48,743 nt of DNA, from positions 1-48,743 of the forward strand of contig JAFVQA010000068.1 in the NCBI GenBank assembly GCA_017505015.1, read 5' to 3'. Under the pieces are notes generated by a model. The model made no database searches and had not been told where the DNA came from. It was given only the letters and a program-made list of their open reading frames with translations. The translations under genes and the position numbers were made by a program. The DNA comes from Clostridia bacterium (GTDB taxonomy: Bacteria; Bacillota; Clostridia; Christensenellales; CAG-314). The first letter of the stretch is position 1, and the number at the start of each line of letters is the position of its first letter. Below, in pieces: positions 1 through 48,743 of this stretch.

Positions 1-356
1 GCTTGTTTTGCAAGTTTTTTCGCTTCTTTTTCTGCAAGGATTTCTGCACGTTGCTCTTTTGCTTCGGCTATACGTGCGTCTGCATCGGCTTTGCGCATGT
101 TTGCATATGCAATTTCGTCGCTTTGTTGTTCGCGCATTTTTGCTGTGCGTTGTGCAGGTGTCATATGTGCGTCGTCCCAGCTTTGTTTTGCCTGTTCTTT
201 TGCACGCTGAAACGTAACTGTGCCACGGTTTTCTTCAAAATTTGCTTTGCTTTCTGCCTTTGCTGCTGCAAAGTTTGCTTTGTCAACCTCGTGTTGTGCT
301 TTTGCATTTTCTTTCATATCGCTGAATGCATTTTTAAAAAATTCTTTTACGCTCAT
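1..356 (-). CDS. hypothetical Lys/Ala/Glu-rich protein, partial (C-terminus beyond left edge)
   Basis: Absent from the ORF track because it is open at the window edge. Reverse-strand ATG at 354-356 follows SD AAGGGGGA (complement of 364-371). My translation MSVKEFFKNAFSDMKENAKAQHEVDKANFAAAKAESKANFEENRG...AEAKEQRAEILAEKEAKKLAKQ stays open to base 1. The + strand ORF 3..407 is its antisense shadow. Confidence 0.5.
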   Translation of the reverse strand, partial: MSVKEFFKNAFSDMKENAKAQHEVDKANFAAAKAESKANFEENRGTVTFQRAKEQAKQSWDDAHMTPAQRTAKMREQQSDEIAYANMRKADADARIAEAKEQRAEILAEKEAKKLAKQ

Positions 357-375
357 TGTTTTATCCCCCTTTGTG

Positions 376-717
376 TTAGTTGTTTCCGTTTTCAATTTGG
401 TCAGTAAGTTCAAAAATCTGGTTTGCATATTTGCTTTTTCTGCTGTCGAGCACTGCTTTATACATGCTGTAGTTTGCTGACACCATGCCAATGCCCACAA
501 GACCAATGCCAATGCCTGCAATCATCATGTCACCGATAACTTTCATTGCAAGGCACATGCCACCGCCAAGCACCAAAGCACCAATTGTGCCAAACACGTA
601 TGCAAAAACACGTGCTGGTTTTTTAACTTTTTTGTCAAGCTGTTTAAGTTGGTCTATTTTTGTCTGTTGTTTTGCTGTATATTGATTTTTGATTTTTTGT
701 ACGTAGTTGTTTTCCAT
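376..717 (-). CDS. small membrane protein with two predicted TM helices (113 aa), paralog of 972..1358
   Basis: ORF 376..831 trimmed to the ATG at 717 (MENNYVQKIKNQY...), which follows SD GGAGGG (complement of 725-730). Charged N-terminus with LDKKVKKPA, Gly/Ile/Val-rich hydrophobic core, basic C-terminal tail YKAVLDSRKSKYANQI. Confidence 0.6.
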   Translation of the reverse strand: MENNYVQKIKNQYTAKQQTKIDQLKQLDKKVKKPARVFAYVFGTIGALVLGGGMCLAMKVIGDMMIAGIGIGLVGIGMVSANYSMYKAVLDSRKSKYANQIFELTDQIENGNN

Positions 718-827
718 TGTTTTTCCCTCCATTTGGTTGATTACGCTGGTATTATATGCCCTGTTTGTAAACAAAAAACAAACAAGTGGTAATTGTTTTG
801 CAAACAATTTGTAAATATTTTGTAAGC

Positions 828-924
828 ACACTTATAAAGTGTTGCAATAGCAGGCTCTGCATATAATGTGGTTGTTATACAAAACCTCATACCAAGCCAT
901 GCCGTTGGGCACTTGTTAAGTGCC
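828..924 (+). repeat. fragment of composite intergenic element E (palindrome + GGCTCTG.AT..A.TG..GTTGTT.TACAAAAC block + AGCCATGCCGTTG + palindrome)
   Basis: ACACTTATAAAGTGT (828-842) and GGCACTTGTTAAGTGCC (908-924) flank a block that aligns by eye with 14081-14130 and 20589-20640. The 3' part matches AGCCATACCGTTG-hairpin at 14339-14368 and 19144-19173. Confidence 0.6.
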
Positions 925-927
925 AAC

Positions 928-954
928 AAAAAAAGACGGGCAAAACCCGTCTTT
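928..954 (-). terminator. intrinsic terminator after 972..1358
   Basis: Reverse strand reads GACGGG-TTTTG-CCCGTC followed by a T7 run. Confidence 0.7.
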
Positions 955-971
955 AAAAATTTGTTTTATTG

Positions 972-1358
972 TCATTCGTTAGTTTTATTTTCGCCAAGCA
1001 GTTGTTCGCTCAGTGCCAAAATTTCGTCGCCATATTTTGCTTTGCCGCGTGCCAAAACCTTTTTATACAGTGGATAAGCCAAAGCAATTGGCGGAACACC
1101 CAAAACACAAAGCACAATACCAGGTGCAATTTTTGCAAACTCAAGCACAAGTGCAAGGCCACCACCAAACAACAAAATGCCAACGACACCTGCCACAAGA
1201 CCAAGTGACATTGCCCAGCCCTTTACTTTGTTGTCAAGTTTGCGCAATCTTTCAAGAGCATTTGCCTGTGGGTGTGGCTGATATTGTCTTTTTATATATT
1301 CAACTTCTTTTCGCTCATTTTCGTTAATTGCTTTGTAAGTATAGTCAAATTTATCCAT
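972..1358 (-). CDS. small membrane protein with two predicted TM helices (128 aa), paralog of 376..717
   Basis: ORF track. SD GGAGAA upstream. The ATG overlaps the stop of the upstream gene (AATGGATAA). Shares LRKLDNKVKGWA / hydrophobic core / YKKVLARGKAKYGDEI layout with 376..717. Confidence 0.65.
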   Translation of the reverse strand: MDKFDYTYKAINENERKEVEYIKRQYQPHPQANALERLRKLDNKVKGWAMSLGLVAGVVGILLFGGGLALVLEFAKIAPGIVLCVLGVPPIALAYPLYKKVLARGKAKYGDEILALSEQLLGENKTNE

Positions 1359-2244
1359 TGTGTTTCTCCAAAATTTTTTTCGAGCGTATAATCATAACGA
1401 CACCAATCGCAACAATGCCAACGCTAACGGCACAACCGGTAATGGTGTTAAACAGCGACACGTTTATACTTTCGTCGCCAAAACTCCACAGCAAGGCTGT
1501 TTGCAACGCCAGAATAGAAACAAATGCATCTGCAAGGTTTACGTTGCGAATTGCCTGCACAACAGGGTTGCAAAAGCCTTTTGCCTTAAACACGTTAAAA
1601 ATTGCAACGGCAATTTTAACAAAGGCATAAAGTGCAAATGCAATAACAGTCCACCCAGGGTATACAAACGCCTGGTTATCAAAAATCATTTGCGCAATGG
1701 CAGACGACAACGCAACGTTTATAACAAGCAAAAACACACCGCAGTTGCGATAACTTTTGCTTTGTTTTTGTGCTTTTTCGTGGCACACGTCATTGCGTTT
1801 TTGCGACAAAATCACACTGGCTTTAAGCAAAACCAGCAATATATAATATGCTGCCAAAGCACCATACCAAATTGATTTTTGAGTTATGCCAAGCCATGCG
1901 TGCACAACTGCCACGAATATGCTAAACAGCGTTGTTGCAGTTGCCATAAACAAAGTGCGAAAGCCATAGTTTTTAACAAGTTTGTCTGCAAGTGGCACAC
2001 GTTGTATAAACTCACGCACTTTTTTGCCAGCAACAGGTGCATATATCACAATGGTATACACACTGTAAGCAAGTGAAATTGCAGAAAGAGCATAAAAAAC
2101 GTATGCCAGAATTTCTATCCACCAGATCGTTTGGTCTGCAAACAACAATGCAAGTGCCCCTGATATAAAAACTATTGAAAAAAGATATATTAAAGCCAGC
2201 GACCAACCCGTTGGCCTTTTTAGTTTTTGCAAAAATTTGTGCAT
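1351..2244 (-). CDS. polytopic integral membrane protein, unknown function (297 aa)
   Basis: ORF 1351..2286 trimmed to MHKFLQKLKRP (ATG 2244), 1 nt after the kinase stop. Multiple long hydrophobic segments. No family recognised. Confidence 0.55.
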   Translation of the reverse strand: MHKFLQKLKRPTGWSLALIYLFSIVFISGALALLFADQTIWWIEILAYVFYALSAISLAYSVYTIVIYAPVAGKKVREFIQRVPLADKLVKNYGFRTLFMATATTLFSIFVAVVHAWLGITQKSIWYGALAAYYILLVLLKASVILSQKRNDVCHEKAQKQSKSYRNCGVFLLVINVALSSAIAQMIFDNQAFVYPGWTVIAFALYAFVKIAVAIFNVFKAKGFCNPVVQAIRNVNLADAFVSILALQTALLWSFGDESINVSLFNTITGCAVSVGIVAIGVVMIIRSKKILEKHNG

Positions 2245-2245
2245 A

Positions 2246-3310
2246 TCAGTTAAAAAAAGTAACCACAAAAGTTGTGCCTTTGCCAAGCTGACTGCTCACA
2301 GAAATTTCGCCACCAAGATTGTCAACAACCTTTTTTACCAAAGCAAGCCCAAGCCCGTTGCCCTGTTGTGAGTGCGAACTGTCTGCCTGAAAAAACTTTT
2401 CGAAAATGCGTGAGCCAACTTCGCTTGAAATGCCACAACCAGTGTCTTTAACACTAAAAATTATTTTTTCGTTTTCTTGTTTTAATTTTACGTTGATTTC
2501 GCCATTTTCCGGCGTAAACTTTGTTGCGTTTGACACAAGGTTTGCAAACACAATTTCTAAATAAGATGGGATTGTTTGCATAACAACGTCGTCAAAATCG
2601 CAAACGAGGTCTATGTTTTTGTTTTCTAACACTTCTTCATACTGCAAAACGGTTTGGGCAAGCAACTCTGTCACGTTTGTTTTTTCGCTTTGTGGTTTTA
2701 TGCCCTGGTTTTCCAATTTATTTAGTATCAGCACGTTAGAAACAAGGTCGCTAAGTCGTTTAGATGCGCTCACAAGCGTGTTGGCATATTTTTGCCTTGT
2801 TTCGCTGTCAAGATTTTCGTTTTGCAAACTTTTTGCATAGCTTTGAATAATTGCAAGTGGCGTTTTTAATTCGTGCGACACGTTAGAAACAAAGTCTGTT
2901 TTGAGCACTTCGTTTTTACCAAGTTCTTGCGCAAGAACGTTTATATCTTCCATAATAACGTCAAACTCGTCATATTTGTCATATGAGTGGTTTGGCACAA
3001 GTCTTACAGAAAAATCGCCCTTTGCAATTCTGCCTGTGGCAGACAAAATTTTGCGAACAGGCCGCTCTATCATCACCTTTCGGCGAATATAGTCGATAAG
3101 TGTGATGACTGTTGACAAAATTGCAATAAGCACCAATATAAGCACTGCAATGAGTGCCACGTTGTCTGTTTTTTCAATTATAAAGTCATAGGTTAAAATT
3201 GTTATTTGCATAATGATTGCAACAAGTAGAAAAAAGCTGACTACCCCTACCCATGCTTTGCGTTTGTTTATTTTTGTTTTTTGTTTCATACTTAAAGTTA
3301 AAAAATTCAT
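2246..3310 (-). CDS. sensor histidine kinase (2 TM, HAMP, HisKA, HATPase_c)
   Basis: H-box SHELKTPLAIIQSYA, N-box NLVSNATKFTP, G-boxes DTGCGI and GNGLGLALVKK. HAMP-like RKILSATGRIAKGDFSVRL after the second TM. No clear SD at either candidate ATG (3310 or 3289). Confidence 0.9.
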   Translation of the reverse strand: MNFLTLSMKQKTKINKRKAWVGVVSFFLLVAIIMQITILTYDFIIEKTDNVALIAVLILVLIAILSTVITLIDYIRRKVMIERPVRKILSATGRIAKGDFSVRLVPNHSYDKYDEFDVIMEDINVLAQELGKNEVLKTDFVSNVSHELKTPLAIIQSYAKSLQNENLDSETRQKYANTLVSASKRLSDLVSNVLILNKLENQGIKPQSEKTNVTELLAQTVLQYEEVLENKNIDLVCDFDDVVMQTIPSYLEIVFANLVSNATKFTPENGEINVKLKQENEKIIFSVKDTGCGISSEVGSRIFEKFFQADSSHSQQGNGLGLALVKKVVDNLGGEISVSSQLGKGTTFVVTFFN

Positions 3311-3357
3311 TTTATATTAATAATGAATAAAAGATTGTTTTATCTTCACTCTTAAAA

Positions 3358-3485
3358 GGCTTCTCCTTTTTAAGGAGAGGCTCCGACGACAGTCGGTGGT
3401 GAGGTTGAAAAAAACAAACAGCAAACACCCAACCTCATCCGTCAGGCATTCGCCTGCCACCTTCCCCTTCAAAGTGGAAGGCTCC
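3358..3485. repeat. GC-rich multi-hairpin element inserted between the response regulator and kinase genes
   Basis: Five stem-loops: TCTCCTT/AAGGAGA 3362-3378, CCGAC/GTCGG 3383-3396, GAGGTTG/CAACCTC 3401-3436, CAGGC/GCCTG 3443-3456, CCTTC/GAAGG 3466-3481. GGCTCC occurs at 3379-3384 and 3480-3485. Much more GC-rich than the surrounding sequence. Confidence 0.6.
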
Positions 3486-3513
3486 AATATGTTTTGTGTT
3501 TTACTTTTTATAT

Positions 3514-4188
3514 TCAGTTTTTCAACACTGCTTTATAGCCAAGACCGTGCACGGTAACAATTTCAAACCCGGTTGAATCTGCCGTTTTTTCACGAAGTTT
3601 TGCCATATATACGTCTACCGTGCGTGACGTTGCCGATGAGTCATAATCCCAAAATTCTTCCATCAAAGCACTGCGTGTAAAGGTCTTTTTGGGATAAGAA
3701 AGCAATTTAAACAACAAGTCAAACTCGCGCACGGTAAGGTTAATTTCGTTTCCGTCAATGGTGGCAACCCTTTCTTCCTGATTCATACAAAAGTTGCCAA
3801 CGACAAGTTCTTTGTCGTTTTTTATTTTGGCACGACGCAAAATTGCCTTGAGTTTTAACACGAGCAAATCCACGTCGAAAGGTTTTGTAACGTAGTCGTC
3901 AATTTCGAGTGCATAGCCAAGCATTTTGCTTTGTTTGTCGTCTTTTGCCGTCATAAAGACAATGGGCACGTTTTTGTCAATATCCCTCACGTTTTGCGCA
4001 AGATCAAAACCATCCATATTAGGCATCATAACGTCAGTAAGCAATGCATCAAATCTGCTTTTGCTAAAAGCATCGAGTGCCTCAACACCGTCAAAACAAC
4101 TTTCAACGTCAAAGCCGTTGTTTCTGAGTGTTATGCTGACAAGTCTGTTTAAATCTCTGTCGTCTTCTGCAATCAAAATTTTTGCCAT
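3514..4188 (-). CDS. OmpR/PhoB-family response regulator (224 aa)
   Basis: ORF 3514..4281 trimmed to MAKILIAEDD (ATG 4188) behind SD AAGGTGGTG. Receiver motifs DVMMPNMDG and FMTAK. Winged-helix C-terminus TVHGLGYK. Confidence 0.9.
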   Translation of the reverse strand: MAKILIAEDDRDLNRLVSITLRNNGFDVESCFDGVEALDAFSKSRFDALLTDVMMPNMDGFDLAQNVRDIDKNVPIVFMTAKDDKQSKMLGYALEIDDYVTKPFDVDLLVLKLKAILRRAKIKNDKELVVGNFCMNQEERVATIDGNEINLTVREFDLLFKLLSYPKKTFTRSALMEEFWDYDSSATSRTVDVYMAKLREKTADSTGFEIVTVHGLGYKAVLKN

Positions 4189-4212
4189 ATTACACCACCT
4201 TGATATAAATAT

Positions 4213-4221
4213 ATTATACCA
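4213..4221 (-). promoter_or_regulatory. candidate extended -10 promoter (TGGTATAAT) for the two-component operon
   Basis: Reverse strand reads TGGTATAAT about 25 nt upstream of the regulator ATG. No good -35. Confidence 0.35.
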
Positions 4222-4265
4222 ACAATATTTCTTTTTAGTTTGCAAATTGTTAAAAAATTGTAAAA

Positions 4266-4296
4266 ACAAAAAACGGAGCAAAAACTCCGTTTTTTA
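4266..4296 (-). terminator. intrinsic terminator after the MATE gene
   Basis: Reverse strand reads CGGAG-TTTTTG-CTCCG followed by a T-run. Confidence 0.7.
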
Positions 4297-5625
4297 CATA
4301 TATCCATATTTGTTTTTATTTTTAATAATAAATGCCACCGACACAACCAGACAAAGCATTTCTGCCACCACCACAGAAAACCAGATGCCTTCTATTCCAA
4401 AAATTGCTGGCAAAGCATATATGCACACAATCTGGAACAAAAACATTCGCAAAAAAGACAAAATTGCCGAAATAAGCCCATTGTTGAGTGCTGTGAAAAA
4501 TGCACTTGCAAAAATGTTGAAACCACTGAACAAAAAGGACAAACAATAAATGCGAAATGCATGTTTTGTAAGAGCAAACAGTTCGGCATCATAGCCGACA
4601 AAAATTTGTGCAAGTGGGTGCGACAACAAAAACGCCACCCCTACAAGGCAAACGCATGCACACAAAATGACAACCAGACTTTTTTTGAGCAGATTTTTTA
4701 GTTCTTTTTTGTTTTGTGCACCAAAGTTAAACCCAACAAGAGGTGCACTGCCCATGCTGTAGCCCAAAAATATGGCAATAAAAACAAAACTTACGTACAT
4801 TATCATGCCATAAGCCGCAACACCGTTTTCGCCGATATATTTCAAAAGTTGAGCGTTATACAAAATATTTACAACCGACATAGAAACGTTTGTGAGCAGT
4901 TCGCTCGAACCGTTTGTAACTGCTTTTGCAATTGCTTTGCCACACCATTTTGTTTTGCCAAGTTTTAGCAGGCTTGAATTTTTGCCTGCAAAATATGCCA
5001 CTGGCACAACTGCACCCACAAACTGACTTGTTGCAGTTGCAACTGCAGCACCAACCACGCCCCACCTGAACAGGGCAACAAAAAGGGCATCCAGCACAAT
5101 GTTTGTAACACCTGCCAGCACAATAACGTAAAGTCCAAGTTTTGGTTTTTCTGCCGTCACGAAAAAGGTTTGAAAAAAGTTTTGCACCATAAATGCAGTT
5201 ACACTGCACATCAAAATTCGGCCATAAGTAACGGCAGGTTTAAGCATATCTGCCGTTGCACCCATAACTATTGCCAAAGGTTTGATAAAAATCTGACCCA
5301 AAACAGTCAGCACAATGCCACAACCAATTGTGAAATAAAGAAACAACGAAAAATATCCGTTTGCTTTTGCATTGTCACCTTCGCCAAGAGTTTTGGCAAC
5401 AAGTGCACTGCCACCTGCACCAATCATAAAACCAACGGCACTCATGCCCATTGTTACAGGCATAATAAAGTTTACTGCGGCAAAGGCAGTTTTGCCCGCA
5501 AAGTTAGATATAAACAAGCCGTCAACAACGCCGTATATCGACGTAAAAATCATCATAATTACCGATGGCAAAACAAAGCGCAACAACTTGTTATACGTGA
5601 AATGTTCGCCAAGACCAATGCTCAT
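4294..5625 (-). CDS. MATE-family multidrug/compound efflux transporter (443 aa)
   Basis: ORF 4294..5724 trimmed to MSIGLGEHFTYNKLLRFVLPSV (ATG 5625) behind SD AAGGGGGA. About 12 hydrophobic segments. The N-terminal PS.I....S.YG.VDG.F motif is typical of MATE proteins. Confidence 0.88.
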   Translation of the reverse strand: MSIGLGEHFTYNKLLRFVLPSVIMMIFTSIYGVVDGLFISNFAGKTAFAAVNFIMPVTMGMSAVGFMIGAGGSALVAKTLGEGDNAKANGYFSLFLYFTIGCGIVLTVLGQIFIKPLAIVMGATADMLKPAVTYGRILMCSVTAFMVQNFFQTFFVTAEKPKLGLYVIVLAGVTNIVLDALFVALFRWGVVGAAVATATSQFVGAVVPVAYFAGKNSSLLKLGKTKWCGKAIAKAVTNGSSELLTNVSMSVVNILYNAQLLKYIGENGVAAYGMIMYVSFVFIAIFLGYSMGSAPLVGFNFGAQNKKELKNLLKKSLVVILCACVCLVGVAFLLSHPLAQIFVGYDAELFALTKHAFRIYCLSFLFSGFNIFASAFFTALNNGLISAILSFLRMFLFQIVCIYALPAIFGIEGIWFSVVVAEMLCLVVSVAFIIKNKNKYGYM

Positions 5626-5667
5626 TTTATCCCCCTTTTTTGCAGATTTTGTCGTTAAAAAACAGCC

Positions 5668-5704
5668 AAAATAAAAAAGCACGGCAACAACAATTACCGA
5701 GCTC
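5668..5704 (-). terminator. terminator-like hairpin inside the MATE 5' leader (possible attenuator)
   Basis: Reverse strand reads GAGCTCGG-12 nt-CCGTGCTT (one mismatch), then TTTTTATTTT. It lies about 45 nt upstream of the start codon and downstream of the predicted promoter. Confidence 0.4.
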
Positions 5705-5770
5705 ACCCGACGTTTTATCAACAAATCAACTACGGTTGACAGTTCTCCAACGACCTATAAAACTAAATAG

Positions 5771-5799
5771 ATTTTATATCATTTGTCCACACGTGTCAA
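5771..5799 (-). promoter_or_regulatory. sigma-A-type promoter for the MATE gene (TTGACA-17-TAAAAT)
   Basis: Reverse strand has TTGACA (complement of 5794-5799), a 17-nt spacer, then TAAAAT (complement of 5771-5776). Confidence 0.5.
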
Positions 5800-5862
5800 T
5801 AACTTTGTTGATATGGTAGTTTTATATGGATAAAATGCAACCAAAACAACATAATTAAAAAA

Positions 5863-5960
5863 CACGCAAAATCACATGCCACAGCCACGGCAGATATCTG
5901 CCAAGTGCTTGGCAATGTATTGCGAGTGGATTAACAGCACAATTTATCGTTTTTTAATGA
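5863..5960 (-). repeat. palindrome-cluster repeat P, copy 1
   Basis: GGCAGATATCTGCC (5889-5902), CCAAGTGCTTGG (5901-5912), GCAATGTATTGC (5912-5923). Aligns with 11113-11210 (about 78 percent over a 65-nt core, hand count). Confidence 0.65.
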
Positions 5961-6026
5961 AAAAATTAAAATACAAAAAGGCTTTGTTAAAGCCAAAAAA
6001 ACGGAGTATTTAATATAGTGACTTAA

Positions 6027-6060
6027 AACAAAAAAGACGGGAAATTTATCCCGTCTTTTT
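6027..6060 (-). terminator. intrinsic terminator after gyrA
   Basis: GACGGG-loop-CCCGTC with A/T runs on both sides. Confidence 0.75.
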
Positions 6061-6084
6061 ATATTGTTAAAAAGTTTATTCTGC

Positions 6085-8598
6085 TTACTCTGCAGAAGCA
6101 TCTTCACCAACACTAACAGCTTCGCTGTCGTCTTCGTGGGCTGTTGTTGCAACGCAAACAACTTTTGCTTCATCTTTAAACTTCATGATGCGAACGCCAA
6201 GTGTATCACGGCCGATTTTGCTTATTTCGTTTGCCTGAACACGAATGATAACGCCGTTGTCTGCAATGAGCATAATATCTTCGTTTGGAGCAACGAGTTT
6301 GAGGTTAACTAGGTTACCTGTTTTTTTGTTGAACACGCCTGCCTTGATACCTTTGCCGGCACGAGCCTGCAAGCGATAGTCACTCACGTCAGAAATTTTG
6401 CCAAAGCCGTTTTCGCTGACAGTAAGCACGTCATAACCCTCTTTGATAACAACCATGTCAGTTACAACGTCGCCTTCTTCCAGCTTTATGCTGCGAACAC
6501 CTTGTGCCTCACGACCCATTGGGCGAATGTCTTCCTCTGCAAAGCGAATGCATTTGCCAAAGTGGCTTGCAACGAGAATTTCGTTGTTGCCTTGTGTGAG
6601 CGAAACAGAAATAAGTTCGTCGTCGTCAACCAAAGAGATGCAAATTTTGCCAACTTTGCGAATAGACTCAAATTCTTTAAGGTCTGTCTTTTTGATAAGA
6701 CCGTTTTTAGTTGCCAGCAAAAGATAACCGTTTTCAAGACTTTCCACAGGGATAACAGCAGTAACCTTTTCGCCTTCTGTCACCTGCAACAAGTTAACGA
6801 TTGCACGTCCTTTTGCAGTTTTTTGTGCTTCTGGCACTTCAAACGCTTTGATAGTGAAAACTTTGCCCTTGTTTGTAAAGAACATAAGGTCGTCGTGTGT
6901 GTTGCAAACAAACATATTTTCTACAAAGTCTTCTTCCTTTGTTTTGTGTGCAGTAACACCTTTGCCACCACGACGTTGTGCCCTGTATTCTGCAACAGGA
7001 ATGCGTTTTACGTAGCCAAAGTGTGTCATAGAAATAACAACGTCTTCTTTTTCAATAAGGTCTGCAACGTTAATGTCACCGTCATAGTCAAGGCTGATTT
7101 CTGTTTTGCGATCACAACCGTATTTTTGGCTGATAACAGTGAGGTCGTCTTTAATAATCTGACCAATGCGTGCAGGGCTTGAAATAATGTCTTTAAGTTC
7201 TGCAATATATTTTGAAAGTTCGTCCAACTCATTTTTGAGTGACTCAACTTCCAAACTTGTCAAACGGTGCAATCTCATTTCCAAAATTGCGTTTGCCTGT
7301 TTGTCGCTCAAATCAAACTCTGCCATCAAAGTGATTTTTGCTTCTTGTTTGTCGGCAGATTTTTTAATGATTTCAATAACTCTGTCAATGTTGTTTTGTG
7401 CAATAACAAGACCAAGCAAAATGTGGTGTTTATCTTCTGCCTTTTCAAGATCATATTTTGTTTTGCGCAAAACGACTTCGTGTTGGTGAGCAACGTATTG
7501 CTCAATAATTTCTTTAAGGTTAAGCACTTTTGGTTCGCCGTTTGACAAAGCCAAAAAGTTTATGCCGTTGCTGATTTGAAGTTGAGTGTGTTTAAACAAA
7601 CTGTTGAGCACAACCTGTGCGTTTGCATCACGTTTAACGTCGATAACAATGCGCATACCTGTTCTGTCACTTTCTTCGTGAATGTCAGAAATGCCTTCCA
7701 AACGTTTTGTTTTAACCAATTCGGCAATAGACTCAATGAGTCTTGCTTTGTTTACCTGATAAGGAAGTTCAGTAACAACAATGCGGCTGCGTGTGCCGTT
7801 GTTAAACTCTTCTATTTCTGTTTTTGCCCTTATGATAATGCCACCGTGACCTGTGCGATATGCCTGACGGATTGCTGCACGACCCATAAGGATACCACCT
7901 GTTGGATAGTCTGGTGCAGGAATGATTTGCATAAGTTCGTCAACGGTGATTTCTGGATTATCTATTGTTGCAATAACGCCGTTGATAACTTCGTTGAGGT
8001 TGTGTGGTGGAATGTTAGTGGCCATACCTACCGCGATACCGTCACTGCCGTTTACCAAAAGGTTTGGGAAACGTGCCGGCAAAACAACAGGTTGTTCAAG
8101 CGTTTCGTCAAAGTTTGGATAATAGTCAACAGTGTTTTTGTCGATATCCCTCAACATTTCGCTTGCAATTTTGCTGAGTCTTGCCTCGGTATATCTTTGT
8201 GCTGCCGGTGGGTCACCATCGACAGAACCAAAGTTGCCCTGACCTTCTACCAACGGTTCGTTGATAGAAAAGTCTTGTGCCAGACGAACGAGTGCATCGT
8301 ATACTGCGCTGTCGCCGTGTGGGTGATATTTACCCAAAACGTCACCAACGATACGGGCACATTTACGATATGGTTTGTCGTTTGACAAGTTGAGTTCGCC
8401 CATAGCATAAAGAATGCGTCTGTGAACAGGTTTAAGACCATCGCGCACGTCTGGAATTGCACGCGAAACGTTTACTGCCATGGCATAGGCAATAAACGAT
8501 TTTTTCATTTCATCTTCTACCTTGATAGGAACTATTTTTGTATTTTCAAGGGCTTTTTCATATTCAAACTGATTGCCCTTTTTTTCTTGTTCTTTCAT
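6085..8598 (-). CDS. gyrA: DNA gyrase subunit A
   Basis: ORF track trimmed to the ATG at 8598 (the upstream in-frame GTG lies inside the SD AGAGGTG). Contains [28 protein letters not shown], the active-site region [10 protein letters not shown], and C-terminal beta-pinwheel repeats. Confidence 0.97.
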
Positions 8599-8609
8599 AA
8601 ACACCTCTA

Positions 8610-10574
<1,965 letters not shown>

Positions 10575-11112
10575 TTATATTGAAAATTATTTTTTCTGAT
10601 TTTAAAGCACAGCAAACTGACTTAAAAATGACAGTTGCTTTGCATTTTTTGATTGCTTTTTAAAAATTTTTTCTAAAAATAATAAATTATTTTTAACGGG
10701 GTCGCAATCTACCCCACTATGCAATGCTATTATATCACAATTATACCTTTTTTGGCTCGTATTTTTGCCACATAGTGCCAAAAAATTTTAAAACTTTTTT
10801 ATATATGCCCTTTTTAGCCCTAAATTTGCCCTATAAACGAAAAACAATGGCACGTCACCACAAAATAACGGAAAACTTTTCGTTTTTGTTTTTGTCAATA
10901 TGCTTTTTTTGTTTTGTGTGTTGCAAAAACCACACGAAAAATCATGCCTGAAAAAACCTTATATTTAAAAAATCCTTAATTTTTAATATTGCAACTTTTT
11001 TTAAAAAAACGCAACGTAATGAAGTTTCACCCGGTTAATATAAGCGAAAAAATGACTAATAAAAAGTTACTATTTGATATGTATAAAATTAGTCAAAACA
11101 AAAAATAATAAA

Positions 11113-11210
11113 AGCACAAAAACACCTGTCACAAGCATGGCATATATCTGCCATATGCTTGGCAATGCATTGCAAATGGCTTTTCAGCACTTTTTGTCAA
11201 TTTTTATCAA
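11113..11210 (-). repeat. palindrome-cluster repeat P, copy 2
   Basis: GGCATATATCTGCC (11139-11152) and GCAATGCATTGC (11162-11173). Same order and orientation as copy 1, again just downstream (on the - strand) of a terminator. Confidence 0.65.
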
Positions 11211-11286
11211 AAAAATAAAAACGTAAAAAATTTAAATTTTTCAATCAAAAAAGGGAAGAAATATCTCCCCCCCTCTTTATTTTAAT

Positions 11287-12393
11287 TTAATTTTTATTAT
11301 TGGAAATTACACCGTCTTTAACGTTGAACAAGTTGTAAGAAATTCCGTTGGCAAGGCTTTGGTCAAACTCTGGCGTTGCTATAATCGTTTGAATGTTTTT
11401 TGTATATTTAAGCAATTGTTTGCGCCTTGTTTCGTCAATTTCACTAAACACGTCGTCTAAAAGCAAAACAGGATATTCGCCAACTGTGTCGTGCAAAAGT
11501 TTTACTTCTGCAAGTTTAAGTGAAAGTGCTGCCGTGCGTTGCTGACCCTGACTGCCAAATTTGCGAATATCTATTCCGTCAATTGCAAATTTTATGTCGT
11601 CACGATGAACGCCACTTGTTGTAAAACCAAGTTTTTGTTGTTTTTCAAAAGTGTCGGAAAGTTTCTGCACCAAAAACTCTTCTGCCTCTTGTCTGGTTGT
11701 GCCCTGCATTTCGCTTTGATAAACGATATCTAAACTTTCTTTTCCACTGGTAAGGTGTTTGTGAATTTCGTTTGCAACAGGCGAAATTTTTTGTATAAAA
11801 TCAAGCCTTTTTAAAAACAGTTTTGCTCCCTCTTTGGCAAGTTGCCTGTCCCAGATAGAAAGCATTTCTGCAAGGTTTTTGTTGTTGTTTTCTTTTTTAA
11901 GCAGGTTGTTTCGCTGATTGAGAATTTTGTTATATCTTGCCAGAGTATAAAAATAGTTTTTGTCTGTCTGGCAAAGGTCAATATCCATAAAGCGTCTTCT
12001 TTCGTCTGGGCCTTCGCGAATAACGTCTATTTCGGCAGGTGAAAAATAAATAACGTTAAGCCAGCCAAGCAATTCGCCAATTTTTGCAACAGGCATGCCA
12101 TTTGTGGCTATGCGCTTTTTTTCGCCTTTTGAAAGTTTAATTTCTATCTGACTTTTTGTATTTTTTGTTACAACTTCTGTCTTTATCGTTGCAGATTGTT
12201 CGTTCCAGTTGATTATATCTTTATCTTTATCGCTTTTTGGAGTTTTTCCTAAAGATGACAAAACAAGGCATTCTAAAAAATTAGTTTTGCCTTGTGCATT
12301 GAGCCCACAAAAAACGTTGAGCCCATTTTTTAATGCAACTTTTTGCTCTTTCAGGTTGCGATAGTTTTTTACAAAAACACTTTGAACGTACAT
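11287..12393 (-). CDS. recF: DNA replication and repair protein RecF
   Basis: ORF track. MYVQSVFVKNYRNL start, Walker A GLNAQGKTNFLE, signature FGSQGQQRTAALSLKLA, Walker B LLLDDVFSEID. Confidence 0.95.
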   Translation of the reverse strand: MYVQSVFVKNYRNLKEQKVALKNGLNVFCGLNAQGKTNFLECLVLSSLGKTPKSDKDKDIINWNEQSATIKTEVVTKNTKSQIEIKLSKGEKKRIATNGMPVAKIGELLGWLNVIYFSPAEIDVIREGPDERRRFMDIDLCQTDKNYFYTLARYNKILNQRNNLLKKENNNKNLAEMLSIWDRQLAKEGAKLFLKRLDFIQKISPVANEIHKHLTSGKESLDIVYQSEMQGTTRQEAEEFLVQKLSDTFEKQQKLGFTTSGVHRDDIKFAIDGIDIRKFGSQGQQRTAALSLKLAEVKLLHDTVGEYPVLLLDDVFSEIDETRRKQLLKYTKNIQTIIATPEFDQSLANGISYNLFNVKDGVISNNKN

Positions 12394-12400
12394 ATATTTT

Positions 12401-12409
12401 ATTATATCA
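12401..12409 (-). promoter_or_regulatory. extended -10 element TGATATAAT placed 7 nt from the recF ATG (possible leaderless mRNA)
   Basis: Reverse strand reads TGATATAAT-AAAATAT-ATG. No SD before recF. Confidence 0.35.
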
Positions 12410-12485
12410 CATCGTTTTGTTATTTCTATATTTTTATGTCATTTATTATTTTTTTGTTTTTTATTATCACTCCGTGGGGCATAAA

Positions 12486-12515
12486 AAAAGACGCAGTAAA
12501 AACTACGTCTTTAAA
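12486..12515 (-). terminator. intrinsic terminator after dnaN
   Basis: GACGTAGT-TTTT-ACTGCGTC stem (one mismatch) followed by T7 on the reverse strand. Confidence 0.6.
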
Positions 12516-12536
12516 TAACTTTATACAACAAGTGTG

Positions 12537-13643
12537 TCATACCATGCGAACAGGCAAAATGAGGTAAAGATAATCTTCTTTATCGCAAGGAGTGATAACA
12601 CAAGGGTTAACAGGAGTGTTAAGGTTTATTTTGATAAACTCGTCGTCAATAACACGTGTGCAGTCAAGAAGATATCTTGAGTTGAAAGCAATTGTCATAT
12701 CTTTACCCACGAGATTTATTGCAACGATTTCGTGAAGGTTTGCACCATCGTCGCTGTTAGAAACAATGTGCAAAGTTTCTTCTTTAATGTCAAGTTTAAC
12801 GAGGTTGTTCTTTTCGCCACGAGAAAGAATTGCAGCTCTGTCAAGACTTGATTTAAACTGATCTTTGTTGATGATAACGTTTGTATCAAAATCGTTAGGA
12901 ATGATTTGTTTGTAATTGATAAAATCACCACTCAACAAACGGGTCATAACACAACTGTGACCAAGATCTACCATCAAAAAGTTGTTTTCTATTTTTACCT
13001 GAACGATATCTTCGCTGTCATCAAGAAATTTGCTGAGTTCTGAAAGACTGCGAGCAGGAACGATAACCTTAATTTTTTCGTCAACTTTGTTTTCAAGTGG
13101 TTTTTTAACCAAAGCCAGACGATAACCGTCAAGTGCAACCGAACTTATTGTAAAATCTTCTGCCTCAAAAAGACAACCTTTGAGAGTTGGTCTTGCATCG
13201 TCAGTTGAAACAGAAAAAATTGTTTTAGAAATAAGGTCTTTAAACTCTTTAGACACAATGCTGAAATATTTGCAGTCAGACAACTTTTCAATTTCAGGAT
13301 ATTCTTCTACAGAAAAGCATTGTTTTTCAATTTCGCCATCTGTATATTTAAGTTTTAAACGAAGGTTGTCGTCAAGAGAAAGTTCGATCTGTTCGTTAGT
13401 GAGCATTTTTACCATGTCGGCAAAAAATCTGCCAGGAACAACAACTTCACCTTCAAGCAAAACTTCTGCATTTATTTTCTTTTCAATAGCAAGCTCGAGG
13501 TCTGTTGCAAACAACACAAGACTGTCGTTTTTTGCAGTAATTTTAATACCCTCTAAAATAGGAGTTACGTTTTTGCTGTTGAGCGCTTTTGTAACCTTAA
13601 GCACTGCATCGCTGAGTTCGAGACCTTGACAAATAACTTTCAT
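12537..13643 (-). CDS. dnaN: DNA polymerase III beta sliding clamp
   Basis: ORF track. SD AAGAGGA. Typical length (368 aa) and three-domain clamp sequence, ending LILPVRM. Confidence 0.95.
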   Translation of the reverse strand: MKVICQGLELSDAVLKVTKALNSKNVTPILEGIKITAKNDSLVLFATDLELAIEKKINAEVLLEGEVVVPGRFFADMVKMLTNEQIELSLDDNLRLKLKYTDGEIEKQCFSVEEYPEIEKLSDCKYFSIVSKEFKDLISKTIFSVSTDDARPTLKGCLFEAEDFTISSVALDGYRLALVKKPLENKVDEKIKVIVPARSLSELSKFLDDSEDIVQVKIENNFLMVDLGHSCVMTRLLSGDFINYKQIIPNDFDTNVIINKDQFKSSLDRAAILSRGEKNNLVKLDIKEETLHIVSNSDDGANLHEIVAINLVGKDMTIAFNSRYLLDCTRVIDDEFIKINLNTPVNPCVITPCDKEDYLYLILPVRMV

Positions 13644-14063
13644 AAAATATCCTCTTTTATAAACAAATTTTTATTTTGATTTGTTTTTGTTAAAACAATT
13701 TATAGTTTTTATAACAAAAAATGACTTTTTTGACGAAAAACATAAAAAAATAAAATTTTTTTTGAGTTAGTTTATATATCAAAAAAGCAGTTGCAGTAGT
13801 AGGGTGTGTTAAAATGTGGATAGATTTTTTAAAAAAACGCAACCTTCACTGACTAAATACATTATAAACGATTTGGCAGAAAATGGCAACACAATATATA
13901 GTTTTTAAGGCCTTTTTAAAAACAAAAATGAACTGTTGAAAACCACCTTTTTTTGTGTTGATAAGGTTGTGTTTTTTGTGTGGAAAAAGGTGTGAAAAAG
14001 TGTGTTTTAACGCAAAAAACTGCCGTTTAAAAAACTTGCTTTTATTTTTTTTTCGTGTATAAT
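13644..14063. other. candidate oriC (A/T-rich unwinding region plus DnaA-box cluster) at the coding-strand switch
   Basis: All genes to the left are on the - strand and all genes to the right on the + strand. 13650-13795 is almost pure A/T. DnaA-box-like 9-mers cluster at 13815-13999. Confidence 0.5.
13815..13999. promoter_or_regulatory. DnaA-box-like sites (8/9 matches to TGTGGATAA)
   Basis: TGTGGATAG 13815-13823, TGTTGATAA 13956-13964, TGTGGAAAA 13979-13987, and a weaker TGTGAAAAA 13991-13999. Confidence 0.45.
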
Positions 14064-14378
14064 GGCACTTACAAAGTGCCCAAAAGTTGGCTCTGTATGG
14101 AGTGCAGTTGTTTTACAAAACTTTTATGGTGCTAATAAGTTGCATAAGACAAATAAAACTGACTTTATATAAAGCTTGTTTACAAAAACTTTGTAGAGTT
14201 TTTGTCGCACTTTTATAAAGTGCGTGTTTAACCCACGAAAAATTTTTAGCATTGCAAATGATAAAAGTTTTTCGTTCTGCTAAAAATAAAAATAAATATA
14301 ACAAACGAAACTTTATACATAATGAAACAATATAACAAGCCATACCGTTGCACACTTGTTAAGTGTGCCCACGGAGTG
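14064..14378 (+). repeat. composite intergenic element E, copy E1 (upstream of dnaA)
   Basis: Starts with GGCACTTACAAAGTGCC and ends with GCACACTTGTTAAGTGTGC-CCACGGAGTG. 14081-14144 matches 20589-20652 at 61/64. 14217-14277 matches the reverse complement of 15924-15984 at 56/61 (hand counts). Confidence 0.8.
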
Positions 14379-14418
14379 AAAAATTAAAAAAGTGATTAAT
14401 TAAAAAGCGGTAAAAAAT

Positions 14419-15765
14419 ATGGACGTAAGAGAACTTTGGCAAAAAATGCTTGATGAACTGGAAACGATGATTCCGGCTTTGGGTTTTGACACTCTCATGG
14501 AAACGACGGCACCAGTAAACGTAACAGAAAACAAACTTATACTTTGCACAAACAGCGAAATTAGCAAAACTTTGGTACAAAAAAGGTTTTTGATACATAT
14601 AAGAGAAGCCATGCAAATGGTTTCGCCTATGCTTGACGACGTTGTTGTTATTACAGAAGACCAGAAAGAATATTATAAAACTAAAGAAGATCAAGACATT
14701 AAACCACTTGGCAACGTGTGGGAAGATGCAAACTTTATTAAAAAATATACTTTTGACAACTTTGTAGTAGGAAGCAGCAACGAATTTGTTGCAGCAGCGT
14801 CACAAGCTGTTTCAGAAGCACCGGGCAAAAAGTTTAATCCGTTGTTTATATATGGTGGTGTTGGTCTTGGCAAAACTCACTTGCTCAACGCCATTGGAAA
14901 CAAAATAACAAGCGATCAGCCACAGTTGAAAACTCTTTACGTTAGTTGCGAAAAATTTACAAACGAACTTATCGAGGCTATCAGGGACACTAAAAACCCA
15001 AGCGATGCCAAAAAAACTTTCCGTCAAAAATATCGCAACTGCGACGTTTTGATGATTGACGATATTCAGTTTATATCAAAAACAGACGCAACTCAGGAAG
15101 AATTGTTTCATACTTTCAACGACCTTTATAATGCAGAAAAGCAAATTATCATAAGCAGTGACCGCCCACCGAGAGAAATTCAACACCTCGAAGACAGGCT
15201 GCGCACAAGATTTGCATGGGGTCTTATTGCAGACATTAAACCACCTGATCTTGAAACACGAATTGCAATTTTGCAAAGAAAGGCAAACGAACAAGGCGTT
15301 GCCGTGCAGGACAGCATTCTTAAACGAATTGCAGAGTCTGTTCAGGACAACATTCGTGATATGGAAGGTCTTCTTACACGCGTTATCAGCTATGCTTCAC
15401 TTACAAACCAAAAAGAAATTGACTTGAACATTCTTAACGAAGCGTTGAAAGACTATACTGACGACCAAAAAGAAATGATTTCTGCCGAAACTATTATGGA
15501 CGTTGTTTGCGAGTATTTCAACGTGAGCAAAGCAGACCTTATTGGCAAAAAGAAAAACAAAGAAATTGTTGAGCCACGACAAATATGCATGTATCTCATC
15601 ACCGAATTTTTGACAACCCCTCTCAAAGAAATTGGCAATATTTTTGGAGGAAGAGACCACACAACAGTTATTTTTGCACGTGACAAAATTGCAGAACAAT
15701 GCAACATGGAAACACGCATTGCTCTTTACGTTAAAGACCTTAAAGCATTGTTGCTCAAGAAGTAA
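14419..15765 (+). CDS. dnaA: chromosomal replication initiator protein DnaA
   Basis: ORF track. AAA+ Walker A GGVGLGKTHLLNAIG, Walker B VLMIDDIQF, sensor SDRPP, domain IV DHTTVIFARDKI. Weak SD. Confidence 0.95.
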   Translation: MDVRELWQKMLDELETMIPALGFDTLMETTAPVNVTENKLILCTNSEISKTLVQKRFLIHIREAMQMVSPMLDDVVVITEDQKEYYKTKEDQDIKPLGNVWEDANFIKKYTFDNFVVGSSNEFVAAASQAVSEAPGKKFNPLFIYGGVGLGKTHLLNAIGNKITSDQPQLKTLYVSCEKFTNELIEAIRDTKNPSDAKKTFRQKYRNCDVLMIDDIQFISKTDATQEELFHTFNDLYNAEKQIIISSDRPPREIQHLEDRLRTRFAWGLIADIKPPDLETRIAILQRKANEQGVAVQDSILKRIAESVQDNIRDMEGLLTRVISYASLTNQKEIDLNILNEALKDYTDDQKEMISAETIMDVVCEYFNVSKADLIGKKKNKEIVEPRQICMYLITEFLTTPLKEIGNIFGGRDHTTVIFARDKIAEQCNMETRIALYVKDLKALLLKK

Positions 15766-15772
15766 GATTTAT

Positions 15773-15810
15773 AGCACTATGAAAGTAAAAACTTTTGTAG
15801 TGCTTTTTTT
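15773..15810 (+). terminator. intrinsic terminator after dnaA
   Basis: AGCACTA-18 nt-TAGTGCT followed by T7. Confidence 0.6.
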
Positions 15811-15814
15811 ATGC

Positions 15815-16224
15815 CACTCTGTGGGGCAGGGTTTCACAAACCCTGCACAAACAGTATAGCTTATTAATTTATTTTGTTGGTTTTATAATTTTTTGTTTTT
15901 ATATTTATTTTTAACTTTAAACGGAACTAAAAACTTTTATCATTTTTAATGTTAAAAATTTTTCGTGAGTTAAACACGCACTTTTTATGCATGCCACGAG
16001 TAGAATTTTTGTTAATGTAATATAGCAAGTGCCAATTTGTAAATAAAATTAATACGAGTAAAAGTGCGACAAAAACAGTAGTAATATCAATTTATCAGCA
16101 CTTGCTGGGTTTTATAACAAACATTTTATTCGTTGTTTTCTCTGCAAATTGTTAGCACTATAAAAGCCTTATGTTACAACTGTGCCATATACTGTGCTTA
16201 CTTTTTTGGCATTTTATAAATGCC
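15815..16224 (-). repeat. composite intergenic element E, copy E2 (inverted, downstream of dnaA)
   Basis: Begins next to dnaA with CACTCTGTGGGGC (reverse complement of the E1/E3 terminal motif). Contains the 61-nt core 15924-15984 and an inverted, diverged copy of the 64-nt block (about 16150-16200). Ends with GGCATTTTATAAATGCC (16208-16224). Confidence 0.8.
15985..16060 (+). repeat. sub-element S (76 nt) filling a palindrome loop inside E2
   Basis: E2 reads GCACTTT-[76 nt: ..CCACGAGTAGAA...ATACGAGTA]-AAAGTGCGAC. The homologous E1 site is an intact hairpin CGCACTTTTATAAAGTGCG (14206-14224). Confidence 0.7.
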
Positions 16225-16356
16225 CACTTTTTAAGTGCCTTGTGGTTGTAAAACTTTTGACCACAATATGTTGTGTTTTGGTATTTTTTGTGAAAAAAAG
16301 TATATAAAAAAGGTGAAATTATGCACATTTTTGGGGTATGCAAAAAGTTAAATTCG

Positions 16357-16385
16357 TTGACATAAACAAGATTTTACTTTATACT
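16357..16385 (+). promoter_or_regulatory. sigma-A-type promoter for rpmH operon (TTGACA-17-TATACT)
   Basis: TTGACA 16357-16362, a 17-nt spacer, TATACT 16380-16385. It lies 57 nt upstream of the rpmH ATG. Confidence 0.65.
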
Positions 16386-16441
16386 TGATTGGTTAAAACA
16401 AATATTATGGGGAATTCCCTAAAAAAATAGGAGAAGGCAAA

Positions 16442-16576
16442 ATGAAAAGAACTTATCAACCTAAAAAAAGACAACGCAGCAAAGTACACGGCTTCCGTAA
16501 AAGAATGGCAAGCAAAGGTGGCAGAAACGTTCTCGCTAGAAGAAGAGCAAAAGGCAGACACCAACTCTCTGCATAA
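16442..16576 (+). CDS. rpmH: 50S ribosomal protein L34
   Basis: Below the ORF-track size cutoff. SD AGGAGAAGG. My translation is [44 protein letters not shown] (44 aa). Confidence 0.93.
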
Positions 16577-16583
16577 TTGGTAA

Positions 16584-16925
16584 ATGATGGAAAAACAATA
16601 TAGGCTACGCAAAAACTATCAGTTTAATTACGTGTATAAACACGGCAAAGCAATTAGCGACAAAAATCTGGTGTTAGTTTTTTGCCAAAACAAAAACAAC
16701 AAGCCTAAAATTGGGTTTTCTATAAGCAAAAAGTTTGGCAAAGCAGTAAAGCGCAATAAAATGCGCCGTCGCCTTAAAGAAATTGTAAACAAAAGGTTTG
16801 GTTTGCTTGAAAGAAAGTATAACTATATCTTTTTGCCAAGAATAAAAGAAGAGCCTGCAACTTTTGCACAGCTTGAAAAATCTGTAGATTATCTTTTGGA
16901 AAAAGTAAAAAAAGAACAAGCATGA
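16584..16925 (+). CDS. rnpA: ribonuclease P protein component
   Basis: ORF track. Basic 113-aa protein directly after rpmH, with LRKNYQFNYVYKHGK and the KAVKRNKMRRRLKE (RNR-like) motif. Confidence 0.9.
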   Translation: MMEKQYRLRKNYQFNYVYKHGKAISDKNLVLVFCQNKNNKPKIGFSISKKFGKAVKRNKMRRRLKEIVNKRFGLLERKYNYIFLPRIKEEPATFAQLEKSVDYLLEKVKKEQA

Positions 16926-17164
16926 AATGGATATGTATAGGTCTGTTGAAATTGTATAAATTGTTTTTGTCACCTTTTACAGGCAAAAACTGTTTGTTTT
17001 ATCCTACTTGTTCGGTTTATTCGATGGAGGCGTATTATACGCACGGTTTTTTTAAAGGAAGTTGGCTTACCGCCAAACGACTTGTCAGGTGTGGTCCTTG
17101 GTCAAAGGGTGGTTTTGACCCCATACCGTACAAATTTGGAGGTAACATAAAATGGGTTATATGA
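16922..17164 (+). CDS. yidD: membrane protein insertion efficiency factor YidD
   Basis: ORF track. YKLFLSPFTG..C.FYPTCSVYSMEA....G...G..L...R..RCGPW..GG.DP.P motif. 4-nt overlap with rnpA. Confidence 0.88.
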   Translation: MKWICIGLLKLYKLFLSPFTGKNCLFYPTCSVYSMEAYYTHGFFKGSWLTAKRLVRCGPWSKGGFDPIPYKFGGNIKWVI

Positions 17165-18303
17165 TCTCATTTTTGGCAGCACTTGAAGTGCCAGATCTTA
17201 ACTGGGTCGGCAATATCGTAGCTGCACTTTACAATTTTGTAGGCAACTACGGCTGGACAGTCGTGTTGTTTACTGTGATACTTAAAGTTATCACATTGCC
17301 TCTTGATTTTTGGCAACGCATCAGCACAAAGAAAAATGCCATCAAGATGCAACAAATGCAACCTATGATGGAAAAGATTGACAAAGCATATGGTGCAAAC
17401 GTTAAAGGTGCTCAACAAGAAAAGCAAAAACTCATGAAAAAGTTTGGCTATTCTATGTTTTCGAGCTGTTTGCCAACTTTGGTAACGCTTGTTGTCTTTA
17501 TCATCATGTTCTCTGGTCTTACAAGTTATTCTTCACACGCAAACGTAAAAGAATATAACGAACTTGTAGAAGCATATCACTACAACGTTGTTGTTCAGGC
17601 ACAAGAAGAAGACCTTGTTATTTCTGACACACTCAAAGCTGTTATTGCCGACGGTGTTTATGAAAAAGGTGACTGGAACGAACAGGCAGAATCTGCATAT
17701 TTTGCAGAAATCGTGCCACAAATCAATGAATTGGTTAACACAGACCAAGAAAAATATTCACGCATTATCGAAGGAACAAAAATACCTGTTGCAGAATTTG
17801 CAAAACAAAACAGAGAAAGCTTCCTTTGGATAAAAAATATCTGGCGTGCCGACACATGGCAAAGCGTAATGCCGGATTATGACGAGTTTAAAAACGGTGG
17901 AATGGGCACAGCCGGTATCGATGGTGCCGACGAAGCAGAATATAACGTTATTTATGAAGCCGTAACAACTCATGCAGGTGGTTATGCCGGTGCAGCATGG
18001 AATGGTTTGCTCATTCTTCCTGCCCTTGCAATTGCATTGTCATTCTTGTCAATGAAACTCACACAAGGTTCAAACCCAATGGCAAACGACCCACAATCAC
18101 AAAGAACATCAAAAATGATGATGCTCATGATGCCACTCATGATGTCATTCTTTATCTTGTTATATACAGCGGCACTTGGTGTATATATCGTAAGCAACTC
18201 TATCTTGTCAATTTTTACAACGTTGCTTATTACACCAATCGTTAACAAAATGATTAAAGAAAAAGACATTCAGATTGTAAAACAGGCATCATACAGGAGA
18301 TAA
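17152..18303 (+). CDS. yidC: YidC/Oxa1-family membrane insertase (long variant with about 150-aa insert)
   Basis: ORF track. VLFTVILKVITLPLD, QQMQPMMEKI...EKQKLMKKFG, FLWIKNIWRAD and the C-terminal TM bundle. The start could be 17152 or 17161. Confidence 0.88.
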   Translation: MGYMISFLAALEVPDLNWVGNIVAALYNFVGNYGWTVVLFTVILKVITLPLDFWQRISTKKNAIKMQQMQPMMEKIDKAYGANVKGAQQEKQKLMKKFGYSMFSSCLPTLVTLVVFIIMFSGLTSYSSHANVKEYNELVEAYHYNVVVQAQEEDLVISDTLKAVIADGVYEKGDWNEQAESAYFAEIVPQINELVNTDQEKYSRIIEGTKIPVAEFAKQNRESFLWIKNIWRADTWQSVMPDYDEFKNGGMGTAGIDGADEAEYNVIYEAVTTHAGGYAGAAWNGLLILPALAIALSFLSMKLTQGSNPMANDPQSQRTSKMMMLMMPLMMSFFILLYTAALGVYIVSNSILSIFTTLLITPIVNKMIKEKDIQIVKQASYRR

Positions 18304-18304
18304 A

Positions 18305-18979
18305 ATGAGACAGGTTGAAGAAAGCGCAAAAAACGTTGACCTTGCCATCGAAAAAGCTTTGACCAAACTCGGTATCACCCAAAACCAGGCAGAAATAGAA
18401 GTGTTGAGCACAGGTGGTTTGTTTAAACAAGCCAAAGTGAGAGTAACAAAAAAACAAACGGAAGGCGAAGTTGCATCAAAGTTTGTTGAAAACGTTTTGG
18501 AAAAAATGGGTCTCACTTTTGTCGTTGAACTTGAAGAAAGCGAAACAGACGTTAAACTTGAACTCACAGGCACAGAAACTGGTTGTGTCATTGGCTATCG
18601 TGGCGAAGTGCTTGATGCTTTGCAATATTTGGCTTCGCTGGTGGCAAACAAAGGAAAAGAAGGATATAAACGCATCATTCTTGACACAGAAAACTATCGT
18701 GAAAAACGCGTTGAAAAACTCAACTCACTTGCAAAAAATCTTGAGATAAAAGCAATGCGTATCAACAAACCTGTAAAGCTCGAACCGATGAACTCTTTTG
18801 AAAGAAGAATTATCCACTCAGCTTTGCAAAGCAGTGAAAAGGTAGTTACAAAGTCAGAAGGCACGTCTCCAAACAGATACGTTGTTATCGTTCCAAAAGA
18901 TTATTCACCTTCTGCACAAAAACCAGAAAGAAAAAAGATGCACAAGTTTGTATATCGTTCAGACAAAAAAAGAAGATAA
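18305..18979 (+). CDS. jag: Jag/KhpB-type RNA-binding protein (Jag_N, KH, R3H)
   Basis: ORF track. Conserved position after yidC. KH-like GYRGEVLDALQYL and R3H LEPMNSFERRIIH. Confidence 0.85.
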   Translation: MRQVEESAKNVDLAIEKALTKLGITQNQAEIEVLSTGGLFKQAKVRVTKKQTEGEVASKFVENVLEKMGLTFVVELEESETDVKLELTGTETGCVIGYRGEVLDALQYLASLVANKGKEGYKRIILDTENYREKRVEKLNSLAKNLEIKAMRINKPVKLEPMNSFERRIIHSALQSSEKVVTKSEGTSPNRYVVIVPKDYSPSAQKPERKKMHKFVYRSDKKRR

Positions 18980-18986
18980 ATTGACG

Positions 18987-19020
18987 AAGGTGAGGTTTTT
19001 TAAATCTCACCTTTTGTTAT
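18987..19020 (+). terminator. intrinsic terminator after jag
   Basis: AAGGTGAG-11 nt-CTCACCTT followed by TTGTTATTT. Confidence 0.6.
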
Positions 19021-19156
19021 TTATTTTGTATGCCCACTGTTTTTATAGTGAGCGTATATAATAAATAACAACATTTGCTCGCAGGTGTGCAATCTGCAAA
19101 AAAACAAGCATTAAAAGAGTATAGTTAAACAATATTTATACTGAGCCATACTGTTG

Positions 19157-19173
19157 GGCACTTTTAAAGTGCC
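19157..19173 (+). repeat. CACTT/AAGTG palindrome abutting the mnmE SD
   Basis: GAGCCATACTGTTG-GGCACTTTTAAAGTGCC-GGGAGA-AAACCT-ATG. Same arrangement as upstream of gyrB. Confidence 0.7.
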
Positions 19174-19185
19174 GGGAGAAAACCT

Positions 19186-20487
19186 ATGAATGAAAAAATC
19201 ACAGCAATAAGCACCCCTATCGGCCGTGGTGCAATTTCTATCGTGCGAATGAGTGGTGACGGCGTTATTGACGTTGCCAGACAAATGTTTGCAAAAATGC
19301 CAGATCAACCCGGTTTGTTGCAACTTGGCAAACTTGACGCAGGCGAATTTTGCGACCAGGCAATGTGCGTTTATTTTAAAGCACCAAGGTCATATACCGG
19401 CGAAGATATGGTAGAGTTTCAGTTGCATGGTGGCTATGCCATTGCAAACGGTGTGCTTAAAGCGTGCATTCAAAAAGGTTGCCGTCTTGCAGAAAATGGT
19501 GAGTTTACAAAACGAGCATATCTCAACGGAAAAATTAACCTTTCTAACGTAGAAGGTATTATGGATATGATCGATGCCGAAAATATTGCCGCTGTAGAAA
19601 ACGGATATAAAATGCTTTCGGGCAAACTTGACGGCAAAATAAATTTGTTGCAAGACAAACTCACAGATCTTTTGGCTCAGATAGAAGTTGCGCTTGACTA
19701 TCCAGAAGAAGACCTTGAATTTATAACTAAAGATCAGGTGCAAGACGTTTTGCATTTTGCTATTGACGAAACTCAAAAGCTTTTGGACAGTGCGTCTAAA
19801 GGTCGCATCATTAAAAACGGTGTGGACATTGCAATTGTGGGCAAAACAAACGTTGGCAAAAGTTCGCTCCTCAATGCCCTTGTTGGTTTTGACAGAGCAA
19901 TAGTAACCAACATAGAAGGAACAACACGCGATACCCTCAGTGAAAGTTATATTTACAAAGACGTAAAATTTAACTTTATTGACACAGCAGGTTTGCGTCA
20001 GACAGATGACGTTGTAGAAAGCATTGGCATAGAAAGGTCTTTGCAGGCTGTTGAAAAGGCAGACATTGTTTTGCTTGTGTTTGACGGTGGCGAAATTCCG
20101 CAGGAATATATCGAAATAAAAACAAACCCAAAAACAATTTGCGTGTTTAACAAGGCAGACTTAATGACAAACCCGGACAAAAACGTTTTGTCTGTATCTG
20201 CAAAAACCGGTGAAAACGTAGAACAACTCAAGTCACAGGTTTATGACAAAATAAAGGCTGACAACGTGTCTTCTACCGACGTGGTAATTACAAATGCAAG
20301 ACACATTGATTGCCTGCAACGTGCAAACGACAGCCTTAAAACGGCATTGCAAAACAGTTTTATAACACTCGACTGCATTGCGTTGGAAATTAAAGAAGGC
20401 TGGCAGGCATTGGGTGAAATAACAGGCACAACTGCCAGCGAAGACGTTGTAACCCGCATTTTTGAAAAGTTTTGTGTAGGTAAATAG
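19186..20487 (+). CDS. mnmE: tRNA modification GTPase MnmE
   Basis: ORF track. G1 GKTNVGKSSLLN, G3 DTAGLR, NKADL, C-terminal FCVGK. Confidence 0.95.
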   Translation: MNEKITAISTPIGRGAISIVRMSGDGVIDVARQMFAKMPDQPGLLQLGKLDAGEFCDQAMCVYFKAPRSYTGEDMVEFQLHGGYAIANGVLKACIQKGCRLAENGEFTKRAYLNGKINLSNVEGIMDMIDAENIAAVENGYKMLSGKLDGKINLLQDKLTDLLAQIEVALDYPEEDLEFITKDQVQDVLHFAIDETQKLLDSASKGRIIKNGVDIAIVGKTNVGKSSLLNALVGFDRAIVTNIEGTTRDTLSESYIYKDVKFNFIDTAGLRQTDDVVESIGIERSLQAVEKADIVLLVFDGGEIPQEYIEIKTNPKTICVFNKADLMTNPDKNVLSVSAKTGENVEQLKSQVYDKIKADNVSSTDVVITNARHIDCLQRANDSLKTALQNSFITLDCIALEIKEGWQALGEITGTTASEDVVTRIFEKFCVGK

Positions 20488-20571
20488 TATAAAGAACTAT
20501 ACTTTATATCTGCACAGACCCCCTAGCGATTTTGCTTGCAAAACGCGTCAAAGTTCTGCGTAGGAAAATAA

Positions 20572-20985
20572 CACACTTAAAAAGTGTGCAAAAGTAGGCT
20601 CTGTATGGAGTGCAGTTGTTTTATAAAACTTTTATTGTGCTAATAAGTTGCAGAAGCACGCATTCACGAGTAAAGATTTTGTAAACTATACAAAGAAAGT
20701 GTCACTGTGTAAAAGGTATCACTACGAGTAAAAAGTGTGCAAAAGTATGGCTTTACATACAGTTCAGCTGTAAAACAAAGCCTTTATGGTGCTGTCGGGT
20801 TTTGCATTATTACAAATTTTGCCACGCTTTTTTAAAGCGTGTGTTGAACGTGCAAAAAAGATTTGATATGAAATAGCAAAGATTTTTTGCTCATTAAAAA
20901 AACAAAAATAAAAATATAAAACAAAACAATATAAAAAGCAATACTGTTTGTGCAGGATTTGTGAAATCCTGCCCCACGGAGTGAT
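20572..20985 (+). repeat. composite intergenic element E, copy E3 (upstream of mnmG)
   Basis: CACACTTAAAAAGTGTG, then the 64-nt block (20589-20652), an S-filled palindrome, a diverged second block (about 20745-20800) and CACGCTTTTTTAAAGCGTG. Ends with ATACTGTTTGTGCAGGATTTGTGAAATCCTGCCCCACGGAGTG, which is almost identical to the reverse complement of 15815-15860. Confidence 0.8.
20662..20730 (+). repeat. sub-element S (about 69 nt) filling a palindrome loop inside E3
   Basis: GCACGC-[ATTCACGAGTAAAG...58-nt spacing...CTACGAGTA]-AAAAGTGTGC. Confidence 0.65.
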
Positions 20986-21107
20986 AGAGCAAAAAAACAC
21001 ACACCTCTCATGGCATTGAGAACACTCTCCCGTGCGTATGACATACCCCTGCCAAGCCAATGGCAGATAAAATGATAAAAAATCCTTTATATAAAAAGGT
21101 GAAAGAT

Positions 21108-22985
21108 ATGATGGAAAGAGATCAAAATTTTGTATATGACGTGATTGTCGTTGGTGCAGGTCACGCTGGTTGCGAAGCCGGCCTTGCAGCGGCAAGAATG
21201 GGCAAAAAAACACTTGTTATGGCAACCAACCTTGATACGGTTGGTTATTTGGCGTGCAACCCGTCTGTTGGTGGAACAGCCAAAGGCAACATAGTAAAAG
21301 AAATTGACGCACTTGGTGGCGAAATGGGTGTAAACACAGATAAAACACTCATTCAGCTGAGAATGCTCAACCGTGGCAAAGGCCCTGCCGTGCACTGCCC
21401 AAGAGCGCAGGTAGATAAATATAAATATCATTTTGAAATGAAGCGCACAATGGAACACACACCAAACCTGTTTTTGCGACAGGCAGAAGGTGCGTGGGTT
21501 TTGCATGATGACAAAAAGGTTTTTGGCGTTAAGTCTGCCCAGGGTCTCACTTATTATGCCGATGCAGTTATTCTGGCAACAGGTGTTTATCTCAATGCAA
21601 GGATAATTGTTGGCGAATGGACAAACGACGTTGGTCCAAACGGTTTTGCAAGTGCAAAAAATCTTACTGACAGCCTTGTTGAAATGGGTTTTGAAGTAAG
21701 ACGTTTTAAAACAGGCACACCTGCCAGAGTTCACGCGCGAAGCATTGATTTTGACAAACTCATTCCACAACCGGGCGAACCTGATATGCCACCTTTTTCT
21801 TATTTGCATGGTGATTTGCCAAACAAACAATATGACTGTTATCTCACTTATACTGCGCCAGAAACTCACGACGTAATAAGGTCAAACATAGACAGAGCAC
21901 CACTTTTTTCTGGCACGATTAAAGGCACAGGCCCAAGATATTGCCCTTCTATCGAAGACAAAGTTACACGCTTTGCAGATAAAGAAAGACACCAGATCTT
22001 TTTGGAAAGAGAAGGTCTTGACACAGACGAAATTTACGTTCAGGGCATGAGCAGCAGTATGCCTGCAGAAATTCAATATAAAATTTATAAAACAATACCA
22101 GGTCTTGAAAGGGTTGAAATAATGCGTGATGCCTATGCCATTGAATACGATTGCATAGACCCAACGCAACTTTACCCTACACTTATGTATAAAAACCTTG
22201 ACGGTTTGTTCTGCGCCGGTCAGATAAACGGCACAAGCGGTTATGAAGAAGCAGCAGGTCAGGGTCTTGTAGCAGGTATCAATGCTGTGAGATATCTTGA
22301 CGGCAAAGAAATGCTTGTGCTTGACAGAGCAACTTCGTATATCGGTGTGCTCATTGACGACCTTACTACAAAAGGAACAAACGAACCATATCGTATGATG
22401 ACAAGCCGTGCAGAATATCGTTTGTTGTTAAGACAAGACAATGCAGATACTCGTCTTACGCAAATAGGCAGAGATATGGGTCTTGTAAATGACGAAAGAT
22501 ATGAAATATTCCTTAAAAAGCAGGCAGAAATGAAAGAAATTTTTGCCGTGCTTGAAACTAAACGCAAACCAAAAGAATTTAAAGAATTGTTTGAAAGAAA
22601 AGGCGAAATCGTGCCTAACAATGCTTTGAGTTACAAAGAAATGTTGCGCAGACACAACGTAAACATTTTCGACCTTAAAAACGAGTTTGGCATTTTGAGT
22701 GAAATGAGCAAACAAGCGTTGGAACAAGCTGAAACAGACGTTAAATACGAAGGCTATATTCAAAAAGAACGCGAACAGGTCGAACAGTTTAACAAAATGG
22801 AAAAACGCAAACTTCCTGCTGATATAAACTATGACGAAATCAGTGGTTTGCGAATTGAAGCAAGACAAAAACTCAACAAAATCAAGCCACAGAACCTCGG
22901 TCAGGCATCACGTATTTCGGGTGTTTCACCTGCCGACGTAACAGTGCTTATCGTGTGGTTGGCGCAAAATAAAAAGGATAACTGA
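21108..22985 (+). CDS. mnmG: tRNA uridine 5-carboxymethylaminomethyl modification enzyme MnmG (GidA)
   Basis: ORF 21060..22985 trimmed to the ATG at 21108 behind SD AAAGGTGA. FAD motif DVIVVGAGHAGCEA, plus PRYCPSIEDK and GQINGTSGYEEAA. Confidence 0.95.
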   Translation: MMERDQNFVYDVIVVGAGHAGCEAGLAAARMGKKTLVMATNLDTVGYLACNPSVGGTAKGNIVKEIDALGGEMGVNTDKTLIQLRMLNRGKGPAVHCPRAQVDKYKYHFEMKRTMEHTPNLFLRQAEGAWVLHDDKKVFGVKSAQGLTYYADAVILATGVYLNARIIVGEWTNDVGPNGFASAKNLTDSLVEMGFEVRRFKTGTPARVHARSIDFDKLIPQPGEPDMPPFSYLHGDLPNKQYDCYLTYTAPETHDVIRSNIDRAPLFSGTIKGTGPRYCPSIEDKVTRFADKERHQIFLEREGLDTDEIYVQGMSSSMPAEIQYKIYKTIPGLERVEIMRDAYAIEYDCIDPTQLYPTLMYKNLDGLFCAGQINGTSGYEEAAGQGLVAGINAVRYLDGKEMLVLDRATSYIGVLIDDLTTKGTNEPYRMMTSRAEYRLLLRQDNADTRLTQIGRDMGLVNDERYEIFLKKQAEMKEIFAVLETKRKPKEFKELFERKGEIVPNNALSYKEMLRRHNVNIFDLKNEFGILSEMSKQALEQAETDVKYEGYIQKEREQVEQFNKMEKRKLPADINYDEISGLRIEARQKLNKIKPQNLGQASRISGVSPADVTVLIVWLAQNKKDN

Positions 22986-23659
22986 TGGACAAGCAAAAAA
23001 CATTGCAGTTGTTGCAAGACAAAAAAGAACAGTTTGACAAATATCACAAACTATTGGTTGAGTGGAACGAAAAAATCAACCTCACTGCAATAACAGAATA
23101 TGACGAAGTGTTTGTAAAACACTTTGAAGACAGCATTGCAGGTGAAAGCCTTGTTCCACAAAATGCAACCGTTTGTGACGTTGGCACAGGCGCCGGCTTT
23201 CCTGGGGTGCCACTTAAAATAGTGCGCAAAGATATCAAACTCACCCTTATGGACAGTTTGAACAAACGCATAAATTTTTTGCAGACTGTGTCAGACGAAA
23301 TTGGTCTTGGTGCAAGATGCATTCACACCAGGGCAGAAGATGCCGGCAAAGGTGAATATCGCGAAAAGTTTGACGTTGTTACTGCACGTGCAGTTGCAAG
23401 GCTCAACACCCTTTGCGAATATTGTTTGCCACTCGTTAAAGTTGGTGGAAAGTTTTTGGCATATAAAGCTTTGGTAGAAAAAGAACTTGAAGAAAGCCAA
23501 AAAGCAATAAAATTGCTTGGAGGAAAGGTAGAACAGATTTGCAAATTTGACCTTTCTAACGGCGACGGCAGATGTATTGTGGTGATAAGCAAAGTATCTC
23601 ACACGCCAGCAAAATATCCTCGTGGCAAGGGCAAAGAAAGATCTGCCCCGATAGTTTGA
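22985..23659 (+). CDS. rsmG: 16S rRNA (guanine527-N7)-methyltransferase RsmG (GidB)
   Basis: ORF track. SAM motif DVGTGAGFPGVPLKI. The ATG overlaps the mnmG stop (ATGA-type overlap). Confidence 0.9.
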   Translation: MDKQKTLQLLQDKKEQFDKYHKLLVEWNEKINLTAITEYDEVFVKHFEDSIAGESLVPQNATVCDVGTGAGFPGVPLKIVRKDIKLTLMDSLNKRINFLQTVSDEIGLGARCIHTRAEDAGKGEYREKFDVVTARAVARLNTLCEYCLPLVKVGGKFLAYKALVEKELEESQKAIKLLGGKVEQICKFDLSNGDGRCIVVISKVSHTPAKYPRGKGKERSAPIV

Positions 23660-23814
23660 TTATTTGCGATATATGCATGCCAACGTTGCGAGAGATATCT
23701 CTCGTGCCCACGGCAGACCCATCTCGTGCTAATGAGAGGCATATGTAGCCAAAAATTGTTGTACAAAAAAGCAAAAGTCAAAAAGGCGTGCCAAAACGAT
23801 AAAACGCCTCTCTC

Positions 23815-23852
23815 GCGGGCATGGCAGACATGTGCCAAGGTCATGGGAGCAT
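23815..23852. repeat. partial, diverged copy of palindrome-cluster repeat P
   Basis: GCATGGCAGACATGTGCCAAGGTCATGG resembles 5885-5912 and 11135-11162. Nearby is the perfect 16-nt palindrome CGAGAGATATCTCTCG (23688-23703). Confidence 0.4.
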
Positions 23853-24035
23853 GTTTTGACGCAAACAATGCGTTTTGTGTGAAATGATAAAAACAGTTTT
23901 TCAATAACGTTGCCGGCGCCACTTTTGCAAAAAAGGCACAAGTTTTTTGGCAAACTTTATTGAAGAAACACACTTGATATGATATATTAAACTATATCTT
24001 ATTTAACTAAAGATATGGTATTTCAGGAGAAAAAA

Positions 24036-24800
24036 ATGGGAAAAATCATAGCGTTTTCAAACCAGAAAGGTGGCGTAGGAAAAACAACGACGGTATTGAA
24101 CGTTGCCGACTACGTTGCAAAAGCTGGCAAAAAAGTTTTAATGATAGACATAGACCCACAAGGCAACCTTACCAGTGGCTATGGAATTGAAAAAAACAAA
24201 CTCGAACTTTCGCTTTATGACCTTATGCTTGGTCAGGCAAAGTTTGACGACGTTGTTTTAAAAACTGCATATGAAAGGCTTGATATTTTGCCATGCAATA
24301 TGGACCTTGCAAGTCTTGAGGTTGAGCTGTCAACCGTGCCAAACCGCACCCTTGTGCTTGACAGAGCAATTAAAGGTTATGCCGACAGATATGACTTTGT
24401 GTTTATCGACTGCCCACCATCTTTGGGTGTGCTTACACTCAATGCATTGTGTGCGTGTGATGGCGTGATTGTTCCAATTCAAAGCGAGTTTTTTGCGCTC
24501 GAAGGTTTGAGTCAACTTATGAACAGCATAAAACTTGTTCGCGACAGAATTAACCCAAGAATAAACGTAGAAGGCGTTGTGCTCACAATGTATGACGGTC
24601 GCTCACTTATGGCAAGACAGGTTACACAAGAAATCAAAAAATATTTTGGAGCAAAAGTGTTTGAGGTGCCTGCGCCACGAAACATAAAACTTTGCGAAAG
24701 CCCAAGTTTTGGTGTGCCAATTTCAGAACACGCACCAAAATCACGCGGCGGCGTGGCATATGCAAAAATAGCAGAAGAATTTTTGAGGAGGATGAACTGA
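24036..24800 (+). CDS. parA: ParA/Soj chromosome partitioning ATPase
   Basis: ORF 24015..24800 trimmed to MGKIIAFSNQKGGVGKTT (deviant Walker A) behind SD AGGAGA. Confidence 0.92.
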   Translation: MGKIIAFSNQKGGVGKTTTVLNVADYVAKAGKKVLMIDIDPQGNLTSGYGIEKNKLELSLYDLMLGQAKFDDVVLKTAYERLDILPCNMDLASLEVELSTVPNRTLVLDRAIKGYADRYDFVFIDCPPSLGVLTLNALCACDGVIVPIQSEFFALEGLSQLMNSIKLVRDRINPRINVEGVVLTMYDGRSLMARQVTQEIKKYFGAKVFEVPAPRNIKLCESPSFGVPISEHAPKSRGGVAYAKIAEEFLRRMN

Positions 24801-24801
24801 T

Positions 24802-25713
24802 ATGGCAAAAAAAGGATTGGGAAGAACGTTTGATTCGTTGCTTGGTATAAACGATATTCCGGAAAAAGAAACAGTTTTGTCCACTGAAGAAAGAATTAAA
24901 TCGCTCAAACAAAAAATGGAGTCAGGCGAAGTAAGAGAAGTTGAAATTGGCGACATTGACCCAAACTATGAGCAACCACGCAAAATTTTTGAGCCAAACG
25001 CACTCAAAGAACTTGCAGACAGCATTAAAACACACGGCATAATTCAACCAATCGTGCTTGTTCAAATGGGCATGAGATATATGATTATTGCCGGCGAACG
25101 TCGTTGGCGTGCTGCAAAAATTGCAGGCCTTAAATCTGTGCCCGCGGTTATTAAACAATATACTCCACAACAGATAAAAGAAGTTTCACTCATTGAAAAC
25201 CTTCAACGTGAAGATCTCAACCCTGTTGAAACGGCAAGAGCAATTAAACAACTGATGGAAGAATGCAATATGACGCAGGAATCTGTTGCCGACAGACTTG
25301 GCAAAAGCAGACCTGCCATTGCAAACACACTTCGTCTTTTGACACTTGACAATGCCGTTTTGGAAATGGTAGAAAAAAACAAACTTTCTGCCGGTCATGC
25401 CAGAACACTCGTTGTTGTTTCTGACGTAGAAGCACAAATTAAACTTGCGCAAAAAGCATGCAATATGTCTGTTCGTGATACAGAAAAAATGGTGAGAGAT
25501 TATCTCAACCCAAAACCTGTTAAAGAAAAACCACAACAGTCAATTGAACTTAAAGAACTTGTTGGCAATATGCAACGTGTTTTTGCAACAAAAGTTGGTG
25601 CTATCGGCAACGACAACAAAGGCAGACTTTACATAGACTATTATACAAAAGACGATCTCGATCGCATTTGTGATTTGATAGAAGAAATTAAAAACAATCA
25701 AACAAAAAACTAA
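24802..25713 (+). CDS. parB: ParB/Spo0J chromosome partitioning protein
   Basis: ORF track. GERRWRAAK box, HTH ESVADRLGKSRPAIANTLRLL, LSAGHAR. Confidence 0.92.
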   Translation: MAKKGLGRTFDSLLGINDIPEKETVLSTEERIKSLKQKMESGEVREVEIGDIDPNYEQPRKIFEPNALKELADSIKTHGIIQPIVLVQMGMRYMIIAGERRWRAAKIAGLKSVPAVIKQYTPQQIKEVSLIENLQREDLNPVETARAIKQLMEECNMTQESVADRLGKSRPAIANTLRLLTLDNAVLEMVEKNKLSAGHARTLVVVSDVEAQIKLAQKACNMSVRDTEKMVRDYLNPKPVKEKPQQSIELKELVGNMQRVFATKVGAIGNDNKGRLYIDYYTKDDLDRICDLIEEIKNNQTKN

Positions 25714-25746
25714 TAGCGAACATTGTTCATTATTAAAGGAGGATGG

Positions 25747-26520
25747 ATGAACGGCTTTGTTACCATAGAAGCGCTGGGATTTTCAATGGCAATTGTTGAC
25801 CTTGTGGTTATCCTTTACGCTTTGGTTATGGCATTGGTGGGCATTAAAAAAGGCTTTATCAAAATGCTGTTTAAGTTGTTCGGAACTCTTGCCGTAGTTG
25901 TCGGTTCAGTTCTTTTAGCGTCAAGTCTTAGCGAAGTTCTTGTTGGCCCTCTTGGTCATTATATAGAAAACCCTGTTATCGAATGGATGAGTGGTCTTAC
26001 AACTGAAAGCGGAATTGAAATTTTCACTCAACCATTCAACTGGGCAGACGCCGGTGTTCGGCAAGAACTTTTGCCAATGGCACTTGCAGCAATGGGATTG
26101 CCAAATTTTGTTGCAGGCATTATCATTGATCTGGGAGTGTTTAGCAGCGTTCTTGCAGAAGCAGGAACTTGTGCATTGATAGATGTTTTGCCATCTGCAA
26201 TAACAGCAATTGCAATGAGGGTTATTTCATTTGTAATTTTGCTTATTTTGCTTGGCATTGCTCTTGCCATTGTAAAACGCATATTGACAAGCCTTACAGA
26301 ATTTAGTCTTTTTGGTGGCATCAACAAATTACTTGGTTTTATATTTGGTCTGGCGCAAGCATATATCATTATTTCAATTATTCTTGTTGCACTCAGTTAT
26401 ATTCCTGCGCCTGGCGTGTTAGAAGCAATTCAGGCACAAATTGATGCATCTTACATCACAAAGATACTTGCAGAAAACAACTGGATTGGCAATTGGCTTA
26501 TTTCGACAGTTTTGCCATAA
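25747..26520 (+). CDS. CvpA-family membrane protein
   Basis: ORF 25723..26520 trimmed to MNGF (ATG 25747) behind SD AGGAGG. The N-terminal DLVVILYALVMALVGIKKGFIKMLF motif is typical of CvpA. Several TM segments. Confidence 0.65.
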   Translation: MNGFVTIEALGFSMAIVDLVVILYALVMALVGIKKGFIKMLFKLFGTLAVVVGSVLLASSLSEVLVGPLGHYIENPVIEWMSGLTTESGIEIFTQPFNWADAGVRQELLPMALAAMGLPNFVAGIIIDLGVFSSVLAEAGTCALIDVLPSAITAIAMRVISFVILLILLGIALAIVKRILTSLTEFSLFGGINKLLGFIFGLAQAYIIISIILVALSYIPAPGVLEAIQAQIDASYITKILAENNWIGNWLISTVLP

Positions 26521-26544
26521 CCCATCAAAACAAAACAACAAATC

Positions 26545-26567
26545 AAGAGGCGAAAGCCTCTTTTTTT
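26545..26567 (+). terminator. intrinsic terminator after cvpA-like gene
   Basis: GAGGC-GAAA-GCCTC followed by T7. Confidence 0.75.
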
Positions 26568-26715
26568 GTGACTTTTTACATAAATATATCAAAAAACTGT
26601 CAAAAACAAGTATTTTTGCCTTAAAACACCGCTAAAACGGTTAATTTTGCTACAAAACAGCATATTTCACTTCAAAATGCTGTTTTAAACTAGGTGTTTG
26701 CTTCAAGCATCAAAT

Positions 26716-26731
26716 TGTGCCACGTGAAACG
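26716..26731. promoter_or_regulatory. parS site 1 (TGTGCCACGTGAAACG, 14/16)
   Basis: Match to the Firmicute parS consensus TGTTNCACGTGAAACA. Confidence 0.75.
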
Positions 26732-26751
26732 TGGGTTTTGATTGTTTTATT

Positions 26752-26767
26752 GGTTTCACGTGAAACA
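26752..26767. promoter_or_regulatory. parS site 2 (GGTTTCACGTGAAACA, 15/16)
   Basis: Match to the parS consensus. One mismatch from the perfectly palindromic form. Confidence 0.8.
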
Positions 26768-26791
26768 TTCGTTTTTTGAGATATTTTTATT

Positions 26792-26807
26792 GGTTTCACG
26801 TGAAACG
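26792..26807. promoter_or_regulatory. parS site 3 (GGTTTCACGTGAAACG, 14/16)
   Basis: Match to the parS consensus. Confidence 0.75.
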
Positions 26808-26829
26808 TCGCAAAAAGTCTTTAAACTTT

Positions 26830-26845
26830 TGTTCCACGTGAAACA
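26830..26845. promoter_or_regulatory. parS site 4 (TGTTCCACGTGAAACA, 16/16)
   Basis: Exact match to the B. subtilis-type parS consensus. Confidence 0.9.
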
Positions 26846-27061
26846 CAAACAATCAGCCTTAGAACATTTACATTAAAATTTTTTTGTTTTAACTGATATT
26901 TTTGCAAAAAGACCAGGATTTTCCTTAAAAACCTGAGCAAAACCCAATATTTCGCCACTAAAAGGACAAATTTAACTTAAAAAATAATAAAAATCGGCAA
27001 AAATAACTTTTTAGGTATAAAACTGTTTTAACTTGTCAATAATGTGTGCAGAGGTGAAAAT

Positions 27062-27583
27062 ATGGTTAGTGTAGATATAAAAGATGAAAAATGTACTGAA
27101 AAATTAGAGTGCAAGCTAAAATCTTTGCTAAAAGACAAAAAAATTGTGGTTTTGTGCATTGGCAGCGATAAGGTTGTTGGCGACAGTCTTGGCCCTTCGG
27201 TGGGAACAATGCTTTTAGATGGGCTGAACAGTGACGTTATCGTTTATGGAACGTTGCAAACCAACGTTAATGCCAAAAATCTGCTGTTGGTTAAAGAAAT
27301 GATAAAAGTGTTGCATCCAGACAGAACCTTGCTTTGCATTGATGCCGCGTTGGGTGTTGCAAGTGAGGTTGGCACAATTCAGATATATAACCATGGGCTT
27401 TACCCTGGCTCTGCAACGAACAAAAATCTCCCTTGTGTTGGCGACTTGTCTATTGTGGGTGTTGTCAACCAAAAAATGTGCGCTTTTGAGCTTTCTATGC
27501 TTTATACGGCAAAATTTAATTTGATAAATGAAATGGCGCAAACAATTTGCAACACAATTTTGTCTTGCGTAAATCAAAAATGA
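27062..27583 (+). CDS. yyaC: spore protease YyaC (DUF1256 family)
   Basis: ORF 27044..27583 trimmed to MVSVDIK behind SD GAGGTGA. Motifs CIGSDKVVGDSLGPSVG, VYGTL, IDAALG, PG..T.KNLP.VGD..I.G.VN. Origin-proximal position next to parB, as in Bacillus. Confidence 0.8.
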   Translation: MVSVDIKDEKCTEKLECKLKSLLKDKKIVVLCIGSDKVVGDSLGPSVGTMLLDGLNSDVIVYGTLQTNVNAKNLLLVKEMIKVLHPDRTLLCIDAALGVASEVGTIQIYNHGLYPGSATNKNLPCVGDLSIVGVVNQKMCAFELSMLYTAKFNLINEMAQTICNTILSCVNQK

Positions 27584-27676
27584 ACAAAAATACATTATAT
27601 TTATTTTTATATAAAAACAGATGAACATTGAAAAAAGGCTTGTTTTAATTTTGTTGACAAATCAACTTAGCAACCA

Positions 27677-27705
27677 TTGACAACCATTTTTCTTTATGCT
27701 ACAAT
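27677..27705 (+). promoter_or_regulatory. sigma-A-type promoter for ftsH (TTGACA-17-TACAAT)
   Basis: TTGACA 27677-27682, a 17-nt spacer, TACAAT 27700-27705. Confidence 0.6.
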
Positions 27706-27768
27706 AATTGCCAACTAATTAGACTATAATAATAAGGTATAATTAAATATAAATAAGGAGAAAAAAGG

Positions 27769-29751
27769 TTGAAAAACAATAGTAGCAAAAAGATTATTTC
27801 TGTTCTTGCTGTGTTTGCAATGTTTTTTGTGGGCGTTTGGCTGGTTATGTCATTGTTTCCTGCCACAACAGAAGCCCCAAAATACAACCAGTTTTTGCAA
27901 CAGGTAGAGCAAGGTCAGGTTTCATCTGTTTATATTTCGGGCAACTATGATATGGAAGTCGTTTTGACAGACGGCACAAAATATCAAATCAACATTCCAA
28001 GTCGAAGTCAGGCTTCAAACGACATTCTCGAAGCAATCGAGTCTGCAAAAGTAACAAACCCAAACTACGACATTACAATGGATTTTGACAAACCAGATCA
28101 AGGCAGTATTTTTGATTATATTTTTCCACTGTTGATGATTGGTCTGGCAATTATGCTGGTTGTTATGTTGTTTAAAAAGATTGGTCAGCAAAACAACCAA
28201 AACATCAACTTTGGCAAAAGCAAAGCTCGTGTTAACGAAAACGTAAAAGTTCGTTTCAGCGACGTTGCCGGAGCCGAAGAAGAAAAAGAAGAACTCAAAG
28301 AAATCATCGATTTTCTCAAAGCACCACAAAAGTTTAACGAGTTGGGTGCACGCATTCCACGAGGCGTTTTGCTTGTGGGCCCTCCAGGAACGGGCAAAAC
28401 TTTGTTTGCAAAAGCAGTTGCAGGCGAAGCTGGCGTGCCATTCTTTTCTATCAGTGGTAGTGACTTTGTAGAAATGTTCGTTGGTGTTGGTGCAAGCCGT
28501 GTTCGTGATTTGTTTGATCAGGCAAAACGCAACATGCCATGCATCGTGTTTATTGACGAAATCGATGCCGTTGGTCGTCAACGTGGTGCAGGCCTTGGTG
28601 GTGGCCACGACGAAAGAGAGCAAACTCTCAACCAGTTGCTCGTGCAGATGGACGGTTTCGAAACAAACAACGGCATAATCATTATGGCGGCAACAAACCG
28701 TGCCGATATACTTGACCCTGCATTGCTCAGACCAGGTCGTTTTGACAGACAAATTTACGTAAATCGCCCAGACGTTCGTGGTCGTGAGGCTATCCTTAAA
28801 GTTCACGCACGCAACAAACCAATGGCGCACGACGTAGACTTTAAAACTGTTGCACGCATTACAAGTGGCTTTAGTGGCGCAGATCTTGAAAACTTGCTTA
28901 ACGAAGCGGCTATCCTTACTGTTCGCGATGGCAGAAAGCTCATCAGCATGAAAGATATTGCCGAAGGTATAAACAAGGTTATCATGGGTCCACAAAAGAA
29001 AAGCCGTTTGGTAACAGAAAACGACAAACGCATTACTGCTTATCACGAAGCAGGTCACGCAATTTTGGCATGCAAACTTAAATATTGCGACCCTGTTCAA
29101 GAAGTTACAATCATCCCTCGTGGCATGGCCGGTGGTTACACAATGACAAGGCCAGACAACGACGACAACTATGAGTCAAAACAACAAATGCTTGACCAAA
29201 TCGTTATGACGCTTGGTGGCCGTGTTGCAGAAGAACTTGTTATCAAAAACATAACAGGTGGCGCAAGCAGTGATATTCGCAAAGTTACGCAAATTGCTCA
29301 CGCAATGGTTGCAGAACTTGGTATGTCTGACGAAATTGGCCCTATCTTTTATGGCAGTGACCACGAAGTTTTCGTTGGCAAAAACTATGCAAGTCAAAAC
29401 AGCTTCAGCGAACATATGGCAAGCAAAATTGACCAGGAAGCTAACAAAATCATTCGTGAATGTCATGAGCGTGCAAGACAAATCCTTGGTGACAATATCG
29501 AAATTTTGCACAATATGGCAAGAGTTCTTTTGGAAAAAGAAACTATCCACACAACAGAAGTAGAAATGCTCATCGCAGGCGAATCTGCTCAGACAGTAAT
29601 CAATTTTATTGACAAAAAATACAACCCAGACAAACCACAAGTGGCAACACCTGCCCCTGCAGTTGAACAACCAAAGGCAGAACAAGTGATCGCACCTGTT
29701 GAACCAAAGGTTGAAGAAAAGGCAGAACAAAATTCTGACGACAATCAATAA
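27769..29751 (+). CDS. ftsH: ATP-dependent zinc metalloprotease FtsH
   Basis: ORF track (TTG start behind SD AAGGAG). Walker A GPPGTGKT, Walker [13 protein letters not shown], zinc site HEAGHA. Confidence 0.96.
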
Positions 29752-29773
29752 TTGATTTTTAAAAACAAAACAA

Positions 29774-29804
29774 AAAGCACGGATATTTTCCGTGCTTTTA
29801 TTTT
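29774..29804 (+). terminator. intrinsic terminator after ftsH (GCACGG family)
   Basis: AAGCACGG-ATATTTT-CCGTGCTT followed by TTATTTT. Confidence 0.75.
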
Positions 29805-29962
29805 GCAAAAAAAACGTCGAAAAGCCCCAGGTATAGGGGGTATTTTGCAAAGAAAAGTTTAAAAAATGGCAATATTTTTTTAAAAAATGTATTGTACAGA
29901 GAATATAAATATGATAGTATAAAAGCAACAAAAACTATGTTAAAAAAATGTCAATGTTAAGA

Positions 29963-30096
29963 CAGGTGTAAAGACACCTGCCACTTACAAACGATACCGA
30001 CCCACAAAAAAGTAAGTCAGGCCGATACCAATAAATCTGCTTTTGCAGGCTAAAAGGACACAAAATCTGCCCGACTTGTTCGTGGCAGATTTTTTT
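29963..30096 (+). ncRNA. candidate structured leader or small RNA ending in a terminator, upstream of the giant surface-protein gene
   Basis: Hairpin CAGGTG-TAAAGA-CACCTG (29963-29980). Possible long stem ACTTAC/GTAAGT. AAATCTGC occurs twice (30034, 30063). Terminator ATCTGCC-13 nt-GGCAGAT plus T6 (30065-30096). Possible promoter TTGTAC-17-TAGTAT at 29892-29920. No known riboswitch class recognised. Confidence 0.3.
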
Positions 30097-30113
30097 GATA
30101 CTTAAAAAGTATC
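30097..30113. repeat. empty palindrome GATACTTAAAAAGTATC
   Basis: Perfect 7-bp arms. An S-filled counterpart lies 85 nt downstream. Confidence 0.6.
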
Positions 30114-30188
30114 CAAATGTATGCTTGATATACAGTGTGGTTGAAACACAAAATTTTTTGCTGACAATGAGTTGTTGAGGGATACCTT

Positions 30189-30255
30189 CACGAGTAAAAC
30201 GTGTGTAAACAACGCACAGCAAGGGCTTGTTTGTTGACAAAACCACTTCGAGTTA
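30189..30255 (+). repeat. sub-element S (about 67 nt) filling a GGATACCTT/AAGTATCC palindrome
   Basis: GGATACCTT-[CACGAGTAAAACGTGTGTAAA...58-nt spacing...CTTCGAGTTA]-AAGTATCC. Confidence 0.6.
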
Positions 30256-30389
30256 AAGTATCCAATAGTATGGCTCAGTGTGGTTGCAACATTAAAAAAC
30301 AAGCCCCTGTGGTGCTGACAGGTTGCAGAAATTGCAACCGAATATCAAAAAAGAAAAAAACTTGCACAACAGTTGCAAAGAGGTGCTAT

Positions 30390-33300
30390 ATGAAAAAACT
30401 TTTTAAAAAATTTAATCTTTCAATAATTTCACTGGTGTTTGCACTGACACTTTGTTTTGGTGGCATTGCTTTGTCAGCCCCAAAAAAGGTTGATGCAGCA
30501 GAATACGTAGCGCAAGCAAACAGCACGCAATACGTCACTTTGCAAGAGGCTTTTGCCAGCGCCACAGACGGCGTGCAGACAAACATAAAACTGCTTGCCG
30601 ACGTAACGACAACCGAAATTATTCAAATCGCAGCAGAAAAAAACGTGGTGTTTAATCTTAACGGTTTTAACCTTATAAACCCAAACGATGGTGTTTTTAG
30701 AATTTTAGGCACGTTTTGCATTAAAGGCAACGGCTCTGTCAAAGGCGCGTCAGAAGGTGCAACAATCAGCACAATAAACGTTGGTCAAACAGGCACGCTT
30801 GTTCTTGAGGGTGGCACAATTACATCACTGGGCGGAACAGGAAACAGATGCATTTATTCACAGGGCACTGTTACAATAAAGGGTGGCAGTATAGAAAACG
30901 GTTCGGCAGAGAATGGCGGTGGCATCTATAGCAGTGGCACACTCACAATAAACGGTGGCACAATATCAAACAACAGAGCAACCGGAGGTGGTGGCATTTT
31001 TTCACAGGGCACACTCACTATAAATGGTGGCACAATTTCAAACAACACTGCAGACGATGGCGGTGGCATTTATTCTACTGGTGGCACACTCACTATAAGC
31101 GATGGCACAATTTCAAATAACACTGCAAACAATGGCGGTGGCATTTATGCCGTCGGCTATTGCACAGTTGATATAACAAATGGCGCTATCGAACAAAATG
31201 ATGCAGTCAACGATGGCGGTGGCATCTTTTTTGCAAAAGGCAGACTCAAAATGACGGGTGGCACAATTTTGAGCAACACTGCAGGGGGCAATGGTGGTGG
31301 CATTTTTAACGTAAGTGACAACAGCAACACAAACCTAGTAGAAATAGCCGGTGGGTTTATAGAGTCAAACACAGCAGAGGGCAATGGCGGTGGCATTTTT
31401 AACTCCATTGACACATCCAAAGGAAATCTGAGCATAAGTGGCAGTGCAATGATAACAAAAAACCAAAGCAACAATGGTGCCGGCATTTACAACAATGGTG
31501 GTGTCTTTAGTGCGGTTGGTGGCACTGTTTCGCAAAACGTTGCAAAAAGTGGTGGCGGTGGCATCTTTAACAATTATGGCACTCTTGACGTGACAAGAAT
31601 CACAATATCAGGCAACAGTGCAACAAATGGTGGTGGCATTTTTGCTAACAATGGCACTATCAACATCAAATACAACACTTTTATCTCACAAAACACAGCA
31701 AGGTTTGGTGGTGGCGTTTACAGCGATTCATGCGCTGTCACTGTTACTGGTGCAACAATAACACAAAACACAGCGACAGACGAAGGCGGTGGCATTTATA
31801 TTTATATTTATGCAAATGTAGCAAAAACCGTTGATATACAAAAAACAACAATCAGCTCTAACAAAGCAACAAGCCTGGGTGGTGGCATTCATGTCAATTC
31901 GGGCATAGTTAATATAGGCAGTGACGTTTTGATCACAACAAACAGTGCAGAATATGGCGGTGGCATTTTTCTTGAAAAAAATAGCACAATTGCTATAAAC
32001 GGAGCAACAGTATCAGAAAACACTGCAAAATATCAGGGTGGTGGTATTTCTTGCGGTGGAAAAACAACAATTGAAAATGCCACAATCAGCAAAAACAAAA
32101 GTGTGGATGGTGCAGGCATTTTCAGTGCCGGCGAAGTTGAAATAAACAGCACTACTTTTGAAGAAAACATTGCAACAAGTGATGGCGGTGGCGTTTATGC
32201 CAATATAGACATACTCAAACTCAACAGCTGTTTGATATCAAAAAACACTGCATACGACGGTGCAGGCATTTTTAACAAATGCACGCTGACTATTGATGGT
32301 GGCGAAATAACAGACAACATTGCAAAAAACTATGGCGGTGGTGTTTTGAATGACGAGACAGGCACGCTCACTGTGGACAGTGCAACAATATCAGACAACA
32401 CTGCAAGTATTGGTGGTGGCATTTATAACCATGAAGCAGGCATTCTCACTGTTGATGGTGGTGAAATAACACAAAACAAAGCAACTACGGCTGCCGGTGG
32501 CATTTATAACAAAGGCACAGTTGAAATTTTGACAGGACTTGTTTCACAAAACAAAGAAACTAGATATGGCGGTGGCATTTATAACGAAGGCACGTTCACT
32601 GTGACAGGTGGAACAATTTCAGGCAACGAAGCAACAGAATTTGGCGGAGGTGTTTATAATAGTGGCGACCTTACTGTTGAGGGTGCAACAATTTCACAAA
32701 ACACTGCAACGTATAATGGCGGTGGCATTTATAACGAAAGCACACTCACTGTGTCAGGCAGTTCAATTTTAAATAACAGTGCTGTTGATGGTGGTGGCAT
32801 TTATAACTATGGAGCAGGCATTCTCATTGTTGATGATGGTGAAATTTCAGGCAACGAAGCAACGTATGATGGTGGTGGCATTTATAACTATGGCACGGTT
32901 GAAATTTTGACAGGACTTGTTTCACAAAACAGAGTAACCAGATATGGTGGTGGAATTTATAACGCTCCTGACAGAACTGTAACGATATACAACGAAGTAA
33001 CAATTTCAAACAACAGCGCACAATATGGCGGTGGCATTTATAATAGTGGCGAACTTTCTGTTGAGGGTGCAACAATTTCACAAAACACTGCAACGTATAA
33101 TGGCGGTGGCATTTATAACTCTGACACAGTTGAAATTTTTACAGGATATGTTTCACAAAACACTGCAACGTATGATGGCGGTGGCATTTATAACTTTGGC
33201 ACAGTTGAAATTTTGACAGGATCTGTTTCACAAAACACTGCAATGTCTAGTGGTGGTGGTATTTATAACCAAGGTACAGTTACTGTGTCTGGTGGTGAAA

Positions 33301-35702
33301 TTTCAGGCAACGTAGCAACGTATGATGGCGGTGGCGTTTTTAACAGTAGTGGCACGCTCGATGTAACTGGTGGCACAATTTCAAACAACACTGCAACGTC
33401 TAATGGCGGTGGTGTTTATAACCATAGCGAACTCACTGTTGATGGTGGCATCATTTTGCAAAACGTTGCAGAGGCTGGTGGTGGCATTTATAACTATGGA
33501 ACAACAACTCTGGACTCTGGCACAAAGATAAGCAAAAACGAAAGCTCGCTTTCTGGCGGTGGCATTTATAACGATGGCAAAACAACTGTTGATGGTGGTG
33601 AAATAACAGAAAACGTTGCAACTGATGATGGCGGTGGCATTTATAATGATAATGGCGAACTTGCTGTTGAGGGTGTAACAATTTCAAACAACAGTGCACA
33701 ATATGGCGGTGGCATTTATAACAGCACTGGCAGCACTGTAACTGCTGAAAACACAACAGTTTCGCAAAACAGTGTAACGTATGATGGCGGTGGTATTAAA
33801 AATAACGGCACACTCACTTTTGCAAGTGGAACAATTTCAAACAACGTTGCAACAAGAGAAGGTGGTGGCATTTATAACTCTGGCAATAGCATTGCAACTG
33901 TTGAAGACGCAACAATTTCCGACAACAGTGCAGAATATGGCGGTGGCATTTATATCAACAGCAGCAGCACAATCCAACTCAAAGGAGCAACAATTTCAGA
34001 CAACAGTGCATTAAGCGGTGGTGGCATTTATATCAACAGCAACAGCACAATCCAACTCAAAGGAGCAACAATTTTGCAAAACGTTGCAACAGGTGACGGT
34101 GGTGGTATTTATAACAATGGCGAACTCACTGTTGATGGTGGTGAAATAGCCGACAATACTGCACAATTGGGTGGCGGCATTTTTAACTTTAGCAAAGCAA
34201 CTGTCAGCAATGTTTCGATTAAAAACAACGTTGCAAACTTTGGTGCTGACGTTTATAACTTTGCAAATGATACGTTTGAGGCAAGTGACAGCACTTTGCA
34301 ACAGGTGAACAACATGGGCAAGTTCACTTTGGATGGTGGCAGTGTTGAAAGTTTGTTTGTTGAACACGAAAACAGCACTGCAGATATCACAGGACAAGTA
34401 TCAACGGTGTATTTTGTAAATATCCCAGTTCAACCAGTTGTTCTGGACGGTGCAGATTTGCAAAACGAAATAAAGGTGGTTGTTAACGTGAGTGACATTG
34501 CCGATATTGAAGACATTGTTTTGTTTGAAAACTTTGTTTGCAACGACGACCTGTTTGTGTTGCACAAAGGCACTGTTGACAACGCACAACCTGTAAATGA
34601 CTTTTTCTTGATGAAAGACAGTCAAAACAAAGTTGCAGTTACACTTATTGACATTGCGAGAATCAGCGTTGATACACAACCAACAAAAACAACTTATGTT
34701 TACTATGAACCGTTTGAAAAAGACGGCATGGTTGTTTCTGCAACGTATAACAACGGCAAAACAGAGTTGGTTGACATCAACGACGTGGAGATTTTATATC
34801 AGACTTATAGCGACGGTTTCCACCCGACAGACACGGGCGTGACTTTGCAGTTTGTAAATCTTAAAAACAAAAAAATCACTTGCACGGTTGACCTTGTTGT
34901 TGAAAAAGAACAAAATGAAATTTCAGACTTTTTTGCTGGCTGGACTTATGGCGAAAAACCTGGATATGGCTTTGCTGCAGATTGGGTTGAAGAATATGAC
35001 CTTTCTTTTGCAACAAGCCAAAACGGTGTGTATTCAGGCACTGTTCCAACAAATGCAGGCACTTATTGGATGAAAATTTTGGTTCACGAAAGCGAGTTTT
35101 ATTATTCGGCAGAACAAGCCTTTGAGTTTGAAATTGAAAAGGCAGTTGTTTCAAAACCAAAACTCGACAACCAAGCTGTTGTGTATAACGGACAAAAACA
35201 AATTGCAACAATTGAGCAAAGCGATTTGTATACAGCAACTAACGATGGTGGCACAAACGCAGGTGTTTATGTTGTGACATATTCACTCAATGACAAAGCA
35301 AACTACAACTGGTCAAATGGCAATGCAGAAGACCTCTCGTTTGAGTTTGCAATTAAAAAGGCAACTGTAACAATAGGCAACGTTTCAATCACAGGCAACG
35401 TAAGGGGCGAAGATTTGCAGGTTAGTGCAACAAGCAATTTTGGCGATATTCAATATAGCTATGCCAAAAAAGGTGAAAGCAACTTTACAAGCACAAAACC
35501 AACAAAACCTGGCGAATATATCGCAAAAATGACAGTTGCCGGAACAAACAACTTTGACGGTGCAGAAAAAACAGTTGCGTTTGTTATCGAGTCAAAACTG
35601 TTTGCAGGCGAAATAACTGGCATTGTGGCAGGCAGTGTTGCCGTTGCCGGTGGCATTGGCGGTGGCATTTGGTTTTTGATAAAAAAACGCAAACGCATTT
35701 AA
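30390..35702 (+). CDS. giant secreted, membrane-anchored surface protein (1770 aa). About 44 Pmp/POMP-type GGGIYN parallel beta-helix repeats, then Ig-like and MBG-like domains, with a C-terminal TM anchor
   Basis: ORF 30201..35702 trimmed to MKKLFKKFNLSIISLVFALTLCFGGIALSAPKKVDAAEY (signal peptide) behind SD GAGGTG. I counted 44 units of ..NTA..GGGIYN.GTLTV.GG.IS.N. Tail contains TKTTYVYYEPFEKDGMVVSATYNNGK (Ig-like) and YNGQKQ...GTNAGVYVVTY (MBG-like). Ends in GIVAGSVAVAGGIGGGIWFLIKKRKRI, with no LPXTG. Confidence 0.85.
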   Translation: MKKLFKKFNLSIISLVFALTLCFGGIALSAPKKVDAAEYVAQANSTQYVTLQEAFASATDGVQTNIKLLADVTTTEIIQIAAEKNVVFNLNGFNLINPNDGVFRILGTFCIKGNGSVKGASEGATISTINVGQTGTLVLEGGTITSLGGTGNRCIYSQGTVTIKGGSIENGSAENGGGIYSSGTLTINGGTISNNRATGGGGIFSQGTLTINGGTISNNTADDGGGIYSTGGTLTISDGTISNNTANNGGGIYAVGYCTVDITNGAIEQNDAVNDGGGIFFAKGRLKMTGGTILSNTAGGNGGGIFNVSDNSNTNLVEIAGGFIESNTAEGNGGGIFNSIDTSKGNLSISGSAMITKNQSNNGAGIYNNGGVFSAVGGTVSQNVAKSGGGGIFNNYGTLDVTRITISGNSATNGGGIFANNGTINIKYNTFISQNTARFGGGVYSDSCAVTVTGATITQNTATDEGGGIYIYIYANVAKTVDIQKTTISSNKATSLGGGIHVNSGIVNIGSDVLITTNSAEYGGGIFLEKNSTIAINGATVSENTAKYQGGGISCGGKTTIENATISKNKSVDGAGIFSAGEVEINSTTFEENIATSDGGGVYANIDILKLNSCLISKNTAYDGAGIFNKCTLTIDGGEITDNIAKNYGGGVLNDETGTLTVDSATISDNTASIGGGIYNHEAGILTVDGGEITQNKATTAAGGIYNKGTVEILTGLVSQNKETRYGGGIYNEGTFTVTGGTISGNEATEFGGGVYNSGDLTVEGATISQNTATYNGGGIYNESTLTVSGSSILNNSAVDGGGIYNYGAGILIVDDGEISGNEATYDGGGIYNYGTVEILTGLVSQNRVTRYGGGIYNAPDRTVTIYNEVTISNNSAQYGGGIYNSGELSVEGATISQNTATYNGGGIYNSDTVEIFTGYVSQNTATYDGGGIYNFGTVEILTGSVSQNTAMSSGGGIYNQGTVTVSGGEISGNVATYDGGGVFNSSGTLDVTGGTISNNTATSNGGGVYNHSELTVDGGIILQNVAEAGGGIYNYGTTTLDSGTKISKNESSLSGGGIYNDGKTTVDGGEITENVATDDGGGIYNDNGELAVEGVTISNNSAQYGGGIYNSTGSTVTAENTTVSQNSVTYDGGGIKNNGTLTFASGTISNNVATREGGGIYNSGNSIATVEDATISDNSAEYGGGIYINSSSTIQLKGATISDNSALSGGGIYINSNSTIQLKGATILQNVATGDGGGIYNNGELTVDGGEIADNTAQLGGGIFNFSKATVSNVSIKNNVANFGADVYNFANDTFEASDSTLQQVNNMGKFTLDGGSVESLFVEHENSTADITGQVSTVYFVNIPVQPVVLDGADLQNEIKVVVNVSDIADIEDIVLFENFVCNDDLFVLHKGTVDNAQPVNDFFLMKDSQNKVAVTLIDIARISVDTQPTKTTYVYYEPFEKDGMVVSATYNNGKTELVDINDVEILYQTYSDGFHPTDTGVTLQFVNLKNKKITCTVDLVVEKEQNEISDFFAGWTYGEKPGYGFAADWVEEYDLSFATSQNGVYSGTVPTNAGTYWMKILVHESEFYYSAEQAFEFEIEKAVVSKPKLDNQAVVYNGQKQIATIEQSDLYTATNDGGTNAGVYVVTYSLNDKANYNWSNGNAEDLSFEFAIKKATVTIGNVSITGNVRGEDLQVSATSNFGDIQYSYAKKGESNFTSTKPTKPGEYIAKMTVAGTNNFDGAEKTVAFVIESKLFAGEITGIVAGSVAVAGGIGGGIWFLIKKRKRI

Positions 35703-35722
35703 CAACAACTAAACAAAATATA

Positions 35723-35751
35723 AAAGCACGGAAAAACTCCGTGCTTTTTTG
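35723..35751 (+). terminator. intrinsic terminator (GCACGG family)
   Basis: AGCACGG-AAAAACT-CCGTGCT followed by T6. Confidence 0.8.
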
Positions 35752-35784
35752 TTTGCAAAAGTTTGTTTAACTTTGCTTTTACTA

Positions 35785-35813
35785 TTGAAAACTTTGTCGA
35801 ATTTTTATATAAT
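35785..35813 (+). promoter_or_regulatory. sigma-A-type promoter for xpt-pbuX (TTGAAA-17-TATAAT)
   Basis: TTGAAA 35785-35790, a 17-nt spacer, TATAAT 35808-35813. This leaves only about 30 nt of leader. Confidence 0.6.
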
Positions 35814-35846
35814 ATGTAGGTAAATTTTACATTAAGGAACAAAGCT

Positions 35847-36437
35847 ATGAATTTTTTAGAAGAACGCATTGTTAAAGATGGTGTGGTAAAAGAGGGCAAC
35901 GTGCTCAAGGTAGACAGCTTTTTGAACCACCAGATGGACGTAAAACTGCTTGACAAAATGGGGCAGGCTTTTTACAAAAAATTTGCAGAAAAGCAGGTCA
36001 CAAAAATTTTGACTATCGAAACGTCAGGCATTGCAATTGCATGTGCTGCAGCAAAATATTTTGACGTGCCCGTTGTTTTTGCAAAAAAATCTAAAAGTGT
36101 AAACCTTGATGGCGACCTTTATACGGCAGAAGTTGAGTCGTTTACTCACAAAAACAAAAACACTGTCATTGTGTCTAAAAAGTTTTTGTCACCAGGCGAG
36201 CGAATTTTGCTTATTGACGACTTTTTGGCAAACGGTTGTGCTTTGCAAGGCCTTATTTCTATCGTGCAAGATGCAGGTGCTCAGGTTGTGGGCATTGGCA
36301 TTGGTGTAGAAAAAGGTTTTCAGGTTGGAGGAAGAATGATTCGCAACCTTGGCTATGACTTGTTGTCACTTGCCATTGTTGACGGTATGGATGCAGGCAC
36401 AGGTGAAATTTTCTTCCGTGAGCAGGAGGAAATATGA
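35847..36437 (+). CDS. xpt: xanthine phosphoribosyltransferase
   Basis: ORF track. [26 protein letters not shown] start and PRPP motif [11 protein letters not shown]. Confidence 0.92.
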
Positions 36438-37756
36438 GTACAAAAAGCAAAGCAGACGTAAAAAACATTTATAACCTTGACGGACGAGTGCCTGTTGCAA
36501 AGGCTGTTCCTTTTGGCTTTCAACACATTTTGGCAATGTTCGTTGCAAATATTACGCCTATCATTATCGTTACCGGTATGTGTGGCCTTTCTGCAAGCGA
36601 AACGGCAACTCTCATTCAAACGGCAATGATTATTGCGGGCATTGGTTCGTTGATACAACTGTTTCCTTTCTGGAAGTTTGGTTCAGGCCTGCCTATCATA
36701 ATGGGCGTGAGCTTTACATTCGTTTCGGTTTTTGCATACGTTGGCTCAAACTATGGTTATGAGGCAATTATCGGTGCCGTTATCGTTGGTGGTATTGTCG
36801 AGGGGCTTTTGGGCTTTTTTGCAAAATACTGGCGCAAAATAATTTCGCCAATAGTTGCGGCAAGCGTTGTTACGGCAATTGGTTTTTCTCTTTTGACAGT
36901 TGGTGCAAACTCTTTTGCCGGTGGCAATGGCGCAGTAGATTTTGGCAGTGCACAAAACTGGTTGCTTGGTTGCGTTACACTCGTTTGTTGCATTGGCTTT
37001 AACATTTTAGCAAAAGGTCATTACAAACAACTTTCTGTTTTGTTTGGTCTTATTGTGGGTTATATACTTGCGCTTTGCCTTGGTGTGGTAGATTTTTCTG
37101 CACTCGAAGGAATTGGCATTGTTTCGTTGCCAAAAATTATGCCGTATGCACCTGTGTTTAATATTGATGCCATTATTGCAGTTGCACTCATCTTTTTGGT
37201 TTCTGCAACAGAAACAATTGGCGACACAACTGCACTTGCTTCTACTGCACTTGGTCGCGAACCAACAGACAAAGAAATTTCTGGTTCGCTTGCAGTTGAC
37301 GGTTTTGTAAGTTCGCTTTCTGCCTGCTTTGGTTGCATGCCTGTCACTTCTTTCAGCCAAAACGTTGGTCTTGTTGCTATGACAAAGGTTGTAAACAGGT
37401 TTACTATTGCAACGGGTGCATGCATTATGATAATTGCAGGTTTGTTCCCGGCAGTTGGTGCAATTCTGGCAACGTTGCCAGAAGCCGTTTTGGGTGGTTG
37501 CACAATAATGATGTTTGGTACTATTGTTGTAAGTGGTATGCAAATGGTTGCAAAATGTGGTTTTTCTCAACGCAACATAACAATTTTGGCGTTGTCGCTC
37601 AGCATTGGTCTTGGTTTTACACAAGTGCCACAAATCTTTGCAGGTTTTCCACAATTGTTCCAAACAATTTTTGCAGAAAACTGCGTTGCAGTTGTTTTTG
37701 TTTTGGCAATTATCCTCAACCTTGTTATGCCAAAAGAAAAAGAAGAAAAACAATAA
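36434..37756 (+). CDS. pbuX: xanthine/uracil permease (NCS2 family)
   Basis: ORF track. 4-nt overlap with xpt. Polytopic. NCS2 motifs FQHILAMF and SATETIGD. Confidence 0.88.
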
Positions 37757-37768
37757 AAAATATATTTC

Positions 37769-37797
37769 AAAAGCACGGGGTTTCCCGTGCTTTTTTG
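37769..37797 (+). terminator. intrinsic terminator (GCACGG family)
   Basis: AAGCACGGG-GTTT-CCCGTGCTT followed by T-run. Confidence 0.8.
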
Positions 37798-37872
37798 TTT
37801 TGCTTTTGCTATTGCTTTGTTTTGGTTTTATTGTATAATATAACCATAAAACACACACAGGGGGTGAGGTTT

Positions 37873-38439
37873 GTGCAGTTTGACCCGGATTTGTTAAAAG
37901 ATCTGGTAAACGACCCGGACAACGAAAAGTTTGCCTTTGGCGAAAAACACAACAACTGGCATGAATTGCCACAATATCAGCAAGCCAACCCTTTGCCAGA
38001 TGAAAAGCAGGTTGTTGACGAAGTTACTTACGTAAGGCCACAGATATATAACGCCGAGTTTGCAAAAAAGGCAAAAACAAACGCAAAGGTTGTGGCAGGT
38101 GTGCTTGCACTTGCAGCGGCAGGAACGATAACTGCGGCAACTACAATTTTTCACCCCACAAGCGATTATACTGCAGAAATAACACACCTTTCTGCAACAG
38201 AAAACGCTATTTATTATATGGTAGAAAGTGCCGACTGGGACGAAAACGCAAACATAAGCATTGTTGTTTACAACGGCAACAAACAGATATATCGTGTGGA
38301 TAAAATGGATTTTGCATCTGACTCGGGCGAACAGACAGATTTGCCAACAGGTGTGTATTTTACGGTAGAAGTTAAAGACGGCAACGTTTGCCTTGCAAAA
38401 GAAAAAATAAAAACGATCACTCACGTTGCCAAAGAATAA
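37873..38439 (+). CDS. hypothetical single-pass membrane protein (188 aa)
   Basis: This is the 3' part of ORF 37333..38439. GTG start at 37873 follows SD AGGGGGTGAGG. One TM (VVAGVLALAAAGTITAATTIF) followed by an extracytoplasmic domain. No family recognised. Confidence 0.5.
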   Translation: MQFDPDLLKDLVNDPDNEKFAFGEKHNNWHELPQYQQANPLPDEKQVVDEVTYVRPQIYNAEFAKKAKTNAKVVAGVLALAAAGTITAATTIFHPTSDYTAEITHLSATENAIYYMVESADWDENANISIVVYNGNKQIYRVDKMDFASDSGEQTDLPTGVYFTVEVKDGNVCLAKEKIKTITHVAKE

Positions 38440-38454
38440 AAAAAGGAAAAAACT

Positions 38455-39507
38455 ATGCAAAACGAAAAATCAAAAATCAAAACACACAGACTTTTGTTTT
38501 ACCTTGTTTTTTTGGGTATAACGGTGGTTTCTATCATTTTGTATGACCATATTTTTGGCGAAGAGTCATGGTTTAATCAGGCTGTTTCGGCAAACGACGG
38601 CGTAAACATGTTGTTTGGGCTTGTGCCTTCTGTTATAAAAACGGTGCAGATTTTAACCATTGCGTGGACGCTCAGCATCATTGCCAGATTTTGCATAAGG
38701 CAGGTTATGCGCAAAAACAAACGCCACGTGACTATCGTTAAAATGATGAACAGCTTTTTGAGATATATCATTGCAATAGTTGCAGTTTTGCTTGTGCTTT
38801 CTGCATGGGGTGTTGACACAGGTGCTCTCGTTGCCTCTGCCGGAATTTTGGGTATCGTTGTTGGTCTTGGCGCACAAAGCCTTATTGCAGATATCATTGC
38901 AGGCATTTTTATTGTGTTTGAAAGGGTTTATCAGGTTGGCGACTACGTTGTTGTTGACGGCTGGCGTGGCCGTGTTGACGAAATTGGCATTCGCACCACA
39001 AAAATAGTTGACGTTGGTGGCAACGTTAAGGTTGTTAACAACAGCATGATTACAACGGTTATCAACCAGACCAAAGAACTTTCGCTTGCAAGGTCAATCG
39101 TTTCGGTCAACTATGGTGAGTCAATTCAAAACATCGAGCTTATTATCGAAAAAAACATAGACACAATCAAACAAAACGTTCCTCAAATTGTAGAAGGGCC
39201 TTTTTACAAGGGCATTACAAACCTTGGTTCGTCAACTATGGAATTGTTGTTTTTTGCAAAATGTCACGAAGAAGATATCTATACCGTTCAACGTGGCATG
39301 AACAGAGAAATTAAAATTATGTTCGAAAAAAACAACCTTGCTTTGCCATATCAGCAGGTGGTTGTCAACCAGCCGGAAGACAAACAAAAAACACCGCTCA
39401 CTGCCGAGCAGGAAGAAAGCGCATTGAAGTTTGTGAAGAGCCAGCGTATGTCTTCAAAACCAATCGACCAGGCGCAAACACCCGAGCACGAAGAAGATAT
39501 TTTTTAA
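38455..39507 (+). CDS. MscS-family mechanosensitive channel
   Basis: ORF track. Pore helix and beta domain GAQSLIADIIAGIFIVFERVYQVGDYVVVDGWRGRVDEIGIRTTKI. Confidence 0.85.
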   Translation: MQNEKSKIKTHRLLFYLVFLGITVVSIILYDHIFGEESWFNQAVSANDGVNMLFGLVPSVIKTVQILTIAWTLSIIARFCIRQVMRKNKRHVTIVKMMNSFLRYIIAIVAVLLVLSAWGVDTGALVASAGILGIVVGLGAQSLIADIIAGIFIVFERVYQVGDYVVVDGWRGRVDEIGIRTTKIVDVGGNVKVVNNSMITTVINQTKELSLARSIVSVNYGESIQNIELIIEKNIDTIKQNVPQIVEGPFYKGITNLGSSTMELLFFAKCHEEDIYTVQRGMNREIKIMFEKNNLALPYQQVVVNQPEDKQKTPLTAEQEESALKFVKSQRMSSKPIDQAQTPEHEEDIF

Positions 39508-39519
39508 CAAAACAGAACT

Positions 39520-39547
39520 AAAAGCACGAATTTTTCGTGCTTTTTTG
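39520..39547 (+). terminator. intrinsic terminator (GCACG family)
   Basis: AAAGCACGAA-TTT-TTCGTGCTTT followed by T-run. Confidence 0.8.
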
Positions 39548-39592
39548 TTGCAAAAATTTTTGTTGTTTTGCCTTTTATTTTTAAAATAGCTA

Positions 39593-39621
39593 TTGCAAAT
39601 TGCTTTTTTAGGGTGTATAAT
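39593..39621 (+). promoter_or_regulatory. sigma-A-type promoter for the thiamine operon (TTGCAA-17-TATAAT)
   Basis: TTGCAA 39593-39598, a 17-nt spacer, TATAAT 39616-39621. Confidence 0.6.
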
Positions 39622-39635
39622 GCAACCAACAATAA

Positions 39636-39718
39636 ATACAGGGGAGCTATAAAAAGCTGAGAGGAAGTTTTGCTTCGACCCTTTTACCTGATGCGGATAA
39701 TGCCGTCGTAGGAAGTCA
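39636..39718 (+). promoter_or_regulatory. TPP riboswitch 1 (THI element aptamer)
   Basis: GGGGAGC...GCTGAGAGGAAG...CGACCCTTTTACCTGATGCGGATAATGCCGTCGTAGGAAG matches the conserved THI-box core. Confidence 0.85.
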
Positions 39719-39735
39719 TAACTGGGACTATTGTA

Positions 39736-39764
39736 TGAGGCATCGGGTGATGGCTCATTTTTTT
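39736..39764 (+). terminator. expression-platform terminator of TPP riboswitch 1
   Basis: TGAGGCATC-GGG-TGATGGCTCA (one mismatch) followed by T7. Confidence 0.65.
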
Positions 39765-39775
39765 ATGCTTTTAAC

Positions 39776-39858
39776 AACACAGGGGAGCTTGCTTTGCAGG
39801 CTGAGAGGAAGTTTTTCGACCCTTTATCTGACGTGGATAATGCCACCGTAGAGAGTTT
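39776..39858 (+). promoter_or_regulatory. TPP riboswitch 2 (THI element aptamer)
   Basis: GGGGAGC...GGCTGAGAGGAAG...CGACCCTTTATCTGACGTGGATAATGCCACCGTAGAGAG. Confidence 0.85.
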
Positions 39859-39875
39859 TGTTTTTGCTTTTTTAC

Positions 39876-39908
39876 AGGGATATACCACGTTGGGTATATC
39901 CCTTTTTT
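39876..39908 (+). terminator. expression-platform terminator of TPP riboswitch 2
   Basis: 11-bp stem AGGGATATACC/GGTATATCCCT followed by T6. Confidence 0.8.
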
Positions 39909-39934
39909 ATTGATTTTTTAAAGGAGGTTTTTTT

Positions 39935-39949
39935 CCACTTGAAAAGTGG
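39935..39949. repeat. CACTT/AAGTG palindrome (CCACTTGAAAAGTGG)
   Basis: Same palindrome family as 10528, 14064, 19157 and others. Lies between TPP riboswitch 2 and the third leader element. Confidence 0.5.
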
Positions 39950-39950
39950 C

Positions 39951-40090
39951 TGGCAGAGGGGGAGCGCCCTGTGCCGAGTATACAGCGATGGGAAGCCGTG
40001 TTCCGGCGTGAGAGGATGCCACAAAGCATCGACCGAAAGTTTCCACAGCAGTTTTTCTGCGTGTTTTTTGGGGAGCGATGCTGTATACGT
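39951..40090 (+). promoter_or_regulatory. third, divergent TPP-like leader with its own terminator
   Basis: Enclosing helix GTATACAGC (39978-39986) / GCTGTATAC (40080-40088). Retains GGGAAGCC..GGCGTGAGAGG...CGACC (pyrimidine-sensor-like half, TGAGA at 40009-40013). The CTGAT.GGATAATGCC..CGTAGGGA half is replaced by CCACAGCAG-TTTTT-CTGCGTG-TTTTTT-GGGGA, which is also a terminator (40044-40069). Confidence 0.4.
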
Positions 40091-40130
40091 TATAGCCGTT
40101 TCCTTGAGTATTTAAAAAGGAGAATAAAAA

Positions 40131-40649
40131 ATGAAAAATTCAAGTGTAAAAAAACTTGCCATAGCCGGTGTTTTTTGTGCCGTGGCAGTTGTGGGCAGTT
40201 TTATTTCTTTTCCGGTATTTGGCAGCAAATGTTCACCGGTGCAACATATGGTAAACGTGTTGTGTGCCGTGTTGCTTGGCCCTTGGTATGGTTTGGGTGC
40301 GGCTTTTTGTGCAGCACTCATCAGGGTGTTGTTTGGTCTTGGCAGTTTTATGGCTTTTCCGGGCAGTATTTTTGGTGCGATAGTTTGTGGTTTTGTATAC
40401 CTTAAAACAAAAAGCATTTTGGGCACAATGGTTGGCGAAGCGTTTGGTACTTCTGTAATAGGCGGATTGTGTGCTTATCCTGTGGCTATTTTGATTATGG
40501 GTCAAAGCGTTGCAGACGTTGCTTTTTATGCATATATCATTCCGTTTTTGATTTCTGCCGTTGCAGGTGCAATTCTTGCAGGCATTGTGGTTTTTGGTCT
40601 AAAAAAGGCACATGCGTTGCACACTATGCAACAGTTTTTAAATGACTGA
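40131..40649 (+). CDS. thiW: ThiW, ECF-type S component (predicted thiazole precursor transporter)
   Basis: ORF track. SD AGGAGA. 172-aa polytopic protein with KC.P.QH.VNVL.AVLLGP.YG and LAFPGS.FGA motifs. Position downstream of TPP riboswitches and upstream of thiM. Confidence 0.8.
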   Translation: MKNSSVKKLAIAGVFCAVAVVGSFISFPVFGSKCSPVQHMVNVLCAVLLGPWYGLGAAFCAALIRVLFGLGSFMAFPGSIFGAIVCGFVYLKTKSILGTMVGEAFGTSVIGGLCAYPVAILIMGQSVADVAFYAYIIPFLISAVAGAILAGIVVFGLKKAHALHTMQQFLND

Positions 40650-40663
40650 AAGGAGAAAATTTT

Positions 40664-41485
40664 ATGTTTAAACAAATGTTGGCAAAGGTAAGGCAAACCT
40701 GTCCGTTAATTCACAATATTACAAATTACGTAACAGTCAACGACTGTGCAAATATCATTATTGCATGCGGGGCATCTCCAATTATGTCAGACGACAAAAA
40801 CGAGGTTGAAGAAATAACTTCTGTATGTGCCGGTTTGAATATAAACATAGGCACACTCAACAGTCGCACAATCGATTCTATGCTCATTGCAGGCAAAAAG
40901 GCAAATCAGCTTGGACACCCCGTTGTGCTTGACCCTGTTGGCGCAGGTGCATCAGCATTGCGCACACAAACGGCACTGAAATTGCTTGATGAGGTCAGGT
41001 TTGCAGTTATACGTGGCAATATTTCTGAAATAAAAACGCTTGCACTTGGCAGTGGAAAAACAAAAGGCGTAGATGCCGACGTGGCAGACAAAGTGAGCGA
41101 ACAAAATCTTGACAACGTGGTTGAGTTTGCCAAACAGTTTGCCAAAAAAACAGGTGCAGTCATTGCCATTACAGGTGCTATCGACATTGTTGCAGACAGT
41201 CAAAAGGCATATTGCATAAAAAACGGGCACCCAATGATGTCAGACATTACGGGCACGGGTTGTCAGCTTTCTGCAATGACAACTGCCTTTGTAACTGCCA
41301 ATAAAGACAACGTGTTAGATGCAACTGCGGCAGCCGTTATATCAATGGGTGTTGCAGGCGAAATTGCTCACGGCAGACTTTCAGCTATGGACGGCAATTC
41401 TTCTTACAGAAACTATATCATTGATGCAATTTACAACATGACCCCAGATATGCTGGAAAAAGGTGCAAAATATGAAGTTAGATAA
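40664..41485 (+). CDS. thiM: hydroxyethylthiazole kinase
   Basis: ORF track. PLIHNITNYVTVNDCAN, LDPVGAGAS, ITGTGC. Confidence 0.92.
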   Translation: MFKQMLAKVRQTCPLIHNITNYVTVNDCANIIIACGASPIMSDDKNEVEEITSVCAGLNINIGTLNSRTIDSMLIAGKKANQLGHPVVLDPVGAGASALRTQTALKLLDEVRFAVIRGNISEIKTLALGSGKTKGVDADVADKVSEQNLDNVVEFAKQFAKKTGAVIAITGAIDIVADSQKAYCIKNGHPMMSDITGTGCQLSAMTTAFVTANKDNVLDATAAAVISMGVAGEIAHGRLSAMDGNSSYRNYIIDAIYNMTPDMLEKGAKYEVR

Positions 41486-42773
41486 AAAATCAATGTTGCT
41501 ATATGCAGTTACAGACAGAGCGTGGGTTGGCAAACAAACGTTATATCAGCAGGTTGAGTCTGCCATTAAAGGTGGTGCAACCTGTGTTCAGCTTCGCGAA
41601 AAAGACCTTGACGAAAAAGAGTTTTTGGTCGAAGCAAGGGCAATTGCAAAATTGTGCAGACAATATGGTGTGCCTTTTATCGTTAACGATAACGTGGATA
41701 TTGCTTTGCAATGTGATGCAGATGGCGTTCACGTTGGGCAGGAAGATATGGTTGCTTCGCAGGTGCGCAAAAAGGTTGGCGACAAAATGATTGTTGGTGT
41801 TTCGGTTCATACCGTAGAACAAGCTTTGGCCGCAGTTAAAAACGGTGCAGACTGCCTTGGTGTTGGTGCAATGTTTTCTACCTCTACCAAAACAGATGCC
41901 GACGTTTTGTCAAAACAAACTTTGCACGACATCTGTTCTGCCGTTGACGTTCCTGTGGTGGCAATTGGTGGAATAAACAAACGTAACATATCTCAGCTTG
42001 CAGGCACGGGTGTTGATGGCGTTGCTTTGGTGAGTGCCATTTTTTCGGCAGAAGATATCGAAAGTGAGTGCCGTTTGCTTAGTGCACTGTCAAAAGAAAT
42101 GGTAGAGTCTGCTAACGTAAAGTGTGCCATTTTCGACTTTGACGGCACTTTGTTTGACTCAATGTTTATTTGGGACAATGCCGGTGACGTGTTTTTGAGT
42201 TCACTTGGCAAAAAAGCAAAACCATCTTTGCGCGAAGACCTCAGACCATTGAGCTTATATCAGTCTGCTTGTTATTTGCAAAAAGAATATGACCTGACTT
42301 TGTCTGTCCAGCAGATTATGAATGGAATAAACAAAACCATAGAGCATTTTTATATCAACGATGTTTTGCCAAAGGTGGGTGTGGTTGACTTTTTGCAACA
42401 AATGAAAAATGCCGGCATACGCATGTGTATTGCAACTGCATCTGACCGTTTTCACATACAGTCTGCTCTTTGCAGATGTGGCATGGCTGAGTTTTTTGAA
42501 GAAATTTTCACTTGCGATGAAGTTGGTTGTGGCAAAGATCAGCCTGTTGTTTTTCAAAAGGCAATGGAATTTTTTGGCGCAAATCGTAGCAACACCCTTG
42601 TGTTCGAAGATGCTCTGCACGCCATAAAAACTGCCAAAGACGATGGTTTTGCAGTGGTTGGTGTTTTTGACAACAGCGAAACAAGACAAAATGAAATTCG
42701 TCAACTGGCAGATTGTTATATTGCAGATTTTAAAGATACAAACGGGTTTTGGAATTTTGTTCGCAAAAAATAA
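41472..42773 (+). CDS. thiE: thiamine-phosphate synthase fused to a C-terminal HAD-superfamily hydrolase domain
   Basis: ORF 41463..42773, with the preferred start at ATG 41472 behind SD AAAGGTG. N-terminal half is ThiE (LYAVTDR, VQLREKD, DGVHVGQEDM, GVGAMFST.TK, VVAIGGI). From about 42120 a HAD fold follows (FDFDGTLFDS, IATAS, FEDALHAIKTAKDDG). Confidence 0.85.
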   Translation: MKLDKKSMLLYAVTDRAWVGKQTLYQQVESAIKGGATCVQLREKDLDEKEFLVEARAIAKLCRQYGVPFIVNDNVDIALQCDADGVHVGQEDMVASQVRKKVGDKMIVGVSVHTVEQALAAVKNGADCLGVGAMFSTSTKTDADVLSKQTLHDICSAVDVPVVAIGGINKRNISQLAGTGVDGVALVSAIFSAEDIESECRLLSALSKEMVESANVKCAIFDFDGTLFDSMFIWDNAGDVFLSSLGKKAKPSLREDLRPLSLYQSACYLQKEYDLTLSVQQIMNGINKTIEHFYINDVLPKVGVVDFLQQMKNAGIRMCIATASDRFHIQSALCRCGMAEFFEEIFTCDEVGCGKDQPVVFQKAMEFFGANRSNTLVFEDALHAIKTAKDDGFAVVGVFDNSETRQNEIRQLADCYIADFKDTNGFWNFVRKK

Positions 42774-42827
42774 AGAAACCTTATAAAGGCGATTTGCTAT
42801 ATCAATAAAAAACAGGAGAACAACACT

Positions 42828-43631
42828 ATGAAACTAAAAACGGCATTGACCATTGCAGGCAGTGACTGCAGTGGTGGGGCAGGCATTCAGGCAGACATTA
42901 AAACAATGACAATGAACGGCGTTTATGCAATGAGCGTTATCACGGCACTTACTGCACAAAATACAACTGGTGTGAGATCAATTCAAGAAGCCACACCAGA
43001 GTTTTTGGCTGACCAGCTTGATGCCGTGTTTGAAGATATCTTTCCCGATGCAGTAAAAATCGGCATGGTTTCGTCAAGCCAGCTTATTGAAGTGATTGCA
43101 CAAAAATTGAAATTTTACAACGCAAAAAACGTTGTGGTAGACCCCGTTATGGTTGCAACGTCTGGCTCATCGCTCATGCAAAGCGATGCTGTTTTAACCC
43201 TTGTAAAAAAATTGTTGCCGGTTGCAATACTTGTTACGCCAAACATTCCAGAGGCACAGGTTCTTGCAGGCATGCATATCGCAACAAAACAAAATATTAT
43301 GGATTGTGCAAAAAAAATTGGTGATGACTTTGGTTGTGCCGTTTTGCTTAAAGGTGGGCACAGCATAAACGATGCAAACGATTTGCTTTATGCAAACGGG
43401 GTGTTCACGTGGTTTGAGGGCAAACGCATTGACAACGCAAACACACACGGCACAGGTTGCACTCTTTCTTCTGCCATTGCGTCAAACCTTGCAAAAGGCT
43501 TGTCACTTGAGCAATCGGTGCAAAAAGCAAAAGAATATATTTCGGGTGCACTGTCTGCAATGCTCGATCTTGGCAAAGGCTCTGGCCCAATGAACCATGC
43601 GTTTGACTTGAATTCGCAATTTTCAAAATGA
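42828..43631 (+). CDS. thiD: hydroxymethylpyrimidine/phosphomethylpyrimidine kinase
   Basis: ORF track. LTIAGSDCSGGAGIQADIKT, DPVMVATSG, LLKGGH, THGTGCTLSSAIA. Confidence 0.93.
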   Translation: MKLKTALTIAGSDCSGGAGIQADIKTMTMNGVYAMSVITALTAQNTTGVRSIQEATPEFLADQLDAVFEDIFPDAVKIGMVSSSQLIEVIAQKLKFYNAKNVVVDPVMVATSGSSLMQSDAVLTLVKKLLPVAILVTPNIPEAQVLAGMHIATKQNIMDCAKKIGDDFGCAVLLKGGHSINDANDLLYANGVFTWFEGKRIDNANTHGTGCTLSSAIASNLAKGLSLEQSVQKAKEYISGALSAMLDLGKGSGPMNHAFDLNSQFSK

Positions 43632-43648
43632 TTTGACAAGGGGGCTTT

Positions 43649-44953
43649 ATGAAAAACTATGCCACACAAATGGATGCCGCAAAACAAGGCATCATCACAA
43701 AAGAAATGGAAATTGTTGCCAAAAAAGAATTTCGTTCTGCTCAGGAAATTTGTGACCTTGTTGCAAAAGGGCAGGTGGCAATTTGCGCAAACAAAATGCA
43801 CAAGTGTTTAGATGCACAAGGCGTTGGTTCAATGCTCAAAACCAAAATTAACGTAAACCTTGGTGTGTCACGCGACTGCAAAGACTATGACGTCGAGATG
43901 CAAAAAGTTTTGACTGCGGTTGATATGGGTGCCGATGCTATTATGGATTTGTCATCTCACGGCAACACTCAACCATTCAGGCAAAAACTTGTAAGCGAGT
44001 GCCCTGCAATGATTGGCACGGTGCCTGTGTATGATGCCGTTATTCATTATCAGCGTGACCTTGCAACACTTTCGGCAAAAGATTTTGTCGACGTGGTGCG
44101 TTTGCATGCACAAGATGGCGTTGACTTTGTTACTTTGCATTGTGGTATTACACGCAAAACCATAGAACAAATCAAAAAACACAAACGCAAAATGAACATT
44201 GTTTCACGCGGTGGGTCGCTTGTTTTTGCATGGATGAGCATGACAGGGCAGGAAAACCCTTTTTATGAATATTTTGACGAAATTCTGGATATCTGCCGTG
44301 AATATGACGTTACGATTTCTTTGGGTGACGCCTGCAGACCAGGTTGCCTTGCCGATGCAAGCGACGTTTGCCAGATCGAAGAGCTTGTTCGCCTTGGCGA
44401 ACTTACAAAACGTGCATGGGCAAAAGACGTGCAGGTTATGGTAGAAGGCCCTGGCCATATGCCAATGGATCAGATAGCGGCAAACATGAAAATTCAGCAG
44501 ACTATCTGCATGGGTGCACCTTTCTACGTGCTTGGTCCAATCGTTACGGATATTGCCCCTGGCTACGACCACATTACTTCTGCAATAGGTGGTGCAATTG
44601 CCGCTGCAAACGGTGCTGCTTTTCTTTGTTACGTTACACCGGCAGAGCACCTTGCTTTGCCAAACGTAAATGACGTTAAACAAGGCATTATTGCATCAAA
44701 AATTGCAGCACATGCGGCTGACATTGCCAAAAAAATTCCTCACGCAAGAGATTTCGACGACCAGATGGCAGATGCAAGGCGCACCTTTGATTGGCAAAAA
44801 CAGTGGCAGTGTGCAATAGACCCTGCAACTGCAAAAGCAATTCGCGACTCGCGTGCGCCAGAACATGACGACAGTTGTTCAATGTGTGGCAAATTTTGTG
44901 CAGTTCGCAGTATGAACAAAGCCCTCAACGGCGAATATATAGACATTTTGTAA
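43649..44953 (+). CDS. thiC: phosphomethylpyrimidine synthase ThiC
   Basis: ORF track. Radical-SAM-type C-terminal cluster CSMCGKFCA, plus VEGPGH and [18 protein letters not shown]. Confidence 0.96.
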
Positions 44954-44991
44954 AAAGCAACACGCATATAACAATGCTGTTTGCAAAAAAT

Positions 44992-45019
44992 AAAAAGCAC
45001 GGAAATCCCGTGCTTTTTT
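44992..45019 (+). terminator. intrinsic terminator (GCACGG family)
   Basis: AAAGCACGG-AAAT-CCCGTGCTTT followed by T-run. Confidence 0.8.
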
Positions 45020-45104
45020 GTTGCAAAAAACAACCAACTTTTTATCTAAATTATTTGGATAGGGTGATGAAACGTTTTTTTAAAAAATAAATTTGCTATA
45101 TCAT

Positions 45105-45133
45105 TTGACAAAAATAAAAAACAAGTCTATACT
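45105..45133 (+). promoter_or_regulatory. sigma-A-type promoter for tRNA-Arg (TTGACA-17-TATACT)
   Basis: TTGACA 45105-45110, a 17-nt spacer, TATACT 45128-45133. Confidence 0.65.
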
Positions 45134-45155
45134 ATATAGGCTAATCAAATAGTAT

Positions 45156-45232
45156 GCGCCGTTAGCTCAGCTGGATAGAGCGTTTGGCTACGGACCAAAA
45201 GGCCAGGAGTTCGAATCTCTTACGGCGCGCCA
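45156..45232 (+). tRNA. tRNA-Arg (anticodon ACG), CCA encoded
   Basis: Hand-folded cloverleaf. Acceptor GCGCCGT/ACGGCGC, D arm GCTC/GAGC, anticodon arm TTTGG-CTACGGA-CCAAA, T arm AGGAG-TTCGAAT-CTCTT, then G-CCA. Confidence 0.9.
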
Positions 45233-45236
45233 AATT

Positions 45237-45266
45237 GCCTGTTTCATTATGAAACAGGCTTTTTTG
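45237..45266 (+). terminator. intrinsic terminator after tRNA-Arg
   Basis: GCCTGTTTC-ATTAT-GAAACAGGC followed by T6. Confidence 0.8.
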
Positions 45267-45342
45267 TTTGCCTTGCCGTTGACAATGCAAAATAAAAAAT
45301 ATATAATTTGAAAAACAAAAATCCGTTTTTTTGAGGTGGCTT

Positions 45343-46374
45343 ATGTCAATGAAGATAAATGGTGTTTTGCCAAGCCCTGACGAGATAAAAAGTCAGTTTC
45401 CGTTGTCAAAAAAACTGGCAGAGGCAAAGGCAATTCGTGATAAAGAAATAAGAAACATTTTTGAGGGGAAAGACGACAGATTTGTGCTTGTAATCGGCCC
45501 ATGTTCTGCCGACAACGAAGATGCCGTTTGCGATTATATAAGCAGATTAGCAAAAATCAACGAGCAGGTTAAAGACAGGCTCATGATCATACCTCGCATA
45601 TACACAAACAAACCACGCACAACCGGTGAGGGTTATAAGGGAATGTTGCACCAGCCAGTGCCAGACAAAGCACCAAACCTTGCAGAAGGAATTGTGGCAA
45701 TACGTAAAATTCACCTTCGTGCCATGAGTGAAAGTGGGTTGAGTTCGGCAGACGAAATGCTTTACCCCGAAAACAGAAGTTATCTTGACGATCTTTTGAG
45801 TTATGAGGCAATTGGTGCCAGATCTGTAGAAAATCAGCAACATCGCCTTACTGCAAGCGGAATGGATATTCCTGTTGGAATGAAAAACCCAACCAGTGGT
45901 CACTTGTCTGTAATGCTCAATTCGATATACGCCGCACAGCACAGCCACAATTTTATTTATCGCAGTCAAGACGTGACAACAAGTGGCAACGACCTTGCCC
46001 ATGCAATTTTGCGTGGCGGCGTTAACAAACACGGCAACAACATTCCAAACTATCACTATGAAGATATGATGAAGTTGTTTGATTTATACAGCCAGATGGA
46101 TCTTAAAAACCCTGCAGTCGTTATAGATACAAATCACTCTAACAGTGGCAAAAAGTTTAAAGAGCAAATTCGCATTGCAAACGAAGTGTTAAACAGCAGA
46201 AAGCATAATGCCGACCTTAAAAAACTTGTAAAAGGCATGATGATAGAAAGTTATATCGTCGAGGGCAGTCAGGCAATAAGCCACGAGGGTATTTATGGCA
46301 AGTCTATAACAGACCCTTGCATTGGCTGGGACGACACACAAAAACTCATTTTTGACATAGCAGAAAACTGCTGA
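45343..46374 (+). CDS. 3-deoxy-7-phosphoheptulonate (DAHP) synthase, class I (AroF/G/H type)
   Basis: ORF 45331..46374 trimmed to ATG 45343 behind SD GAGGTGG. GKDDRFVLVIGPCS, IPRIYTNKPRTT.G.YKG, GARS.ENQQHR, IDTNHSNSGK. Confidence 0.88.
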   Translation: MSMKINGVLPSPDEIKSQFPLSKKLAEAKAIRDKEIRNIFEGKDDRFVLVIGPCSADNEDAVCDYISRLAKINEQVKDRLMIIPRIYTNKPRTTGEGYKGMLHQPVPDKAPNLAEGIVAIRKIHLRAMSESGLSSADEMLYPENRSYLDDLLSYEAIGARSVENQQHRLTASGMDIPVGMKNPTSGHLSVMLNSIYAAQHSHNFIYRSQDVTTSGNDLAHAILRGGVNKHGNNIPNYHYEDMMKLFDLYSQMDLKNPAVVIDTNHSNSGKKFKEQIRIANEVLNSRKHNADLKKLVKGMMIESYIVEGSQAISHEGIYGKSITDPCIGWDDTQKLIFDIAENC

Positions 46375-46392
46375 CATACAAAAGGAAAAATT

Positions 46393-47397
46393 ATGATTAA
46401 AAAACTTGTTAAAATTGCAATAAAAACCTTTGCAATAATAATTGTTGTGGCTATTGTTGCCGTGCTTGGCTTTATGCTTGCTGAACCACTTATTTACAAC
46501 GATTTTTACAGCCGTGACAGTCAAAAAGAATTTGCAACACCAGGTGCAGGCGACGATTTCATTCAGCAGGGCTTTTGCTATGCAGGCAACGACGTTATTC
46601 TTGCAAGTGGATATATGAAAGGCAAAAAACCAAGCAGAATATATATCGTTAAAGGCACGAATTATGACGACAGAACAACCACGTACGTTCAGCTTAAAGA
46701 CGAAAAGGGCAAATACACAACAAACCACGCAGGTGGCGTTTCTGTTTTTAAAGACAAGGTATACGTGTGCAACAGCGAAGGTGACCCGTCTTCTGTTTTG
46801 ATATATTCTCTCAGCGAAATTCTTTCTGCAAACGAAGGTGACGACGTTGAGGCAAAACAAAACGTGCCAGTGCACACAAACGCATCTTTTTGCCACGTAG
46901 AAAACGGTGTGCTTTACGTTGGCGAGTTTTATATGGAAAACAAATACAGCACAGACGACAGCCACAAAATAACAACTCCTGCAGGCGACAAAAACAATGC
47001 AATGGTATTTGGCTATCTTCTCGACGGTGATGGTGATATCTATGCCGATGCACCAATTGGCGCATTCAGCATAACAGACAAAATTCAGGGCATGACTTTT
47101 GCAAACGGCAAAATCGTGTTGTCAAGCAGTTATGGCCTTGCAACCTCAAAACTTTACGTATACGACGTGCAAACGGCAAAAAACCAACCACAAAGCACAA
47201 CAATGGTTGCAAACAAAAACGTTCCGCTCATTTGCCTTGACAGTGCAAGTCTGGTTGACACAATTTCTGCACCACCAATGGCAGAAGAAATGGTTTATCT
47301 CAACGGCAGACTGCTGGTAATTGGTGAGTCTGCAAGCAACAAATATATTTTTGGCAAACTTTTGCGTGCAAAACACGTTTGGAGCATTGAACTTTAA
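46393..47397 (+). CDS. hypothetical N-terminally anchored protein (334 aa)
   Basis: ORF track. SD AAAGGAAAAA. One N-terminal TM (FAIIIVVAIVAVLGFML) followed by a beta-rich soluble domain. No family recognised. Confidence 0.5.
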   Translation: MIKKLVKIAIKTFAIIIVVAIVAVLGFMLAEPLIYNDFYSRDSQKEFATPGAGDDFIQQGFCYAGNDVILASGYMKGKKPSRIYIVKGTNYDDRTTTYVQLKDEKGKYTTNHAGGVSVFKDKVYVCNSEGDPSSVLIYSLSEILSANEGDDVEAKQNVPVHTNASFCHVENGVLYVGEFYMENKYSTDDSHKITTPAGDKNNAMVFGYLLDGDGDIYADAPIGAFSITDKIQGMTFANGKIVLSSSYGLATSKLYVYDVQTAKNQPQSTTMVANKNVPLICLDSASLVDTISAPPMAEEMVYLNGRLLVIGESASNKYIFGKLLRAKHVWSIEL

Positions 47398-47412
47398 TAA
47401 AAAACCAAAATT

Positions 47413-47440
47413 AAAAGACGGCATTTGCCGTCTTTTTTTT
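47413..47440 (+). terminator. intrinsic terminator (GACGG family)
   Basis: AGACGGC-ATTT-GCCGTCT followed by T8. Confidence 0.8.
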
Positions 47441-47472
47441 GTTGTGAAAAAGATACAATAAAAAATATATTT

Positions 47473-47548
47473 CACTTTACTCGAACTGGTGTAGTGTTAC
47501 ACAGAAGCACTTTCTACATATTATTTACACACGCTCTACTCGTAGCGC
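47473..47548 (-). repeat. sub-element S, reverse orientation
   Basis: Reverse strand reads GCGCTACGAGTAGAGCGTGTGTAAA...59-nt spacing...GTTCGAGTAAAGTG. The internal CGTGTGTAAA is shared with the 30189 copy. Confidence 0.55.
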
Positions 47549-47662
47549 AAGACAAAAATGAAATTTTTTGTCTTGCTTTCACACTTTAATTCGTGAAAGC
47601 ACTTTACAAAACTAAAGTGAGGGTGTAAAATGGTTTCAATATCACAAATCGGTGGGTTTAAA

Positions 47663-47968
47663 ATGGAAAAATTTGACAAACAAAAAATCAATCGTGAATT
47701 GTATGAATGTCTTGCAAAAATAAGTGACGCAAACGACTTTGAATTGTTGTTGCAAGACCTTTGCACTCCAAGCGAAGTTGAGCAAATGGCACAACGACTT
47801 TTGTGTGCAAAATTGTTGTTGAAAGGATATACCTATTCGCAAATTATAGAAATAACAGACATTTCGTCTGCAACGCTCAGCAGGGTGTCACGTTGCATAA
47901 AATATGGCAGTGGTGGCTATGCAGAAATTGTTGGCAAAATGGTGGAGGACAACGATGAACAAAAGTGA
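47663..47968 (+). CDS. YerC/YecD-family TrpR-like DNA-binding protein
   Basis: ORF 47630..47968. The preferred start is MEKFDKQ (47663), by comparison with the roughly 100-aa family length. An alternative ATG at 47630 follows GAGGGTG. HTH Y.QI...T..S.ATLSRVSRC..YG. Confidence 0.7.
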   Translation: MEKFDKQKINRELYECLAKISDANDFELLLQDLCTPSEVEQMAQRLLCAKLLLKGYTYSQIIEITDISSATLSRVSRCIKYGSGGYAEIVGKMVEDNDEQK

Positions 47969-48743
47969 TTTTTTTCAAGAAGAAAAATTGTTTTTCGACC
48001 TTAAAAACATATACGAAAGTTTTGGTTACAAACAGTTTAAAATGAGCAAGTTTGAGGAATATGGCGTGTATCTCGAAAACAAAAAGTTTTTGCGCAGTCC
48101 ATACGTCATCACCTTTACCGACCTTAACGGCAAACTTATGGCGCTCAAGCCAGATGTAACTTTGTCTATCGTTAAAAACACAAAGGCAACAAAACAGGCA
48201 AACGAAAAGTTTTATTATAAAGAAAGTGTATATCGCCCACAGGGTGCAACCAAAGAGTTTAAAGAAATCAGTCAGGTTGGCCTTGAGTTTATTGGCGACG
48301 TAGACGGTTATGCCACTTTGGAGGTTTTGTCACTTGCAGGTCAAACACTTAATGCTATTGACAAAAACTTTGTGTTAGACGTTTCGCACCTTGGCCTTGT
48401 GCTTGGCTTGATGCAGGAATATGGCATTGAAAACAAAGACGAAGTTTTGGCATACGTGTCATCTAAAAACGTGCACGACCTTGTCAGCTATTGCGAACAA
48501 AAGGGCATAGACAGTGCTTTTGCACAAAAAATAAATTTGCTTGTCAATGCAAAAGGTTGTTTTTGCAAGGTTTTGGCAGTTGCAAAACAGGTTGCCACAA
48601 ACGACGTTTCAAAACAAGCCACAGACGAACTGCAAATTGTTTGCAACAGTTTTGAACAAATGGGTTTTGGCGACAAAGTGCGCCTTGACTTTTCTATAAT
48701 AAACGACACCGATTATTACAATGGCATTGTGTTTGTTGGTTAC
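47955..48743 (+). CDS. hisZ: ATP phosphoribosyltransferase regulatory subunit HisZ (HisRS-like), partial, runs off right edge
   Basis: Absent from the ORF track because it is open-ended. ATG 47955 follows SD GGTGGAGGA and overlaps the yerC-like stop by 14 nt. My translation is MNKSDFFQEEKLFFDLKNIYESFGYKQFKMSKFEEY...LKPDVTLSIVKN...RLDFSIINDTDYYNGIVFVGY. Confidence 0.75.
   Translation, partial: MNKSDFFQEEKLFFDLKNIYESFGYKQFKMSKFEEYGVYLENKKFLRSPYVITFTDLNGKLMALKPDVTLSIVKNTKATKQANEKFYYKESVYRPQGATKEFKEISQVGLEFIGDVDGYATLEVLSLAGQTLNAIDKNFVLDVSHLGLVLGLMQEYGIENKDEVLAYVSSKNVHDLVSYCEQKGIDSAFAQKINLLVNAKGCFCKVLAVAKQVATNDVSKQATDELQIVCNSFEQMGFGDKVRLDFSIINDTDYYNGIVFVGY

Follow-up and report, generated by a model that had tools for sequence, protein, structure and literature searches.

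The origin region studied here raises the question of how dnaA came to lie opposite to dnaN, enclosed between two inward-facing copies of the same repeated element. An earlier sequence-only reading of the window, by which we mean the whole 48,743-nucleotide stretch of clostridial DNA that was analysed, regarded the inverted copies as a substrate for inversion and offered three explanations, namely a fixed ancestral inversion, an inversion that still occurs within the population, or a mis-assembly.

Gene order and the putative replication origin

The gene order of the window clearly bears out that dnaA is flipped relative to dnaN. The genes gyrA, gyrB, recF and dnaN all lie on the - strand, and dnaA lies on the + strand together with the run on its 3′ side (rpmH, rnpA, yidD, yidC, jag, mnmE, mnmG, rsmG, parA and parB), dnaA being co-directional with rpmH. 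The dnaN ORF (positions 12537-13643, - strand; 368 aa) is transcribed away from dnaA (14419-15765, + strand; 448 aa), and products identical to the two carry the Pfam domains DNA_pol3_beta and Bac_DnaA plus Bac_DnaA_C, respectively. As had also been claimed, dnaA possesses a terminator of its own, an intrinsic one at 15773-15804 (+) formed by AGCACTATGAAAG...CTTTTGTAGTGCT and a T-run, a type of sequence shared with the terminator-like hairpins that recur in many units of the repeat family described below. Further downstream, rpmH (16442-16576, + strand) is preceded by a promoter-like site at 16357-16385 (+) found by promoter scan, and the conserved block upstream of rpmH starts at a hairpin at 16225-16239 in each relative compared.

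Between dnaN and dnaA lies a spacer (13650-14063, no strand) that appears oriC-like by DnaA-box scan, promoter scan and reading of the sequence. It is AT-rich at 13650-13790 and contains three DnaA-box-like sites (13815-13823, 13956-13964 and 13979-13987), a promoter-like site for dnaN at 13889-13861 (-), and another for dnaA, TTGCTT-16-TATAAT, at 14036-14063 (+). The cumulative GC skew of the window reaches its minimum at about 11-13 kb. The spacer is nearly invariant among strains and in a relative at 91-96% identity, and it is partly kept in L210, a relative at about 80% nucleotide identity.

The inverted elements around dnaA

The bracket itself is real, with one element copy, E1 (14064-14378, +), and a second, E2 (15813-16225, -), facing inwards on either side of dnaA. 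The proposed extent of the elements needed one correction, in that E2 is accompanied by a further family hairpin, the one at 16225-16239. A computed alignment, which had been suggested as a check, found significant inverted similarity over the whole length, E1 aligning end to end with the reverse complement of E2 at about 76% identical columns, with a 73-nt insertion in E2. By BLAST, 14214-14349 matched 15987-15850 at 80.6% over 139 nt (E = 1e-29), and the outer parts of the two elements matched at 72% over 82 nt (E = 8e-6). The ungapped inverted repeat between the arms covers 104 nt at 80%, and the longest exact word common to both is 18 nt. Smaller details read by hand also agreed with the sequence, including the 56/61 identity of 14217-14277 to the reverse complement of 15924-15984, the dnaA-facing end motifs CCCACGGAGTG (14368-14378) and CACTCTGTGGGG (15815-15826), and the outward-end hairpins at 14064-14080 and 16208-16224.

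Alignment, BLAST and family comparison identify E1 as a full family copy with 5′, middle and 3′ modules. Its start abuts the perfect -10 box of dnaA, 41 nt separate its end from the ATG of the gene, and the element would probably be co-transcribed as a 355-nt 5′ leader of dnaA. E1 is kept at the same position in the window and in L221, L213 and L212, as it is in every one of the assemblies described below in which E2 is replaced or shortened, its conservation across the species group exceeds that of the adjoining coding DNA, and it is rich in hairpins (folding z-score -4.2). It was not found in the dnaA-dnaN spacer of L210.

E2, established by alignment, BLAST and strain comparison, consists of a 3′ module (15813-15888), a middle module (15889-16107) with direct GGTTTTATAA repeats on either side and a 73-nt insert at about 15986-16058, and a 5′ module (16108-16225). 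Its folding z-score is -3.3, and a weak promoter-like site stands before it at 16294-16265 (-). E2 is polymorphic among strains. In L221, L223 and L213, which are 97-98% identical to the window, an unrelated sequence of 179 nt lies exactly in place of E2, and in the relative at 91-96% identity (L212 and L214-L218) E2 is a mini copy of about 160 nt. The boundaries at 15813 and 16225 were in fact set independently by this strain comparison. The orientation of dnaA is the same in all of these genomes despite the loss or shortening of E2. Being missing in sister strains, E2 cannot be an essential feature, and by these comparisons it is evidently dispensable and strain-variable.

The two elements are also mosaic. 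The 5′ module of E1 is nearest to a third copy, E3 (92% over 83 nt), as is the 3′ module of E2 (80% over 108 nt), and the middle module of both occurs again in E3 and in L204 (19111-19273). Judged from these affinities, E1 and E2 belong as mosaics to a dispersed family and do not form a private matched pair. A 119-nt piece of the window's E2 (15958-16076) shares 98% identity with part of E1 from the related species L212, which indicates that sequence has at some time passed between the E1 and E2 positions, whether through gene conversion, a double inversion or a nested insertion.

A dispersed family of hairpin-rich repeats

Two element copies are thus present around dnaA as had been stated, but the element is not confined to dnaA, and further copies occur elsewhere in the window. 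About 14 family cores were found in 62.4 kb of the source genome, comprising the window and some 13 kb more of the same genome, from which the genome-wide distribution is extrapolated; three of the additional copies lie in the 10 kb to the left of the window. Family copies precede mnmG, mnmE, gyrB and a large surface-protein gene. E3 (20572-20983, +), recognised by sequence comparison between mnmE and mnmG, has two tandem 5′ modules, as does E4 (30094-30340, +), upstream of a gene for a surface protein with PMP repeats, where the hairpin stem is altered to GATACTT/AAGTATC. Smaller forms include a mini copy of about 100 nt in which a 5′ core is joined to a 3′ core (826-925, +), a solo 3′ core that ends at the mnmE ribosome-binding site (19131-19173, +), and a solo core (10527-10557, +) that abuts the ribosome-binding site of gyrB, itself on the - strand.

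The members are built from a core of about 30 nt at each end of the element, in inverted orientation, in which a 7-bp hairpin (NNNACTT-N3-AAGTNNN) is followed by CAAhAGTAKGGCT. Terminal inverted cores of this kind are present in E1, E2, E3 and the mini copy, and between them the module content varies, the observed forms having one or two 5′ modules and a 3′ module, with or without the middle module and with or without the 73-nt insert. The hairpin stems co-vary, in that 97.7% of cells are paired, both sides are changed in 26 cells, and none of 500 shuffles matched this. Because the stems co-vary instead of keeping their sequence, a reading of CACTT-N-AAGTG as parS, Noc, CIRCE or another operator was dropped. 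In many family units the first nucleotides coincide exactly with a stop codon, and a terminator-like hairpin lies within the unit. Variation among strains extends to other copies, with a strain-specific family unit after dnaN in L226 and alternative alleles upstream of gyrB; what looked like a 207-nt duplication before gyrB in L221 was rejected, as two alleles had been joined there across a scaffold gap (N10).

The family is non-coding, multi-copy and polymorphic for presence or absence, and from its copy number, polymorphism and architecture we infer that it is a mobile element. No consistent target-site duplication was seen at the element ends, and the direct GGTTTTATAA repeats of E2 enclose its internal middle module alone. 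For an IS200/IS605-like element a strand bias about the origin would be expected, and the copies in the 62 kb show no such pattern. Neither an autonomous IS partner with matching ends nor a RAYT (Y1 transposase) gene was found in the same 62 kb, and the elements had no match in plasmid or phage collections. At gathering score, Rfam placed no family in E1, E2 or E3, and in its E-value mode all hits, none of them covering the elements, fell short of threshold (E >= 0.057, with scores far under gathering). Neither the elements nor a core HMM matched in 80 GTDB relatives searched by BLAST and nhmmer. A pattern for the 3′ module, ATACYGTT-N12-32-CCCACRGAGTG, returned 111 + 6 hits in metagenome and viral contigs, all of them due to chance and otherwise unlike the elements.

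Orientation of dnaA among assemblies and relatives

The orientation of the segment is constant within the species group. The dnaN-E1-dnaA junction occurs in 16 independent assemblies and the dnaA-rpmH junction in 13, all oriented as in the window, these being counts of consensus assemblies, which a minority inverted sub-population would escape. Two other assemblies match the window collinearly and without gaps at 99.8-99.9%.

Beyond the species group, the divergent dnaN/dnaA pair also occurs in L001, L002, L043, L028-L035, L037 and L040, and in L210, where it stands without E1. Neither flanking inverted repeats nor family copies were found in L001, L002, L043, L028-L035, L037 or L040. A divergent pair without flanking repeats is the outcome that the sequence-only reading had itself named as the sign of an old rearrangement unrelated to the repeats, and the arrangement is indeed older than the repeats. 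Of the three explanations offered, only the fixed ancestral rearrangement stands, and in a different form, as it was not made by these repeats.

The relatives also differ in the direction of the whole cassette, which reads recF- dnaN- dnaA+ rpmH+ in the window as against dnaA- dnaN+ .. recF+ rpmH+ in L210. The order dnaA- dnaN+ rpmH+ is seen in full in L001, L002 and L043, and L219 is consistent with it, having dnaN+ directly upstream of rpmH+ on a contig that begins inside dnaN, with dnaA outside it. No instance of dnaA flipped alone occurs among the relatives compared, and by gene order the dnaN-oriC-dnaA cassette flips as a unit within the genus. With the cassette in either orientation among relatives, the supposedly conserved Firmicute order rpmH-dnaA-dnaN-recF-gyrB is fluid in this clade. 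Literature searches turned up no account of the window's gene order for Christensenellaceae or Clostridia.

Proposed history of the locus

The history that we consider probable, and with some confidence, is that of an old and fixed origin rearrangement that was later colonised by lineage-specific repeats. The cassette dnaN<- oriC ->dnaA, in which both genes read away from the origin-like spacer, is a fixed and lineage-typical unit that preceded the repeats. E1 and E2 are two members of a lineage-specific, modular, hairpin-rich family of small interspersed repeats, similar to MITEs, BOX elements and BIMEs, that may fill many intergenic spacers of the source genome and place optional middle modules between inverted end cores. 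E1 would have become fixed between the dnaA promoter and start codon, and E2, variable among strains, would have been inserted later beyond the dnaA terminator. Because E1 and E2 are members of a dispersed family and the arrangement is older, the inverted bracket would be a by-product of colonisation, neither an inversion switch nor a scar of the event that reversed dnaA.

Alternative explanations

One alternative is that E1 and E2 are regulatory partners, E1 acting as a structured leader of dnaA and E2 as an antisense source or roadblock at its 3′ end. Small interspersed repeats can alter the expression of co-transcribed genes (PMC3049150), and a role of this kind would suit the start of E1 right after a perfect -10 box, its unusual conservation across the species group, the folding of both elements, which is far better than that of shuffles, and the weak promoter-like site before E2. 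Against it, E2 is missing or truncated in close relatives, the same modules adjoin unrelated genes, and Rfam has no match, all of which makes such a partnership rather unlikely.

Another conceivable reading makes the family's hairpin cores hot spots of recombination, through which the cassette would be flipped and reshuffled repeatedly in this clade, with E1 exapted as a structured leader controlling dnaA and E2 providing strain-specific antisense input. The spacers around the cassette all hold family fragments, but we consider this reading improbable. The same reading draws on the rpmH-upstream block that always starts at a family hairpin, and on the 119-nt piece that moved between E1 and E2.

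A third possibility is that dnaA by itself was first inverted through E1 and E2, out of the canonical order rpmH<-|dnaA->dnaN->, and that the two copies then diverged. The inverted copies do sit exactly at both ends of the dnaA segment, and a single inversion of dnaA would convert the canonical order into that of the window. This is very unlikely, however, with the divergent pair present in relatives that lack the family and in L210 without E1, with E1 and E2 being mosaic members of that family and not a matched pair, and with dnaA alone in the other orientation in no relative.

A fourth possibility, that the segment still inverts through homologous recombination or a recombinase encoded elsewhere and gives dnaA a phase-variable context, has in its favour the inverted repeats themselves and the hint of E1-E2 exchange in the 98%-identical piece of L212. 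The arms, at about 76-80% identity, are nevertheless a poor substrate, and with no exact word longer than 18 nt both efficient homologous recombination and confusion of an assembler are implausible. No recombinase, integrase or transposase occurs among the Pfam hits for the window's called genes and eight further ORFs, and the 48.7 kb thus show no invertase or integrase gene; one called product, of 334 aa at 46393-47397, has no Pfam match at all. Moreover, assemblies from different samples show a single orientation, strains without E2 are otherwise the same, and the essential initiator gene, once flipped, would run head-on to replication. Ongoing inversion is thus highly improbable, and with the candidate dnaA inversion switch not upheld, a striking but wrong lead is removed. 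The case also urges caution, in that inverted repeats flanking a gene should be taken for a switch only after a census of the repeat.

A fifth reading would make E1 and E2 the two halves of a bipartite oriC around dnaA, in the style of Bacillus subtilis or Helicobacter pylori. Firmicutes do have bipartite origins on either side of dnaA, where the elements also lie here, yet the DnaA-box-like sites lie outside both elements (at 13815-13987, and singly at 16319, outside E2), E2 is dispensable, and repeat copies occur far from dnaA, leaving this reading extremely doubtful. Finally, a short-read assembly error across the repeat-bounded segment, a natural worry with metagenome-type data and flanking repeats, is effectively refuted by the two collinear, gap-free matches, by the same junctions in 13-16 assemblies from differing assemblers and samples, by a longest shared word far below assembly k-mers, and by the unchanged orientation in strains without E2.

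Comparison with known systems

The repeats constitute an undescribed composite hairpin family of uncultured, Christensenellales-like Clostridia from rumen or gut samples, and with a well-defined core and polymorphism among strains it may be of use in strain typing and in studies of the way in which repeats of this kind mould 5′ and 3′ UTRs. Among the closest known architectures is the BOX element of Streptococcus pneumoniae, a composite of boxA-boxB(n)-boxC, which shares end modules that stay constant while the internal modules vary in number, an AT-rich, highly base-paired, intergenic and multi-copy character within a narrow lineage, slow turnover of presence and absence between strains, and possible co-transcription with neighbouring genes (PMC3049150). 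BOX differs in having no sequence similarity to the family, whose ends are the specific 7-bp hairpin and the CAAhAGTAKGGCT core, whose units in many cases start at a stop codon with a terminator-like hairpin, and for which no candidate IS partner was found.

The Correia MITEs of Neisseria and the enterobacterial REP and BIME sequences also resemble the family in their terminal inverted cores, their lack of coding capacity, their copies in 3′ UTRs and at promoter-proximal sites, their hairpins with compensatory changes, and their ties to regions of genome plasticity (PMC3184786, PMC3049150). The present elements, in contrast, show no target-site duplication, are larger and more mosaic than REPs (100-430 nt for the present elements), and have as host a gut or rumen bacterium of the class Clostridia for which metagenomes are the sole source.

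Invertons, such as fimS, hin and those of Bacteroides and Clostridioides, likewise have a segment bounded by inverted repeats, but their repeats are short and near-identical, they depend on a dedicated serine or tyrosine recombinase, and they occur in both orientations in populations, none of which is seen here. Origin-symmetric inversions, known from X-alignments, offer a parallel to the cassette, which within the genus can face either way with respect to recF/gyrB and rpmH, the inversions thus having the origin at their centre; the inversions here differ in being very small (2.5-4 kb), in involving the initiator genes themselves, and in recurring in many lineages of the clade. The origin architecture is unusual, with dnaN and dnaA both reading away from a single origin-like spacer.

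The dnaA locus and its origin-like spacer

In the window, the fixed and unusual origin cassette around dnaA has been colonised by composite hairpin repeats of a new family. An ORF map, together with Pfam assignments of identical products, places gyrA, gyrB, recF and dnaN (12537-13643) on the - strand, followed on the + strand by dnaA (14419-15765), rpmH, rnpA, yidD, yidC, jag, mnmE, mnmG, rsmG, parA and parB, which bears out the sequence-only reading that dnaA diverges from dnaN and runs in the same direction as rpmH. The cumulative GC skew of the window reaches its minimum at about 11-13 kb. The dnaN-dnaA spacer, nearly invariant across the species group, is AT-rich at 13650-13790 and contains three DnaA-box-like sites from a DnaA-box scan (13815-13987), together with promoter-like sites for both dnaN and dnaA, recognized by a promoter scan and by direct reading of the sequence. 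The origin probably lies in this spacer, in which case all genes on either side, dnaA included, would be co-directional with replication.

The inverted pair E1 and E2

Two inverted repeat copies, E1 (14064-14378, +) and E2 (15813-16225, -), bracket dnaA, and their similarity, first read by hand, is upheld by computed alignment. E1 aligns at full length with the reverse complement of approximately 15813-16240, with about 76% identical columns and a 73-nt insertion in E2. BLAST inside the window matched the middle part at 80.6% over 139 nt (E = 1e-29) and the outer part at 72% over 82 nt (E = 8e-6), and an ungapped repeat finder returned a 104-nt arm pair at 80%. The hand-read details were likewise correct, namely the 56/61 match, CCCACGGAGTG at 14368-14378, CACTCTGTGGGG at 15815-15826, both outer hairpins, and the dnaA terminator at 15773-15804. 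Only in the middle module are E1 and E2 most similar to one another; the end modules of each are closer to E3, a further copy in the window, and the two are therefore mosaic members of a family rather than a matched duplicate.

A family of composite hairpin repeats

In fact, this type of element is not private to dnaA. Self-comparison of the window located E3 (20572-20983, +) between mnmE and mnmG, which matches the 5' part of E1 at 92% over 83 nt and the 3' part of E2 at 80% over 108 nt, as well as E4 (30094-30340, +), which precedes the gene for a 1770-aa PMP-repeat protein. That gene (30390-35702, +) itself consists of diverged units, each about 75 nt long, and its product has a Big_3 domain in addition to numerous Chlam_PMP repeats. 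A 100-nt mini copy occurs at 826-925, and solo end-cores (the hairpin-bearing unit at each element end) adjoin the ribosome-binding sites of mnmE (19131-19173) and gyrB (10527-10557). Three more copies lie in the 10 kb to the left of the window, as represented in L204, a contig from a different assembly of the window's strain group (13042-13330, 15760-15833 and 19109-19515 of that contig). In 62.4 kb, an end-core HMM recognizes about 14 end-cores.

Both element ends carry the same core in inverted orientation, consisting of a 7-bp hairpin, NNNACTT-N3-AAGTNNN, and then CAAhAGTAKGGCT. Changes in the outer stem are compensatory across 19 copies (GGC/GCC, CAC/GTG, GTG/CAC, GAT/ATC, CGA/TCG, CCC/GGG and AGGGTTT/AAACCCT); in these copies, some of them first found by palindrome pattern, 97.7% of stem cells are paired and 26 are changed on both sides, matched by 0/500 shuffles. 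The modules between the ends are optional: a single or double 5' unit, a middle module containing a long AT-rich palindrome, and an insert of 73 nt in a hairpin loop. Many units start at or right after a stop codon; these hold a terminator-like hairpin, AGCACTATGAAAG..CTTTTATAGTGCT and then a T-run, and the terminator of dnaA is of the same type. Both elements fold markedly better than shuffled sequence, with z-scores of -4.2 for E1 and -3.3 for E2.

The species group carries the family, as do relatives at nucleotide identities of 80-87% (contigs L210/L211 and L219); no copy turned up in the loci of 80 related GTDB species or in chance metagenome loci. It has no plasmid, phage or Rfam match, and the elements showed no target-site duplication. 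These features describe a composite small interspersed repeat restricted to one lineage; among known kinds it comes closest to the BOX elements of pneumococci, to BIMEs, and to MITEs such as Correia elements (PMC3049150, PMC3184786). The dnaA bracket is an ordinary kind of phenomenon in a new guise.

In strain contig L226 a repeat unit (1925-2058) immediately follows the dnaN stop codon, beyond which the contig runs into sequence lying 19 kb left of the window in another strain (L204 19073-19115); this reflects either a rearrangement mediated by the repeat or a contig that ends within a repeat. A seeming 207-nt duplication upstream of gyrB in L221 (9141-9255) was ruled out, as it is a scaffold gap (N10) between two alternative alleles, one of which carries an antisense unit adjoining the gyrB ribosome-binding site.

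Age and cause of the divergent arrangement

Of the explanations offered by the sequence-only reading, only a fixed ancestral inversion survives, as an old, fixed rearrangement, although not as one caused by E1 and E2, since the divergent pair occurs in relatives lacking flanking repeats or the family. That reading had itself taken such an outcome to mean an old rearrangement unrelated to the repeats. Among the 80 related species, dnaN and dnaA diverge in L001, L002, L043, L028-L031, L033, L035, L037 and L040 (the L032 contig is without dnaN); L001 and L002 are the closest, with DnaA 75-76% identical. No inverted repeats flank dnaA in the six divergent-pair loci examined (L001, L002, L043, L040, L035 and L031), and the divergent pair of L210 lacks E1.

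Three arrangements occur in the genus: recF- dnaN- dnaA+ rpmH+, as in the window; dnaA- dnaN+ rpmH+, complete in L001, L002 and L043; and dnaA- dnaN+ .. recF+ rpmH+ in L210/L211. L219 shows only dnaN+ directly upstream of rpmH+, its dnaA side being unseen because the contig begins inside dnaN. Wherever both genes are on the contig they are divergent, and an origin-like block moves with the pair, window positions 13771-13906 matching the L210 spacer. The flipping unit is the entire dnaN-oriC-dnaA cassette; dnaA flipped alone was never seen among the arrangements compared.

The dnaA neighbourhood is scrambled across the 80 loci, with the canonical rpmH-/dnaA+/dnaN+/recF+/gyrB+ order in only four, many with the dnaA-dnaN block inverted beside rpmH+, and about 30 without dnaN within 10 kb of dnaA.

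Ongoing inversion between the repeats is unsupported. Independent assemblies, gathered by exact-protein look-ups of DnaA, DnaN and RpmH, include two that match the window at 99.8-99.9% identity, gap-free and collinear over 16-17 kb; the dnaN-E1-dnaA junction occurs in 16 assemblies and the dnaA-rpmH junction in 13, in the window orientation every time. Pfam hits on the gene products of the window included no transposase or recombinase, and arms about 76-80% identical, with a longest exact common word of 18 nt, are a poor RecA substrate in terms of minimal processing segments. Mis-assembly is excluded by the agreement among assemblies, by the unchanged orientation in strains that lack E2, and by exact words of no more than 18 nt. 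The bracketed, divergent dnaA is confirmed as an observation, and the proposed inversion mechanism is not supported.

E1 and E2 across strains

Exactly E2 (15813-16225) gives way to an unrelated stretch of 179 nt in L221, L223 and L213, which share 97-98% identity with the window. L212 and L214-L218 (91-96% identical) carry E2 as a mini copy of 160 nt without 15889-16107, a segment with direct GGTTTTATAA repeats on both sides in the window. All of these strains keep E1, immediately after a conserved TTGCTT-16-TATAAT promoter-like site. With E2 variable and E1 conserved, the orientation of dnaA is thus the same whether bracketed or not. The 179-nt replacement (L221 3651-3829, L213 4827-5005, L223 811-989) has short repeats of its own, AATTTCACT three times and GTGAAGTTG twice, and no other match among the sequences compared.

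The sole sign of traffic between the E1 and E2 positions is a 119-nt piece of the window E2 (15958-16076, with the 73-nt insert) that is 98% identical, inverted, to part of E1 in L212 (3967-4085); gene conversion, two inversions in succession, or the separate insertion of a nested mini-element could each account for it. In all comparisons the homology block upstream of rpmH begins at a family hairpin (16225-16239), an edge that could be a recombination hot spot or simply the limit of functional constraint. E1 might serve as a regulatory leader for dnaA, and E2 might give rise to antisense RNA.

Other features of the window and its relatives

A second intergenic repeat (5820-5979 and 11073-11229, - strand) occurs as direct copies, about 76% identical over approximately 150 nt, upstream of a MatE gene and in the recF-gyrB spacer, and also in L212, L213 and L221. 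A terminator-like repeat, ..AAAAGCACGG....CCGTGCTTTT.., is found four times at the ends of unrelated genes (29756-29811, 35707-35790, 39501-39586 and 44987-45030). In L201 (1-2800, compared with L200), a same-species scaffold links the DAHP-synthase gene to spoIIIA genes rather than to the window's thiamine operon, reflecting a rearrangement between strains or a difference in scaffolding; the spoIIIA genes suggest that the organism is spore-forming. Two tandem TPP riboswitch aptamers (39630-39731 and 39771-39871, +; 64.5 and 62.5 bits) precede the thiW/thiamine-synthesis operon.

What the first reader, a model, noticed from the sequence alone, without database searches (positions are those of the whole stretch)
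15985..16060. Filled versus empty sites: a 67-76 nt sub-element S sits in the loops of CACTT/AAGTG palindromes
- In E1 the hairpin CGCACTTTTATAAAGTGCG (14206-14224) is intact. At the homologous position in E2 the arms GCACTTT and AAAGTGC are separated by 76 nt (15985-16060).
- The same thing is seen at 20662-20730 (arms GCACGC / AAAAGTGTGC) and at 30189-30255 (arms GGATACCTT / AAGTATCC). The second of these has an intact GATACTTAAAAAGTATC only 85 nt upstream, at 30097-30113.
- A fourth copy lies in reverse orientation at 47473-47548.
- Every copy starts with (C/T)ACGAGTA(A/G)A and ends with (A/T)(A/C/T)CGAGT(A/T)A. These two direct repeats are 58-59 nt apart.
- Two copies share an internal CGTGTGTAAA.
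- S has the same + strand orientation in E2 and E3 even though those hosts are inverted relative to each other. This argues that S arrived independently of E.

This looks like a miniature element with a structured-DNA (hairpin-loop) target preference. No transposase is present in this window.
Basis: seen in the sequence. Interest (0 to 1): 0.65.

Follow-up and report, generated by a model that had tools for sequence, protein, structure and literature searches.

The report
Small insert inside repeat hairpin loops
A ~67-base sequence recurs inside or right beside short palindromes of a lineage-specific family of mosaic intergenic repeats in an uncultured gut Clostridia bacterium; it is a real, discrete insert, but nothing shows that it is a self-standing transposon.

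Summary
Four ~67-nt copies of S lie at the stated coordinates, each bounded by ACGAGTARA ... CGAGTWAA boxes 58-59 nt apart (4 matches against 0.01 expected). Three of the four sit between the arms of CACTT/AAGTG-type palindromes, which are themselves 13-fold enriched.

The window is the oriC/dnaA region of an uncultured Clostridia MAG. S belongs to a mosaic repeat family confined to a narrow clade. The usual layout is an empty hairpin H0, a ~65-nt unit U, a left arm, S, a right arm, then U again.

S1 is a derived 73-nt gain in a loop: the two paralogous hairpins in E1 and E3 are empty. The three strain polymorphisms found do not match S alone:
- 151 nt: U plus S2.
- 143 nt: one tandem period holding S3.
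- 101 nt: S4 plus a neighbouring hairpin.

S has direct terminal repeats rather than inverted ones. I found no target-site duplication, no conserved fold, no conserved promoter and no recombinase nearby. Copy number is low.

I read S as an optional loop module of BIME/BOX-like mosaic repeats, spread mainly by recombination or template switching at the palindromes. A trans-mobilised miniature element that targets hairpins remains a live rival. Interest is moderate.

The parts
15995..16063 (+). S1: S copy in the loop of the E2 hairpin
   Evidence: (nhmmer E = 9.6e-14).
15987..15994 (+). 8-nt palindromic filler ATGCATGC between the left arm and S1. It is part of the 73-nt indel and is absent from the other copies.
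15978..15986 (+). Left arm of the E2 hairpin (GCACTTTTT).
16060..16068 (+). Right arm of the E2 hairpin (AAAAGTGCG). It overlaps the last A's of S1.
16069..16133 (-). S' in E2: an older, degenerate S-like stretch that follows U without a left arm. It converges on S1.
   Evidence: E = 1.7e-4, model positions 2-46.
14147..14205 (+). S' in E1: the homologue of the E2 S', more decayed (5' box ACAAATAAAA, 3' box GTAGAGT).
   Evidence: read from the alignments. nhmmer did not detect it.
14206..14224 (+). Empty hairpin of E1, CGCACTTTTATAAAGTGCG. This is the empty counterpart of the S1 site.
20823..20841 (+). Empty hairpin of E3, CACGCTTTTTTAAAGCGTG. It is homologous to the E1/E2 hairpin with compensatory stem changes, and serves as the outgroup that makes S1 a gain.
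20665..20733 (+). S2, between the imperfect arms GCACGC (20656-20661) and AAGTGTGC (20733-20740).
20578..20728 (+). 151-nt block (U_b plus left arm plus S2) that is missing in the strain of run X6. It is bounded by a 19-nt direct repeat.
   Evidence: joint 20577 to 20729, 174 letters on the shorter side, 19 shared.
30189..30257 (+). S3, between the arms GGATACCTT and AAAGTATCC. It is conserved at the orthologous site of MAG RGIG3825.
30133..30275 (+). 143-nt tandem period (rest of U_d, the arms, S3, start of U_e) that is missing in the strain of run X11.
   Evidence: joint 30132 to 30276, 11 shared letters.
47475..47544 (-). S4: S copy beside a hairpin rather than in a loop.
47545..47575 (+). 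Hairpin GCGCAAGAC..GTCTTG, gained or lost together with S4. The net block is 101 nt (47475-47575).
   Evidence: strains in X6, X9 and X24 skip 47440-47575. X24 has 32 other letters there.
47576..47600 (-). Hairpin CTTTCAC..GTGAAAG whose loop holds a lone S-box-like CACGAATTAAAGTG.
   Evidence: read directly from the sequence.
14064..14146 (+). H0 plus U_a, the host repeat unit of E1.
   Evidence: D15, D20; E = 3e-24.
16134..16241 (-). Hairpins plus U of E2.
20571..20655 (+). H0 plus U_b. 92-93% identical to U_a, with sharp boundaries.
20741..20809 (+). U_c, the unit after S2.
30097..30178 (+). H0 (GATACTTAAAAAGTATC) plus U_d.
30265..30333 (+). U_e, the unit after S3.

Best explanation
S is an optional 'loop module' of about 67 nt in a lineage-specific family of mosaic intergenic repeats. 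The basic repeat is a short palindrome H (arms NNCACTT / AAGTGNN, 3-nt loop) followed by a ~65-nt unit U.

Layout (shown). When an H-U unit follows another U, its palindrome nearly always holds S between the arms instead of the 3-nt loop. On its 3' side S joins the right arm directly (...CGAGTWAA|AGTG...). On its 5' side, 1-11 filler bases link it to a left arm that has usually lost its last two T's.

Features (shown). S does not code for anything, has no fold of its own, and has direct rather than inverted terminal boxes.

History (shown). S was gained at least once on its own, in the loop of the E2 hairpin. Elsewhere it is gained or lost together with neighbouring modules.

Mechanism (inferred). 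S is copied from one palindrome to another by the host's recombination and replication machinery. This would be gene conversion or template switching at extruded or stalled palindromes, with the conserved AAGTG arm acting as the homology anchor. That accounts for a precise 3' junction and a ragged 5' junction. Unequal recombination between the repeats then duplicates, carries along or deletes S. In effect S behaves like the long linker of a BIME or the boxB module of a BOX element, not like a transposon with its own ends.

Possible function (inferred). The two end boxes are conserved between orthologues and strains while the middle varies. This hints that the boxes are recognised by something, either a protein or the copying process.
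For: - Same architecture, H0-U-armL-S-armR-U, at S2 and S3, at two sites in L003, and in L010, L013 and L014. L011 and L012 share it up to armR, where a T module precedes the next U. It is seen again in a further contig of runs X1/X3.
- Position rule: 9 of 11 hairpins that follow a U are filled; 0 of 19 first or solo hairpins are (p = 4e-6).
- All three strain polymorphisms are blocks larger than S, with breakpoints inside repeats: 151 nt between 19-nt repeats, 143 nt between 11 shared nt inside two U units, and 101 nt of S4 plus a hairpin.
- Exchange between repeats is visible: U_a and U_b are 92-93% identical with sharp edges; an X11 contig joins E1 to the S1 hairpin on the opposite strand; modules assort independently (Mantel r = -0.16).
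- S lacks transposon hallmarks: no inverted terminal repeats, no consistent target-site duplication, no conserved fold, no conserved promoter.
- No recombinase gene lies in the window or in the RGIG3825 loci L011-L013, whose larger ORFs I scanned; only precomputed Pfam tags were read for L003.
- Low copy number and a narrow range: only one MAG among 185,579 species representatives, one metagenome contig, and none in relatives with 75-77% DnaA identity.
- Orthologue comparison, window against RGIG3825: boxes 34/35 identical, S middle 22/34, U units 112/134.
Against: - S1 is a clean gain of S alone in a loop. The only shared flanks are arms of 7-9 nt, which is very little homology for recombination.
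- On the complementary strand, the copies whose flanks were read begin right after (C/T)ACTT, with two departures (GACTT at L12, AACTT at L10). That regularity looks like the target-site rule of single-strand (HUH) transposons.
- Conserved ends with a variable middle is also what selection for mobility produces among paralogues.
- S occurs in at least four different upstream contexts and three downstream contexts.
- No template-switch or conversion event that creates an S site was observed directly.
- Only about 100 kb of S-bearing genomes could be examined, so a partner gene elsewhere cannot be excluded.
Confidence: 0.45

Rival explanations
1. S is a non-autonomous miniature mobile element, moved in trans by a recombinase encoded elsewhere in the genome. 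Candidates are a Y1/HUH enzyme of the IS200/IS605 or RAYT kind, or an IS110- or IS3-like enzyme of the kind that targets REP palindromes. The enzyme would recognise the CACTT/AAGTG hairpin and insert S into or beside it.
For: - S1 is a derived, clean 73-nt gain in a loop.
- All but two of the copies whose flanks were read start, on the complementary strand, right after (C/T)ACTT, with no target-site duplication. That is the IS200/IS605 insertion style.
- Ends are conserved and the middle is variable.
- S and U histories are uncoupled.
- Flanking contexts vary.
- S1 is inverted relative to its host array.
- Insertion sequences that target REP palindromes are documented (PMC1525189).
Against: - S has no subterminal hairpins and no inverted terminal repeats.
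- Its terminal repeats are direct.
- The 5' junction is ragged: filler of 1-11 nt and a truncated left arm.
- Low copy number.
- No transposase in the 48.7-kb window or in the related loci scanned.
- S is never found in first or solo hairpins.
- No S-only polymorphism between strains was found; all three involve larger blocks.
- The boxes are also conserved between orthologues, which selection for mobility does not predict.
Confidence: 0.3
2. S is kept by selection as a cis-acting functional element. The two ACGAGTAAA-type boxes, 58-59 nt apart, would be sites for a DNA- or RNA-binding protein, or part of a UTR element. How S spreads would be secondary.
For: - Boxes are 34/35 identical between orthologues, against 65% for the S middle and 84% for U (p about 0.03-0.05).
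- The strain variants listed inside S1 and S3 all fall in the middle.
- Arrays start right after stop codons or a TATAAT hexamer, so they are probably transcribed.
- RNA contigs of a relative run from an S end into armR-U.
Against: - Only one orthologous pair is available, and the variant lists are truncated.
- No conserved secondary structure, no Rfam match and no conserved promoter.
- S lies beside unrelated housekeeping genes.
- Strains without S2, S3 or S4 exist.
- The RNA evidence is thin, and DNA carry-over cannot be excluded.
Confidence: 0.13
3. S is ancestral: the hairpins originally had long loops, and the 'empty' palindromes are deletion products.
For: - Palindromes and tandem repeats are prone to deletion.
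- Loss of one whole period is seen at S3, where the more distant RGIG3825 keeps the two-unit state.
Against: - For S1, both E1 and the outgroup paralogue E3 are empty, and E3's stem carries compensatory changes around a 4-nt loop.
- The ~19 first or solo hairpins have uniform 3-nt loops with no trace of an S box.
- Relatives with 75-77% DnaA identity have neither H nor S.
Confidence: 0.08
4. The resemblance is chance or low-complexity similarity in AT-rich spacers.
For: With one mismatch allowed, the 9-mer alone is no more frequent than expected (14 against 14.1).
Against: - The paired boxes occur 4 times against 0.01 expected.
- nhmmer E-values run from 1e-13 to 1e-19.
- The same element is found in three other sets of contigs.
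Confidence: 0.01

Closest known systems
BIMEs: clusters of REP / palindromic units with alternative linker motifs, in Enterobacteria
   Same: - Extragenic arrays in which complementary palindrome halves alternate with two kinds of linker.
- The head-to-head linker comes in a short and a long version; here these are the 3-nt loop and S.
- The number of units varies between strains through recombination.
- Arrays lie at gene ends and in intergenic spacers (PMC3333891, PMC2817692, PMC4550694).
   Different: - The arms here are only 6-9 nt, against palindromic units that are themselves imperfect palindromes of 20-40 nt.
- Copy number is far lower.
- The host is a Firmicute with no sequence similarity to enterobacterial REPs.
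- No RAYT gene was found.
- The idea that the long BIME linker binds IHF comes from my own knowledge. No counterpart was tested here.
BOX elements of Streptococcus (boxA, a variable number of boxB, boxC)
   Same: - Modular composite repeats in a Firmicute.
- An optional internal module lies between terminal modules that pair with each other, and contributes little to the fold.
- Module content varies between strains.
- The elements are found in UTRs (PMC3049150).
   Different: - boxB occurs in tandem runs of 0-8 copies; S never repeats within one loop.
- BOX elements have inverted terminal repeats and target-site duplications.
- The BOX terminal modules are 50-60 nt, not 6-9 nt.
- There is no sequence similarity.
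Insertion sequences that target REP palindromes (IS1397, ISKpn1, IS621, ISPpu9, ISPpu10)
   Same: Insertion is directed at short extragenic palindromes (PMC1525189, PMC12288879). This is the best precedent for a preference for hairpin targets.
   Different: Those are full insertion sequences that encode their own transposase. S is 67 nt, non-coding, and has no ends like theirs.
IS200/IS605-family elements, their miniature derivatives, and REPINs with RAYT
   Same: - Insertion next to a fixed short sequence without a target-site duplication.
- Association with hairpins.
- Possible strand bias.
- Non-autonomous copies moved in trans (PMC3333891, PMC3116915).
   Different: - S has no subterminal hairpins of its own.
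- It has direct terminal repeats.
- No Y1 gene was found.
- REPINs are pairs of inverted REPs, which S is not.

Membership tests
Classical MITE (cut-and-paste, non-autonomous) | Inverted terminal repeats | tested here: not met
   The S ends are direct repeats (ACGAGTARA ... CGAGTWAA). No inverted ends appear in 11 aligned copies.
Classical MITE (cut-and-paste, non-autonomous) | Target-site duplication of fixed length | tested here: not met
   No consistent duplication. A 'TA' is possible at S1 only. The 19-nt and 4-6-nt repeats at S2 and S4 bound larger blocks.
IS200/IS605-derived miniature element / REPIN | Subterminal hairpins at both ends of the element | tested here: not met
   Folding 11 copies on both strands shows no conserved internal hairpin. 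Only the host arms pair.
IS200/IS605-derived miniature element / REPIN | Insertion 3' of a fixed tetra- or pentanucleotide, with no target-site duplication | tested here: met
   On the complementary strand, 9 of the 11 copies listed start right after (C/T)ACTT. L12 starts after GACTT and L10 after AACTT.
IS200/IS605-derived miniature element / REPIN | A Y1/HUH transposase (TnpA or RAYT) in the same genome | not testable with these tools
   None in the window or in L011-L013, whose larger ORFs I scanned; L003 carries only precomputed Pfam tags, none of them a transposase. Whole genomes could not be fetched.
IS200/IS605-derived miniature element / REPIN | Orientation bias relative to replication | tested here: inconclusive
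   All four copies lie to the right of the GC-skew minimum. Three are on + and one on -.
REP/BIME-type mosaic repeats | Extragenic palindromes, far more frequent than chance, in clusters with alternative linker motifs | tested here: met
   11 palindromes against 0.83 expected. Arrays carry either the 3-nt loop or S between the arms, and U between hairpins.
REP/BIME-type mosaic repeats | High copy number (more than 100 per genome) of 20-40-nt imperfect palindromes | tested here: inconclusive
   The palindromes are 13-19 nt, at about 0.25 per kb in the window. Genome-wide counts could not be obtained.
BOX-type modular repeats | Terminal modules that pair, with an optional internal module between them | tested here: met
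   The arms pair in at least 5 of 11 filled sites (p = 4e-4). Empty and filled versions coexist.
BOX-type modular repeats | The internal module occurs in tandem runs of variable number | tested here: not met
   There is never more than one S per loop. What varies is the number of whole H(S)-U periods.
Structured non-coding RNA or riboswitch family | A conserved secondary structure with covariation, or an Rfam match | tested here: not met
   No Rfam hit at the gathering threshold or at E <= 5. The alifold consensus for U is -0.63 kcal/mol. S has no common fold.

The most novel reading that the evidence does not exclude
S is a new kind of minimal (~67 nt) non-autonomous mobile element. It has direct terminal boxes, and an as yet unidentified recombinase that recognises structure or sequence integrates it 3' of CACTT, in or beside extruded palindromes. 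If so, it is a hairpin-loop-targeting element that fits none of the MITE, REPIN or IS200/605 definitions.
Probability: 0.2. Interest if true: 0.7.

Novelty: new variant of a known kind. Interest (0 to 1): 0.4.

Why it matters
Short mosaic repeats (REP/BIME, BOX) shape genome rearrangement, mRNA stability and strain typing in model bacteria. They are barely charted in uncultured gut Clostridia.

This family is undescribed. It has no Rfam, plasmid or phage match, and it appears in one MAG among 185,579 species representatives. It sits at the replication origin, brackets dnaA as an inverted repeat, and varies between strains.

S gives a rare case in which the gain of a loop module can be given a direction. 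If an enzyme turns out to place S in hairpin loops, that would be a new targeting mechanism. If not, S is a tidy example of recombination building mosaic repeats.

Tried and rejected
- **Rfam.** Scans at the gathering threshold (whole window) and at E <= 5 (13600-21100) found only one tRNA and two TPP riboswitches, nothing at S, U or H.
- **Folding.** Folding S with its arms on both strands, and alifold of 18 U units, showed no conserved structure.
- **Promoter idea.** TTGCAG-17-TAAAAC and TGTGTA-17-TAAAAG pairs sit at both boxes, but the second hexamer lacks the final T. My own scan finds a reverse-strand promoter-like pair at one shared position in only 4 of 11 copies. The tool's count is not above the shuffles (13 against 9.1 +/- 3.3).
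- **Target-site duplication and inverted terminal repeats.** None found.
- **S derived from U.** One copy (L14) aligns to U over 42 nt at 69% identity, with a score above all shuffles. The profile search finds nothing and the alignment diagonals scatter, so this stays a hint only.
- **DnaA-box, dif/Xer-like and Spo0A-box resemblances.** Checked by eye and dropped: 2-3 mismatches and not conserved across copies.
- **Co-dispersal of S with the upstream U.** Rejected by the Mantel test (r = -0.16).
- **Metatranscriptomes.** Coverage comes from relatives at 92-95% identity and is too thin to map transcripts over S.
- **Collection scans.** The strict S pattern gave only RGIG3825 in genome contigs and one short contig in metagenome contigs. 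The plasmid and phage collections gave no match.
- **Look-up of the exact TrpR-like protein to fetch an S4-empty allele.** All four contigs returned were filled.
- **The X6 joint 15984 to 16059 (+A).** It could be an S1-empty allele, but it equals the E1 hairpin read in reverse. It probably comes from the paralogue, so I did not count it.

Full report
**Setting.** The window is the replication-origin region of an uncultured Clostridia bacterium from animal guts.
- dnaA lies at 14419-15765 (+). gyrA, gyrB, recF and dnaN lie upstream on the minus strand. rnpA, yidD, yidC, jag, trmE, gidA, gidB, parA and parB follow downstream.
- Cumulative GC skew turns near 12-14 kb.
- Two metagenome contigs are 99.8-99.9% identical to the window and carry the same S copies.
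- The closest named DnaA is from 'MAG: Clostridia bacterium'.

- The four S copies are at 15995-16063, 20665-20733 and 30189-30257 on the + strand and 47475-47544 on the - strand.
- The paired end boxes (ACGAGTA, 40-62 nt, CGAGT) occur 4 times against 0.01 expected.
- All six exact ACGAGTARA sites in the window lie in S.
- The copies form one family at about 66% identity, with nhmmer E-values from 1e-13 to 1e-18 in the window.
- CACTT-N2-8-AAGTG palindromes are 13-fold enriched, 11 against 0.83 expected.
- Aligning E1 with the reverse complement of E2 leaves a single 73-nt gap exactly in the loop of CGCACTTT..AAAGTGCG.

**What S sits in.** S is one module of a larger mosaic.
- A palindrome H is followed by a ~65-nt unit U. 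I found 11 U hits in the window and 17 in related loci.
- The recurrent layout is H0 (empty), U, left arm plus about 3 nt, S, right arm, U. It is seen at S2 and S3, twice in tandem in L003 (a genome with 85% DnaA identity), in L010, L013 and L014, and in a further contig of runs X1/X3. In L011 and L012 a third module, T (taaggagcgtagcgacggaata...), follows the right arm before the next U.
- H stems differ between units but stay complementary (GGCACTT, ACACACTT, GATACTT, GGCCATTT, GCGCACTT, CACGCTT).
- Neither U nor S has a conserved fold or an Rfam match.
- H, U and S are all absent from the origin regions of relatives at 75-77% DnaA identity.
- A strict S pattern matches only one MAG (RGIG3825, roe-deer caecum) among 185,579 species representatives, and one short metagenome contig.
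- The plasmid and phage collections have nothing similar.
- The family is therefore young, narrow in range and low in copy number.

**Evidence that S is a separate insert.**
- E1, E2 and E3 are paralogous composites. E1 and E2 are closest to each other, and E3 is the outgroup.
- At the homologous hairpin, E1 and E3 are empty and E3's stem carries compensatory changes (CACGC/GCGTG). The 73-nt S1, which includes an extra ATGCATGC, is therefore a gain in E2.
- S1 is inverted relative to its host array and lies next to an older, decayed S-like stretch (16069-16133).
- Similarity among S copies is unrelated to similarity among their upstream U units (Mantel r = -0.16).
- U_b is a 92-93% copy of U_a with sharp edges, while the S2 beside it has no such counterpart.
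- S also occurs behind other hairpins (S4, and one contig in X1-X3) and in front of non-U sequence.
- Every copy touches a CACTT/AAGTG-type arm. On the complementary strand, 9 of the 11 copies begin right after (C/T)ACTT.

**Evidence against a self-standing transposon.**
- S has direct rather than inverted ends, no consistent target-site duplication and no hairpins of its own.
- Its 5' junction is ragged: filler of 1-11 nt, and a left arm that has usually lost TT. Its 3' junction is exact.
- It is almost confined to hairpins that follow a U: 9 of 11 of those are filled, against 0 of 19 first or solo hairpins (p = 4e-6).
- The three differences between strains are all larger than S:
  - X6 lacks 20578-20728, which is U_b plus the left arm plus S2, between 19-nt repeats.
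  - X11 lacks 30133-30275, one tandem period, with the breakpoint in 11 nt shared by U_d and U_e. RGIG3825 keeps both units at this site, so this one is a loss.
  - X6, X9 and X24 lack a 101-nt block made of S4 plus the hairpin at 47545-47575.
- The window and the related loci I scanned encode only housekeeping genes. There is no transposase or recombinase, although a DUF559 nuclease-like gene follows the array in L013.

**Hints of constraint.**
- Between the window and RGIG3825 the S3 boxes are 34/35 identical. The S middle is 22/34 and the flanking U units 112/134.
- The strain variants listed inside S1 and S3 all fall in the middle.
- This rests on one orthologous pair and on truncated variant lists, so it is only suggestive.
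- No conserved promoter was found.
- RNA data are too thin to say more than that such arrays can appear in transcripts of relatives.

**Interpretation.**
- I rate as most likely (0.45) that S is an optional loop module of BIME/BOX-like mosaic repeats. It would be copied between palindromes by recombination or template switching anchored at the AAGTG arm, and then duplicated, carried along or deleted by unequal recombination.
The clean S1 gain and the CACTT junction rule support it.
- A selected cis-acting role for the boxes (0.13) is compatible with either of these.
- An ancestral long loop (0.08) is disfavoured by the outgroup paralogue.
- Chance is excluded.

**Comparison with known systems.**
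- In architecture S is nearest to the long linkers of BIMEs and the boxB module of BOX elements (PMC3333891, PMC2817692, PMC3049150).
- In target it is nearest to the insertion sequences that aim at REP palindromes (PMC1525189).
- It fails the defining tests for MITEs (inverted terminal repeats, target-site duplication) and for IS200/605-type miniatures (subterminal hairpins).
- It is best filed as a new variant of modular interspersed repeats in an unstudied lineage.

Noticed in passing
window 14064-14317 and 15884-16241 (E1/E2), with dnaA at 14419-15765: dnaA is bracketed by inverted copies of a composite repeat, 80% identical over 104 nt. It is transcribed divergently from dnaN, which is not the usual dnaA-dnaN order. 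Relatives L003, L004 and L007 show different gene orders around dnaN-dnaA. A 655-nt contig of run X11 joins the left part of E1 (13934-14197) to the reverse complement of 15981-16076, so the dnaA segment may be inverted in that strain.
   Followed up: partly
window 39630-39731 and 39771-39871: Two tandem TPP riboswitch aptamers (64.5 and 62.5 bits) lie upstream of thiW and a thiamine-synthesis operon (thiM, thiE-HAD, thiD, thiC).
   Followed up: no
window 30390-35702: A 1770-aa protein is made of ~25-residue Chlam_PMP repeats plus a Big_3 domain. Its DNA repeats dominate the repeat finder's output. The S3 array lies in its upstream region.
   Followed up: partly
window 15804-15903 and 20895-20994: A hairpin GGGGCAGGGTTTCACAAACCCTGC plus an AT-rich stretch after dnaA has an inverted copy in front of gidA (78% identity over 100 nt). 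A similar hairpin follows dnaA in L003.
   Followed up: no
window 19155-19175, 10526-10546 and 47601-47620: H-type palindromes sit immediately upstream of the ribosome-binding sites of trmE, gyrB and a TrpR-like gene. Others start right after stop codons. They may affect translation or mRNA stability.
   Followed up: no
window 14062-14149 against 20571-20659: Two H-U units 6.5 kb apart are 92-93% identical with sharp boundaries. This points to recent copying or gene conversion between repeats.
   Followed up: partly
L013 2307-2714: A DUF559 (PD-(D/E)XK-like endonuclease) gene lies directly downstream of an H-U-S-U array in MAG RGIG3825. It is the only nuclease-like gene seen next to an array.
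   Followed up: no
L011 3942-4000 and 4075-4100; L012 about 4925-4965: A further repeat module T (taaggagcgtagcgacggaata, then the hairpin GCGATTG..CAATCGC) alternates with U and S in RGIG3825. One variant S (L011 4106-4169, minus strand) abuts T with no palindrome arm between them.
   Followed up: partly
L016 1-730 against window 44625-45360: In one sample the DAHP-synthase gene is preceded by spoIIIAC genes instead of thiC and tRNA-Arg. This is a rearrangement or strain difference at the tRNA-Arg boundary.
   Followed up: no

Follow-up and report, generated by a model that had tools for sequence, protein, structure and literature searches.

Composite intergenic elements around the replication origin of a Clostridia lineage are probably members of a mosaic, REP- or BOX-like repeat family

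Among the intergenic repeats of Firmicutes, the BOX elements of Streptococcus pneumoniae (boxA-boxB(n)-boxC) are built from ordered modules with a variable internal copy number and pairable ends; they are located near the starts or ends of genes, and effects on the expression of neighbouring genes have been reported. The Correia/NEMIS elements of Neisseria and the bcr1 elements of the Bacillus cereus group are MITEs of 100-400 nt with inverted ends, which lie close to genes, are co-transcribed with them and can donate promoters or hairpins; every copy has defined terminal inverted repeats, and there is a target duplication (TA, TTTAT). Yet another kind of repeat, the REP, has a hairpin into which IS1397 inserts. 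REPs are imperfect palindromes of 20-40 nt that occur in numerous extragenic copies, and they are associated with a RAYT (Y1/HUH transposase) gene. REP hairpins are also the insertion target of ISPpu9 (PMC8450116), and REPs assemble into the larger structures called BIMEs and REPINs (PMC2817692, PMC3116915, PMC3333891). In E. coli, about half of one set of REPs are located no more than 15 nt from a stop codon, where ribosomes are stalled (Liang et al. 2015, as cited in PMC12306157).

The stretch of DNA analysed here (48,743 nt of contig JAFVQA010000068.1, from a Clostridia bacterium; hereafter the window) contains three long intergenic elements, E1, E2 and E3, which we interpret, with a probability of roughly 0.6, as composite members of a new, lineage-restricted, mosaic family of intergenic repeats resembling REP/BIME/REPIN or BOX. 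This interpretation is founded on a covarying hairpin, the many intergenic copies in both orientations, inverted doublets, linker modules, a narrow lineage and a variable module content; the anatomy and distribution of the family are established by the copies described below. Like REPs, the family has a short extragenic hairpin with covarying arms, present in many copies in one lineage; it has alternating orientations and linker motifs, as in BIMEs, or inverted doublets, as in REPINs (represented here by a doublet at 827-924, by E1-E3 and by unit-L-unit blocks); and it is often placed just after stop codons, a position in which the possible effects of REPs are ribosome stalling and the protection of mRNA 3' ends (PMC2817692, PMC3116915, PMC3333891, PMC12306157). 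The differences, some of which count against the interpretation, are that the unit (~86 nt) is longer than a REP, combining a perfect 7-bp stem with a conserved, non-palindromic tail of 65 nt, that the host is a Clostridia lineage rather than E. coli or Pseudomonas, with no similarity in sequence, and that the hairpin foot lacks a GTAG-like tetranucleotide, its 5' flanks being variable (TAA, TGA, T-runs, CTCC, CGTGGG). Because the GTAG foot is absent, we do not claim membership of REPs sensu stricto. In comparison with BOX (made by description), the modules and their sequences differ, with one unit used in both orientations and a separate L module nested in hairpin loops, and in contrast to Correia/NEMIS and bcr1 the copies are mostly single-ended, with no duplication seen. 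The L module sits inside a hairpin loop or 3' arm, as do IS1397, ISKpn1 and ISPpu9, but it is tiny and non-coding, and unit-L-unit is propagated as a block. Some copies lie in long, hairpin-rich 5' regions of housekeeping genes, as riboswitches, T-boxes and leader RNAs do; unlike these, they have no Rfam match, no multi-helix conservation and no fixed position or orientation relative to a start codon.

The window covers the replication-origin region, in the gene order gyrA-gyrB-recF-dnaN (- strand) and dnaA-rpmH-rnpA-yidD-yidC-jag-mnmE-mnmG-rsmG-parA-parB (+ strand), and the DnaA proteins of the nearest reference species (labelled uncultured Clostridia/Christensenellaceae) are 75-76% identical. 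The cumulative GC skew has its turning point at ~12-14 kb. Near-consensus DnaA boxes at 13815, 13956 and 13979 are all upstream of E1, so oriC proper can be placed at ~13650-14040, outside the E elements. An origin function for the E elements was rejected, as the DnaA-box cluster and the skew minimum are upstream of E1 and not within it; for the same reason, their A/T-rich cores are unlikely to serve as an unwinding element.

The basic unit of the family consists of a perfect 7-bp hairpin, GGCACTT-nnn-AAGTGCC (17 nt, with a 3-nt loop), and a tail that is conserved in sequence and unstructured: CAACAGTATGGCTC…GCTTTTATGGTGCT…TTGCAGAG, or in a longer consensus CAACAGTATGGCTCrGTATA…GCTTTTATGGTGCTrAT…TTGCAGAG. 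From the repeated block, a unit model (R1) was built, as a profile (nhmmer) and then as a covariance model (CM). Across 24 copies (168 cells), the hairpin positions are paired in 99.4% of cells, with compensatory double changes at four of the seven pairs (GGCAC/GTGCC, GACAC/GTGTC, CACAC/GTGTG, GATAC/GTATC, GGCAT/ATGCC, GCGAAC/GTTCGC) and neither one-sided changes nor G-U pairs. The hairpin is thus selected for complementarity, while the rest of the unit has no conserved structure: RNAalifold predicted only the 7-bp hairpin from 18 units and nothing from a set of 12, and the tail helices that had been proposed by eye (CAACAG/CTGTTG, GUAU/AUAC, GGCU/AGCC) were neither conserved nor returned by that program. 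E1 folds far better than its shuffled sequences, with z-scores of -5.0 and -4.7 on the two strands; it therefore folds equally well on either, and strand asymmetry gave no signal. The repetition of the short motifs is also well beyond expectation in a scan of the window, with nine occurrences of CACTTNNNAAGTG (0.09 expected) and, for CCCACRGAGTG, four exact occurrences and five at no more than one mismatch (0.49 expected).

Units are found singly, as inverted doublets or within long composites. In E1-E3, two inverted units flank an A/T-rich hairpin core, and the order of the parts is one or two units, a hairpin hpA, GTGTTKAAC, a long A/T hairpin hpB, an A-rich run and the inverted unit, which is clear in E1 and degenerate in E2 and E3, with a variant 9-bp stem. 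The homology of the three elements, as proposed in the sequence-only reading, was reproduced by blastn and by a repeat finder (E1, 14064-14378, +; E2, 16237/16224-15815, -; E3, 20572-20985, +), and the identity of 61 out of 64 for the 64-nt block, counted earlier by hand, was returned by the computed alignment. E1 begins with a unit at 14064-14148 (+; CM R1 90.6 bits, E=1e-17, and also detected by nhmmer), the hairpin of which is GGCACTTACAAAGTGCC (14064-14080) and the tail of which ends in GTTGCATAAG. Its core (14207-14275, +) has hpA as GCACTTTTATAAAGTGC at 14207-14223, then GTGTTTAAC and hpB at 14235-14275, with the A-rich run extending to ~14335; in blastn it shows 79% identity to E2 over 138 nt and 68% to E3. 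The 3' end (14283-14378, -) is a partial inverted unit with its hairpin at 14350-14368 (CM match 14283-14367, -, 48.9 bits), flanked on the outside by CCCACGGAGTG (14368-14378 on the + strand), which leaves 40 nt to the dnaA ATG at 14419.

The other two composites are complicated by an L module, ~70 nt long with ACGAGTAAA at both ends, which occurs in either orientation within the loop or the 3' arm of CACTT/AAGTG hairpins. E2 (15815-16237, -) comprises tandem hairpins (16237-16208), a unit (16224-16139), hpA, hpB, an A-rich run and a further hairpin, hpC; its hpA is split by an L module at 15995-16063, inverted on the - strand and opposite in orientation to those of E3 and of a composite at 30.1 kb, and CCCACAGAGTG (15825-15815) lies towards the dnaA terminator. 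E3 (20572-20985, +) has a unit a at 20572-20656 and a unit b at 20723-20808, with the hairpin of unit b interrupted by an L module at 20665-20733; these are followed by hpA' (20823-20841), GTGTTGAAC, hpB' (20852-20890; judged by eye, its pairing is retained despite a different sequence), an A-rich run, a degenerate inverted unit containing hpC (20952-20972), to which there is a weak CM match (20881-20970, -, E=0.025), and CCCACGGAGTG at 20973-20983. Between the mnmE stop codon and E3 is a spacer of 84 nt (20488-20571, +) ending with a relic copy of the mnmE 3' end, CAAAGTTCTGCGTAGGAAAATAA, which matches the real end at 18 of 23 positions.

The similarities previously listed as fragments are at real sites, but they proved to be whole or partial copies of the ~86-nt unit, some of them inverted (including the 3' end of E1). 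Upstream of mnmE, a nearly full inverted unit (19091-19173, -, CM 73 bits) has its hairpin (19156-19173) flush with the mnmE SD, GGGAG. A partial unit divergent from gyrB (10528-10608, +, CM 47.2 bits) has a hairpin that directly adjoins the SD of gyrB (AGGAGG, - strand); that a hairpin adjoins each of these two SDs had been noted before, and inspection of the sequence bears it out. The minimal doublet at 827-924 is made up of two overlapping inverted units (827-887, +; 839-924, -) and has a terminator (924-967) on one side and, on the other, the promoter region that serves the gene at 716-376 (-). Similarly, the earlier count of three full copies holds for E1-E3 themselves but not for the extent of the family, as it overlooked unit b within E3, a unit-L-unit composite at 30097-30331 (+) and an isolated L module. 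The composite (units at 30097-30180 and 30252-30331, with the L module, at 30189-30257, interrupting the hairpin of the second) follows a terminator-like hairpin and is upstream of the gene for a 1770-aa PMP-repeat surface protein (ATG 30390); the unit-L-unit block has been propagated as such in two organisms. The isolated L module (47476-47546, -, with …ACGAGTA… ends) is between a terminator and a trpR-like gene (blastn, Pfam).

What, then, is the significance of the motif CCCACGGAGTG, which appeared to link these elements to start codons? In some composites, it forms the outermost flank, just beyond the last hairpin, and four of five copies (L109, a sister lineage described below, included) are 31-124 nt upstream of a start codon. 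The distances given before are right on the sequence: 40 nt to dnaA, 74-75 nt to recF, and 124 or 76 nt to mnmG (from its two possible starts). The recF copy is an isolated TGCCCCACGGAGTGATA (12468-12492, -), with 17 nt identical to the end of E3, which comes directly after the dnaN terminator and TTTTTTTATGCC and 74 nt before recF. The claim that the motif end always faces the next start codon is nevertheless false, because the motif end of E2 faces the dnaA stop codon and terminator (15773-15804). The motif is also absent from a fourth E-like composite (19100-19560 of L104, a 9-kb piece of adjacent DNA from the same species) and from all the units of the JAEIGA metagenome contigs. It is possibly a decayed CAC-nnn-GTG mini-hairpin, and it is not a dedicated start-codon signal. 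The small open reading frames that follow the motif's GGAG show no conservation from copy to copy, and only weak and inconsistent hexamers turned up when the unit and the A-rich core were searched for a promoter.

The model R1 matched 11 units in the window, four in L104 (which has the fourth E-like composite in addition to these further units), two in L109 and 12 in the JAEIGA/ERZ808048 contigs. There are 15 units in ~58 kb of the same species, and the 17-nt hairpin is present in at least 26 copies, all of them intergenic. Within the window, units are confined to seven of the 24 intergenic gaps and none is inside a coding sequence. The metagenome contigs came from a single pattern scan (hairpin + CAAnRG…GCT) that returned 21 contigs, nine of which (eight JAEIGA01 and one ERZ808048) contain genuine units at 65-78% identity, the other matches being due to chance. 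No hairpin motif, CCCACGGAGTG motif, blastn match or model match was found in the dnaA loci of 80 GTDB relatives together with L110, L113 and L114, in which MnmE is 75-76% identical (~85 loci, 1.53 Mb), and the two closest reference species are devoid of comparable repeats. Collections of plasmids, phages and viruses gave no real match (one, L108, was a chance match). Nor did Rfam scans, which covered the window plus nine related loci at gathering and E-value thresholds, give any match on the elements (the best were noise, e.g. DUF805 at 19 bits against a threshold of 51 bits), in agreement with the earlier statement that no described RNA family could be recognized.

Against this background, the intergenic regions of the window are unusually long. 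The dnaN-dnaA gap is 775 nt, compared with 327-450 nt in relatives. The reported splitting of the mnmE-mnmG pair is real: the gap is 620 nt here, against 9, 64 and 31 nt in most relatives and ~150 nt in L004. In L109, in which MnmE is 95% identical, mnmE is followed by a unit and preceded by an array of L plus an inverted unit; upstream of mnmE, L109 has a 447-nt region different from the one in the window. Moreover, mnmE is followed by unit-hpA in L109 and by spacer-unit-L-unit-hpA in the window, and the unit begins at the mnmE stop codon itself in L109 but 84 nt beyond the stop in the window. The decayed copy of the mnmE 3' end before E3 is a relic of such a flush stop junction, and the turnover of modules between close lineages is rapid. 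In comparison with relatives, module content differs in L109 and the sites are empty where MnmE is 75-76% identical, whereas among four strains that are 99.8-99.95% identical there are no differences in presence, absence or indels of elements, and the SNPs are too few and too clustered for their density in elements to be compared with that elsewhere.

Units are exclusively intergenic, with the hairpin end towards a neighbouring gene or terminator. When the distances of 26 units from the stop codons of same-strand ORFs (at least 150 codons) were determined, nine started between -2 and +4 nt from a stop. The nine genes are unrelated (those for glutamate dehydrogenase, fructose-bisphosphate aldolase, an aldo-keto reductase, RlmH, NadE, a PLD-family protein, ArgS, a small unknown gene product and, in L109, MnmE), and each has its real terminator further downstream. 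The C-terminus of MnmE, FCVGK, is the same in lineages with and without an abutting unit, so the unit is exactly at the native stop. A further five units start directly after the T-run of a terminator, two are flush with an SD (gyrB and mnmE), and several are upstream of promoter-like sites, where little transcription would be expected. There is no bias in orientation relative to the replication strand (nine against six of 15 units).

Several other explanations may be considered. It was proposed that the elements constitute a shared 5'-UTR regulatory module for origin-proximal housekeeping genes, and one could imagine a cis-regulatory leader or promoter cassette in which the hairpin and CCCACGGAGUG influence the start that follows them, perhaps by serving as an SD-like stabilizer. 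E1, E3, the L104 composite and the L109 copy do point at the starts of dnaA, mnmG, an M20 peptidase gene and mnmE, respectively (with the L109 motif 31 nt before the ATG), the motif contains a GGAG in the position occupied by a real SD in the mnmE and gyrB genes of the window, and a promoter-like TTGCTT-16-TATAAT, seen by eye and below the scan threshold, abuts E1. Such a role is nonetheless very unlikely, and the claim of a regulatory module does not survive: most simple units are 3' of unrelated metabolic genes rather than genes of the origin (the family also follows gdh, fba, argS, nadE, rlmH, the PLD gene and an SRP RNA gene elsewhere), position and orientation relative to start codons are not fixed (nine units after stops, both orientations, distances to the ATG of 31-124 nt), E2 faces a gene end and terminator, the recF copy is upstream of the best promoter-like site of recF itself, and units after terminators or upstream of promoters would hardly be transcribed. 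Structural conservation, in the form of covariation, is confined to the simple 7-bp hairpin, the L104 composite and all JAEIGA units lack CCCACGGAGTG, and relatives have no element at dnaA and mnmG. Composites may still make a minor contribution to 5' UTRs, since they tend to point at the downstream start, with GGAG at the SD position. The transcripts could alternatively be acted on at their other end, by a host-selected RNA element of 3' UTRs and CDS boundaries in which the hairpin is kept flush with stops and SDs and controls termination, stalling or decay, the units then being functional modules and not selfish DNA. We think this unlikely. It would account for the nine stop-flush units, mostly at highly expressed genes, always in the sense direction and before the real terminator, for the untouched C-terminus of the protein and for the strict complementarity of the hairpin, and stop-proximal REPs offer a precedent (PMC12306157); but it sits uneasily with the five units after terminators and others upstream of promoters (where little RNA would be made), with the occurrence of both orientations, with a tail lacking conserved structure, with the complete absence of G-U pairs from 168 cells (unusual for an RNA helix) and with the relatives that manage without the element at the same genes.

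Explanations in terms of DNA rather than RNA include that of a classical MITE, i.e. a deletion derivative of an insertion sequence that has terminal inverted repeats and is mobilized in trans by a DDE transposase, the gene for which is elsewhere in the genome. The sizes of 100-420 nt, intergenic sites and restriction to a lineage all fit, and doublets and E composites are bounded by inverted ends of ~30 nt (hairpin + CAAnRGTATGGCT); most copies, however, are single units without an inverted partner, the doublet at 827-924 and E1 are not flanked by direct repeats, and no insertion sequence with such ends was found in the window or in plasmids, phages or viral contigs, so we consider this quite improbable. 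A highly improbable role is that of DNA sites for an origin-associated, nucleoid or recombination protein, with the palindromes and the CAC-nnn-GTG motif as binding or crossover sites that mediated an inversion of dnaN-oriC-dnaA. That block is indeed inverted in the window relative to L003, L004, L113 and L114, both of its junctions have CACTCYGTGGGGCA and an inverted 13-mer, GGCATAAAAAAAG / CTTTTTTTATGCC, and the palindromes are perfect and free of G-T pairs. It is conceivable, if improbable, that the CACTCYGTGGGGCA ends of E composites were the crossover sites at which the block was inverted in this lineage. Yet the junction repeats are short and partly terminator T-runs, copies occur far from the origin and on other contigs, and the outer stem positions covary, with no single sequence kept, which argues for intramolecular pairing and not for the recognition of half-sites. 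Two other comparisons were abandoned: an attC-like site of an integron (GCCCAAC … GTTG), because the genes concerned belong to the core set, lie on either strand, and the 3' core is at odds with GTTRRRY, and an IS200/IS605 element or TnpB RNA, because each unit has a single hairpin, a constant 5' target motif is lacking and Rfam gave no match of the HEARO type.

If E1-E3 are mosaic extragenic repeats, as we prefer, the family may have spread as selfish, non-autonomous DNA. The route would probably depend on recognition of the hairpin, either by a single-strand hairpin/HUH-type enzyme, as for REPs, or through recombination or gene conversion between copies; it is preferred over a classical cut-and-paste MITE route, which seems disfavoured, since the majority of copies have a single end only and target duplications were not seen (there are no direct repeats at the flanks of the doublet 827-924, E1 or the stop-adjacent units). 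No transposase or RAYT is encoded by the genes called in ~58 kb of the species. Of the earlier suggestion of a mobile leader/promoter cassette, what stands is that the elements are dispersed, modular, present in both orientations, lineage-restricted and variable in their modules between lineages; what does not is any sign of mobility in the form of target duplication, a transposase or presence/absence differences between strains. Effects on the host would be a by-product, in that a hairpin at a stop codon or just 5' of an SD would be co-transcribed and, by analogy with REPs, may protect mRNA ends or stall terminating ribosomes. A mosaic repeat family leaves one feature less comfortably accommodated: the near-exact placement at native stops is sharper than random insertion predicts, and could reflect either a function selected in the host or a targeting mechanism. 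It is conceivable, though we think it improbable, that the unit is an element that seeks CDS boundaries, entering hairpin first exactly at native stops or flush with SDs and T-runs, by an undescribed kind of gene-end targeting or as a module for termination or mRNA decay exapted by the host genome-wide.

Whatever the route of spread, what looked like a leader of origin genes is a dispersed repeat family, to which most of the unusual lengthening of intergenic DNA near oriC in this lineage can be attributed. This should guard against the over-annotation of regulatory RNAs in metagenome-assembled Clostridia genomes, in which the R1 model (hairpin + tail) can be used to mask or track the repeats. 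If the stop-flush placement turns out to be functional or targeted, the family would be a Firmicutes counterpart of the stop-proximal REPs and would offer a way into the question of how gene boundaries are chosen by hairpin repeats.

In each of the four close relatives examined (L003, L004, L113 and L114), recF adjoins dnaA and dnaN adjoins rpmH; compared with them, the window has the block carrying dnaN, oriC, E1 (a composite of the ~86-nt intergenic repeat units) and dnaA, at segment 12493-15802, in inverted orientation. The junctions of the inverted block lie at 12468-12492 and 15803-15825; the two carry copies of CACTCYGTGGGGCA that run in the same direction and, beside the dnaN and dnaA terminators, the copies of a 13-nt inverted repeat (GGCATAAAAAAAG / CTTTTTTTATGCC). 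The start region of recF (12394-12430, minus strand) has a TG-extended -10 element, TGTGATATAAT, but lacks a Shine-Dalgarno sequence. Because this element ends only 7 nt ahead of the ATG, and in view of the missing Shine-Dalgarno sequence, the predicted recF mRNA is suggested to be leaderless or nearly so.

A second two-copy repeat, unrelated to the unit family, occupies 5853-5979 and 11103-11229, immediately 3' of the gyrA and recF stop codons on the minus strand. The copies, which include GGCAGATATCTGCC and AAGTGCTTGGCAATG, are ~83% identical (alignment of 5830-6000 with 11080-11250). Neither an ORF nor an Rfam match was found in the 767-nt gyrB-recF gap. At mnmE, an 84-nt insertion (20488-20571) separates the stop codon from the composite E3; at its end stands a degraded copy of mnmE's final 23 nt (18/23 matching), which resembles the real mnmE 3' end of the sister lineage more than the window's own does.

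The dominant source of repeat-finder output was a gene (30390-35702) for a 1770-aa secreted protein with dozens of Chlamydia-PMP-type repeats (GGGIYN…) and a Big_3 domain; a composite of two units flanking an L module (the ~70-nt element nested in hairpin loops) lies 5' of it.

Predicted terminator hairpins themselves also form small sequence families in this DNA and in L104, a further 9 kb of the same species. Five intrinsic terminators in the window (29766-29804, 35717-35755, 37769-37803, 39515-39550 and 44983-45017) share a near-identical stem, AAAAGCACGG…CCGTGCTTTT, two others (924-967 and 47401-47444) share AAAGACGG…CCGTCTTT, and L104 holds further terminators with shared near-identical stems. 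Two TPP riboswitch aptamers stand in tandem 5' of the next genes, at 39630-39731 (64.5 bits) and 39771-39871 (62.5 bits), followed by a CACTTGAAAAGTG hairpin at 39936-39948.

The fourth E-like composite, in L104, has radC on one side and an M20 peptidase gene on the other; within it, at L104 19300-19520, an L-type module is tandemly duplicated (…TTTTACTCGTG…TACTCGAATTTATGTAGAGTTACATATTAGCACTTGCTATGTTATGTTAACATAC…, twice). In the locus of a related metagenome organism (L088 928-1191 and 1258-1342), a unit lies ~65 nt 3' of the SRP RNA gene, and therefore non-coding RNA genes, too, precede units.
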